The notes under the pieces were generated by a model. That model was not told where the DNA came from and did no database searches. It saw only the letters and a list, made by a program, of their open reading frames with translations. DNA of 64,000 bases. Origin: Diadema antillarum. Its lineage: Eukaryota. Location of the stretch: assembly GCF_040938485.1 (NCBI RefSeq), contig NW_027270984.1, positions 1,240,001-1,304,000 of the forward strand, read 5' to 3'. Each line of letters opens with the position of its first letter. Position 1 is the first letter of the stretch. Shown here piece by piece: positions 1 to 64,000 of this stretch. Both the position numbers and the translations under genes were made by a program.

Positions 1-13089: not shown

Positions 13090-16000
13090 CTGTGAGAGGC
13101 TGAAAGCAGAGCTTAAATCGTGCTTCCCAAAAAATATGAAAGTATCATATTTCAAATTGACTTCTTGAAGTTCGCGCATGGTTCAATCATGAGATGGGAT
13201 GTTTCAGATATATGTAGCATGTCACAAATCTGTATTTCTCAGAAATGTGTGGTCAAAACAAATAAATATCTATCATGACATCAGGGAAGGTTTTGTTTGG
13301 CAAACAGCATGAAGAAGAAAATTTTGAGTAGCTCCATGCACTAAGCAGCTTGGTCTACAGTGATGAATGCTACCTACATGTATAAGTGAAGCAAAGCGAA
13401 CCTACTCTTCACATTCAGTCCGTAACAATGGCATTAGTGTTGGTTGTTTTGGTGACATGACATTTGCTCCTCCGATAGTTGCTCAGCTCTTATCTTCTCA
13501 AGGACTTAGAATTAAGGGTTAGGGTTGTGATGGGTCTAAGGTTCAGTTTGATGTCAGGATTAGGATTAGGATAAGATGTTTGTGGATAGAATCTACATTT
13601 GGCTTAGTGCGGAGATATTTCATAGGAGCAATTGTCGAAGGAGCAAATGTTATGGAATGTTTGTTTCAGGCATATATATCATAATCCCGACAATTCTTTT
13701 TTATATCACACTACATCTTCTTTCTTCTCACAATGTACATATGAAAATGCATATCATGAAACATAAATCAAACATATCTACTGGGTCTGAACAAAATTTC
13801 ACAGATGATGCAAATAACAATTGCAGCAAACTTGATAAAGCACATGTCATGCTCACAATTACGAGAACAATGTGCTCCTATCTAAATTGAGTGTCTTTAT
13901 AAAGTTATATTCTTTGTGCCCAGACACACAGCTTTAATTTGCTCAGCTTTTTTAAAAAAAAATCAGCATTCTGTAATTTCTGTAAACTTAATAAAGTTGT
14001 AAAGTTTCTATTTTCTCATTTCTATTTTAGCATTGCGCCTCAGTCAAACAGGGAGGCCAAGGTAACACAAGAGGGATAAAGGGATTATATAATCTCTATA
14101 TTCATTGACAAAAAGTTTCCAATACATCTGTGCCAAATGGGCAAAGGAAGCACTCCTACCAATTGAACAAAGCACAGAAAGAGGGTAAACTCTACTCCCT
14201 CGGATGGTTTCGTCAACTTCAGGTTTATAACATTTTTGGTGAGATAATGATAAACCTCTTATGAAATATGAAAGAGCATGTAATTCAAAGAGGGATTCAA
14301 TATTTATTTGATGAAAACAGGTTTTGAAATGGCAGAGATATCCAAAACAGAGCAATCCTAATAAAAGGTTGGGCCCACCTTTTATAAGGATTGCTGTTTT
14401 CCTTTGTTTGTTTGTTTTTTTGTTTGTTTTTTGATGTTTCAGTCATTCCAAAACCTGTTTTCATCTGACTAAGCATTGGATTCCTCAGAGAATGGTATAC
14501 TCTGTATCATTTCATTACTGGTGTCTTGGTATCTCGCAAAAAGTTAAAATACCAATTCTCATCTTCGCCAATACTACCTATACCATCCCTTTTAACACCT
14601 GGGTGACAAATGACACTGTTGTACTGTTGTTCAACATTTTCACAATGTACTTTCACAATGTTGCATTCATATGAAAGATACAGGTTGTAATACCTGCACA
14701 TTTGTATCAAAAGTGTCCTTCAATTTTCCTTCAAGGGAATAGTTATATGAATTCAAGGGTACAGTTATACGAATTGAACTCTGACAATGACAATGACTTT
14801 GGCAATGAACTGTGGCTACCATCAGAGTTAAACAGAGCGTAATAATGAATGAATACAGGAAATGGTTGGGAATATTTACCAGCAACAATATTTCTTTTTT
14901 TTTGGGGGGGGGGGAGGGGGGCTTAGGGTGAAGTCTTTTGATGAATGACAGATGCTTCCCAATCAATCATTCAACCAAACAAAACAAAAACATTTTTTTT
15001 TTTTTAGAAGCATCACTGTTTCGACATTGACCTCATGTTAAGTACTTTAATGCTTGTAAATTGCAAAATGTTGTAATATCACTTGCATAAGAACTGTATT
15101 TCTGGAGCATCATATGACAGTGGAGAAGGGATGGACGGAATTCAGGTGATGTATTTATCAAAACTTATTGGGCAGAGGATTACATGGCACTTCTTGCTAT
15201 GCTCTCTAAATGTGGCAAGCCAGAGAAGCTCAAATTACTCAGTCTTGGTGAAGATTTTCCACCTATCGGCCCTATGTGTAATGTAAAATCATGCAGACCA
15301 TTTGTGGCTATTCAACCACAATTGAGTTGTGCACTATAAAAACACATGAAAAATATCTATTTTTTTTTTTCATCTTAGGATTACCTGTACAGCGACAGTC
15401 CCAGCTCATTTGAAGAGCATCTTAAAGTCTAAGGGATTCTTCTTTTTTTTTTCTTTCATTTCCTCTATAAACAATTTTAGTTACCGTTATGGCTGGAGTC
15501 AAACAACCATCCCTCCAATACGTGACACATTTTGTTTGAAATTCATTGGGGAAATGTTGCATGTGAAGCTGAATTCTATTGTCTAGGTTCTGTGTTGGGG
15601 TGAGGGCTTTGTCGCGTTAAGAGTGAGTAAATGTACTTATCAACTTTCGTTCAATTTTAGTGCTTACTGCCACCTGGTGAAGGATTTAGTCTTAAAATTT
15701 GACAGGTGAAGGCTTAATACTTTTGTTCAATCTTTGCAGAGGAAGTTTTGAGTTAAGGTGTGGGACATGACTCCTGACCACATGTAAGGATACTGATTGA
15801 CTTCAAATGCCAGTGCTGGGAGTTTGACAAGGTGTCAGATATAAACCTGGACAGCATTTGTAAGAGTTACGTGTACATAGGGCTCAGATTCATTATACTG
15901 GTATACAATTTCCTTTATCATGACTGTCGAGGTGTAGATATAACCATGCCACCATTTCTTATAGCACTTTTGTCCTGGGCTACCTCCATTTCTTATGTCA

Positions 16001-19000
16001 AAGGAGATTTTTTTTTTCTCTTCCTCATCACAGAAAGGGATTCTGAACAGCAAATCAGTATATCAAATTAGCAGCACAAATGTCTGCTCAAGAAAGAAAC
16101 GACAAGACTTAAACGGACTGTACAGTTCTTGTTGAGGTGAGGATTTAGCTTTTAACGTTTTGCGAGATATTCAGAAACCATTCTATGAAATGTTAAAGAG
16201 AGTACAATTCTAAGGGGAATCATAAGTTTATTTGATGAAAATCGGTTTTGAAATGGCTGAGATATCAAAAAACAAGGTAAATCAAAGATATCCTAATAAA
16301 AGGCGTGGCCTGTCACCTTTTATCATTATCACTTTTTAGGATAGCTCACCCATTTGGAAACCGATTTTCATCAAATAAACGTTGACTCCTTCTTAAAATT
16401 ACATGCTCTTTCATATTTCGTAAGAGGTTTCTCAATATCTCACTTAGGAATGTTATAAACGTGAATTCATACTTCAACCTGTACTGTATAGTCCCTGTAA
16501 AAGCCATTTCGGAGTTAGATCATTTGCACATGGGTGCAAATGACCCTTTTTTTTTCTTAGTTAGTTAGGCACTTCAATAGTTTTCAAAGTGACATAATGT
16601 ATTTACAACCTTGGCTAACGTTTACAGTTTTATCAATCACATTCAAAACAAAGGACGATTAACTTGCATAGACCAGGTGACCACAATGGTCTGTCAATTA
16701 ACAGTTGGGAGAGCATCCATTTCATTAGTATGAATCAACTGTATCAACACATGTTTGTTTGGTTGTTGTTTTTTTTTGGTGATTATTGCCACATACTACT
16801 TTTTCTGTCATGTGGATGTGCTATCAAGGTCCATTTATAGGGATTACTTGAATAATCATTACATCACATATGCTATCCTCAGTAAATTTAAAAAAATAAC
16901 ACTCCCTGTCGGTACAAATGACCTTTTTCTGCTCATAATGTACAACATGGAATCCTCAACTGACTTTTTCTTTAGATGTACAGCGTACATTTGAGGCTAC
17001 AACTCGTAGGGGGTGCTGGTCACAGACTATGTTATTGGCATCCAACAATGAGCTTCTTTTCATTTCCTGCTTGTCTCGGAAAATTAGATTGTACACCCTC
17101 AGGGCGAGTGGCATGAAAAGGACACTCTTTTGTCTTACCTGCTCTGAAGTGTTGCCAGAACTCATGTTTTCCTCTCAAAAAATGATCTTGGCACTAGAAA
17201 AAAAAAAATGTTCTCTTCAGCAATACAATGCACCACCACAACTGAAGTTGAATCTCCTGGCCGTAACAGTTCAAAGTAGATCTCATCCAACTTCTCTCAG
17301 TATTTGCAGACTTGTTTAAAGTCCCGGTATCAACCCATGATGGTTAAGATTCATGGAATCTCATTACAGAACGGCATTTCCCGAAATGGTCTCTTCCACC
17401 TAAAGGCCTACTTTATATCCTGGAAACAATGCTTAGAGATTTCCAGTCCATCACACAATACACTTTGTGTCTATAGTGACTACTTCATCAACAGTACTTC
17501 CGTTCAAACATTTAACAAGAAAAGAAATGCACAAAATTCCTCATGATGATTTTGTGACACGTACTCATCAACATCCTTGAGGCGCTCCAACTTCTCCCTG
17601 ACAAGTTGATATACTCATTCAAACCACATCCTGTGGGGGCACACGTATCAACTCGGGACTGCATCACCTCAACACAAGTTTAGCTGAAGACGCTATCCTC
17701 TCAAACGGCAATCAAACTGTCCACGGGAAGATTGTGCTATACACTGTGTGTGGTACTAATTGAGGTAATGTCTGTATTCAAGAGAGAAGAGACACACAAT
17801 AAGTCTTCAACCCCATTCAACAGTCTCGCACACTGGGATTGAAGTATCTGCTTGGACTCCGGGCCGACTACTGATCCACTTGTATCAATTGCTTCCAGTG
17901 AAACACATCGGTTGCAAATTCTCTATGTTCTCTGAGTGGTACAAGTTATGTTTTTCGAGTCCTCTAGCAGAAGTACCACATTTTTACATTCACAGCCAAA
18001 TTTAGCTGCTGCGACAGCCTTCAGACATACATGGAAGCTTTTGTTAAAAAGCTAATGAAAGCCTCTTCCTTTGTTACAAACAACAAAAACAGACGGAAAT
18101 GCTGACTGCATTGTATTTTTTCCCCCACACTAATCCTCACACTTCAGACAGCCACCACACGTCATGTTCAGTCATGTTCGGCTTAATTCAACGATATCCT
18201 GGTTAAGGCGATCCGATGCATTTGAAGAACACCTGTCTGTATTGCACAACTACAGCAGCCACCGGTTCTCTCCTGTGCTCAAGTTTGTTAGAGGCGTTGT
18301 TTAGAGTGCAACGTTACTGTTAACTGCTATGTGCTCAAAGCTAGCTTCATCCCACTCACTCACTATTCATGCGTCGCACTTAACAAAAGGGGAAAAACAA
18401 GAGGGACTATTCTCAGCAACCAGACCCTGGGATCAATTGTTGGAAATCAATGGTGTGCATCCAACCAATGATGACTAACTAAGCAGTGATTGCTACCAGT
18501 ACCATATATTTCTCATCAAACTTTAAAACATTTCATATTCTCACGATAGAATAATGCCCAAGGCCAAAACTGATGCATCACAAAAAAAAAATGAAGTTTG
18601 GATATTAGTTTATATTGTTGATATTACAAAATTTGTATGTGAAGAGGAGTCGAACCAACCAGCCATATGGTGTGTACTATGCAAGAGTTATCCAACTGCA
18701 AAGGGTCTGTATGCTGAGCCTAGCTGAGTTATGCAATAGCACACCCCAAGCTCTCAGTTTCGCCCCTTTGAGCAGGTCCCAGGGGGGTTGAACACACCCT
18801 CCTTCCAATGCCATTAACCCACCCAACTTCTCAACTTCTCAAACACTCAAATGTCTTTTGTGCACTGCTGCCATAATCAGAGATCACGCAAATCGATCAA
18901 TAGCCGGACCATACAAACTGTGCATTGTTGTTTTAATCCTGAAAGAACTTTACCTCGCGATTTGGTCGATTGGGTGGATGGCGCTGTTTGGCAGAGGCAT

Positions 19001-20249
19001 GGGTATCAATAGTGGCCCACTTAGGCTTGGATTCTTTATTTCTAAAGTTTTTTCCCCCCTTTTTAAGCACTGGCCACTTTTAATCAATGTCATTTTCAAG
19101 CACTGCTCAAAGAAGTTTGTGGCATACAAGTGTAATAAGTAATAATAATAAGTATTTGAGTAATCATATTTGATGCATATGTGTATTAAAAGTCAGCTGT
19201 ATAACAAAACATCCTACAGCTGTACCATGTACAGATTTCAATAAAGCCTAAGACATATGGAGATATCACTATTTTTCTCAATAGACAATATCTGTAGATG
19301 TTTTATTCTAGGAACAACATTGTATCTATTGTTCACATTTTTTATATATTATTTAATAATACTTAGCACTGAATATACTGATTAATATTTTCTTTTCTAT
19401 TCCTAACTCACATTTTAGAACTATTTTGAAGCACTAAAGCTAGGTTTTTGTTTCACCTTCAAATGGTAAATAAAGCCTTTAGCCAATTGAGGACGAGTCC
19501 TGAGTATACTCAGGCAGGTGTCTATGGGAAATGCGTGTTGTAGCAAAATCAGTCCACCCTAAATGGGTTAAAGGTTGAGGGATGTAGAAGAAAGCTGCAA
19601 GGTTGTAATAGAGGGGAGAGCAACCTCTCTGAATCTCCCTAACTTTCCTCATTTATGACTAATTCTTATTATACACTTCTACCATTCTGTTCACAACAGT
19701 TTATTCTCTTCACTCAAGTCAACCTTTACCTATTAAGAACTGGACACTCTATATATCTCAGTAACAAGCAGATACAATGTGTATTCTCAACATACAGATT
19801 TTAAAAAATTGCATATTTATCATTTTTGAACATCTATGCATTACTCTGATGTTCAAATTTTAGAGCTGACTTTAAAATGAGAGTAAGTTTATAATGCACA
19901 AACTAAAGGGATATTCTCAGTCAATTATGTTATTGCCTTTTCTGATTAAAATGTACAACAATGCGATTAAAGACATAATTTACCATTTGCAGATGAAACA
20001 AAGACCCAGCATTAGTGCTTCAAAATAGTTTTAAAATATGAGTTAGGGATAAAAACAACCACTGTAAAAATTTGAATCAGTAAAATTGAAGTTAAGTACT
20101 GTTAAATATATACAAAATGTGAACAGTTATAATAAAAATGCTTCCAGACTAAACCGTCTACAGTTAAGGTTTATTGAGAAAAATACTGATATTGTCTTAT
20201 CTTTTATGCCTTATTGCGGAAGTTTTATGTGGTAGGATGTTATGAGGTA

Positions 20250-21066
20250 CAGGCCTCGAATTAACCGACGACCACCGACGGCCATGGCCGTCGGTGCCCC
20301 TCTCGTTGGCCGCAATGCCTTTTGTTTTTTGATCAAAGTTACGGCCAAAAAAAATGTGCCCTTTTTCTTGGGGCCGTGGTGCCCTTTTAGAATGAAAGTT
20401 ATTATTTATGACGTATGATATGCCCTTTCTCAAAGTCTCTTTAATAAGCTTGAACAACTTTCCTGATCTCAAATATCATACCTTCAGTTCACTCGCGTCC
20501 CGATGTATCTGATTTAAACTCAAAGTATCTTTCCGAGATACGAGACGACGTGTACGTACATGTACGCCCGACCGGCTTTTACCGTCCCGACTGCCTCCGC
20601 AGCGCAGCGGCCGCGAGTATGTACTAGCTAGGCAGTGCATACTAGTATTCAGATAGAGTAGTAAAGAGTGAACTCCAAGTTCACCAAGAAAAAAGAAAAA
20701 TCCCACGATGCCAAGGTGTGCCAGACTGGGGAATGGGGAGGGGTGGAGAGAGAGAGAGAGACCAATCAACAGAAGAAACCGCGCGTACTGGCGCATTCTT
20801 GGAGGTCATGAACTGTCTGTCACAAACTAATCATAGCAATCTACACGCGCACGCAAATTCCTTTGCCTTGTGGTTTTGCCAGCCAGCTGTCGGAATGTGC
20901 TTTGAAGTTTCATGGCAGCCTGGCTGGCCTGAAAGGGTGTCGAGTTTCCATCAATACCTACTGTTGTTTTATTCCTGTTTTAAAAAATGTTGTTTCACCT
21001 GATAGAAACGCGGAGATCGGGAATGTGTTACAGCTGTAGGGAAGAGGTTTTTGTTGTGTGTTGCAC

Positions 21067-21104
<38 letters not shown>

Positions 21105-21845
21105 TTTGTTTTTCTCGGTTTGTTTTTCTTCTTTCTTTTTTCATAAACACCAAACATGCCCTTTCCAATGTGGCCTTGGTGCCCCTCTGACTGACTTAAA
21201 GGACAAGTTCACCTTCATAAACATAAGGATTGAGAGAATGTAGCAATATTAGTAGAACACATCATTGAAAGTTTGAGGAAAATCAGACAATCCGTTCAAA
21301 AGTTATGAATTTTTGAAGTTTTTGTGCAGTACCCGCTGGATGAGAAGACTACTGCAGTGTATGAATAACTTAGATGTCACATGCGTACAACAATATAAGG
21401 AAAATATAAAGAGAATGTCACAAAATTCCATCTTTTGAAAAAAGTACACATTCCCCTGACTCGTTACCGACAAATGTTATGGGTAATATCATTCCCCCTG
21501 CCTTTCGAAAGAGGCAAGTCAAGTGCTCTTTTATTATGCGAAAAAAGTGAAAATATGTTGAATTTTCTTTTACATTTTCTTTATACTGTTGTACGCATAT
21601 GACTCACAAGCTGTAGTAGTCTCCTCATCCAGCGGTTCCAACACAAAAATTTAAAAAATTCATAACTTTTGCATCGATTGTCCAATTTTCCTCAAACTTT
21701 CACTGATGTGTTCTATTAATATTGTTGCATTTTCTCAATCCTTATGTTTATGAAGGTGAACTTGTCCTTTAAGTGCCCTGGCCTCTTGGAAAAAGTGCCC
21801 TTTTCTAAATGGCCTTGCCCCTCCAAAATCCTATTTCGAGGCCTG
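20250..21845. mobile_element. hAT-like non-autonomous element with apparent 6-bp TSD
   Basis: TIR CAGGCCTCGAA / TTCGAGGCCTG, GAGGTA immediately on both sides, GTGCCC-rich subterminal repeats; contains the MITE at 21196-21772. Confidence 0.55.
21196..21772. mobile_element. Kolobok-type MITE, copy 1 (577 bp including TTAA)
   Basis: TTAA-AGGACAAGTTCACCTTCATAAACATAAGGATTGAG...CTCAATCCTTATGTTTATGAAGGTGAACTTGTCCT-TTAA with long TIRs. Confidence 0.8.
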
Positions 21846-22129
21846 GAGGTACAACAAAATTATGCATATGCATGATATGTGATATCTTGAACACTTTTAA
21901 AATCACTGCTCCCGAGGGTAAACAGGACCTTTAAGGCTGATCCATATAATCTGTTTGTTGATTTTATATAAATCAGGAAAATTTCTTATTTCTGTAACTT
22001 TTTCTTGGGGGGGGGGGGGGGAAGGGATGGGGGTCCATTTCTGATTTTAAAAAAATCCAGTTCTATTTGTTGTACAGAATGTCCAAAAAAAAATTACAAT
22101 CAAATTCTTGCATTGATAACACCCAATAT

Positions 22130-22510
22130 GATTAAACTGTCTAAATGCCACTTCAGGGTCTTAAAACATAACATCTTAGCTCTAATTTGCAGAAAACCCC
22201 ATTCAATTTGGTTAAGCAGTCACAGAGAAATGTGGAATATTGTAAAGCATGTCATGAGTCTGATTCTTCCAAGTTTAGCACTTCGATGCTTTTGTGTGTG
22301 AATACAATAGACAGAACTTGGAGGGGAGAGATTCTTGACATCCTCTACAAAATTCCTCATTTCTCTTTGACCACTGACGCAAATCGAATGGGGTTTTCTG
22401 TAAGGTGTGGGCAACGAGTTACGGTTTCATATCCTGAATTTGTATTTGGATTGATTCACTATTTTTAAAGATATCAATGCGGAGGGTACCGTTGTAATTT
22501 TTTTGGGACA
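22130..22510. repeat. interspersed repeat, homologous to 26730-27315 without the MITE insertion
   Basis: shared GGGTCTTAAAA...GCAGAAAACCCCATTCA...AAGTTTAGCACTT...GACAGAACTTGGAGG blocks. Confidence 0.6.
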
Positions 22511-23469
22511 TTGGTATAATCAATTCAATTTCAATTCAAAGTTTATTTCATTTTTCAACAAAAACATATGTTTCACTTCATTTAGTAACAGAAAATAAGG
22601 TAAGTAGAACATACATTGTATTGCAAGAAAGAAACAGAAGTGATCAAAGTGAAATACATGTATACCGTTGTTTTAAATGCGAAAAATGGAGGGACCCACT
22701 AAAAAGACAGAGCTTGTAGTATGTGGGTCCCTCTGGAAAAGAACATCAACGAAAAGATAAATTGAACCGTCGTATATACAAAAAAAAATAACAAAGTGGA
22801 AGAAGTCTGCTCTACACCTTGAGCATAGAGTGGAACATGGAGTACTGCAAGTAATTAACACACATTTTACAGAGATCTCGTAAGAAATACAATTTCATCC
22901 ATTTTTCATTTTGTTTTCAGTCTGTTTGTTTTTGCACTTGACTGAGCACTTCGTGCCGGAGAACTCTTTTCTCTGCATCCTATTCAAATCAAGGCCGCAA
23001 ATGATGAGCACTCGAGTATATGGACAGATTAGACTTTAAAAAGTCATTGTAATTCAGTGCAACAATCATTACTTTTCTTCTTGACTACCGAATAATAACA
23101 ACAACAAAAATTGTCTGCCTCATATCCAAAACAATGCACCCAAAAATATCTTAGTTGGAAATGACTTCAATTCATTCAATAGATGACATTTGAGAAGTAT
23201 GTAGATGATACCCTTTCTATCTTATTTCTGCCATGTACTGAAAGCCCACACAATATCCATCAGAAATGACTGTATTCAACCCATTCTATGACATTTGAAG
23301 AAAGCTGAATCATCAGCAGCAGGATATTCTTTTCAAGGAGTGCTCAATACATTAAAGCAGAAACAATCCTTATAAAGATAGACAACAAATATGACTGCAT
23401 ACACAGACATATGAATCCAATAAACATATTACTGGCTCTGGCTGCCTTAATTGTTAGTCCTTCCACACT

Positions 23470-24046
23470 TTAAAGGACAAGTTCACCTTCATAAACATAA
23501 GGATTGAGAGAATGTAGCAATATTAGTAGAACACATCATTGAAAGTTTGAGGAAAATCAGACAATCCGTTCAAAAGTTATGAATTTTTGAAGTTTTTGTG
23601 CAGTAACCGCTGGATGAGAAGACTACTGCAGTGTATGAATAACTTGGATGTCACATGCGTACAACAATATAAGGAAAATATAAAGAGAATTTCACAAAAT
23701 TCCATCTTTTGAAAAAAGTACACATTCCCCTGACTCGTTACCGACAAATGTTATTGGTAATATCATTCCCCCTGCCTTTAGAAAGAGGCAAGTCAAGTGC
23801 TCTTTTATTAAGCGAAAAAAGTGAAAATATGTTGAATTTTCTTTTACATTTTCTTTATACTGTTGTACGCATATGACTCACAAGCTGTAGTAGTCTCCTC
23901 ATCCAGCGGTTCCAACACAAAAATTTTAAAAATTCATAACTTTTGCATCGATTGTCCAATTTTCCTCAAACTTTCACTGATGTGTTCTACTAATATTGTT
24001 GCATTCTCTCAATCCTTATGTTTATGAAGGTGAACTTGTCCTTTAA
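23470..24046. mobile_element. Kolobok-type MITE, copy 2 (577 bp including TTAA)
   Basis: same length, orientation and nearly the same sequence as 21196-21772, with its own TTAA TSD. Confidence 0.8.
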
Positions 24047-26418
24047 TCAAACCCTTGATTTGCATTCCTTAACTGCAAACCCTGCTGAGGGGAGGAGAGA
24101 TTTTTGTCTGACAATTATGAATAGTAAATCATGTGCTGGTATGCTGGTAAATATCATAAAAGAAAAGCAGTAACTTTAAAAGAATCATAACCACTGTTTC
24201 GAATAATCTTTGTCTGTGCTGGTGGTTATGTTGGTACAGTCTCCATAAACAGGTAAAAAGTTCTTGACATTATGCATGTCTCCCATATTCATTTTAAGTC
24301 TGGGTGATTTATGAAACACTACATACCTGCATTCCGCTGTTTGCGTTTGCTGTACCATAACATGCACATCTCGCATTGCTAAATAAAATCACATGTTCCA
24401 AGAATGCCGATCCGTTATTATGCACAAGCCAATAACTTATGTATTATTTTTACTTGAGATATCTCAGAAATGTATGAAACAAAACACAAACAAATATTCT
24501 TGTTTTATTGTACAAAAAAAAAATAACAACCAAATGCAAGTGAAATTTTGTGAAAATATATCTAAGAAAAGACAAGTGTGCTTGAAATGAAAAGAAAAGA
24601 GATTATAGTCAGAACTCAGTGCACACAAAATTAAATTGAAGAGAGTCTGTGTGAGCTTCAATTGAACGACAAACATCAGTCTCTTGTTATATTGCTATTA
24701 ATAGCTTTGCAGAGAACACACATGACAACATAAATTAGACAATGCAGGGGATGTTTTGATATCTTTGTCTTTTTAATCAAACAATTCAGCTGAGACAGTT
24801 TGATTTACTCTGATTTGGTACACAGACTCTCAATAGGGAGAAAACTGCATGCACGCAGCAACCTATGAATATGAAGAACTTGAACAAACTGGTGTAAAAA
24901 AGGTTCAAGGCTACAAAATGAACAATCGGCATTCTTTTAAAGCTGATATGGAACAGTGGGAAATGAATATTTTTCTTTTCATTTCTTTGAAAATAAACTT
25001 AAGGGATGTAGATGATGTATTACAACCTTATCAACAAAATGAAGAAAAAAATGATATCTTTTTAGGATAATGAGAGAGCACTTAAGTATGAGGAATAACA
25101 TCTGCCATATTTACACTTGTAAATATATCTCTCTAATAAGTAGAAGAAATGCATAATATTCATAAAGTGAAAATTTCTGATTTTATTGGGGGTGATTTCT
25201 TGAAATCATGGAACTACAATTTTATTCTGTTACCATATTTTATTTCATTCTATTGTATTTGTCTATATATTTATTTCTTGTGGAGTTTCAATCCCAGGAG
25301 GGCAGTCCATGGAATTCAAAAAGACTTGAAAAAAATCTCTCAGAAATTCAGAACCTATAGCTTGTCCACTTTTTTTCAAACTTTCACTGAGTGTTCTATT
25401 ACTTTTTTTTTAGCATTCATTATTTAAAATCCAGTTTGTTTGGGGGAAACTTCTACTTCGAGATCCCACGATCATCTCATTTCCTGTCTGATTATTGTGT
25501 CATCTTATAATCTGTTACTTCTCTGTTTGTTTGACCTAACTTTCTTCATTATGGACTTTTTGATAATAAAGTGGAGTTTCCTGATCCCGATTTGGAAGCA
25601 AAGCATTTTCCAAAAGAAAACAACAACAAACAAACAAACAATCATTTCAAGCAATCAATATGTAAATTGTGCTGTGATGTTCATAAATGTTTGAACTGGT
25701 GCCGCAAGATGGCAGGCTTACCTAAACATGAATTCACTTGTGTACTCATCAAGACAAGGGAGAAAATGCCACCTTTGTCAAAAACAAAATGAAGCATTCT
25801 CCCCTGTGGCGATCGCAAAGCTATATCCTGCTCTATTAACTTCAGATCACAAAGCCTGGAGGCATCATGTGATGATAAAACGATAAACATGCAACCAGAA
25901 AGACTGCATCGCCATCAATTCACCTTCAACTCATGGCGAGCGGCCACGACTAAAGCGCAGAGGAACAAATACATATTGATATTATACATTTCCTCTCACT
26001 TAGCTTTGTAGATTTAATCAGCATCTCAAATGGCCAGGGGATTGACGGAACCCAGTTTTCTCAAAACGTTGATACGAATGATCCACATTTTCGGGAGTTG
26101 TGCCGTCTCCTGGATAGAGTGAAAGAGAGCCACTTGGGGATCACAGCTGAGGCTGTTTCATTAACCGCTGAGGCCGGTTTCTCGATGAGTTATGGGGTTA
26201 GAACAACTCTTGGCAAGAGGCGCAGAGAAGGAGAAGAAAGCTGTGGACAAACACCCTCGCTGCACACCGCTGCATCGCACATGCAGAGCAGACATAATTA
26301 GCAAGGATATAACTGGGTCATTGAATTATAGGCTAACTGAGAGGGAATTGAGTGAAGATTATAGATTATCTCTCTCAAAATTGGTTTGAAAATTACCCCT
26401 TTCTTTTTTGCTCAGAAT

Positions 26419-26449
<31 letters not shown>

Positions 26450-26887
26450 TATATATATATATAGTGAGTCTGTTTTTCGCAAATACACTGTAGGGACTTC
26501 ACGACGATTTTGAGAGGGGTTGAATTTGCGATCACGGAGTACAGTACTGAATGGAGAAATGTATGTGTGCACGTCACATTTATGTCCGGATCAGAGTTAA
26601 TATTTCAATGTGTCTTTAAATTCAAGGATAGCACCTGACTCATGAAATTCGCGAAAATAAAAACCTAAAAAAATATTCGTCATATACAGTATATATACAA
26701 AATTTTTTTATTGATTAAACCGTCTGAATGCTACATGTATTTCTGGGTCTTAAAATGTAACATCTTAGCTCTATTTTGCAGAAAACCCCATTCACTTTGG
26801 TTAAGTGGTCACAGAGAAATGTGGATCGTTGTAAAGCGATGGATCTGATTCTTCCAAGTTTAGCACTTGAATGCTCTTGGAACCGCA

Positions 26888-27099
26888 TACTGTAAAATGA
26901 GGAATGTTCACGTGCATTTTGATTTCGCGAATTTCAAGAGAGCCAACACTCGCAAATTTAAAATGCACACTAAAGTTCTTGTCTACACTATATGCATTGA
27001 ATGTTAGAGGCAACTCGCGAAAATTTCATGCTGCAAAGAAAGGCTGTCGGCTCCAATTTGCGAAAATTTCATGCCGCGTAAACATTGCGTTTTACAGTA
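26888..27099. mobile_element. Tc1/mariner-type MITE, full length
   Basis: TA-CTGTAAAA...TTTTACAG-TA; inserted in the repeat at 26730-27315. Confidence 0.75.
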
Positions 27100-28140
27100 A
27101 TGTGTGAACACAATGGACAGAACTTGGAGGGAAGGGATTCCTGACATGCTCTACAAAAATCCTCATTTTTCTTTGACCACTGAAGCAAATCGGATAGGGT
27201 TTTCTGTAAAAGTGAGTAATAAGTTATAGTTTCTTACCCTGAAATTGTGTGCAGATTGATACACAATTTTTAAAGTCATCATTGCAGAGGGTCCCGTTGT
27301 AATTTTTTTTTTGACATACGGTATAGGTACATTGTATACCTGCACATGCTAGATGGAAACGAGTAAAAGCAATTCCTATATCACAGCGAGCCCATCAAAA
27401 TCATATCAAATTGTCAGATGATCGATTCTCCATCAAGAATGGCAGGAGAGTGATACTTGTGGCAATCATCCATAGCACTCATTATATCATTCGCACAGTA
27501 CACAACATTTGTCGTCTTTCACAGAACTTGAGCAAGGATATTGACTCTTCAGTCTTGCGGGATGAGTACAGAATTTTGTTTTTCTTTCAAGATCAACTTT
27601 TTTATATAAGGGACAGTCCATGAAAGATCGGTGGTTTATGTACAGGTGGTACAGATGTACATCATTTGGAATATCAATCTCTTGCTGGAAATGCTGATTT
27701 GAGTAAGTGGAATGCAACCGTTTGTGAAAACAAGTCTGTGAAAAAAAAATATGGAATTAGATAAATTTTCAGAGGGTGGATTGTTGCCTGATCAAGGCTT
27801 TGAAAATCTTGCCAGTCACAATTCACTGGGATGGAGAAAGATGTGAATAAAGATTTTAAAAAGGTATCTTTGGTTGAACACTAATTAATAACCTGGTAAT
27901 TTCATTCATTTTTTTCTAATCATTGATACCATTTCATCCTATATTTGATTATTAAAGACACAATATACATTATGAAAAGATGACTGCTACGCTACAGATA
28001 CTTCTACTACTACCACCAGAGATTCCAAGGTTAAAGAGCTGCTAGGCATATGATTCTTTGGGGCGTCAGGGCCGCCCGTGGGAATGAAGTGAAGGGGTGG
28101 GGGGGGGGGGGTACAACCTCAAGAAGCTTCAAGCATTTTA

Positions 28141-28693
28141 AGGGCTTTTTACACTTGCGTTTCTTAACCCCGGACTTTCTCTGACCCAGGACTATCGTTA
28201 GTCCCGTACCAATTTTTTCAGCTTTTTACACTCGCCAATTAGTCCCGTACTATCTCTTGTCCGGGGCTAAGGAGAAAACTGTCCTTTTTACACTCGTATT
28301 TCTTAGCCCCGGACTTTCCAAACCACATGAATATTCATAATTACGCTGTGTACTGTACACGTACACGCACGCACCGGCAGCACTTGATTACCTCGTTTCT
28401 GATTGGTCAGTGAGGGTCGGACTTCGTCTCCGTCGCTTAGCCCAGGATTATTTTTTCGTTCTGTTTACACTCACTTGCTTGGCACCGCAATTGCGGTGCT
28501 AACCCCTGCTATTTTGCAGGGCCAGATAGTACCGTACTATCGGTGGGGCTAGCCCACTTTGGCAAAAATAAGTGTAAACAGAAAGTGGGCTAAGGATAGT
28601 CCCGTACCAACGGTGGGGCTAAGGCACCCCTCCCCCCCTTAGCCCCACCGTTGGTCCGGGGCTAAGCAAAAATTTACAAGTGTAAAAAGCCCT
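28141..28693. mobile_element. PIF/Harbinger-type MITE
   Basis: TIR AGGGCTTTTTACACTTG / CAAGTGTAAAAAGCCCT, 3-bp TTA on both sides, internal TAGCCC/TAGTCCCG repeats. Confidence 0.7.
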
Positions 28694-30323
28694 TTAGAGT
28701 TTATACAAATAATGCATTCTGGTCCATAATGAATATAATATCTAGGCTTATTTGGGGGGAAAATGTTCACAGTGACTTTCTTGGTGGTTTGAAATCCATG
28801 TTTTGTTTTGTTTTTGCTTTTGTCTTTTCTACTGATGTATCATCAAGTGGTTTTTGGTACAGTTGCACAACAGGAATGTTCACCAAAATTTCATGATTTT
28901 TCTGATGTCACAGTTTTTCAATGGCAACATCAAAGGCCCTGCTGACATTGAATTTTTATTAAGGGATAAAATATGTCTGCTCATTGATTGACTTGTTCAG
29001 CTGACAAGCCAACCAAATCTGAGAACAATATGTGTTCATCAACAGTGTTTGCAAAACACCTGCACCCTGTAAGCCATCTCAGCAGAAAACAGACAGTAGA
29101 CGTATGTAAAACCACCTGCCTCTGAAAATTTTATGTCTAACAAACAGATTCACAGGACAGCTTACACAAGAGTTTGACATGGATCAATAAAGGATGGTGT
29201 TGCCGCTGGATACATGCTTCCCCATAGTTGGCTATTTTTCAGCAATTCTATTTGAAGTTGCACGTGCCAGGCTATTTATACTTGTAACTCTATGCTACAT
29301 AGAGTACACATCGACTCCCTGCAATAGTTACATGACCTTGCATTTGTAATGGCTACAAGTCTATTGTTAAACTACATCCATGAAGAAGAGGAAGTTACAT
29401 TAAATATTTCTCATTCACCTTGACAGATGTCGATTAAACAGATGCCAGTTAAAAGAATAAACAGGACTGGTACCTTAACTGCATCACATATATAGCCATG
29501 AAAAGGCAATGAGAATTTTAGGTTCATTTTTTTTTTTTATAGTGAATGCCCCATAAAAAAACTTGCAACAATCAAATAAGATGCACTGGTAGAAGAAATG
29601 GTGTCACTTACAAGCTTGTGTAAATTATAATCGAGAAGCTATCATACTAATTCTTGATCATGAACCACATAGCATTAAAGAAATTAAAAATAGGTATGAT
29701 CATCCTTCAACAGAAAAATATAGTAATTCCCACAACAGGTATGATATACAATGCATTTACATTACTGGAGGCAATATACAGTATTTCTACAAACATCAGT
29801 CAATTCAAGAAATTTGCACCAAATAAAATAAGAGAATTAAAGAAACCAAAACCAAGCATGTAGATTGAGTGAGAGCAGCAATTTTAGCAGAATGCATTAG
29901 TGAAACTTTGAGGAAAATTAGACAACTGATTGCAAAGTTATTGTTGTTGTTTTTTTAAGGAAAGGGATTTTTAAAGGAACTTTCATAGTTTCTGTGCTGT
30001 CATCCTGGATACTGAGACTGATGTCATTATGAACAATATATAGAGGAAATACAAAGAAAATGCAGCATTCATATTCTCTTTTCTAGCGTAATGAAACAGC
30101 ACTTGACCTACCCCTTTCAGAAAGCAGAAGGAATAGATATCCTTAACCTATATGTCAATAGCACGTTGATAGAATGAGTGCTTTTAGTGAAGAATTATTA
30201 TTTTTTTAATTCTCCATACATTATCTTTACACATTTGTTGTCCATAATCACATAAAAAAGTAAAGTATTAGTGGAAAAATGAGCAAATAAAATGGGATTC
30301 AAGTAATGATGGCGCTAAAACTT

Positions 30324-30453
30324 AACAAGGAAAAGTAGAAATCACGCGGTGCGTAATATGTCCCCGCCGGAAGTAGCATTTTGTAGCAAAATGTACAATA
30401 TAGGTCAAAAATTTCATAGTCCCCTGCTCGAACTCATTCGGCGGGGACAATAA
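30324..30453. mobile_element. internally deleted copy of the HINE at 6846-7997
   Basis: same start (AACAAGGAAAAGTAGAAAT.ACGCGGTGCGTAA) joined directly to the same end (TCATAGTCCCCTGCTCGAACTC.TTCGGCGGGGACAAT). Confidence 0.75.
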
Positions 30454-32731
30454 TTCTTAACTTTGGAAGAATCCATTTTATTGAGCTGTATTGAATGCGT
30501 TAAACAAGCCAGAAGTAGCGCGAAATATGCAAAAATTAATGAATTACGAAAATGTCTGTTTACACTACAGTATATGAATAATCATTGCATCACAGATCCT
30601 TATCTCAGTGAATTCAAATACCAACCTGTCTCTCAGTAGGAATGACCTTTTTCTACACAGGCGCAGGCTGGAACTCTGAACTGGCTTATACCTAGGAATT
30701 CTATCAGAGCTGTATCACATTCTACATTTATAACATACAGTAACATTTTGATCTTGGCAGAACAGACTGTCAATCTTGAACAGGAAAGAAAGAAAAGAAG
30801 AGGAAGAAGAAAAAGAAGAAGACAATGAAGAAGAAGAGGTAGTAACATGCATCTTCCGGTTTGAGGGCTTGAGGGGCTTAATTTCATTTCCTCTCATGAG
30901 CGTTTGACATTTAGAAACGTCTTAATGTACCCCTTGCCTAAAATAGTGCATTGACTCTTCCTGTTTAAACAGAAGCATACAAACTCTATTCACATTATTT
31001 GTCTCTCTCACAAGATGTGAGGCAAGAATGGCTAAATGCTCTATATATGTCGCATCATTTGGTTAGGTTTAAACTACTATTATATGTCATACATTTAGTG
31101 AGTTTAATTTTTCTGCGAATCGGGATTTCCCGTCAATTTTACGAGTGGTTGATTTTGTGATCATGGAGGACATTACTGAACTGAAAAAATGTCTGCGTGC
31201 AGGTCACAATCACTTCAGAATTAGAGCCAATATTGCCGCTTCTCTTTAAATTTGGAAATTGCACCCGACTCACAACAGTCGTGAAAATAAAGGTATCAGA
31301 TATTTGATGGACTGCAAGTCTCTTTCCAAGAAATCTTGGAAATTCAAATGCTTTCATGTACATGTGCTAAGGTTTGAAATGTTTGAAATATTGTCCTACT
31401 GTAGTTTACCAGGGAATTCTTTAGATCTACAATATTGTACTAGGTATAGCAGTGTTGTTTTCCTTGACTCTTTGCAGTAGAGGGCATATATGAGTGATGC
31501 ATACTGTAAAACCATAAATTTTGTGTGCATGAAACTTTTGCAAATTTTGCAAAGAGTCAAGATTTGTAAAAGTAAAATGCACACGAAAGTTTGTTTTTTC
31601 TACATTACATAATACATTGAATACCAGTATCAATTAGCGTAAGTTAAAGTTTCAAGCTGCAAAAAATGCAGTCAGCTCCGATTCGTGAAAGTTTCTTGCT
31701 GCAAATGTTTTTTTGTTCTGCAGTACATGTATTTTGGTAATTCATGCAGACATCATTAGATGTGATGAAAGGGAAGTGGACGATGGCAAACTCCAAGTAT
31801 CAACATCCTTAACTCTGTCTGATACCTCCAGCGTTGTTCCAGCTCTGGTGAGTATCACAAAAAGTGACCTTTACTTTAACTATCTTTTTCAACCACAATT
31901 GATTAGTCTGGATGAGTGCAGATGCATTCAACTCATTTGGAATCTGTGATAAGAAAACGTGTTGTCAAGTTTCATCAAAACAGATCTTCAGAAAGTTTTG
32001 GTCTTGATTGGTGGTGTAAAAGCTTCCTAATTGGATGGCTGCAGGGTAAATGAAAACGACCGTATTTCTCTCATTTTGTCAATTCTTTCTTTCTTTATTC
32101 TCTTTTTACTTCATCTTTCGTGGCCTCTTTGCTATCTTCCTTGGTTCTCGTTTTCTCCATCCATTCTCCTCTCCCTTCTCTACTTCTCTTTCCATTCCCT
32201 TCTCTAGCCCTGTTTTAACAGAGCCTTTCAAACCAGAGTTACCATGACGATGTCCAGCCAATCTTTTTTTTTTTAAACCCTGCCTGTTAAAACAGTCCCT
32301 GCAAATTGTTGCTCATTCGTTGTTGCGGTATATTTTGCCAAATTCTACCCTCGCCAGTTTGGGCAATTACTGGTCATTAAGAGGAAATCCGTAGAACAAA
32401 GACAGCTTGAATAAATTGAGAGCTTCTAAGAGTTAAAAAAAAATGTGGTAGAGCAACGAATTTCAGGCTTGGGTTTTAATGTACACAGAAACAAACCATA
32501 AAGGCAGAGAGTTGCTTGGTGGAAGTGCATTTCATACAGGTAAACAGCAAATGAAAGAAAAATAGAATCTAACTGACAGAGGGGCTTGGATTCAGTGTAT
32601 ATACAGCTGTATGCAAGCATGAAAGTAGACCAGTATGCTAAGTTACAATTACTGGAAATTGATCTTTTCTTTTGTTTTTGTAATCAGTGCTATGTTTAAT
32701 CTCTTTGTGGTTATATTCCAATGCAATGCAC

Positions 32732-32941
32732 TACTGTAAAACAAGATATATTCGTGGCACAAAATTTTCGCGAATTGATGCCGACGGCCTCATTTGCGGC
32801 ATGAAATTTTCGCAAATTGCCACTGGCGTGCGATGCAGACAGTGTAGACAAGAACTTTCGCGTGCATTTTATTTTGCGAATCTTGGCGCTCGCGAAATTC
32901 GCGAAATCAAAATGCACGCGAATATTCCTCGTTTTACAGTA
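32732..32941. mobile_element. Tc1/mariner-type MITE, full length, opposite orientation
   Basis: TA-CTGTAAAAC...GTTTTACAG-TA; internal sequence is the reverse complement of 26888-27099. Confidence 0.75.
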
Positions 32942-34778
32942 TGCCTGATGTGTGTATCTGATTCACCGGATCCCCATCATCTGCACATCTGCATGCCCCA
33001 TCTTTCCTACAGGGCTGGCGATTGGGAGAAAAAAAAAGTAATGGTTCCACAAAAAGTTAATGGATTATGCGCAGAGCGAATGACCAAAAGCTCTCGAAAC
33101 GAATTGTTCATTTCAGCAGGATTTTGCCTAGCTCCATTTCAGTGAGTGATGTCATGAGATGCATAACTTAACATTCAGCATTCTCTGAATTTTCCTCTCC
33201 CCCACACTGTTCTATAATTTGTACCGATTACACGTTCATCTGTTAGTAGGGCAAAAGGTGGGAGTGGTTGATAATCACCTGAGCTTTCAAATGAGTTTGT
33301 TCTTGATACAATCTCCCTGCGGTGTCATTTGACGGTGCATTATTAACTGTACTATTTATAAATGGTAACAACCTCTTCACTGACATCATGAATAAGATAA
33401 ATGTATTTGTTCTTTACCTCTGATGGTAACTAAACACAATACATTCTCTTGTACTAAGAGTAATAAACTACTGTAATTTAGTATTATTTTCCTCAGTAAG
33501 CCGTGTCCTACAAGTTGTACAATTTGAACAACTCTGTATCAACTTGCCCTTAAAAGAATGGTAACGACCAAACTTCCATCAAGACCTGATCATTAATGCA
33601 TAATGAAGTAAAGATGAAATAATGTGAGTTGTGACAATTGGGCTCTATAGCCCTACCAGTTATCCCCCTCCCTATAAAGTTGCCCAATAGGACCACCCTG
33701 GTAACTGTCATGGGCACCTAAAATATTCCTTACCTCTGAGAGTATCTGAATGCTACACACATCTTGGTTGCATACTAAATCTGGATCAGTGGAAAACACA
33801 AAATGCTGTCGACATTATGTCTGAAGCCTTTAGGTGGTTGTAAAGTTTGAGAGATGAATCTCCTAATTTTTTTTTCTTTTTTTCCCCATTATGACGCCTC
33901 ATGACATATGACCTGTCAGTGCACAATTTGCATTCCCAAACCTTCCATATGTAGAAATTAGCAAAGCGAACACAAAGTCTGAGTTCTAAAGTTTTCTAGA
34001 ACACAGATTTTGAAGACTTCAACAGGCCACATGGCTGAGCTTCAGACTTACTCTATAAACCTCATGACGTCAATAAGTCAATCTCTACCATGTACCTCAG
34101 TCTTTACTCTTCCTTTACCCTCAAAGAAGTCTACCAACACGGCATCTGCGAACCTCATCACTTTGTTAGACCGACACCTTTCTACATCAGCCGCTGCACA
34201 TACGGCAGGTTTTGGAATGTCGCTCGTGGTTCATGTTCATTTTGTGCAATCAGCCCCGATCTAAGCTATGGCCTTGATGACATGCATTACACAGAGAAAT
34301 ACTACCGCTCCCTTTCTTGAGCCTTTATGATGGTATCTGTCATCTACGGATAAAGATTTGAGGTTTTTTGAAGCACTTTACTGATGATGGACGTGCACTT
34401 TGATGGATTATCGGGGAAATGCAAATCAAGTAGACTCTGAGGAGCTTACAGATGTCTTACAAATGTACAAGCTATATCCTAATGATGGATTCCCTCTAGG
34501 CGACGAAGTCAAAATGCTAATCTGTTCTCGGGGCACTTACATACACATGGTCATCTAATTTGAACATGATGCATGTCAGTCATGCGCAAATTTTGATTTA
34601 AAAGAAAACAAAAAACAAAACCTACTTCAAGATCTGGCTGTAAGCAGTTGGTACCCAGGTTGCCAGCTCCCCTTAAGCATTCAATGTTTTCTCAGCAGTT
34701 ACTTTAACACAAACCAAATCAAATCAAATTAATTCAAGTCAATGTCCATAATTCCAGGGCAAATTCTAAAGGCAATGG

Positions 34779-34784
34779 AACAAG
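34779..34784. repeat. left 6-bp target site duplication AACAAG
   Basis: identical hexamer at 52187-52192 abutting the right TIR. Confidence 0.95.
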
Positions 34785-35441
34785 AGTAGTATAGGTGTAC
34801 GTATAGCGTCATAAAAATATGATTCATATTTCTATTGTTCTAGAACAAAAGAAATATGAAAAGACAAAAGAATTATGAATTATGAAATATGGATTATGAT
34901 ATGATTTATGATAAAAAGATGGATTATGATATGATTTATGATAAAAATATGGATTATGATATGATTTAAGATAAAAAGATGGATTATGATATGAATTATG
35001 ATAAATCGATGAATTATGATAATAGATATGAATTATGGATATTTACATAACAATAGAAATTGGAAAGAACAAAAGAATGTATGAAATATGAAAAATGAAA
35101 GATGAATATTCATGAGATATGAATTATAGATATGAACGATGAATGATGATTATGAAATATGAATATTTATGGATCGATATGAAATATGAAGAATGAATTA
35201 TGAAAAATATGCTATTGTTTTAAGAATCCGCATCATTGTTTCATCATATTCTTTTGTTCTCACATCGAGAGATATTTTCGAAGGCAATGGTCGAAATGGT
35301 CATAATGACGATTGCAATCGTATTCATGACATTTGTTTGTTTGATGACGTCACTCCGACAAGTTCGGACCTGTCCTCTGACCAACGCTCGCCCGATCGAT
35401 AACAAAAGAACTTTAAAAATAAAGAAATACATAAAAATGGG
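34785..35441 (+). repeat. left terminal inverted repeat (657 bp)
   Basis: reverse complement of 51529-52186; 5 differences by eye (34969, 35383, 35400, and one substitution plus one indel near 35420). Confidence 0.95.
34891..35005 (+). repeat. 30-bp tandem repeat inside the TIR (about 3.8 copies; mirrored in the right TIR)
   Basis: GGATTATGATATGATTTATGATAAAAA(G/T)AT at 34891, 34921, 34951 and partial at 34981. Confidence 0.9.
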
Positions 35442-35580
35442 ACTCGAGCCCGTGACGAGTTCGGACGTGCCCTCTGACCGCCGCTTGCGCAATCAAAGAC
35501 AAAAGAACTTATAAAATAAAGAAATACATAAAAATGGGACTCGAGCCCGTAACGAGTTCGGACATGCTCTCTGACCGATC
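35362..35580 (+). repeat. left subterminal ~97-bp repeats (3 copies)
   Basis: GTTCGGAC at 35362, 35459, 35556, each followed by CTCTGACC; AAAAGAACTT...AAAGAAATACATAAAAATGGG follows in the first two copies. Confidence 0.85.
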
Positions 35581-35713
35581 CTTGCACAATCACAGGGTAA
35601 TGTATACAAAATGGAGAAATACATAATGACAACAGAAATATTAAAAAGTATGACATCATCGCATAACTTTGGAAAGCGACGTACAGTTACTAAGAATAGT
35701 TTCGGAATGGGGA

Positions 35714-35720
35714 TATAAAA
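35714..35720 (+). promoter_or_regulatory. TATA box candidate for the PC4-like gene
   Basis: TATAAAA about 70 nt upstream of ATG 35788. Confidence 0.5.
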
Positions 35721-35787
35721 ACTCAGCTCCGAAAAGAACGGAGCATTCGAATACCCTGAAGGAATTGCTACGTGAAAAGCTGTCAAC

Positions 35788-36303
35788 ATGTTCTCATACT
35801 ACGGCAATGCCTACGATACTCGTTCAACGGCAGCACTGCCAGGCATGGATAACGAAGCCAGCAGAGGTGAGCTTCAAATAGACACTATGGCCAACTCCGA
35901 ACCAGTCGGGATAATGGAACAAGAACAACGTCGCGATCGTGATTTTAGGGGAGATGGCAATACAATCAACGCGTCTGGAAATGGACAAATTGACAAAGAC
36001 AAGACAGCGTCTGGAACCGACGAGGCAGGTGTCTGGAACACGAGCAAAATGGGTACAAATTGTGATGGCTACGACGTATGCAAATTCCCCATTAACACAA
36101 CGCCGAAGAAAATCAGATACGTAACGGTCAAAGTCTTCAAGGAAAATGTCTACGTTGATATCCGAGAATTTTTCACATTGGGAGGCAAGCATTTTCCAAC
36201 CAAAAAAGGCATAACGCTACCGGTCGACGATTTCAAAAAGCTGCAAATGATATCAAAGATCCTGAACGCTGCTATCTACCGTGCACGCTACCAACAGCGC
36301 TGA
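35788..36303 (+). CDS. PC4/Sub1-like ssDNA-binding protein with acidic N-terminal extension (171 aa)
   Basis: C-terminal RYVTVKVFKENVYVDIREFF...PTKKGITLPVDDFKKL matches the PC4 domain signature. Confidence 0.85.
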   Translation: MFSYYGNAYDTRSTAALPGMDNEASRGELQIDTMANSEPVGIMEQEQRRDRDFRGDGNTINASGNGQIDKDKTASGTDEAGVWNTSKMGTNCDGYDVCKFPINTTPKKIRYVTVKVFKENVYVDIREFFTLGGKHFPTKKGITLPVDDFKKLQMISKILNAAIYRARYQQR

Positions 36304-36582
36304 AATTGTCCCGATAGCCGTCAACTAGACCGTCTGATTCAACGTCAACTAAGAGAGATCCATAATGGGAATGCGTCGAAGGAGGTGCAAATGCTTTCAA
36401 AGAGTTTGGACACCGCCTTCTACTGTCCGGCAGTGAGCGTTACATACAACACAACGTGTCTGGACTTGACCTTTGATGCGTCGAGACTGTTTCTTTCAAA
36501 CATCATCAACTTCGTCTAGCCTTATTATGTGAAGGGACTATCCATTATGAAACGTAATCCTTCATTCCTTTGAAGTTTTGCC

Positions 36583-36590
36583 TATAAATA
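36583..36590 (+). promoter_or_regulatory. TATA box candidate for pPolB
   Basis: TATAAATA about 85 nt upstream of ATG 36672. Confidence 0.5.
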
Positions 36591-36671
36591 GGGAAATCAC
36601 CATCAACTAAGCAGTTTCGAGAGCCAACTCGAGGGATTGTGGTCATGCCGTTGCTCTTATAGCTGAGAACC

Positions 36672-39600
36672 ATGTCTTCTCAAGAGTCACAGTCTCATTC
36701 TCAGAGAACCTCTAATTTCATTTCACAGTTAAAGAGTTTGTTGAGTTCAGCGTATAATTCGTTAACTAGCTCGCAAGTACAGACAACCGTCGACAAGGCC
36801 GTTGCCGAACTACAAGGCCATCTCCATTCTCCAGCCACTCCAAAGGGTCGAGAAAAGTCATCCTCGGTAAGTGAACGCAATACTAATCATTCGAGAGATG
36901 TGGGTTTAGATAATAGTAGGAGCGGGAGTTCCCCGAATGTCCCTGCCAACCAAGATATTCCGGGCCCGTCTCATCACCAAGGCCCTGGCACAAATTACAA
37001 AAGAAATCCTCGCGATGCACCGCCACCGCCGGTGAATTACTTTTCTTCGAGCGATGAGGAAATGTTTTCTTCTCCCGAAACGAAAAAGAATTCAAATAGG
37101 AAACGTTCAGGAAGCATTGGGAATCAGAGAGGGGGGAACGTGCAAAAGAGGGGTAAAAAACGGGTCAAGAGATCTTCCGAGAAAAATGAAGAGGGAAACC
37201 CAAAAAAGAAAAAATCGAAAGAAAATCACATTCCAGTGGAAGAGAATGAAGAAGACATGTTTTCGGACATTTCAGCTTCACTTCCCTCATCCCCCACTTG
37301 GGAATTCATAGATCAAAGAATGTCTAAGAGATTTGGGGTGAGGGAAGTGTGGTATGACTTCAAAGCAAACACAAAAGGTATTTCTAACATACGGGATATG
37401 ATTGACTACATTCGCTCATCGCTCGATGAACTGAAATCCTTACTCGTGTCTAACACTTCAGAGCGCGATTACATGCGTCTCGTATTAGTTTCGGAACAAC
37501 TCAACGTTCCGATCGCTTTCCCTTGGGCCCTGGTAAGAGATTTTGACGTAGAACTGATTCTAGAACGAATCGAGCAAGTGTTGAATAGCAACCAAGACTT
37601 TTTCATCAGTCCGGGATTCACTATAAGATTCCATCATGTGGTGAATCCCGCCGGTGGACGGGCGTCGAAATTCGACGGCCTTCCATCGCGTCTCGCGGCC
37701 CTCAAGAAGAAGTCGATAATCACAGTGCCGAGGGACGAAGATAACCTATGCTTTGCAAAGGCAATTGTCATTGCAAAACTGCGAAAAGAAAACGATAGGA
37801 GATACAGACTGTGGTCAAGAAATGACCGTAATACCACGACAAGACTCCGAAATGAGGCGCGGGAATTACACAGGTTGGCAGGGGTACCTGAGGGAGAAGT
37901 AGATCATTCACAGTATGACTCCTTTCAAAAAGTGCTCCTTCCAAAGTACAAACTGGTCATTTATAGAGGACGATATGAAGAAGCGTTAATCTACAGCGGT
38001 CCTCAGGCTTCTGATACCATTTATCTCTATCTGTCAGACCGTCATTACGACGTGGTTGCCAATCCATCGGCGTTCCTGTGCTCCAAATTTGTTTGCGACG
38101 AATGTCACGAAACATATCGCGATCCCAGATATCACGAGTGTTGCCACATGTGTCGCGATTGTCAATCGACCGATTGTGATCGCGATAGCTTTGGTGAAAC
38201 CGATCGCACGCTAGTATGCGAGAAATGTAACATGACGTTTCTAACCGTGAAATGCTTTCGAGCACATACTGTGAAATTATTCAACGGTAAAACAGCTTGT
38301 CAGAGGAATTTCAAATGTAACAAATGCAACAAGGTCTTTGACACGGATCTTGTTGATGGCGATTCCAAGAAACACAATTGCAACGAAATGAAATGCAATG
38401 TTTGTAAGCTTGTGGTCGACGGAAGGTATCACGATTGCTACATGCAAGTGACGAAAGAGAGTCCCTTCCACTCAAAAAACGTCAAGAAAAGTGAATCAAA
38501 CCCTCCTCAACAAGATCAAAAGTGTGAAAGTTCTGAAAGTGACTCGCAGTCCCAAGACAGAAAAGCTAAGAAATCTCCTACCAAGTATATATTCTTTGAT
38601 TTTGAGTGTACTCAAGAGACAGGATTACACATACCAAATTACGTGCACGCAACATGGGAATGCACGAATTGCATGGATAGGGAAATGTCGGCAGACACCT
38701 GCTGCGAACGATGCGGCCCTCCCGAAGACCGTGCCATAACATTTCAGGGAGCGAATACCCTTGATCTTTTCACAAACTGGTTGTTTTCTATGGAAAATCA
38801 CAACTCGGTAGCAATCGCACATAACTCAAAGGCGTATGATTCGTATTTCTTACTAAACAAACTAATAGAACAAGGGATCGAACCCCACGTAGTGATGAAT
38901 GGCGCTCAGATCATAAGTCTCGAAACACGGGAGCCAAAAATTAAGGTTAAAGACTCTTTAAATTTCTTTCAGATGCGGTTGGCAAAACTGCCCAAAACAT
39001 TTGGCTTGCAGGAAATGAAGAAAGGTTATTTTCCCCATTTTTTCAACACTCCCGATAATGCCAATTATGTAGGATCACTGCCAGACAAACGTTTCTATGG
39101 CGTGGATTCCATGATGAAAGCAGACCGAGAACAGTTTAATGCTTGGTACGATGAGCTCGCGCTAGCCAATTATGTCTTTAACTTTCAGGAGGAAATAAAA
39201 GCCTACTGCGAGAGTGATGTCAATATCTTGCACCAAAGCTGCAAGATATTTAGAAGACACTTCAAAAGTGTGAGCGCAACAGAGGCTAATCCCGAAGGAA
39301 TAGATCCATTCATGCGCTGTCTGACGCTTCCCAGCGCGTGCAATCTTTTGTTTCGAACGAACTACCTTAAGCCCAAGACAATCGCGCTCATTCCCCAGGA
39401 AGGGTATGGAAAGGGGAAAAGACAGTCCTCCTTAGCCGGAGAGTGGCTTCATTTTGAGGCACAGCTTTCAGGATTTCACATTCGACATAGTTTCAATGGT
39501 GGGGAAAGAAAAGCACACGGACGTTTCGTAGATGGCTATGCCGAAAAAGATGATGAAAAACATGTTTGGGAGTTTCTCGGGTGCTTTTATCACGGGTGTC

Positions 39601-41180
39601 GCGAATGTTACGGTCCCAGTGTCGAAAACCCAAAGCTAGGCAAAGCAATGGGTGTACTGTTTAATGAATCCATGAAACGTCTTGATGCGCTCAAAGAGAA
39701 TGGATATATTGTACACTATATTTGGGAATGCGAATGGAAACAATTGCGCCAAATGGCTGATGTACATCCACACATTGCACACCTTCAAATGGCTTTTAAT
39801 CAACAATTAAATCCACGTGACTCGTTCTATGGCGGGAGAACTGGAGGGTGTTCGCTCTTCTACGAGGCGAAGCCCGAAGAAAAAATCCTTTACTATGATT
39901 TCACCAGTCTTTATCCCTTTATCAATAAGTTCGGCAAATATCCTGTCGGCCATCCCAGAATTATCTATTCTAACTTCCCTTCACTGTCTCGAATTTTTGG
40001 ACTCGTCAAATGTAAAATATTACCTCCTAGACGTCTGTTTCATCCAGTGCTCCCCCATCGCTCAGGGGGTAAACTTACTTTCCCTCTATGCAGGACCTGT
40101 GCAGACACCTTGAATCAGGGGCCCTGCAAGCACGCAGATAGGGAGCGTGAGTTAGAAGGCGTGTGGGTATCGGAGGAACTGAAAAAAGCTGTAGAGATGG
40201 GGTATACACAACTCCGAATGATCGAAGTATGGCACTTTGACAGGTATACAGTGTACGATCCCAAAACAAGAACGGGAGGACTGTTTGCGCAGTATATAGA
40301 CAGCTTTATGAAAATAAAGCAGGAAGCCTCAGGCTACCCCGCCCATGCCAGTACTGAAGAAGAACGTGAAAAATACATTCGAGATTATTTGGCCCATGAG
40401 GGAATTCAATTAGACTCTAAAAACATCGCGAAAAACCCCGGTTTACGCGCCATTGCCAAGGGCATTGTTAATGTGCTGTGGGGGAAATTTGCTGAGAGAC
40501 CAAATCTGAAACAAACGCGCTTTGTCAAAACCAGCGCTGAGTTGTTAGATTTCTTAAAGGATCGCACTATCGAATTACAAGACATTCTCGTTCTAAACGA
40601 CGACATGGTAGAAATTCATTTCAATCAAGCCGAAGGCTTCGTGGACCACAACGTCAACACAAATATCATAATAGCCAGTTTCACGACGGCATTGGCGCGA
40701 CTGAAATTGTATTCTGTCTTGCAGAGGCTGAACGATAGGGTCTTGTATTACGACACTGATAGTGTAGTCTTTAGAACAGACCCAACAGTACAACATCACG
40801 ACCCCAAAACCGGCGATTTCGTTGGTGACTTGACGGATGAACTTGGTGAAGGCGAGTTCATTCAAACCTGGCTTTGCGGTGGTCCTAAGAACTATAGTTA
40901 TCGCACCAACAAAGGCAACACCGTGTGTAAGGTGCGTGGATTTACCTTGAACGAGGCAAACTCCCTCGTTATAAACCATGACTCTATGCGCGAATTGATA
41001 CAAGGTGAACCGGGATGTCTGAAGACTATTGTGGAAAATAGAATTCTCAGAGACGTAAAAAGCAAGTCCGTGTACACTTCCGAGAGAAAAAAAGACTACA
41101 GGGTAGTCTTCACGAAACGAGTTAGATTACCAGGTGGCACGACACTGCCTTATGGACACGCGGACATTCCTCGCTTATAA
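36672..41180 (+). CDS. pPolB: protein-primed family B DNA polymerase (terminal protein, OTU-like, Zn-finger, exonuclease, nuclease-like insert, polymerase), 1502 aa
   Basis: ExoI FFDFECTQ, ExoII HNSKAYD, ExoIII YCESD, motif A YDFTSLYP, motif B KGIVNVLWGKF, motif C YYDTDS; uninterrupted ORF. Confidence 0.97.
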   Translation: MSSQESQSHSQRTSNFISQLKSLLSSAYNSLTSSQVQTTVDKAVAELQGHLHSPATPKGREKSSSVSERNTNHSRDVGLDNSRSGSSPNVPANQDIPGPSHHQGPGTNYKRNPRDAPPPPVNYFSSSDEEMFSSPETKKNSNRKRSGSIGNQRGGNVQKRGKKRVKRSSEKNEEGNPKKKKSKENHIPVEENEEDMFSDISASLPSSPTWEFIDQRMSKRFGVREVWYDFKANTKGISNIRDMIDYIRSSLDELKSLLVSNTSERDYMRLVLVSEQLNVPIAFPWALVRDFDVELILERIEQVLNSNQDFFISPGFTIRFHHVVNPAGGRASKFDGLPSRLAALKKKSIITVPRDEDNLCFAKAIVIAKLRKENDRRYRLWSRNDRNTTTRLRNEARELHRLAGVPEGEVDHSQYDSFQKVLLPKYKLVIYRGRYEEALIYSGPQASDTIYLYLSDRHYDVVANPSAFLCSKFVCDECHETYRDPRYHECCHMCRDCQSTDCDRDSFGETDRTLVCEKCNMTFLTVKCFRAHTVKLFNGKTACQRNFKCNKCNKVFDTDLVDGDSKKHNCNEMKCNVCKLVVDGRYHDCYMQVTKESPFHSKNVKKSESNPPQQDQKCESSESDSQSQDRKAKKSPTKYIFFDFECTQETGLHIPNYVHATWECTNCMDREMSADTCCERCGPPEDRAITFQGANTLDLFTNWLFSMENHNSVAIAHNSKAYDSYFLLNKLIEQGIEPHVVMNGAQIISLETREPKIKVKDSLNFFQMRLAKLPKTFGLQEMKKGYFPHFFNTPDNANYVGSLPDKRFYGVDSMMKADREQFNAWYDELALANYVFNFQEEIKAYCESDVNILHQSCKIFRRHFKSVSATEANPEGIDPFMRCLTLPSACNLLFRTNYLKPKTIALIPQEGYGKGKRQSSLAGEWLHFEAQLSGFHIRHSFNGGERKAHGRFVDGYAEKDDEKHVWEFLGCFYHGCRECYGPSVENPKLGKAMGVLFNESMKRLDALKENGYIVHYIWECEWKQLRQMADVHPHIAHLQMAFNQQLNPRDSFYGGRTGGCSLFYEAKPEEKILYYDFTSLYPFINKFGKYPVGHPRIIYSNFPSLSRIFGLVKCKILPPRRLFHPVLPHRSGGKLTFPLCRTCADTLNQGPCKHADRERELEGVWVSEELKKAVEMGYTQLRMIEVWHFDRYTVYDPKTRTGGLFAQYIDSFMKIKQEASGYPAHASTEEEREKYIRDYLAHEGIQLDSKNIAKNPGLRAIAKGIVNVLWGKFAERPNLKQTRFVKTSAELLDFLKDRTIELQDILVLNDDMVEIHFNQAEGFVDHNVNTNIIIASFTTALARLKLYSVLQRLNDRVLYYDTDSVVFRTDPTVQHHDPKTGDFVGDLTDELGEGEFIQTWLCGGPKNYSYRTNKGNTVCKVRGFTLNEANSLVINHDSMRELIQGEPGCLKTIVENRILRDVKSKSVYTSERKKDYRVVFTKRVRLPGGTTLPYGHADIPRL

Positions 41181-41292
41181 AGACCTCAATGTGTCTAATT
41201 GCCAATCATTCGCTGTTTATACATTGTCGCAGAAGGTGGTACTTTCTCATCAGCTCTGTACCTACCGCTGGCATTGTCGTTGCTAGGAAATC

Positions 41293-41529
41293 ATGGATAA
41301 GTCGCGCGCATCATATATGTCCACAGTGCTCAGAAATGTACTGAAAAGTACCAATGCTGGTACAAATGTATTTTGTTTGGCGCTTTTTGTATTTCTCTTC
41401 TTTCTATTGTTTTATCTCGAGTCTTTGCTCACTAGAGATGCCCATTTGTCAAATGGAACGGATGGGTTTGATTTTTCCTTAAATAAAACTGACGTTATCC
41501 CCGATGTCAGTTCTTTCGCGGGCGCTTGA
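41293..41529 (+). CDS. candidate small single-pass membrane protein (78 aa)
   Basis: strong Kozak context ATCATGG, hydrophobic VFCLALFVFLFFLLFYL, two sequons (NGT, NKT) after the helix. Confidence 0.4.
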   Translation: MDKSRASYMSTVLRNVLKSTNAGTNVFCLALFVFLFFLLFYLESLLTRDAHLSNGTDGFDFSLNKTDVIPDVSSFAGA

Positions 41530-41765
41530 TTGCAGCGCATTATACCGTTATGTTGCTCTTGAATATACCGCGTAGTTTTAACAGTTTGCTTCATATCGTC
41601 GTCTTATTCTTTTAAGAAACTTAACTGAACCCACATCTCACGTATGATAGAGTATTCCGTTCACTTACTTCGTTTGACATTTGCTCTAATTTCATTTACA
41701 GAACTTAATATCTTATTGTGTTATTCATATAGCTATATTTGTACTATTTGATGCCGTTAATTACA

Positions 41766-42407
41766 ATGGATGCCCGACTCAAACATAGTTTTTCATGTAT
41801 GGTGGTCGGACCGAGTTTTTCAGGGAAAACCGAATTCGTGAAAAGATTACTGAAAAATGCCTCGGAAATGATCGATCAACCTCCTCGCAAAATTATATGG
41901 TTTTACGGGGAGTATCAACCGTGTTACGCGACAATGACACGATCCTTTCCGAATATTGAATTTCATGAAAATTTACCAGCAGATTTCAATGATTTGACCG
42001 ACCCCTCCCGACCAGTGTTATTTGTCATCGATGATTTAATGGATGTGGCTGGTGATGACAAGAGAGTAGCCGCCTTGTTTACTAAAGGTTGTCATCATAG
42101 AAACGCGAGCGTTATTTATATCACTCAAAATCTCTTTCATCGTGGAAAGGAGTCTAGGACTATTTCATTAAACACGCAGTACTACGCTTTATTCAAAAAT
42201 TGTAGAGACAAACAACAAATTGCTTGTTTAGCTAAACAGATGTATCCCTCGAAAACAAAGTTTTTTCAAGAGGCATTTATGGACGCCACAGCCGATAAAT
42301 GGGGTTATTTATTCGTAGACCTTAAACCAGACACGCCGGAAGAATTTCGTCTCAGAACGAAAATATTTCCCGGTGAAGTTCAATATGTATATGTTCCTAA
42401 GATATAA
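41766..42407 (+). CDS. A32/FtsK-like genome-packaging ATPase (probable start MDARLKHSF, 213 aa)
   Basis: Walker A GPSFSGKT, Walker B LFVIDDLM, and TKGCHHRNASVIYITQNLF typical of Polinton ATPases. Confidence 0.95.
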   Translation: MDARLKHSFSCMVVGPSFSGKTEFVKRLLKNASEMIDQPPRKIIWFYGEYQPCYATMTRSFPNIEFHENLPADFNDLTDPSRPVLFVIDDLMDVAGDDKRVAALFTKGCHHRNASVIYITQNLFHRGKESRTISLNTQYYALFKNCRDKQQIACLAKQMYPSKTKFFQEAFMDATADKWGYLFVDLKPDTPEEFRLRTKIFPGEVQYVYVPKI

Positions 42408-42446
42408 ATTGTCGCGTTCGTGTATTAAGTCATTTATTAGTTAAAA

Positions 42447-42791
42447 ATGTCGCGCCGAGTGAAGACCCACGCAGTCCTGCTCAAGACCCTCGCACACTGC
42501 TCTCCTGATCAACGGAAACTTCTCATCAAGACAGCTAACAAGAACTTCATTGACGCCATCTGTGAATGTGTTTTGAACGTGATCTGCGGTAATGTCAAGC
42601 TGTCGCAATCCCACAAGAAAACTTTGACTAAGCACAAGCGAAAACTCCGTAAATTAGCGGATCGTCGTACATCTCTGGCAGAGAGAAAACGAATCTTAAA
42701 CCAACGCGGAGGATTCATTGGTCTCATTGCCAGGTTGATCACGCCTGTACTCGGAACTCTCGCTTCTAACCTCTTTGCATCGCCAAAGTAG
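42447..42791 (+). CDS. basic core protein with QRGG|F site and amphipathic tail (adenovirus pX-like; probably Maverick PM), 114 aa
   Basis: K/R-rich body, C-terminal NQRGGFIGLIARLITPVLGTL; position directly after the ATPase. Confidence 0.8.
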   Translation: MSRRVKTHAVLLKTLAHCSPDQRKLLIKTANKNFIDAICECVLNVICGNVKLSQSHKKTLTKHKRKLRKLADRRTSLAERKRILNQRGGFIGLIARLITPVLGTLASNLFASPK

Positions 42792-42818
42792 ACACTGTAT
42801 AGAGGTACCGCGTTGATA

Positions 42819-43586
42819 ATGGAGAATGCGCGCAAGATGGTGCTTGTGCCACAAACTATGCTTCATTCTCTCAAAAGTCAATCTTCATCACCTACAGAGC
42901 AGCGAATCAACGAATTGGACGATCAGATTCGTTCGGTGTTGGACAGGCCCGATCTACCAGAGTATGACAAGGCGTTGTTGTATTCGCAATACTTACAGCG
43001 GTTTTTGAAAGCGACGGACAACGTTAAGAAGCCATTGTCTATTGAAGTCGTTAGCGACAGCTCAAGAGACAATGACAGCACGCATCTAGTAACTCATGGA
43101 CAGAGGGTCGCGCCAAAATCTGAGGACGCAGTGGAGCGTGACATCTTGCAGCACGTGCCTAAGAATTTTGTGAAAAGAGCTTCGCAGTTGCTGGAAAAGA
43201 TGAAAAGGTGCGACGATGTGGGATGGACGGACAAAGGGGAGCTGATTGTGAGCGGGGAAAGTGTGCCTGGCAGTAACATTTGCGACTTAATGTACGACAT
43301 TTTCAGAGAGCGAAGTGGTTATATTCCTACTGGTAGTGAACATTTTATTCGTGCGCTGGCTCGTTTGAACATTCCAGAGACTGCGTTGACCAATCTCAGC
43401 CGACGTGACCAACTTCAACGTGTTAAGAGGGGGAAAGATTTGGAGACCCCGATTCATCGTCGTTTAGATTCTCCAGACCCCAAAATGTACACAACCCCTA
43501 CTACAACTAAAAGTTATACACGTACAAGGCGTACAAGAGCTAGTGATGCTAATGGTTCTCAAACCCCAAAGTGGCAATCTTTTTAA
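42819..43586 (+). CDS. conserved Polinton protein of unknown function (probably PW), 255 aa
   Basis: KMVLVP start, DKALLYSQYLQRF, WTDKGELIVSGESVPGSNICDL motifs that I recognise from Polinton accessory proteins; family name is my recollection. Confidence 0.75.
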   Translation: MENARKMVLVPQTMLHSLKSQSSSPTEQRINELDDQIRSVLDRPDLPEYDKALLYSQYLQRFLKATDNVKKPLSIEVVSDSSRDNDSTHLVTHGQRVAPKSEDAVERDILQHVPKNFVKRASQLLEKMKRCDDVGWTDKGELIVSGESVPGSNICDLMYDIFRERSGYIPTGSEHFIRALARLNIPETALTNLSRRDQLQRVKRGKDLETPIHRRLDSPDPKMYTTPTTTKSYTRTRRTRASDANGSQTPKWQSF

Positions 43587-44368
43587 AATACGGCTTAAAC
43601 GGTATGACCACAATCCTCGTTAACCCGAGCTGTTCTCGTTAATTCGTGTAATGATTTTATTGTATGTTAATTTACTACTCTTCTATTTCAAACAGTTATG
43701 TACAATTTTAAATAGTAGCCCTTACCATTATGATCTGCGTGTTGATCTAGGTGGGTGTTGAAGTACGCCATCGATGTTGCGTATGGGGTGATATGAAAGT
43801 GTGTACACAAGCATTTACATACTTAATATGTATCATTATATTTTACGAACGATGATTTTTTGATTGTATTAACGTTAACATCGTTACATATCCCCAACCA
43901 ATTATTTCATCAGGTGACCCGCAATGTGTATATAAGATTGTACGGTCTATGTTCAGATGTGAAGGAGTGTATACATACATAATATTCTGTTTGAATGTAT
44001 TTGAAATTTTGATGCTAGCTGTTCTTTTGAATTTGTCCGCATGATATAGCGATTGACTATACTATCTTAACGTTTCTCCACTTCAACATTTCATCGTCTG
44101 AACATTTCGACTAGTTGCTATGTAAATATTGTAAATATAAGTTCGTGTGACGTTTGATTTTATCTGTGGTGTTTACCGAATGTGTCATACATTTTATCTC
44201 CTGGCGTAGTTGTACATAATATGTCTTACTTCATGAAACGATGTAAATAGTCAAATCCTGCCTGGTTTATGCATTATTACATTCAGTGGTGAAAGTAGTT
44301 GTTTTTATTATTATTCGTAGTTAATTCCATAAAGACCGTCATATTGTACATATATCCACCACTTCGAC

Positions 44369-44478
44369 GTTTCGTCGATTCGTCATTTTGTCATTTCGTC
44401 ATTTCGTCATTTCGTCATTTCGTCATTTCGTCATTTCGTCATTTCGTCATTTCGTCATTTCGTCATTTCGTCATTTCG
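44369..44478. repeat. 8-bp tandem repeat (ATTTCGTC)n, 10 perfect units at 44393-44472
   Basis: direct reading; explains the periodic FVISSFRH ORF. Confidence 0.95.
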
Positions 44479-45105
44479 CTGTTTTAAATCTGTGCATGTA
44501 ACGCATGCAAATTTCTTTTTTTTTAATGTCTGTTTACCTAGAATTAATAACTTTGACGAAACGGAAATACACTGTAAAATGTCTCACGCAGATTCTGCAG
44601 ATTGATGACTACATCACCTCAATGGTTTATAAGTTGTTAATTATTCTTTCATCACCATGTATGATTTAAGCCATGCTTGAACATCGAAACATAATTGAAT
44701 AATGTATTGTATTTTTTATATGAGGAATAGTTCTTTACGTATCCAGTGGAAATGTATATAGTTTGTTCGTTGCACGGTGTAATGATTTTTTTCTCACAAT
44801 CACAAAACGTAGAAGGAAGCAAAGAAAAACAAGTACAACAAGGAGTAATTTATTTACATATTCATAGTCTGTTGTTTTATTGGAGAAAATAAAACGGGTA
44901 CCACGTACAATATTCTTACGATACAAAACGCACTCGTTACATCTTATTTTTGTTTTGTCCTGTGTGATATGTGTTATACAGCGTGACTGAGGAAAAGAGA
45001 AGCGAGAAAGAAAACGAAGAGCGAAAGAGAAAATGAGACATATACTCGTAACGAAAATAACAAAGTGTGTATTACTATGAAGAACGAAACCCAGCCCAAG
45101 TTTAA

Positions 45106-45140
<35 letters not shown>

Positions 45141-45338
45141 TTACCTAATTTTACAAAGTATTCAAGCGGTTGTTACGCTAGGTACGCTAACCTAAGTAAT
45201 ATATGGTCTATGAATTGTAAATGATAATATATTCCATTGGTAACAAACTGTCACAATCACTCAACGTTTCGACATAAAGGTACAAACTTAATTCTCTTAT
45301 TTTCAAACTAGCTTTCCCAGACATGAAAGAACATATAT

Positions 45339-45471
45339 NNNNNNNNNNNNNNNNNNNNNNNNNNNNNNNNNNNNNNNNNNNNNNNNNNNNNNNNNNNNNN
45401 NNNNNNNNNNNNNNNNNNNNNNNNNNNNNNNNNNNNNNNNNNNNNNNNNNNNNNNNNNNNNNNNNNNNNNN
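45339..45471. other. assembly gap (133 N) inside the Polinton
   Basis: run of N next to TA-rich sequence. Confidence 1.
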
Positions 45472-45587
45472 AGGCTTGCACATACGATATATACAAATTA
45501 CTACTAAGTTAAATACTGTTAGATATCTAGCAATCCACATCAAGAGAGAAGTTTACACTACGTTATACACGCTATTACAATATCTTC

Positions 45588-46109
45588 TTACAAACTATCG
45601 AAGCTACGTGCGATTTGTAATAGAGTAAAAGATGTATCATGAACACGATGGGAAACATCAGAACGTCGATTAAACCAATCATTCACTCTCTTATCATTTC
45701 TCGTATAATCCTTGCCAAACACATTTAATACACTTCGAGTTGTTTGACCCCCTACTCGTTTCGTCACGTAATAGATACAATATTGTCCGCAAACTGTGGA
45801 TACAGTTCCTTGTAGCCGTTTGGAATTAGAGGACCATGCCGAGGCATTATTGTCCAAAAACTTTACAAAGTCAAGACTGTAAGTTAAGGGTTCATATCCG
45901 TAAGAGTCAAAGAATTCGCCTTTTCCGTTGCAAAAGTAGAAAGCCACCCAGTGTGTTCCTGGTTTATCGCTAGGATCGGTATTCGCGATGAAGCATTGCT
46001 TCGCCCCACTAATTGATCGCGGTAGACAATTTGACGCATATACTCCTTTGAAATAGGGCTTGACAATAGGATCGTTCTCTAAGAAACGTTGAATCTGCGA
46101 TGTATCCAT
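45588..46109 (-). CDS. PRO: adenain-like cysteine protease (173 aa)
   Basis: NTDPSDKPGTHWVAFY (His), FFDSYG (Asp), LQGTVSTVCGQYC (Gln, Cys). Confidence 0.95.
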   Translation of the reverse strand: MDTSQIQRFLENDPIVKPYFKGVYASNCLPRSISGAKQCFIANTDPSDKPGTHWVAFYFCNGKGEFFDSYGYEPLTYSLDFVKFLDNNASAWSSNSKRLQGTVSTVCGQYCIYYVTKRVGGQTTRSVLNVFGKDYTRNDKRVNDWFNRRSDVSHRVHDTSFTLLQIARSFDSL

Positions 46110-46152
46110 AGTCGATTAGAATATTTCGGCAGTCGGTTGTCCGGAAGAGGTT

Positions 46153-47484
46153 TTATTGGTAATCGTAGATGATGTTTCTGCTTTTATCAATCTGAATCAG
46201 TCCTTGTCCTTCCGAGTAGACGATACAGTTGACGGTGTTTGGAATGGCCACGTCGAATTGTAGCTCTAAGCGCAGATTTCCTTGCTTGATGAGATTCAAG
46301 TGACATCCGTCAGATAGGTCGGGCGTAAGGTCGAATGCAAAAAGGGTATAACCTTCGCAGTATTCTTCTCGATTGATGTTAATTCCCTTGTCTACAAACA
46401 GTCGGTTGGTTCCCATGAATAGTGAATTGTAAGCGTGAATGTAACTTTGTCCAGCTCCCGCTGCAAAGCTAGGACGTAATGGTCTCATCGGCACCGTTTC
46501 TCCGTCAATAGTGAGGGAGATGAAGTTGAGGCGTAAATGTTTAAAGTTGAAGGGGTTCTTGCCAAAAGTACCGTTAAAGGCGTCTGTGTCAACGAATCCT
46601 ACGACCACCCGATTTGGTAACTGTCCGTGAAATAGATTGTCTTTATTAATCGACATGCTTCCTGCAGGAATGGAAAAGGACTTCACGTCTACTTTGTTGA
46701 CGGGGTATTTCGCGGTTGTCTTCTCCAAGGCCTTGGCGTGGTTTAACATGATGGTAGGACTGGTCTTTACTCTGCGAACGTAGAGGGCAGCAGATTCTAT
46801 TTTAATTTTATATCGGGCATTCTCCGTCGAAGACAGAAGACAAAATGCGTCTTTGCTACGATTTAACTTGATTTTCAAATCAACCCCCGGGAGTAACAGT
46901 CTTTCTTGAAAAAAAATGTCGGCGTAAATCGGACCAAGTAGAGAAAGTAATTTACTCTCGACGATGAATCCATGTCTTTTCGCCAGACCGGGATTAGCTT
47001 CTGCAGAGCTTGCCAGCGGGTTAACGACATCCATTTTCCCCGCTTTGTCCTTGTAATATAGCTGTTGAGTGAGTTGAGACTCTTTGGTCTCTCCTCCATA
47101 GTGCAGCAGAGATTCGATGTACGCTCTGTAAGGGTATGTATTCGACGGCTGAGACACTAGTTTTTCATTGAGCATGATATCAACTTGTGCAAAGAGAGAT
47201 GGGAGAAACAGGTTTACGGGACCAACTGGGGCATCAGCTGGTAAAGCCGTGTTATCATTGTTCGTAACTTTGACTGTCACTTGAAGCATGGTCTGAGAGA
47301 GGTCCAAGTATTCTTCCGACGTGCCGGACACGTTGAATTCAATGGGCCCTTCATCGGTGATGCTGCTAACGGGGTGATATTCTACCCATGGTCCTTTGAC
47401 GATGCTCATTTGAGTGTGTGGTACCGTGAACAAATCCAATTCGGACTTGCAGCAGACATCGCTCTTGTCGTGTAGAAGCGCCAT
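46153..47484 (-). CDS. PY: double-jelly-roll major capsid protein (probable start MALLHDKS, 443 aa)
   Basis: KSELDLFTVPHTQMSI, PIEFNVSG, LFSQ-like LFAQVDIMLN, YPYRAYIESLL, NPFNFKH, GYTLFAFDLTPD motifs of Polinton MCP. Confidence 0.95.
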   Translation of the reverse strand: MALLHDKSDVCCKSELDLFTVPHTQMSIVKGPWVEYHPVSSITDEGPIEFNVSGTSEEYLDLSQTMLQVTVKVTNNDNTALPADAPVGPVNLFLPSLFAQVDIMLNEKLVSQPSNTYPYRAYIESLLHYGGETKESQLTQQLYYKDKAGKMDVVNPLASSAEANPGLAKRHGFIVESKLLSLLGPIYADIFFQERLLLPGVDLKIKLNRSKDAFCLLSSTENARYKIKIESAALYVRRVKTSPTIMLNHAKALEKTTAKYPVNKVDVKSFSIPAGSMSINKDNLFHGQLPNRVVVGFVDTDAFNGTFGKNPFNFKHLRLNFISLTIDGETVPMRPLRPSFAAGAGQSYIHAYNSLFMGTNRLFVDKGININREEYCEGYTLFAFDLTPDLSDGCHLNLIKQGNLRLELQFDVAIPNTVNCIVYSEGQGLIQIDKSRNIIYDYQ

Positions 47485-47536
47485 GTTCAGCAAAGACAGC
47501 AAGGAGTGTATGAGACTGGTAAACGAATAGTCCGAA

Positions 47537-47977
47537 TTAATCGAAGATGTCGCGCAAGCGAGCTCTTTTCGCTGGAGAATTTCGAGACCGAATGATACGC
47601 TTCCTTCCTCGCCTCCTTCTTTTAACTCTTCCTACAACTACTAATCGCGCTCCTCCAGTCTGATTCCCAATTTTTTTCTTTACTGCTCGAACAGTCTTTG
47701 AGGCCAGGTGTTTTCCCGCCCGAGCCACATTTTTTCTAGTTGCGCTTTTAAAAGATTGTCCGTTGATGGTGTCCTGAACAATGTTCATGCCTGTATGCAT
47801 AGCTTCTTTTCCCAAAGCAACAGCCCCTCTTTTTAAGAGAGGAGTTGCGACTTTGAAGAGCCCCTTCACCAGACTACCCAGCCCGTGTCCTCTCTGCATG
47901 GATGCCCCGCGGAAGACGGGTAATCCCGAGCCATATTGGTCGTGAAAAATCCTTGCCGGTGCGCGAAATACCACCAT
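47537..47977 (-). CDS. core/lytic precursor protein (probably Maverick PZ), 146 aa
   Basis: QYGSGLPVFRG, QRGHGLGSLVKGLFK amphipathic segment, Arg-rich C-terminus; lies between the minor and major capsid genes. Confidence 0.85.
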   Translation of the reverse strand: MVVFRAPARIFHDQYGSGLPVFRGASMQRGHGLGSLVKGLFKVATPLLKRGAVALGKEAMHTGMNIVQDTINGQSFKSATRKNVARAGKHLASKTVRAVKKKIGNQTGGARLVVVGRVKRRRRGRKRIIRSRNSPAKRARLRDIFD

Positions 47978-48012
47978 AGTTGGACGTATCGCTGTGTAAA
48001 TTTAGCGTCCAG

Positions 48013-48774
48013 CTAGTTCGTAGAGCGCTCTCTAAAGTGTAACTTCACGATCACTTTCCCGCGTTCAAATGGTACCACTTCACCCGATTCGGTTGTTAAT
48101 ATAATCTCTATCGTTTCAAAATTGTAAAGCTTAAGAGGGACGTAATGCGGAGTGATATAGGTATTGACGATATTATCGCGATCCTTGTCCGGAATGACTG
48201 CTATCGTCCTCAGTAAAGGTACAGCAGCGTCACCTACGTGTTGAAACTGAACGATATCAGAATAGACATAAAATGTATGAAATTTCATGTGTACATCCAT
48301 TGGCATGGGACTCAGTGTTGATTCCGTGAGATGGCATTCCCCTTCAAACCCGAGCATCATAGCCAAACCACAGGGAATGAGGAGCGCCGTATTTCCTTCT
48401 AATCGGATGAAACATTTTCGTTGGGTCCTCTTGTAATAAAATGTGATGCTTTTACGTAATTTTCTCCGGAACTGTTCGTTGATCGAGTCAATGAGTTCCT
48501 CTCCAGAATTATAATATCCCGCAGGAATCTCAATTTTTTTCATCAATGGAACAGCGTCGTCCTCTACTTCATTATCGTAAATAGTGAGGGTGTTGTTATC
48601 ATGTCGTACATTATACCACGTGCACTGAAATTGAACTTCTGCCAACCCCACCTCGTAATCTTCGTTGAGTGAGAGAGGTGCGTGAAGCCGCGTTGTAAAC
48701 TGACACGTTTTGTTATTTGGATAGTACGACATGGAACTATTACTGGGCAGCGTCACGTAAAATTGAGAAGCCAT
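48013..48774 (-). CDS. PX: single-jelly-roll minor capsid (penton) protein, 253 aa
   Basis: FYVTLPSNSS...YPNN, YEVGLAEV, FYVYSDIV...VGD...PLLRTI, HYVPL, GKVIVKLHFR. Confidence 0.93.
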   Translation of the reverse strand: MASQFYVTLPSNSSMSYYPNNKTCQFTTRLHAPLSLNEDYEVGLAEVQFQCTWYNVRHDNNTLTIYDNEVEDDAVPLMKKIEIPAGYYNSGEELIDSINEQFRRKLRKSITFYYKRTQRKCFIRLEGNTALLIPCGLAMMLGFEGECHLTESTLSPMPMDVHMKFHTFYVYSDIVQFQHVGDAAVPLLRTIAVIPDKDRDNIVNTYITPHYVPLKLYNFETIEIILTTESGEVVPFERGKVIVKLHFRERSTN

Positions 48775-48841
48775 GTTCGATCAGCCTCTTCTCCTTTGTT
48801 CAAAGCGAAGAATGATAACGAGAGTAACGTGAATCGTGTTT

Positions 48842-49933
48842 TTAACGCGGAGTTAAGTGTCGAACCCAACTATCAAATTCTTTGCCATACCCTGACCAAC
48901 GAACTAGGTATTCTTTCTGCCCATTGCGCATGCGCGTGCGTAAAACCTTGTCCACGTTGTAAGTAGTCTCCTTGTCTTTCGAAACTCTTATCAATTCCCT
49001 TTCATAGAACGTACCCTTCACTCGTTCCCCGTTGTAATCCTTTATTCTGTAGACAGGTACCCTCCTATTGACGCGGGAGCTGATTGTAAAGACCTCCCTC
49101 GAAAAATTTGCTTCGTAACCCTTTTCGAACTTTAGTTTGCTTTTACTAATACGAACTTGATCTCCGATTTCATACTTGAATCGTGGAGCTGTACGCTTCT
49201 TCCCTCGCATTGCCCTACCGTAGAGACTTTTTATGGCACGCTTTTGATTCTCAATATTCACGTCTTTTGGTTTCATGCCAATACTAGAATGAATGGTGTT
49301 GTTATAGCCTTTGACCAAATCTTTTATTACACCGAGATACCTGTAAGTGTTTTTGAATGTGAAGAAGCGCCACATTTTTGTTCGCAGCGTTCTATTGAAT
49401 CGTTCAGCAACGCTGGCTTTGGTTTCATTTTCTGTTGTGTAGAAGTGAATGCCTTCTTTCTCGAGATATTTCTGAAAATGTCTGTTTGTGAATTCCGAAC
49501 CTTTGTCTGTATGTAGCATTACAGGCACTCGGCCCTCTTTCAAGATGCTTTCGAATGCCCCGACAATGTCTTTTGATTTTTTGTTTTTTAAAGGAACCAC
49601 CCAAGCATATTTCGACAGTACATCTATACACGTCAGTAAGTAGCGATAACCATTATTAAACCTTTTCAAATTTTGAACATCTACAAGATCAGCCTCCCAG
49701 ATTTCGTCGATTCCTCTCACTTTCACAACATTTCTCTTAAATGTCTTTCTCGCCGGTGCGTGCATTGAATACGCATCTTGTTTCGTTAACCAGTCTCTGA
49801 CACCCTGCAAGCTCGCTTTTTCAGTTTCCACCTCTCTCACCGCATTCCACAACTTACTGACACCACCGAAACTAGCTGGATGTTGAGGATCGTAATAGAT
49901 TTCCTCTAACGCTCTCTCAAATGAATTAGACAT
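48842..49933 (-). CDS. INT: retroviral-type DDE integrase with C-terminal chromodomain (probable start MSNSFE, 363 aa)
   Basis: IYYDP...SFGG, WEADLVD, LHTDKGSEF, KASVAERFNRTL; chromodomain YNVDKVL...EYLVRWSGYGKEFDSWV. Confidence 0.96.
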   Translation of the reverse strand: MSNSFERALEEIYYDPQHPASFGGVSKLWNAVREVETEKASLQGVRDWLTKQDAYSMHAPARKTFKRNVVKVRGIDEIWEADLVDVQNLKRFNNGYRYLLTCIDVLSKYAWVVPLKNKKSKDIVGAFESILKEGRVPVMLHTDKGSEFTNRHFQKYLEKEGIHFYTTENETKASVAERFNRTLRTKMWRFFTFKNTYRYLGVIKDLVKGYNNTIHSSIGMKPKDVNIENQKRAIKSLYGRAMRGKKRTAPRFKYEIGDQVRISKSKLKFEKGYEANFSREVFTISSRVNRRVPVYRIKDYNGERVKGTFYERELIRVSKDKETTYNVDKVLRTRMRNGQKEYLVRWSGYGKEFDSWVRHLTPR

Positions 49934-50120
49934 TATTCGTCTCAGCAACCACACACTGCAGAAGCAAACATCAGAAATGGCATTCCTTTCACATTGCAAT
50001 GACATAAAAGGCATCAATGATAGACAAGGTAACGAGTAAAAAAAATCATTTGAAAATGAAACGCATCATTTATTGTACACGCATACACACAGTGCAGCGA
50101 ATTTCGTTGCTTGAATCAAT

Positions 50121-51044
50121 TCACATTCTATTAACATCTACATTCCATACATTATACAACATATACAGACAAAAATGTAAAACGTATCGCGACATTAGTC
50201 CAACAGTCATTTTCGGAGCGTGTTCCGACCAGCGCACTTTGTAGCGTTTGAGTCCTTCCACGAATTGCGCGCGAAATTCCTCTTTCCGCTCGTCCGGTAT
50301 GCAGGCATATTGGTAGATGTTGACAAAATAGCATAGAGCCATCAGCGAACGTTTGTACTTGTTGGGATGATTGGGGTTCTCTATACAATTTTTGAGCAGG
50401 GCCTCTATACAATCGTCGAACCTCTCATTGCCTCGAAGCTTGATTCGTCGCACACGGGAAAATTGTTCCTCGCTTGCAATTGTCCGACATGCGCGTAAGA
50501 TTGTCTCGGTGTCTACGGCGTGAAAGTCGGAAGGAAATGTGTCCTTTATCACCGTTAATAGCAGTCGTTCGTCTAAAGCACGTTCCACTGAGGGTCCGTC
50601 AAGACAATGTCGGGCAGGCCGGTCTCGAGCCCCAAGGCCCTGTAGACCACTCTCACAGCGGCCTCTATCCCCTCCACGTGTCTCCCTATGTTGACTCTTC
50701 TTTGTTCCAGCTGCTGTTGAGTCTCTCCCCTCAGAATAAATTTGATGTACTCCAGGAAAAAACCGCACTCGACGAGATCTGGTCTCATCCAGAGCACCCT
50801 GCCAACGTAAGGGTACACTCTCTCCACAGTCATTGGGTCCAAATGATGAACCGCCTGGAACACTTTGCGCTGTGGATCTTCGGGAGTACCGTCTATTGGA
50901 GAATCTGGCACGTTTTGCACCCGTTTCAAGACTTCGATGAGAGTTAGATACTCCGTCAACATCAGCAAGTCCACCTTCTCCACCGTCCTCTGCATTTCGG
51001 GACACCAGGTGTTGGCGATATTCGGCTGAGACATTCTGTAACAT
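50121..51044 (-). CDS. accessory protein with C-terminal helical domain resembling the Bcl-2 fold (307 aa from ATG 51044, or 345 aa from ATG 51158)
   Basis: open frame; the last ~150 aa look protein-like, while the N-terminal part overlaps the 153-aa ORF and looks overprinted; start uncertain. Confidence 0.55.
   Translation of the reverse strand: MLQNVSAEYRQHLVSRNAEDGGEGGLADVDGVSNSHRSLETGAKRARFSNRRYSRRSTAQSVPGGSSFGPNDCGESVPLRWQGALDETRSRRVRFFPGVHQIYSEGRDSTAAGTKKSQHRETRGGDRGRCESGLQGLGARDRPARHCLDGPSVERALDERLLLTVIKDTFPSDFHAVDTETILRACRTIASEEQFSRVRRIKLRGNERFDDCIEALLKNCIENPNHPNKYKRSLMALCYFVNIYQYACIPDERKEEFRAQFVEGLKRYKVRWSEHAPKMTVGLMSRYVLHFCLYMLYNVWNVDVNRM
50573..51034 (-). CDS. accessory alpha-helical protein of unknown function (153 aa, MSQPNIANTW...)
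   Basis: ATG with A at -3, amphipathic helical composition, first substantial gene inside the right end. Confidence 0.65.
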   Translation of the reverse strand: MSQPNIANTWCPEMQRTVEKVDLLMLTEYLTLIEVLKRVQNVPDSPIDGTPEDPQRKVFQAVHHLDPMTVERVYPYVGRVLWMRPDLVECGFFLEYIKFILRGETQQQLEQRRVNIGRHVEGIEAAVRVVYRALGLETGLPDIVLTDPQWNVL

Positions 51045-51179
51045 GTGATGCTCTCGGAAGGTTTCAAATTGAAATGTGTCCCTCTCGCATGTTCTTCGAG
51101 TTTTTATTCTTTTGCTTTGCAAAGGACGCCACCATCTCTTTGAATATGTATGAGGCATCTATTGTTTTATGCAGGACGA

Positions 51180-51610
51180 GTCCGAACCCGTCACTGGCTC
51201 CAGGTCCAGTTTATGTATTTCTTTATTTAAAAATTCTTTTGTCTTCGCTCGCGTACAAGCGTGGGTCAGAGGACAAGTCCGAACTTATCGTGAACTTGAG
51301 GTCCAGTCTTATGTATTTCTTTGTTTTTCTAGTCTTTTGTCTTTGAGTGTGCGAGCGTCGGTCTGAGGACAAGTCCGAACTTATCGTGAACTTGAGGTCC
51401 AGTCTTATGTATTTCTTTGTTTTTCCAGTCTTTTGTCTTTAAGTCCCCGAGCGTTGGTCAGTGGACACGCCCTGACTTTTGTCTTCGATTGCGCAAGCAT
51501 TGCGCAAGCGTCGGTCAGAGGACACGCCCCCATTTTTATGTATTTCTTTGTTTTTTAAAGTTCTTTTGTTTTCGATCGGGCGAGCGTCGGTCAGAGGACA
51601 GGTCCGAACT
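51180..51610 (-). repeat. right subterminal ~96-97-bp repeats
   Basis: GTCCGAAC at 51180, 51277, 51373 and 51602 with ATGTATTTCTTT...CTTTTGT blocks; degenerate copies near 51465 and 51520. Confidence 0.85.
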
Positions 51611-52186
51611 TGTCGGAGTGACGTCATCAAACAAACAAATGTCATGAATACGATTGCAATCGTCATTATGACCATTTCGACCATTGCCTTCGAAAATATC
51701 TCTCGATGTGAGAACAAAAGAATATGATGAAACAATGATGCGGATTCTTAAAACAATAGCATATTTTTCATAATTCATTCTTCATATTTCATATCGATCC
51801 ATAAATATTCATATTTCATAATCATCATTCATCGTTCATATCTATAATTCATATCTCATGAATATTCATCTTTCATTTTTCATATTTCATACATTCTTTT
51901 GTTCTTTCCAATTTCTATTGTTATGTAAATATCCATAATTCATATCTATTATCATAATTCATCGATTTATCATAATTCATATCATAATCCATCTTTTTAT
52001 CATAAATCATATCATAATCCATATTTTTATCATAAATCATATCATAATCCATCTTTTTATCATAAATCATATCATAATCCATATTTCATAATTCATAATT
52101 CTTTTGTCTTTTCATATTTCTTTTGTTCTAGAACAATAGAAATATGAATCATATTTTTATGACGCTATACGTACACCTATACTACT
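51529..52186 (-). repeat. right terminal inverted repeat (658 bp)
   Basis: reverse complement of 34785-35441, ends ...CCTATACTACT. Confidence 0.95.
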
Positions 52187-52192
52187 AACAAG
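52187..52192. repeat. right 6-bp target site duplication AACAAG
   Basis: identical to 34779-34784. Confidence 0.95.
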
Positions 52193-53281
52193 AAACTTAC
52201 CTAGCTTGTGGTAGATTAAAATAAAGTGGTATAATTCAACTTCTCACACTTTGGGTAAAACAAAATCAGCAATACATTATACTTTTAATTTTCTGCAGAT
52301 GGCATGATATCAATAGGACCAACTTTCAAGTCTCTGGATTTGTTTATAAAGATAATGCACACACTTTTAATAGGTTGATTGCATCATTGTCTTTTTTAAT
52401 TTTTCAAGCCTCATATTGGTGAATGGACCCTCTCTTAGCATGGGTGACATACAAGGTTGGTTCACAATGAGCTGGTATAATTTCCGAGTTAACTAAAAGT
52501 TAGCTCCTTTGAAGGTAGCTAACTCTGATGATACATGCATAGTAGCTCCCCAAGGGAGACCAAGACCAAGACCTTTGAAAAGGGGGGGGGGGGGGGGGGG
52601 GACTGTGAGAACACTCTCAAAGTTAGCTACTACAATTAACTTTAAACCACCAGTTTTCTTGCAGTGCAGTCATGGGTAGCATACAAAGGTTTTTTTTTTT
52701 AAACAAAAGTATTTCAGAATTATTACTGTGACACACAAGTCTCTTGGTAAAGTCTTCATACAATGTAGGCTTTCAAGTAAGTATAACCAATAACAGACAA
52801 TAATAAACATGCAGTGATCTATTTTGCATAATTTAGAAAGTTGTCGAAATGACAGTAAAATTGTTGTACCGTCCCGGGAACAATGGAATGGGCCACTTGT
52901 ATGAAATTTTCAGTTGCTAAAGGGTTAATAAGAAAGTGAGGTGCACTGCAGCTGCAAAACCTTGTTTCCAATGATGATAATTACATTGAAAACACAACTT
53001 AGCAACAGACATGGCTGATTAATTACCCCAAGGGCCAGCCGCTGCTAGATACCTAGACGTTCACAATACAAAGAAATGTTGCCAGAACAAAGTAATCAGT
53101 ACAATCAGCAGTATCAGAGCAAAATGGCCGCCTTCCTTAGATGCAACGTATCAACAAAAAACAAAAAAAGTACTTTGAATAAGAGAGAGTGCCACAGTCC
53201 AAATGTACGACATAATGATGTAAATGAATAGATGGGAAAACCGAAGCACGGCTAAGTCGCAAACCTCTCATCAATTTGCAG

Positions 53282-53349
53282 ATGTCAAAAACTGAGGTTG
53301 ACGTCTGCGCACACAATGTGTTTGTTCGCAGAATCAAATGTGTTGGACG
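53282..53349 (+). CDS. weak candidate host exon (68 nt)
   Basis: acceptor CTCATCAATTTGCAG, donor ACG|GTCAGT; two of three frames open. Confidence 0.25.
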
Positions 53350-53422
53350 GTCAGTGCATCCTACTTCTTCAATCACTGATGATAAAGTTGCATGCAGGAG
53401 AACTGTTATGATATCCACTTCC

Positions 53423-54043
53423 TTAGAAGGGAATTTCAGTGCGGTTGAAAGTTGGTCTGAAAAGAAGGAGTAAAATCTTCTTAGCACAACAATGAAAATT
53501 TGATCAAAATCGGATGAAACATACGGCAAATTACAATGTGTATGACATTTTGAGGTTTCGCTAATTTTTCAGGAATTTTTCTTAAATAGTCGATATGAAT
53601 AAATGCAAATAGTGAAGAAATGATGTATTCCCCTCACAACTTGCCACAGATCTATTAAAAAAAAAAATTGTCTTATTTCCGGTTTTTCATTCAAACACAA
53701 TTATGCCCAGTCTCAAATCCTGATATATCTAACTGATCATTTTTCTAAAGCCATTCATCGAGGAATAACATCATGTTTTCCACTTCAATTTAACAGAAAC
53801 ATTGAATTTTTGTCATTTTTTTTTCACTTGATCAATGGAAATTTGAGAAGCGATGACATCATCACCTCACTCATTTTCACATTTATATCAACTGTACAAG
53901 AACTGTTAGGGGCAGAAATTAGCCAAACTTAACAATTTCATAACATCCAAAATTTTCATCCTATTCTGATCAATTTTTTTTAAAGATCTAACTCTTTCTT
54001 ATCAGACTAAATAATTCATAACTGGACTGGAACTCCTCTTTAA
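53423..54043. mobile_element. degenerate Kolobok-type MITE
   Basis: imperfect termini TTAGAAGGGAATTTCAGT / ACTGGAACTCCTCTTTAA and AAAATTTGATCAAAATCGG-type subterminal motifs. Confidence 0.4.
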
Positions 54044-57000
54044 AAAGAACTGACATCCACACACAGACAAACAAAAAACAACAGCAAACAACCACCAAAC
54101 TTGCAGGTACAATCTTGTTCGTTGGTCTCATTGAAGCATGGTACATTTACACTTGATGCAATTATTACCACATGTATACTGCAAAAACAAACATGTGATC
54201 GTACATGACCCTCCTTGGCATTCTTATGGTTTAAGATAATACATCAGTTCATCAAAAAATACATCAGTTCCTTAATGATAGTTTTTGAAGTTCCCATACT
54301 ATACGTGCAAGGTACCATCATGCCTCTAAATCAAATACTTCCAATGCATTCAGTACGAATGATATAAATGGGAAACTCAACTTAATGGAAAAGTCATCTG
54401 GGATATGTTATGGATGATAAAACAGAGCGAAATAAAAGTAGACATTAACTGATGGCAATCAATCAAGAACAAACATGTAAAACAGGACCTGTACTTAGGT
54501 TAAATCACACTTTGAAAAATATTATTCATTATATTCCTTTGACATACGACCTATATAACTTGGCATCCCGGGGATTAGATAGCTCATCGAGAAAGCTTTA
54601 AATGCCATCCGGACTTGACAATGCGAGTTGGAGTTTTCAGGAGATGCAAAAAGCCGCCCTGCATCGCGGCTGACTGCTTAGTATCACAACGTTCTGTGTT
54701 CCTGAATTGCATTTTTGTGGAGATCAGCGGAAAAATGGAGTATTCATGGACCACAAGTTAACTGATCTGCATAGTGATCGATAGAGGTAGATGATTTTTT
54801 TTTTTTTAGTCCCTTGCACTGAAGTAAATCTGAAAAGGTGATCTGAAAAAATGGGGCATTATCATTAAAGGGATATTCATATTTCTTGCAGTTTATCAAT
54901 AAATTGCTACTGCATTATATGCCATATGGGATGTTCTTATTCTTACTAATTTCCCGAGTCAAACTATGCCAAAGAAGGGAAAGAATGAAATGCAAAAAAA
55001 AATAATGATAATAATAAATAATTAAATAAATAAATTTAAAAAACGGGAAATTGTCATCTTTTTTAAAGGAATGATGGTTATTGATGATACTCATTTTATC
55101 ACCTGGCTCTCAAGTAAGAATTTTACCACTTGCAGGATTTTCTTTCAAATCACATATTTGTAAATCATTATGCTTTCAAAATATGTGGAACATAAGAGTT
55201 TTGATTACTGAGTACCATGCAAACTCTGCTATATATTAGGTTCATGTGTACAGGAAGGCCACCTTGAATGTGACATCTTCAGTAGATGTGGAGTCATAAT
55301 ACAATTTGCTAAGTAGGGAAAATTTGTAAACCCATTTTCGTGAATCTCCATGGTAATAGAGTAAAATTTCCAGAGGTTTGCCACCATGATGGCCAATTTC
55401 ATCAGAATCTTATTAGTTGGCTCATTACAACAGGGTTTCTCCATATATAATCAACCAAAACCTAAAACAACAGTGATAACCTTGTTATGCAGAACATGGC
55501 AAATCATGCTCACTACAATCATTCGTCTGAATAAATAATACAAATACAATACCGAAACTTTTTCTGCTTGCAAAAATGAATATAGAGGCGAGAGCCCATT
55601 ACATCACACGGGCATGTGGCTTTTATTTCTACGTGCCTAACAGTGAGTCCTAGTAGCCCCTGGCAACAGGGCGATTAGGATTTTAACAGCCTTATAATTG
55701 GCATGGGGGAGCAGCAATAGAGGATCACCACTCCTGTCAGCTCCAAAAGGGGCCCCGCCTTCACATCTACCCTCAAGTCTTGGTAAGGGTCTTCAACTCA
55801 CTGTCCACCCTACAAGGAACTAAAAGTTGCAAAAAGATCATTTTTTCTGTAGTAGTGGTACAAATGTTGTAACTTTGCTTTAAATGTTGTCAGGCCATCC
55901 ATCATTGCAATATTGAATACCAGTATCAATGAGCAAGAATGAAATTGCGGATTTTCTTCAGCTTAAAGAAAAAAGAAAATGTTCAGCCTTGTGTACAGTC
56001 TGCTTTTAAGTACAATCTTATCACCCCTTTGCAATGACACAGAGCTGATAGAGCTACAAGACCCCGACCTGCTCCAATACATTAGTGTGTCAAGGCACCC
56101 TTGCCTCACAAACATTTCACACCTGAAAAGGCACATTTCCTTAAGTGAGTCACAAGGGGGAAGTAGGGGAGTTCACATCCACTTCTACCCCTCCAGGGAA
56201 TTACGGCAGTTAACACATTTCCTTGTCAATGGAACCTGCATGCAGTGAAACTGTGCTATCTTACTTGTTTGACTACATTTGCTTGCAGTAAATGTAGGTC
56301 TGCAAAGGGGCACATTCTTGCTATATATCAAAAGAATCTTCACCAAGGGAGTAGGGTCTTTTTCACCGAGCGAGTAGGGTCTTTTTCTTGTCACTAGATA
56401 TAACCTGTAGCCTCTTGCTTGAATTTACCTCTAGCATTAATCATAACATTGCCCCTTCTTGTACACAATGTTAAAGGACCAGTTGTATAGACAATGACTG
56501 CATTGTCAAATTAACTGGTTATACACAGATTGTATTTCTCTCATTTCGTTGTCTTCTGTCACACAACTCTTGGAATTTTGGGTGTGTCCTTTGTCACAAA
56601 TGTACACACTAGTAATTATGTACATGTATGATGTACTGTATGCATGGCTGTTTTAATGTGTATGTACACAGGTTGACCAGATTAATGGAGAACATTCTAT
56701 GTGGTATAGATATAGTACATACAGGCTGATCAGATCAGTGGAGAATTTTCTAGGTGGTATACAATATAGCTATACAGTACATGCATGTAACAGGAAAAAC
56801 ATTATAGCTCACTCAATCTAGAATGATTTCACCCATTCCAGAATTTTCTGGGAAGTGCTTACATGTTTGGCTGAGTGAGGCACTGTCCCTGTAGCCCAAT
56901 GTGATTGGTAGTTATTCTTGGCAATGATGTTTTGTACATAGATAGGCAGTGAATCATCCAGGATTCCTGGAACTTGGACTAGCTAGAATGTTCATATGTG

Positions 57001-57172
57001 TGGCCCCAGGTTGGAGAGAGTTACAGAATGTGCTAGAAGGGGGTGAATGGATAGTATATAAGCCAGAGAAATTCTGCAGTAGGCAGAGTACCCAACACCT
57101 CTGCTCTGAGAGTTACGTCACTTCTGGCTCTGAAGCGACTTGTTATAGTCAGTCCTGTGTTACCTGCTGACC

Positions 57173-57754
57173 TGTTATGTTTGTGGAGATAAGGCCTGGG
57201 AGACATTTTGCCTGCAGATAATTAATTTGCCTACATTGGAGATAGACTCCATTTTTGTGTCAATGGACATTGCTACGGAAAAGCTGTGATGGGCTGGATT
57301 CCTAGCTGGACAATATAAAGTGAATCATCATTCAACGCATCGACTGGACGTGGTCGTCATAACGTTGGATTCTGCACATTTCACTGTGAACATTATACCG
57401 TGGATCTATTGTGGACATATACCCTGGATTTATAACGCGGACTATTGTAACCTGTGCCTCTGGATTTACGTCGGAGGTGTCATTCATCGGTGCATCACGG
57501 ATCATTCATCTGTGCACCGAACATCGTATCTGGACACTACCAGGGAATTATAAGGACCTCATGATTTAACAGTTAGCTGCAATACGTGTAAGTGATTCCA
57601 CTACTGTTTTATAATTGTTTTATTGATCATTATTGTACTGATGTGAAAACCGATTACGAGTCTGTACCCAGAATATCACCGTTAATAAACCGCCTGAACA
57701 TTAGTTGATTGTTTCTTTTGTGCGATCATTCTCAGAGTGATTTTTGTCGTAACA
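57173..57754 (+). mobile_element. possible solo LTR
   Basis: TGTTATG...CGTAACA termini and AATAAA at 57684; no TSD found. Confidence 0.35.
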
Positions 57755-59506
57755 CCTTGCTCAACAAAGGGTAAATAATTTCATCCTGGAATGGAGTTGA
57801 AATGCATTTTCATAACAACCAAAGCAGGATTATGAATCCCTTCTTGGTTTCTAGCCTGAATCTTGGAATAATACTCTTATCTGAATCCAGTACTTTGAGA
57901 ATATAAGTCAAAGTAAAGCTGGACTTTGATCTTTGATTCCCAAATTCAAATTGATGGTAAAGAAGAAAAGATGTCGCAAAAATAATGCAAGTCACTACAA
58001 ATTCGAATGGACGTTCCAGAGATGTAGGTAGATTGATTGTAAGATGGCACTGACCTGGAAAGAGAAGTAACTATTGTAAGTACTATTGTAACCTGTCAAT
58101 CAATACTTATCTTTTGACATTCATGCTAAGCTTTTTCCTCCTAGAAGCTGTAGTTACTTTAATGGCATCGCTTCAAGGGCAGAGCAACTTAATGACAATT
58201 TTCTTCCAAACCCAAGAATTCAGCCTGTGGGCGCAAGGCTTCCGTGCATTTCCAAAAGTGAATTTGACATCAGGGACTCTGTTGTACAGTCTTGGTACCA
58301 TTTTCTGTTGGCCAGTGCTCATCCACCCTGCATTATGCCTGATGAAATATAAATTGTGACAGTTTAAAGAGACATTTCTCCTTCTGATGTATAATACATC
58401 ATCCCAAACTTAAAGGGTACTGTCAAGCAAGAACTTTAGATATTATTGCCATATTTTTGTATGGATATGTTTTTGCCATATACACATACAACACTCATAA
58501 ACAATTTATCCAAAATATTTTCACCTCAACAATTTTGAGCCCTCTTAAAAAAGGACAGTCCTTTAACCAAACTGATTAGGGTTTGAATTTGGATTAGGAT
58601 TAGGATTAGTTTTAGGATTAGGATTAGGGTTGGAGTCAGGGGAAGGGTTTGGGGTTATTGTCCAGGGGGTAATTGTCTTAGAACCATGCCATGGATGTAG
58701 TGTTGTACAGCGATATTTTTAGCTGGCCCATGCATTTACTTGCAACCACTTTGGATACATGCGTGATAATATAATGTATCTCTAGCCATTCTATACCTAC
58801 TGAGTGTGTATATGGTATGTCTGTAGCCAACATGTTACTATCATCAATATTATAAACCTCGGTAAGTTGGACGCAGTAAGTGCTGAATGTATGTGCATCA
58901 TTACACTGCACAAACAGATAAAAGTGAGGCACAGAATTCATATGTATACACCATAAATTCCATAAATGCCCATGATTACTTTTTGGTTTTTACTCTTCAA
59001 AATGCTATAGATAACTCAGTTGCATGTATTTTCAAAGCAAAAACAGACATGAAATCAAGCAAACAAAATGCTCAACGTTTTCAAAACTGGATGCTAAAAA
59101 AGAAAGCTATGGAATCATAAAGATTAACTTTTTTAACAGCAATATTCAAATTATCTATCTGGTTGCAGCTTTGATAAATGTTGTAACTTTGCAATTTTCT
59201 CTGTGAAACTTGGCCTAGAAGGGAATCTTTTAGTACAAAGAGTGAAGAGATGATGGCATCTTCATCCATAATTCTTTTTTGTTCTTCTTTGTCTTTGGAG
59301 GAGTACGGAGAAAGATTCAACTGCAATGGATAAAGATGACAATGAAATCCTTATACCTTGTCGAAACCTACAACTTAAATCATGTCCTAATTCAAATCAA
59401 TCTTCCTTGCCCATGTTTTAATTTAGATCAATTTTACACACCACCTGAAAACAGATGCCCATCTACAAATATTTGCACATTATCCACAAAGACTACCCCC
59501 TTTCAG

Positions 59507-59593
59507 GAAATTTCGACTTCGTGGAGGAAGGATAGGGATGAGGGTAGGAGAAAGATTGTCCTTGGATGATGCCACTGCCGGAAGCTATACCAG
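59507..59593 (+). CDS. candidate host exon (KFRLRGGRIGMRVGERLSLDDATAGSYT), product unknown
   Basis: acceptor CTACCCCCTTTCAG, donor CAG|GTATGA, 87 nt, phase 2-2. Confidence 0.5.
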
Positions 59594-61204
59594 GTATGAT
59601 ACTAAATGGAGCATGGTGTGCATTCAAGCCCTGCATGAAAGTGCTCCGCTGGGCAAACCGTGGGCTGAAATTGAGCCGAGAAGCTCTGTGGCATGAACGA
59701 TGTGAAAAGGTTATTTTCTTCTGAGCAGGTGAACTCACATTTCACAGAAGCAGGTGAACATACAGTACACATTCTGGAAAAGCAGATTTTTTTTCACCTT
59801 AAAAAAAAAAAAGATGGCATCAACTTTCATTTCTGTTAAAAAGACTTTGAAGTCAGGTAATTGTTATGGCCTGCAAATTATCTTTGGGGGGGGGGGAGAT
59901 AAATAAAAAAAAGAACTATCAGTAATACATTGTAGGTCATAGGTCATCTAAAATTTGCAGCAAACTTTCACAGTGCATGGGAATTCATGATATTTTATGA
60001 ATAAAAGTTTCATTATAGTATGTGAAGATTTATGGCAGGCTAGTTTTTGGTTGTTGTTTTTTTCATTTTGGCTATGCATCTCGTCTTAATACATCTTATC
60101 AATTTGTTGTCACTTTTTCAGTTTGCTTAACTCGGGAGATGAGGAAATTATTAAATTTGAACTGACATAAGACTAATGTAAACTGCTCAGTAGCAAGGAA
60201 CTTTGCAATCAAATCAAGATGTATCAAAATCAAAATATGATTTGTAATCAATTCAGATCCATTGTTAATCCGACAATCTTGATCCAACACAAACCAAAGT
60301 TTTGCTGATTACAACTGTACATCTTGTTCACCATCTTCTGTCCCTAGAATCAAAAAGGTGTAATGGCAATAGACAATTTTAATAAATGAGCATTCAGTTT
60401 AAATTGGTGAAAATGTGAAGAACATCTTATCATGATCGTTGCCAAAAAGAGAGGGTGGGGGGGGGGGGGATAAGAAAAATGATTTTGATTACAAAATAAG
60501 CCATTCACTTCTGCTGTGCTACGGACTTAGGACATTGTAAAATGGTAATGAGGCTTTCTGTGCCAGTCGTGATTCAAAGTACACCAGGGGTTAAAAAATG
60601 ATTAAAGAGACTACACACATTCTCTTTGATATGGAAATTTATTGACTATCATGAGCATGAATTTTTTTTTGGCACTCTTTATATTTTCATATGCTTATTA
60701 CTTCTAAGTTCAATGACAGACAAACAGTCAGAAAGGTAAACACACACACATACGTGTGTGTGTGTGAGAGAGAGAAAAGAAAGTGTGTGTGTGTGTGTGT
60801 AAGCATGCTTCACATATCACTTGAAATTCCCCTTCAATGCAGTCCACTGGTCAGCTTATACATGTAGCAAAGGATGTTGAATTATTAATTCACAGTTAAG
60901 GGAACTCACTTTAAAACGTGCTATTCATATTCACCCACTCATCCATCACTGAATATAAGAAAGAGGTGATCTTCATCTTTAGCCGAGTCAATAAAAGCGA
61001 ACATCCTCTTCTAATGACGGCCTGACTCTAACCTGCATTGTATCATCGGGCTTGTCTGTAGCCAGACGAAGCATTACTCCCTACTTCATTACTTCCTAAC
61101 ATCATATCACATATCAACATTGATATACAGAACAATATAAATTCTACAAACTCTTTTACACTGGTCTTTGTGTGAAAACCTCCTACCCCCCCCCCCCCAC
61201 TTCC

Positions 61205-61415
61205 TACTGCAAAACGAGGAATGTCTGCGTGCATTTTAATTTTGAGAATTTCACGAGAGCCAAGATTCATGAAATTAAAATGCATGCAAAGTTCTTGTCT
61301 ACACTATGTGCATTGAATATTGGAAGCAACTCGTGAAAATTTCATGACGCAAAAATGGCTGTCGGCGCCAATTCACAAAAATTTCATGCCGCAAAAATAT
61401 TGTGTTTTACAATTA
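61205..61415. mobile_element. Tc1/mariner-type MITE copy
   Basis: TA-CTGCAAAACGAGGAATG...GTTTTACAA, same family as 26888-27099. Confidence 0.65.
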
Positions 61416-62994
61416 AATTACAATTCTAAAAAAAGATTAATGACAAAGTTGGGATGGGAGTTCTCAATTTTGGTGCTCAAATCAAAATTACAACCCTCCC
61501 CAGTTAAAGTTTGATGTAAGCAAGGCCTCATTGTCCTATTGGACAAAGAGTATCCGCATCATCCCTGGTATAAAGAGCAAGAGCTTTACATCTAAAAAAG
61601 TAGATCATACAACTTTCATTTGCTGAAATTCAACAGAGGACTCCCTCCAACCTCTGAGGCTGTAAGTGTTGAAAGATGAGGACTCACTACTTCAGTATAT
61701 GCCGACGGTGAGAGGCAATTTCCTTCGGAGAGGCCAAAAGGTGTATTGTTTATCCTCAGGACAGTGGATAATCGTACAGGGGAATAATTGTATACTAGGA
61801 GCACACGCTTTTTTCTCCCACTTTGCCTCCACTTTGCAGGGAGCATTCTGGGACTTTTTTGCTTTCAAATCGTGGCCAGGGAGTGCCTCCAAACCTGGCA
61901 TCAAAGTTGTGAAAAGAGTAAGAATCTTTTCATTGGGCTTTTGGGAAGATGATCACACTCAACATATTCCTCCTCTCATAATGAAAAACCCTAGGGTCAC
62001 ATATGTTCCCATGATTTACTAATTTTCATTGTCAAACTTCGTACTTTATCAACTACAATACATTCCTGCCTTCCACATCATGAATCCAGAAAAAGAGTCA
62101 TACCATTACAATCACAATTAAAGTGGGGGAAAATAGACATTTCACATACAAAACAGTGTAAAAAGAGTTGAATAAAATGAGTTGCAATTTGGCTTTGCTG
62201 TACTCTCATTATCGCAAGATTTCAAGGAACTGCAATGCTCTTGCTTATTTTTTGCTACTGAAAAATCATGTTAACAGTTTCACCAATTCATCAACAATTT
62301 GAAAACTCTACATGATATGAAGAGGAGTAATGCTTTTTATTTTGTGGGGGAGGGAGGAATTCTCCACATCTTCCATTTATCATAAATGAAAGCTGTATAC
62401 ATGCATTCTTGGAATTGAGAGATGAATCATGAATCAATTAATTGATCATGCCTCAGAATGAGGGAGGCACATGCCATAATTGGTCAGGAGGACTGTGAAA
62501 TCATGCACTGCCCCTTCAACAGGCCCCTGTAAAATTGCTTTCAGGTACACCTTATATCCTCATGATGAAATTATTGCATTTTCTCATTTACATCCTCCCC
62601 AATACCCCTAATCTTTAAATCATTACTCCAAGTACCAATCAAGCTGTCATTTCTCTAATTTCTTTCTACTCGGAAATCTGATAAAGTTGTCATGTCTATA
62701 ATGTACAGCACATAGTTTCTGAGGACAGAGCCATCTCTTTGAAAGAGACCTATAGGATTAATAACACAACCCCCCCGCCCCCATAAAAAAAAAATGTGTG
62801 GACATGATGTTTAGAGCACATTAAATTCTCTTCACATATATTCATTTGAAAGCTTGAATTGCCATTCTATAGCCATTTGAGCATTGTCATTTGGCTAAGT
62901 CGAAACAAAGTTCAACACTTATCAAAATTAGGCCTACTCATTTTCAGAATGTGTCATTTATCACCATTCTGGTTATTAACAAAGTGATATATTA

Positions 62995-63162
62995 TTCAGA
63001 GCAATGTGAAATGATGTCATCATTCAGAGCAATATGAAATGATGTCATCATTTAGAGCAACATGGAATGATGTCATTATTCAGAGCAATGTGAAATGATG
63101 TCGTCATTCAGAGCAACATAAAATGATGTCATCATTCAGGGCAACATGACATGATGTCATCA
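62995..63162. repeat. 28-bp minisatellite, 6 copies
   Basis: TTCAGAGCAA(T/C)(G/A)TGAAATGATGTCATCA-type unit starting at 62995, 63023, 63051, 63079, 63107, 63135. Confidence 0.9.
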
Positions 63163-63634
63163 GCATACTCAACCACATACCATTAAAGGCACTGTTTATA
63201 AATGTTTCTGGTGTGAAAACTCAGAACAGCATGGTTATACATAAGACATGAGTCTCTGATATTGTCAAAATATGAAAACTACAGACTGTATGTGAAAAAT
63301 AGGATTTAAACTTAATGTTAGATGCTTCAAAGATGTGAAAATCAGTTATAGAGGCTGCATTTCAAATATTCAGTGTTCATTTATATTAGAGCCATAAAAT
63401 AATAAACAGTTATGCTGCATGAAATGTTTCTTCATATACTGTAGCTCTCTTGATATCTGTGACAGCAGTCCGTATGTCTGTTTTCCTCCATGCATTTTTT
63501 AATATAGTCAGTCAGCACAAAGTTTGACAATTCCTGAAATCGAGCCACCACAACTTCAAACAGCATCTTTTCTATGTTAAGTGTCACAACTTGCTGTATC
63601 TCATATTCTCTGATCTGTTTTATTTGTTTTGCAG

Positions 63635-63721
63635 ATTCAAGTTAATGTATGGCTTTCCTTTGTATGGCATGTACTTTGTAAAGTGGAATGGAACGCAATT
63701 TAACCGATACACACAGACACG
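63635..63721 (+). CDS. candidate host exon (FKLMYGFPLYGMYFVKWNGTQFNRYTQT), product unknown
   Basis: strong acceptor TTTTATTTGTTTTGCAG, donor ACG|GTGAGT, 87 nt, phase 2-2 compatible with 59507-59593. Confidence 0.55.
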
Positions 63722-64000
63722 GTGAGTTATTCTGTCAACACCCGGTGAATGAGAGAGACTAAACTCAAACAGTTTTCCTCCTAACTTCCTCGCCTCGCCT
63801 CGCCTCTCCCAGCCCAGAGCAAATCTCCACCAGGATCAGATTTCTTGGCGTTCCCCGCTCATCCCCGCTTTTCGCCATCTCTGCCCCCCTTGCACCAGTC
63901 GCAAATTAAGTTCACTTATGCGTGACAGTTGTTGTCTTCCCCTTGATTTAACTGTAATTGCCCTCACCACCATACGCCGGGAGGTGTGGGGTCATCGTGA

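Follow-up and report, generated by a model that had tools for sequence, protein, structure and literature searches.

Leaky-scanning overlaps are a known kind of gene arrangement. The two E1B proteins of adenovirus are reportedly translated from one mRNA by the use of different AUGs (Bos et al. 1981). The Bcl-2 homologue of E1B is the short protein, which is made from the first AUG. A closely spaced pair of out-of-frame AUGs is also used for p69 and p206 of TYMV. Another such pair, for p26 and p27 of PEMV2, is described in PMC6294492. Passages of PMC9964350 on E1B describe two proteins on overlapping frames, one of which is a Bcl-2 homologue, and a beta-helix in the 55K protein is mentioned in the text of PMC11071296. 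In yeast, competition between out-of-frame AUGs lying within about 17 nt of each other has been measured, according to PMC9743702.

Bcl-2 homologues have been reported from adintoviruses. In Starrett et al. 2021 (PMC8502044), Supplementary Fig. S2 contains a 'Bcl2' column beside Integrase, and section 3.2 treats the adintovirus Bcl2 homologues in one sentence, without overlap or translation. Both proteins of the pair described below have already been deposited for a relative, as 'Bcl2 [Strongylocentrotus sea urchin adintovirus]' (DAC81429.1, 288 aa) and as a 145-aa 'hypothetical protein' of the same virus. No published description of the overlap was found in the adintovirus and polinton literature searched, and it is not described in the parts of PMC11071296 and PMC6431247 covered; supplementary slides, drawn maps or the GenBank record may show it.

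The window analyzed here is a stretch of 64,000 nt from Diadema antillarum (assembly GCF_040938485.1, contig NW_027270984.1, positions 1,240,001 to 1,304,000). It contains a cassette in which a short ORF is overprinted by a longer frame that ends in a domain with a predicted Bcl-2-like fold. Sequence comparisons indicate that the overlap is a real dual-coding cassette conserved in adintoviruses. Both frames are probably translated from one unspliced mRNA on which ribosomes select either of two closely spaced AUGs, and the overprinted arm probably serves to keep the long frame running into the Bcl-2-fold domain.

The window proteins are homologous to the Strongylocentrotus adintovirus pair (27% identity in the domain and 50% in the short protein). 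The deposited pair is codon-compatible in the -1 frame over 139/139 positions, so the same overlap is implicit in that record. The window family is unlike that virus in that it reads CTG where the relatives start the long protein and has an ATG ahead of the short one. An earlier note on this DNA had compared the layout with E1B 19K/55K; the layout is alike, but the roles are swapped, since here the Bcl-2-like protein is the long one. The Bcl-2 domain of the cassette sits at the C-terminal end of the long protein, past the overlap, and both cassette models are helical. In E1B it is the short protein that is the Bcl-2 homologue, and the long ORF contains a beta-helix. No homology to E1B was detected by Pfam or PDB sequence searches. 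By analogy, the cassette most likely works like E1B in layout, yet is no E1B. The RNA-virus AUG pairs are similar in placing two nearby AUGs in different frames, for two proteins per RNA. The cassette is unlike them in being part of a DNA element transcribed in the nucleus and in having a long start that varies by lineage (-10, +20 to +32, or at the domain).

The element and its two-frame gene pair

The cassette is carried by a Polinton/Maverick element of the adintovirus type (Table 1). Two terminal inverted repeats (TIRs; the left one at 34785-35419), 635 nt long and 100% complementary, bound 17.4 kb; Polinton/Maverick elements have long TIRs and a size of 15-20 kb. Pfam searches identified both the protein-primed PolB (PF03175, E 6e-46) and the integrase with chromodomain (rve, E 8e-14; Chromo, E 4e-7) by which such elements are recognized. 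The packaging ATPase Pox_A32 was matched above its cut-off (E 2e-5), and the adenain protease Peptidase_C5 weakly (21.2 bits, cut-off 21.3). Two ORFs of 443 and 253 aa had no match in Pfam and are presumably 'hexon' and 'penton', labels given by size and position. The element is intact and present in many near-identical copies. The cassette is located on the minus strand, upstream of the integrase, and the named relatives of its proteins come from sea urchins.

Table 1. Features of the cassette and its element (positions in the window)
Feature	Position	Strand	Basis
Polinton/Maverick (adintovirus-like) element with cassette	34785..52186	.	TIRs; pPolB, A32-like ATPase, weak adenoviral protease match, rve integrase with chromodomain
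Right terminal inverted repeat	51552..52186	.	Cassette is the first gene pair inside the repeat
Short ORF, 153 aa, conserved helical protein	50573..51034	-	12 homologues at 44-63%; dN/dS 0.09 vs L076; no Pfam family; model pLDDT 53
Overprinted -1 frame arm of long protein, stop-free, low-complexity, R/G/S/P/E/K/Q-rich	50576..51044	-	56% RGSPEKQ, 20% hydrophobic
Bcl-2-like domain (predicted), 150 aa, moderately hydrophobic C-terminal helix, conserved D(V/L)NR-like end	50121..50575	-	AF2 pLDDT 80; structural matches; relative named Bcl2 (DAC81429.1); dN/dS 0.19 vs L076
Likely start of long (Bcl-2) protein, weak-context ATG 10 nt before short ATG	51042..51044	-	First ATG after predicted transcription start at about -45; in 26/26 located copies
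CTG where four relatives start the long protein (final base of one codon and TG of the next, the Trp codon of the short ORF)	51006..51008	-	Comparison with relatives
U_UUU_UUC heptamer, in phase with short ORF, not conserved, probably incidental	50756..50762	-	Sequence; absent in relatives with DNA
Long-frame GTG 13 nt before short stop	50586..50588	-	Closed-arm lineage L076 has ATG in G..G context there
Predicted TATA-like box AATAAAA, 74 nt before short ATG	51102..51108	-	TATAAA at -76 in L076, -71 in family B; function inferred
Predicted polyadenylation signal AATAAA between cassette and integrase	50069..50074	-	AATAAA ~50-70 nt past long ORF end in all three families with DNA

The layout proposed in the earlier note, a short ORF lying wholly inside a second open frame, holds at every coordinate on the minus strand. 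The long frame is open from 51158 to its stop at 50123-50121, with Met codons at 51158, 51044 and next at 50342. Two details required adjustment. The context of the short ATG, which had been called strong, has the favorable A at -3 and an unfavorable T at +4, and is adequate only. The domain does begin with a long Met-free stretch, but this comprises 77 residues (the first Met is residue 78) and not about 85.

All 40 scored DNA matches (from 104 candidates, the window itself included) are full length at 99-100%, so that one continuous ORF in sister elements, with a private indel in this copy, is ruled out. These near-identical copies give no evidence on selection. The 345-codon open frame was found in 42/47 full-length protein matches at 99-100%, and the other five have frames of 357, 310, 220, 220 and 176. 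Among 30 fetched loci, 26 were found by the seed of the script, and both frames, ATG 51044 and the heptamer are intact in 26/26. Homologue clusters contain both 307- and 129-aa forms, or 295- and 143-aa forms; gene callers appear to report the long ORF, or else the short ORF and a truncated Bcl-2.

Several variants of the cassette were also observed. In a single copy that is 90-95% identical (L077:1577-2389, G000:C633), a deletion has merged the Bcl-2 domain in frame with the greater part of the short ORF, and the resulting frame has 271 codons. A third cassette family (C) of ~30% identity (L074:1946-2916 and L075; G000:C662 and C303) looks degraded, being interrupted by stops and apparent frame breaks; its fetched flanks gave no match to an integrase, and it was excluded from the counts. 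Three of three examined inward-pointing pairs (G000:C895:882720-899205, C554:347196-359637 and C574:3372492-3387757) have undergone rearrangement: where the polB arm should be, they contain the right-hand ~3 kb a second time in inverted orientation (TIR, cassette and part or all of the integrase). The breakpoints differ in each, polB is all or nearly all missing, and the cassette is present twice, so copy counts do not equal insertion counts. These elements likely arose through template switching in linear DNA replication. Further inward-pointing pairs include about four in the window family, hereafter family A (C36, C66, C743, C475), and two in family B (C792, C1705).

Other parts of the element contain repeats and small ORFs. 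The stretch 51200-52100 holds short tandem AT-rich repeats within the TIR and 77-110 nt subterminal repeats between the TIR and the cassette, and related copies are present at the left end of the element. These repeats are possible origin or enhancer elements. A 114-aa ORF (42447-42791) with a faint Gasdermin_C match (E 0.059) and a basic 146-aa ORF (47537-47977) are probably the putative GasderminX and core-protein-like genes, respectively, of the Beta-class adintovirus modules outlined in section 3.2 of PMC8502044.

The Bcl-2-like domain and the short protein

The C-terminal domain is predicted to have a Bcl-2-like fold, a helical bundle round a central hydrophobic helix. It was modeled with AF2 from a 12-sequence alignment. 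A structural search of 48,161 chains with this model returned Bcl-2 family members at ranks 1-28 (Z 5.4-7.7), with the first unrelated row at Z 5.3, in agreement with the Bcl-2-like character suspected from the letters of the protein-like C-terminal part. The best Foldseek match was BAX (E 1.2), and Pfam and PDB sequence searches with the domain gave no match. The Z values under 8 are modest, so with the Foldseek value and the empty sequence searches the fold assignment rests on the consistency of moderate scores. A search of the ESM Atlas gave nothing usable (best 0.80). R75 and W115 are invariant in the alignment and may lie roughly at the places expected for the BH1 Arg and BH2 Trp. As to a possible C-terminal membrane anchor, the model has a helix at 122-143, and the best 19-residue hydropathy is only 1.11.

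Viral Bcl-2 homologues, including vaccinia F1L, deerpox DPV022, iridovirus GIV66, EBV BHRF1 and ASFV A179L, have the same helical fold as the model (Z 6.8-7.7, rmsd 3.3-3.6 A over 95-108 residues), with sequence identity of only 4-13%. The cassette protein differs from them in its overprinted N-terminal arm of 140-160 aa, and BH3 binding by it is putative. A gene model of Diadema setosum (P0035) fuses 83 aa of the Bcl-2-like domain to a hexon-like protein and is probably a gene-prediction chimera.

One of the 12 homologues of the short ORF is the 145-aa adintovirus protein mentioned above. The model of the short protein is poor and all-helical, and the fold search with it was uninformative (best Z 5.2). 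The short protein is the more conserved partner of the pair and matches no known family. From the figure label 'Adintoc5:Bcl2', the short ORF was considered as Adintoc5. Two Adintoc5 sequences in the supplement of PMC11071296 contain CxxC..HxC, which the short ORF lacks (compared by eye, unaligned); Adintoc5 is probably a different gene. The dN/dS values against L076, an 80%-identical lineage, indicate that both ORFs are under purifying selection.

Conservation of the overlap and the start of the long protein

A second family in the same genome (family B) is 49-50% identical in the short protein, 28% in the domain and 59-60% in the integrase, with synonymous sites saturated. The two frames have the same phase in family B, and a 295-codon open frame is present in 16/18 matches. 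In its -1 frame, five of the seven codons that precede the ATG at +32 are stops, and past that ATG there are none.

The overlap was also examined in relatives known as proteins, by a codon-compatibility test that determines whether one DNA can encode a given short and a given long protein in overlap (11 long and 15 short proteins, both offsets). No incompatible position was found for P0011/P0012 (143 positions; family B, a control with known DNA), P0002/P0039 (154), P0022/P0043 (139; the two deposited sea-urchin adintovirus proteins) and P0028/P0037 (142). Runs in non-partners were 41 at most. For three long proteins (P0007, P0003 and P0034) no partner emerged, with compatible runs never above 8, and the ~105-residue extension of P0007 was therefore not counted among the open lineages. 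Searches of viral and metagenome contigs for the relatives' DNA found none.

The window and four relatives, whose short proteins are 41-74% identical, thus keep the -1 frame open across the short gene. The modeled chances of such openness are 2.9e-4, 6.8e-6, 8.2e-5, 1.7e-4 and 2.5e-5 per lineage, with the codon usage of this element applied to every lineage; two of the cases, family B and the P0037 lineage, share 74% identity and so are only partly independent. A synonymous T before AA, AG or GA codons would give a -1 stop. The synonymous-site check suggested earlier found this T at 0/27 sites in the window family and 0/28 in family B, vs 23/84, 26/93 and 101/336 in the integrase, hexon and polB of this element, respectively, and 27/86 in the family B integrase (binomial p 9e-5 for the window family and 3e-5 for family B). 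The Bcl-2 domain of the window is itself low (4/32), and against that rate the depletion has p 0.027 only; the domain of family B has 11/31. The arms diverge faster (21-52% identity) than the short protein, as expected of a frame kept open under weak sequence constraint. In a short-protein tree of 14 rows, with arm state known for 6, open arms occur on either side of the deepest split (99/96), and the open state is therefore probably ancestral.

In four relatives the long protein begins at the E-W-C of the short protein (Glu-Trp codons). The DNA of family B has an ATG there, formed by the last base of the Glu codon and TG of the Trp codon, and a Trp-to-Cys variant retains it. In the window this site is CTG (51008) and a weak ATG is located at -10, with the frame open in between. 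ATG 51044 is missing from L076 and family B. The long starts of the five open lineages are all within about 35 nt of the short start. In 12/12 short homologues checked, the residue before W/C has a codon able to end in A; this was rejected as evidence of a start, being weak: such residues also occur in the window and in L076, where the DNA nevertheless reads CTG and TTG, respectively. The earlier statement that the domain lacks a start codon of its own is true locally, but the long frame has a start position common to four relatives, and L076 has an ATG 13 nt before the short stop. The position common to the relatives, and the ATG that the window has 10 nt ahead of the short one, make it most likely that translation of the Bcl-2 protein begins at a start codon of its frame, to which ribosomes come by leaky or competitive scanning.

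A TATA-like word occurs at -71 to -76 in all three families with DNA, and transcription may start ~40-45 nt before the short ATG, behind this putative box. Counted from that predicted start site, the starts of the long and the short protein occupy the first two ATG positions in both family A and family B, which fits the leaky scanning that had been listed first among the possible routes. The spacing of 51044 and 51034 fits the range of AUG competition measured in yeast. ATG 51158, which would start a 345-codon form, is located upstream of the predicted TATA box and outside the predicted mRNA, making that form unlikely.

In the single-copy lineage L076 the arm is closed by three TGA stops, and the long frame lacks an ATG close to where the short protein starts. 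This is in part the result that had been named as telling against the overlap; the other five lineages are open. About seven stops would be expected (p 0.034). The Bcl-2 domain of L076 is intact, and over 83 aa it matches a Diadema protein at 88% identity. Decay of an old insertion through loss of host CpG was rejected as the source of the stops: 11/11 genes are free of stops, and CpG observed/expected is 0.89-1.33 vs 0.38-0.46 in the host flanks, so L076 looks like a recent insertion from a working lineage. The domain can thus be made without the arm, and a second route must exist there. The long-frame ATG of L076 near the short stop has a strong G..G context, with four ATGs upstream of it; the window has GTG at that place. 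We read L076 as a start-site switch followed by decay of the unneeded arm, a case of one lineage and one codon that supports the arm as mainly a frame carrier. A single synonymous codon choice decides whether an ATG stands there, and what looks like compensation could therefore be coincidental. The cassette of L076 is far closer to the window (short protein 88%) than the adjacent integrase (64%) or polB (55%), and these identities suggest that it was exchanged between element lineages.

Proposed expression of the pair and rival readings

In the preferred reading, ribosomes on one unspliced mRNA would pick either of the nearby AUGs, giving the short conserved protein or the predicted Bcl-2-fold protein, the long front arm of which is likely disordered. 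In the window family, the weak ATG 51044 would give a minor 307-aa Bcl-2 protein and ATG 51034 the major short protein. The order is reversed in family B, where leakage past the first AUG would reach the second at +32. The main job of the arm would be to carry the frame from a 5'-proximal start codon to the Bcl-2 domain; the arm would thereby make a monocistronic scanning mRNA bicistronic and hold Bcl-2 output low. L076, without a long-frame ATG at the 5' end, no longer keeps the arm open and carries an ATG at the domain, and in this respect was counted in favor of the model; that its domain is intact behind a closed arm was counted against it. It is an even call whether, in adintoviruses at large, the ~145-codon overprinted arm is there to give the domain the use of a 5' start codon, the position of which shifts during evolution, lying mostly at the Glu-Trp codons, upstream of the short ATG in the window and at the domain in L076, with the arm then filling with stops.

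The arm might also have a function of its own beyond carrying the frame, as a disordered regulatory or interaction tail like the overlapped N-termini of other viral overprinted proteins. This is doubtful, though some constraint may act on its sequence. Between families A and B, divergence at fourfold sites is lower in the overlap than in the integrase (14/28 vs 56/73, p 0.015), and length and composition are similar in six long proteins. However, the comparison of A with L076 shows no reduction relative to the Bcl-2 domain (18/54 vs 20/46, p 0.31), the identity of the arms is low, their similarity follows from conservation of the short ORF, and one intact lineage lives without the arm.

Alternatively, the Bcl-2 domain could start just before the short stop, by termination-reinitiation or from a separate short transcript, leaving the open arm as a minor or vestigial isoform. 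The ATG of L076 at -13 from the stop, with its closed arm and selected domain, favors such a start, as do the Met of P0022 two residues before the stop position and the start of P0034, which is compatible with the last 3 codons of P0014. We nevertheless hold it unlikely. Family B has no long-frame ATG, GTG, CTG or ACG within 60 nt of the stop, the first domain Met of P0002 is 26 residues in, and P0023 has Val where P0022 has Met. None of the three families with DNA contains TGGGA, the calicivirus-type reinitiation motif, in the last 110 nt, and the stop-free arms would be left unexplained. The route used by L076 (reinitiation, separate transcript or splicing) may contribute in the window family as well, from GTG 50588.

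Splicing to an acceptor at the stop of the short ORF, the third of the routes proposed earlier, would remove most of that ORF and join a 5' exon to the Bcl-2 domain. GTGCTTTAG terminates on the TAG of the short ORF. CTTTAG is common to A, B and L076, a branch-like CTTGAC lies upstream in A and L076, and L076 has one moderate in-phase donor (3.2 bits). The best in-phase donors of A and B score only -1.8 and -0.3, respectively, of a possible 8.9 bits (on a crude matrix), and pyrimidines make up only 0.50-0.56 of the sequence ahead of the AG. In P0002/P0039 and P0022/P0043, two of the four other lineages tested, only TAA or TGA can serve as the stop, and an intron has no need to remain stop-free. 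Four sequencing runs, of a kind that may or may not be RNA, showed no junction within the cassette and carry no weight on splicing or expression. Splicing is very unlikely.

A programmed -1 frameshift at the heptamer, giving a fusion of the short ORF with the Bcl-2 domain, was the remaining proposed route and is now highly improbable. The heptamer is in phase and would enter the long frame, and its presence in all located copies is uninformative because these are near-identical. Family B and L076 lack it and lack any in-phase XXXYYYZ in the short ORF, and the RNA downstream, for which folding had been suggested as a check, folds no better than shuffles when pseudoknots are left aside (z +1.78 and +0.35). 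The long frame is open before the site as well, over 83-86 codons in five lineages (p 0.0007-0.011 each), and slippage at the heptamer cannot account for this.

That the -1 frame is open by composition or chance, with two non-overlapping domains alone of importance, is hardly credible: the low T count in the Bcl-2 domain of the window and the small number of stops in L076 point that way, but five lineages are open, each at a modeled p of 3e-4 or less, and in family B the domain is not poor in such T and the stops end exactly at the ATG.

The gene expression of Polintons and adintoviruses has barely been studied, and a conserved dual-coding cassette is now seen in the group. From its predicted fold and the behavior of viral Bcl-2 homologues, the Bcl-2 protein most likely delays apoptosis of the host cell during replication of the element. 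If the two-AUG model holds, the cassette would represent an adenovirus-E1B-like solution with swapped roles and would point to control of apoptosis by an actively spreading endogenous element. It would also provide a simple system for testing whether selection on an overprinted region can act mainly to keep it free of stops. If the start codon does migrate as proposed, these lineages would form a natural series of the upkeep and loss of an overprinted frame without sequence function in an endogenous DNA virus.

What the first reader, a model, noticed from the sequence alone, without database searches (positions are those of the whole stretch)
50121..50600. Candidate viral Bcl-2-fold protein at the right end of the Polinton
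Seen: about 150 aa, all-helical, with a hydrophobic C-terminal tail. By-eye alignment to Bcl-2: RFDDCIEALLKN vs RFATVVEELFRD (helix 4); NKYKRSLMALCYF vs NWGRIVAFFEF (BH1); EGLKRYKVRW vs EYLNRHLHTW (helix 6/BH2); BH3-position helix ILRACRTIASEEQF; tail MTVGLMSRYVLHFCLYMLYNVW as anchor. The NWGR glycine is not conserved. Established: adenovirus E1B-19K and many dsDNA viruses use divergent Bcl-2 mimics. Inference: an integrated Polinton carries an apoptosis modulator, a host-manipulation function expected of a real virus rather than a transposon.
Basis: inference. Interest (0 to 1): 0.8.

Follow-up and report, generated by a model that had tools for sequence, protein, structure and literature searches.

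The report
Polinton end gene, Bcl-2-like fold
The flagged stretch is a real, conserved protein domain: the C-terminal half of a roughly 307-residue protein from a pair of overlapping genes at the inner edge of a young Polinton's terminal repeat. Its predicted structure resembles Bcl-2 cell-death regulators more than any other fold, but no score reaches significance and no sequence-level search supports it.

Summary
The element is a complete-looking 17.4-kb Polinton/Maverick (34785-52186) with identical 635-nt terminal inverted repeats (TIRs) and a 6-bp target duplication. The flagged 150 residues are not a gene on their own. They are the C-terminal domain of ORF-B (open 50121-51158, minus strand; 307 aa from the ATG at 51044). 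The 5' half of ORF-B overlaps a second, better conserved gene, ORF-A (50573-51034), which lies in another frame. Nine related loci share this layout, always with the same -1 frame relation, so it is natural and not a break. Both ORFs show purifying selection in their own frames. The family is tiny: 9 representatives among 1.84 billion proteins. It has no Pfam hit and no PDB sequence or profile hit. AlphaFold models of two members that are 34% identical (pLDDT 79 and 80) are all-helical. In the PDB and in a viral structure library, their best structural neighbours are almost only Bcl-2-family proteins (BAX, BHRF1, BALF1, GIV66, A1, F1L), with TM 0.41-0.66 and probability up to 0.87. No Foldseek E-value is below 0.36. 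The Bcl-2-fold reading is therefore partly supported, and the function is only inferred. Bcl2 homologues in adintoviruses (animal Polinton-like viruses) have already been reported, so this is a divergent new variant.

The parts
34779..34784 (.). left copy of the 6-bp target-site duplication (AACAAG)
   Evidence: the same hexamer directly flanks both TIR ends
34785..35419 (.). left terminal inverted repeat (starts AG)
   Evidence: 635 nt, 100% complementary to 51552-52186
36672..41180 (+). protein-primed family B DNA polymerase gene (1502 aa)
   Evidence: PF03175, E 6e-46
48842..50017 (-). integrase (rve core plus chromodomain), the gene directly downstream of ORF-B
   Evidence: PF00665 8.4e-14, PF00385 4.2e-07. 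The same neighbour is present in L001, L006 and L009, with an N-terminal fragment in L003/L004
50069..50074 (-). AATAAA polyadenylation-signal hexamer, 47 nt after the ORF-B stop
   Evidence: AATAAA or ATTAAA lies 45-124 nt after the stop in all 6 loci with enough downstream sequence
50121..51158 (-). ORF-B, open frame of 345 codons; the probable product is 307 aa from the ATG at 51044-51042
   Evidence: Relatives P0003, P0005, P0006 and P0012 are 288-307 aa
50124..50573 (-). conserved helical C-terminal domain of ORF-B (the finding); predicted Bcl-2-like fold
50573..51034 (-). ORF-A, 153 aa from its conserved Met. It lies in the frame one base downstream of ORF-B's frame and falls wholly inside the 5' half of ORF-B. 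Function unknown
   Evidence: 46-87% identity to relatives, 38 invariant columns. Codon-position differences 0.09/0.05/0.37 against the Diadema copy
51102..51108 (-). TATA-like AATAAAA, about 70 nt upstream of the ORF-A ATG
   Evidence: TATAAA at the matching position (75-78 nt upstream) in 5 of 7 loci; the window has this variant there
51202..51467 (.). subterminal array of about 96-nt repeats (2.8 copies), upstream of the gene pair; mirrored at 35357-35592
51552..52186 (.). right terminal inverted repeat (ends CT)
52187..52192 (.). right copy of the 6-bp target-site duplication (AACAAG)

Best explanation
The flagged stretch is the folded C-terminal domain of ORF-B. ORF-B is one of two overlapping genes (ORF-A 50573-51034; ORF-B 50121-51044/51158, minus strand). 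Together they form the outermost, inward-facing transcription unit of a recently integrated Polinton/Maverick (adintovirus-like) element in what is probably a sea-urchin genome.

Shown: both reading frames are conserved and under purifying selection. The -1 frame relation is the same in nine loci. Frame B is kept free of stops across ORF-A in most lineages. The ORF-B domain is predicted to be an all-helical bundle whose nearest structural neighbours are Bcl-2-family proteins.

Inferred: one mRNA runs from a TATA-like box to a poly(A) signal placed before the integrase gene. It carries two start codons 10-32 nt apart, and leaky scanning yields ORF-A (153 aa) and ORF-B (307 aa). ORF-B would then be a Gly/Ser/Pro/Arg-rich, probably disordered N-terminal half created by overprinting on ORF-A, followed by the helical domain.

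Inferred: the domain acts as a very divergent viral-type Bcl-2 mimic. It would be held at membranes or regulated by its C-terminal hydrophobic helix, and it would bind the host's pro-death Bcl-2-family proteins so that the cell survives while the element replicates.
For: Element identity: pPolB, A32-like ATPase, adenoviral-type C5 protease, rve+chromo integrase; identical 635-nt TIRs; AG...CT termini and a 6-bp target duplication.

Gene reality: 9 representatives plus P0012 and P0001. Domain codon-position differences are 0.18/0.14/0.37; ORF-A's are 0.09/0.05/0.37.

Layout: frame B is A minus 1 in WIN (the window's copy) and in L001, L002, L003/L004, L005, L006, L007, L008 and L009. Frame B has 0 stops across ORF-A in WIN, L001 and L002, against 5.1, 2.6 and 5.8 expected from synonymous-codon shuffles (P 0.0002, 0.03, 0.0002). 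In WIN no codon ends in T before an AA/AG/GA-starting codon (0 of 40), against 25 of 112 before other codons. A frame-B ATG lies -10 to +32 nt from the ORF-A ATG in 5 of 7 loci and gives products of 288-307 aa. In the pairs where both loci keep frame B open, third-position divergence of ORF-A is lower than in the non-overlapping domain (0.25 vs 0.47; 0.42 vs 0.62).

Transcription signals.

Fold: model 1 has pLDDT 78.7, pTM 0.71 and 8 helices. Its top PDB hit is the mouse BAX monomer, TM 0.54/0.52 over 145 columns, probability 0.75, and 24 of the top 50 hits are Bcl-2 family. In the viral library, BALF1 gives TM 0.66/0.50 at probability 0.75, and A9, an F1L homologue, an iridovirus Bak-like protein and BoHV-4 vBcl-2 give 0.44-0.51. 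Model 2 (P0004, pLDDT 80.2) hits GIV66 at probability 0.87 and BHRF1 at 0.85, and 28 of the top 50 hits are Bcl-2 family.

Conservation: invariant residues R75, C81 and Y82 sit in the long central helix, F104 sits in the next helix, and Y111 and W115 follow directly after it.

Precedent: adintovirus Bcl2 homologues (PMC8502044).
Against: No Foldseek match reaches E 0.001 (best 0.36), and RMSDs are 4-8 A. There is no Pfam Bcl-2 or E1B-19K hit at E<=1 in 13 members. The PDB profile search found nothing at E<=10. The models rest on only 11 sequences. Residues 110-126 and the tail have pLDDT 54-73. No helices equivalent to the two short ones before the tail of canonical Bcl-2 proteins are predicted. 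The window's tail is only moderately hydrophobic (1.11).

Two loci (L006 Diadema, L007) carry 4 and 3 stops in frame B across ORF-A and lack the frame-B start. The long form of ORF-B is therefore not universal, and the route by which the domain is expressed there is unknown. There are no transcript or peptide data. Function is entirely inferred.
Confidence: 0.5

Rival explanations
1. The domain is a Polinton-specific helical-bundle protein with no relation to Bcl-2. The structural likeness would be a by-product of a shallow-alignment AlphaFold model and of the many Bcl-2-family chains in the PDB. Its role would lie in the element's own biology, for example a replication or terminal-repeat-binding factor, a transcription regulator or an integrase partner, in keeping with its fixed position between the TIR and the integrase gene.
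For: All Foldseek E-values are >=0.36. No sequence or profile search returned a Bcl-2-family match. The synteny TIR, then A/B pair, then integrase is conserved. The N-terminal half of ORF-B in the window is basic (pI 10.0).
Against: Two models from sequences 34% identical, searched against two different libraries, all put Bcl-2-family proteins first, and nothing else exceeds TM 0.32-0.40. The match to BAX covers the whole chain in sequence order (145 columns, TM 0.54).
Confidence: 0.33
2. ORF-A and the ORF-B domain are made as one fusion protein of about 300 aa, through -1 ribosomal frameshifting or a short intron near the end of ORF-A. In that case the open upstream part of frame B would be irrelevant.
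For: The frame relation is -1 in all nine loci. Two loci have stops in the upstream part of frame B but an intact domain. There is no conserved Met at the start of the domain.
Against: No canonical slippery heptamer lies in the ORF-A frame near its end in any of six loci. Frame B is kept stop-free over about 150 codons far beyond chance in several lineages. A frame-B ATG sits next to the ORF-A ATG in 5 of 7 loci. No tool predicted an intron here, and I tested no splice model and built no joined product.
Confidence: 0.1
3. One reading: a free-standing protein of about 150 aa, translated from a start at the beginning of the domain.
For: The gene caller reported a 144-aa product starting at a Met at the domain boundary in L008 (P0004). 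L006 and L002 also have a Met just before the domain.
Against: The window has no ATG between 51044 and the domain. In L008 frame B is in fact open over the whole contig. Met at that position is not conserved.
Confidence: 0.06
4. Chance ORF or decayed pseudogene with no product.
For: None beyond the absence of database annotation.
Against: Relatives are conserved at 27-68% identity. Third-position-biased substitution is seen. The other two frames of the domain carry 10 and 4 stops. The TIRs are identical and all neighbouring genes are open.
Confidence: 0.01

Closest known systems
Bcl-2 family, cellular and viral (hits returned by the tools: BAX, BAK, BOK, Bcl-xL, Mcl-1, A1/Bfl-1; EBV BHRF1 and gammaherpesvirus BALF1, iridovirus GIV66, poxvirus F1L, M11L, FPV039, CNP058, ORFV125)
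   Same: Size of about 150 residues. Predicted all-helical bundle with a long, conserved, hydrophobic central helix and a C-terminal hydrophobic helix. Best structural neighbours in the PDB and in BFVD (TM 0.41-0.66). Carried by a dsDNA virus-like element.
   Different: No detectable sequence or profile similarity and no BH-motif match by Pfam. The two short helices before the tail are not predicted. The domain is preceded by about 157 residues encoded by overprinting on another gene. All structural scores are below significance.
Adintovirus 'Bcl2' and 'IAP' homologues (Starrett et al. 2021, PMC8502044)
   Same: Animal Polinton/Maverick-like elements with adenovirus-like virion genes and a retroviral-type integrase are reported to carry homologues of anti-apoptotic proteins.
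   Different: Those were recognised by sequence or HHpred-type searches, whereas this family gives no such hit. I could not compare sequences, because the paper's supplementary maps were not consulted and viral comparators may not be fetched.
Adenovirus E1B 19K/55K gene pair
   Same: By analogy only: a transcription unit next to the terminal repeat, two proteins read from overlapping frames of one mRNA through alternative start codons, and one product a very divergent Bcl-2-like death inhibitor.
   Different: No Pfam Adeno_E1B_19K match at E<=1, and no adenoviral protein appears among the top 50 BFVD matches. Here the Bcl-2-like part belongs to the longer ORF, and the shorter ORF lies wholly inside it. 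Homology is untested.
BCL2-like motif in the giant planarian LTR retrotransposon Burro (PMC6431247)
   Same: A mobile element of an invertebrate carrying an apoptosis-regulator-like module.
   Different: Different element class. There the motif is recognised by sequence inside a giant polyprotein.

Membership tests
Bcl-2 family (fold level) | Globular bundle of 7-9 helices around a central hydrophobic helical hairpin, in the canonical helix order | tested here: inconclusive
   Two AlphaFold models (pLDDT 78.7 and 80.2). Top PDB and BFVD neighbours are Bcl-2-family proteins at TM 0.41-0.66 and probability up to 0.87, but all E-values are >=0.36.
Bcl-2 family (sequence level) | BH1/BH2 (and BH3/BH4) motifs recognisable by the Pfam Bcl-2 models or by similarity to solved members | tested here: not met
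   No Pfam hit at E<=1 in 13 members. The PDB phmmer search at E<=10 gave only two unrelated chains, and the PDB profile search at E<=10 gave none.
Bcl-2 family | C-terminal transmembrane anchor (present in many members, not all) | tested here: inconclusive
   A conserved hydrophobic C-terminal helix followed by a polar end. The best 19-residue hydropathy is 0.8-2.2 across 12 members, 1.11 in the window, and at or above 1.6 in only 2. Model confidence there is 54-73.
Bcl-2 family | Surface groove that binds BH3 helices; control of mitochondrial outer-membrane permeabilisation | not testable with these tools
   No coordinates, no residue-level superposition, no binding data.
Adenovirus E1B 19K (Pfam Adeno_E1B_19K) | Match to the family profile | tested here: not met
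   No hit at E<=1. No adenoviral protein in the top 50 BFVD structural matches.
Polinton/Maverick (adintovirus-like) element | Protein-primed family B polymerase plus retroviral-type integrase | tested here: met
   PF03175 6e-46; PF00665 8.4e-14 with chromodomain.
Polinton/Maverick (adintovirus-like) element | Adenoviral-type cysteine protease and A32/FtsK-type packaging ATPase | tested here: met
   PF00770 at 2.6e-4, 21.2 bits against a cut-off of 21.3, so borderline. PF04665 at 2.2e-5, above its cut-off.
Polinton/Maverick (adintovirus-like) element | Long terminal inverted repeats, AG...CT termini, 6-bp target-site duplication | tested here: met
   635-nt TIRs at 100%; AACAAG on both sides and AG/CT ends.
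Polinton/Maverick (adintovirus-like) element | Double and single jelly-roll capsid genes | not tested
   The 449-aa ORF (46153-47502) is 77% identical to the 'F54H12.2-like' part of P0001 but has no Pfam or PDB sequence hit. No structure was predicted for it.
Overlapping (overprinted) viral gene pair expressed by leaky scanning | Two long ORFs in different frames, both conserved, with closely spaced start codons on one transcript | tested here: inconclusive
   Conservation and stop-avoidance statistics support dual coding in 6 of 8 loci. Start codons lie 10-32 nt apart. Two loci lack the long ORF-B. No transcript data.

The most novel reading that the evidence does not exclude
The terminal A/B cassette of this echinoderm Polinton would be the evolutionary counterpart of the adenoviral E1B unit. 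That is, an early, repeat-proximal, dual-coding mRNA whose products include a Bcl-2-fold death inhibitor, inherited from the common ancestor of Polintons/adintoviruses and adenoviruses rather than captured from a host. This would place viral Bcl-2 mimicry and the overlapping-frame design in the Polinton-like ancestors that current models propose for adenoviruses.
Probability: 0.1. Interest if true: 0.85.

Novelty: new variant of a known kind. Interest (0 to 1): 0.55.

Why it matters
If the fold assignment holds, this is a sequence-orphan Bcl-2-like protein carried by an apparently intact, very young Polinton of an invertebrate deuterostome. That would add to the case that animal Polintons/adintoviruses carry accessory genes aimed at host cell death. 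It would also give a small family (about ten known members, all next to the integrase at the element's end) on which to study how far Bcl-2-like folds can diverge.

Whatever the fold, the pair of overlapping genes is a clear case of overprinting in a eukaryotic virus-like transposon. It shows statistically supported stop-codon avoidance, and gene callers and an NCBI gene model have mis-annotated it. Transcript and peptide data would settle how the overlapping pair is expressed.

Tried and rejected
1. Broken gene. I first suspected a gene broken by a frameshift mutation, because two frames are used in the window. I rejected this: the same two-frame layout with the same -1 relation recurs in nine loci, down to 27% identity.

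2. Programmed -1 frameshifting. No conserved slippery heptamer was found.

3. Tail as intron read-through. The Diadema gene model P0001 splices out of the ORF before the tail, which suggested this. I rejected it because the tail and its polar end are conserved in all full-length relatives.

4. Sequence routes to a named family. Pfam on each ORF and on all members, and PDB phmmer and profile searches for both ORFs, gave nothing meaningful. One member gave a lone Cnd3 hit (4.4e-5), which I did not follow.

5. Rb-binding 'Oncoid' motifs (LxCxE, paired CxxC) in ORF-A, ORF-B and five other ORFs of the element: none.

6. Residue-level comparison with BH1/BH2. This was not possible.

I dropped them and did not send them to another remote tool afterwards., sent in the same batch, had already included them.

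Full report
**What is at the coordinates**

On the minus strand an ORF runs from 51158 to a stop at 50121-50123 (345 codons). A second minus-strand ORF in another frame (listed as 50573-51067, 164 aa) overlaps the upstream half and looks like an ordinary globular protein. The upstream half of the long ORF is rich in Arg, Gly and Ser.

**The element**

- Pfam identifies a protein-primed family B polymerase (36672-41180), an A32-like ATPase (41739-42407), an adenoviral-type C5 protease (45588-46109, borderline score) and an rve integrase with chromodomain (48842-50017).
- The element is bounded by 635-nt TIRs at 34785-35419 and 51552-52186 that are 100% complementary.
- It has subterminal arrays of about 96-nt repeats, AG...CT termini and a perfect 6-bp target duplication, AACAAG.
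- It is therefore a 17,402-bp Polinton/Maverick of very recent insertion.
- All long ORFs are open. I found no broken gene in it.
- One stretch of 133 N lies between 43587 and 45588. I left it as it is.
- The gene under study is the outermost gene at the right end. It reads inward and is followed by the integrase gene.

**Relatives**

- The word search with the natural 345-aa ORF, restricted to residues 196-345, found one protein, P0001. This is a 531-aa Diadema setosum gene model named 'F54H12.2-like'. Its first 86 residues are 74% identical to residues 32-116 of the flagged piece, and the rest is 77% identical to the window's 449-aa ORF at 46153-47502.
- The exhaustive HMMER search of 1.84 billion representatives with the 150-aa piece found only 9 proteins at E<=0.001. 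A profile word search added P0012.
- The full-length relatives are 288-307 aa, and the flagged piece aligns to their C-terminal halves, tail included.
- The other ORF has its own relative, P0002, at 63% identity.

**Layout in relatives**

I looked up the DNA around these proteins with flanks of at most 1500 nt (L001-L009). WIN denotes the window's copy.

- In WIN, L001, L002, L003/L004, L006, L007, L008 and L009, an ORF-A of 145-160 aa starts at a conserved Met. The ORF-B domain follows, in the frame one base upstream (-1). L005 keeps only the C-terminal part of ORF-A but has the same frame relation.
- A layout shared down to 27% identity is a natural design and not a break.
- ORF-A is the selected frame in the overlap. 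Against the Diadema copy, differences per codon position are 0.09/0.05/0.37 at 87% amino-acid identity. The same DNA read in frame B is only 57% identical.
- The domain is selected in frame B (0.18/0.14/0.37; 68% identity).
- Frame B is nevertheless kept open across ORF-A. There are no stops in WIN, L001, L002 and L008, and none downstream of the frame-B ATG in L003/L009. Synonymous-codon shuffles expect 5.1, 2.6 and 5.8 stops (P 0.0002, 0.03, 0.0002). In WIN no codon ends in T before an AA/AG/GA-starting codon (0 of 40), against 25 of 112 elsewhere.
- A frame-B ATG lies -10 to +32 nt from the ORF-A ATG in five of seven loci and gives products of 288-307 aa. In the window this is the ATG at 51044, giving 307 aa.
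- In pairs where both loci keep frame B open, ORF-A third positions diverge less than third positions of the non-overlapping domain (0.25 vs 0.47; 0.42 vs 0.62). This is expected under dual coding.
- Two loci (Diadema L006 and L007) carry 4 and 3 stops in that part of frame B and lack the start. The long form is therefore not universal.
- No canonical slippery heptamer is conserved.
- TATAAA sits 75-78 nt upstream of the ORF-A ATG in five of seven loci. The window has AATAAAA at about the same place, 51102-51108.
- AATAAA or ATTAAA follows the ORF-B stop by 45-124 nt in all six loci with enough downstream sequence. In the window it is at 50069-50074.
- The overprinted half of ORF-B is 32-45% Gly/Ser/Pro/Thr and only 17-22% hydrophobic. 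The domain is 41-45% hydrophobic.

**The Bcl-2 question**

- Sequence methods give nothing. There is no Pfam family at E<=0.1 for the window proteins, and no Bcl-2 or E1B-19K family at E<=1 for any of 13 members. The PDB phmmer search at E<=10 found only two unrelated chains, and the PDB profile search at E<=10 found none.
- AlphaFold2 on the window's domain with an 11-sequence alignment gave mean pLDDT 78.7, pTM 0.71 and eight helices. Confidence is low at residues 110-126 and in the tail.
- Foldseek against the PDB gave no E<=0.001. The top hit is the mouse BAX monomer (E 1.2, probability 0.75, TM 0.54/0.52 over 145 columns). By my count 24 of the top 50 are Bcl-2-family chains (BAX, Bcl-xL, Mcl-1, FPV039, GIV66, F1L), while unrelated hits have TM below 0.32.
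- Against the viral library, every hit with TM>=0.42 is a viral Bcl-2 homologue. These are BALF1 at 0.66/0.50 and probability 0.75, and A9, an F1L homologue, an iridovirus Bak-like protein and BoHV-4 vBcl-2.
- A second model, with P0004 as target (34% identical to the window domain; pLDDT 80.2, pTM 0.68), gave 28 Bcl-2-family chains in the top 50. These include GIV66 (E 0.36, probability 0.87), BHRF1 (0.85), A1, CNP058, BAX, BAK, ORFV125, M11L and BOK, at TM 0.41-0.49.
- The likeness is therefore specific and reproducible but below formal significance. It rests on models from a shallow alignment.
- The invariant columns are R75, C81, Y82, F104, Y111 and W115. R75, C81 and Y82 fall in the long central helix, F104 falls in the helix after it, and Y111 and W115 lie just beyond that helix. 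Whether R75 and W115 correspond to the BH1 Arg and the BH2 Trp could not be tested.
- The tail is conserved as a hydrophobic helix with a polar end, but its hydropathy reaches the usual membrane-span level in only 2 of 12 members.

**Literature**

- Starrett et al. [quoted passage not shown]
- A BCL2-like motif is also described in the planarian Burro retrotransposon (PMC6431247).
- I found no paper on this family, on 'F54H12.2', or on overlapping genes in sea-urchin Polintons.

**Verdict**

- My estimates: about 0.6 that the domain has a Bcl-2-like fold, about 0.35-0.4 that it modulates cell death, and about 0.75 that ORF-B is translated as a protein of about 300 aa overlapping ORF-A in most lineages.

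- I built no joined, consensus, repaired or ancestral sequence. No query mixed two frames. Counts of stops in relatives are given without places.
- The loci of relatives were fetched by look-up of proteins returned by the searches. They come from metagenome or run assemblies and from the Diadema genome. None is a record of a named virus, and only the gene with short flanks was taken (7.2 kb for the Diadema gene model).
- I did not scan the viral contig collection and fetched no named viral comparator.

Noticed in passing
L006:1501-5675 (Diadema setosum OZ188191.1); window 47500-47545 and about 50240: The NCBI gene model P0001 is a two-exon GT-AG model. Its donor lies inside ORF-B, just before the tail, and its acceptor lies a few codons upstream of the ATG of the capsid-like 449-aa ORF, so it skips the integrase and two other ORFs. 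The same donor-like GTGCGC and the acceptor-like TTTACCAG (33 nt upstream of the ATG) are present in the window. This is either an annotation artefact or a hint that a leader from the terminal unit is spliced onto late mRNAs.
   Followed up: partly
window 43587-45588: A stretch with no ORF of 90 codons or more inside the element, GC 0.31. It holds 133 N (assembly gap or masked; left as is), an 8-nt tandem repeat at 44370-44478 and an (AT)n run at 45110-45138.
   Followed up: no
window 34885-35021 / 51950-52086 and 35357-35592 / 51202-51467: The TIRs contain 30-nt tandem repeats (4.6 copies). They are followed inward by arrays of about 96-97-nt repeats (2.4-2.8 copies, 85% matches). These may be protein-binding or promoter elements directly upstream of the A/B gene pair.
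   Followed up: no
L009 (ena:ERZ27290340:k119_95441): The relative P0012 sits at one end of a 17,375-nt metagenomic contig, almost the length of the window's element (17,402 bp), and is followed by an rve+chromo integrase. I took only 2.6 kb of it. A contig of about element length, with the A/B pair at its end as in the window, could be a whole element; this was not examined.
   Followed up: no
window 36672-41180: The polymerase ORF is 1502 aa, but the best Pfam DNA_pol_B_2 stretch only begins at residue 707. Roughly the first 700 residues have no family assignment; they could be a terminal-protein or other replication module.
   Followed up: no
window 46153-47502, 47537-47977, 48013-48774, 42813-43586, 35788-36303: Five further open ORFs of the element have no secure family. 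The 449-aa ORF is the 'F54H12.2-like' protein, probably the major capsid protein by position and size, but it has no Pfam or PDB sequence hit. The 257-aa ORF has only a sub-threshold AbiEi_4 hit. None has LxCxE or paired CxxC motifs.
   Followed up: partly
alignment A2: One family member gave a lone Pfam Cnd3 (condensin subunit, helical repeat) hit at E 4.4e-5. No other member shares it.
   Followed up: no
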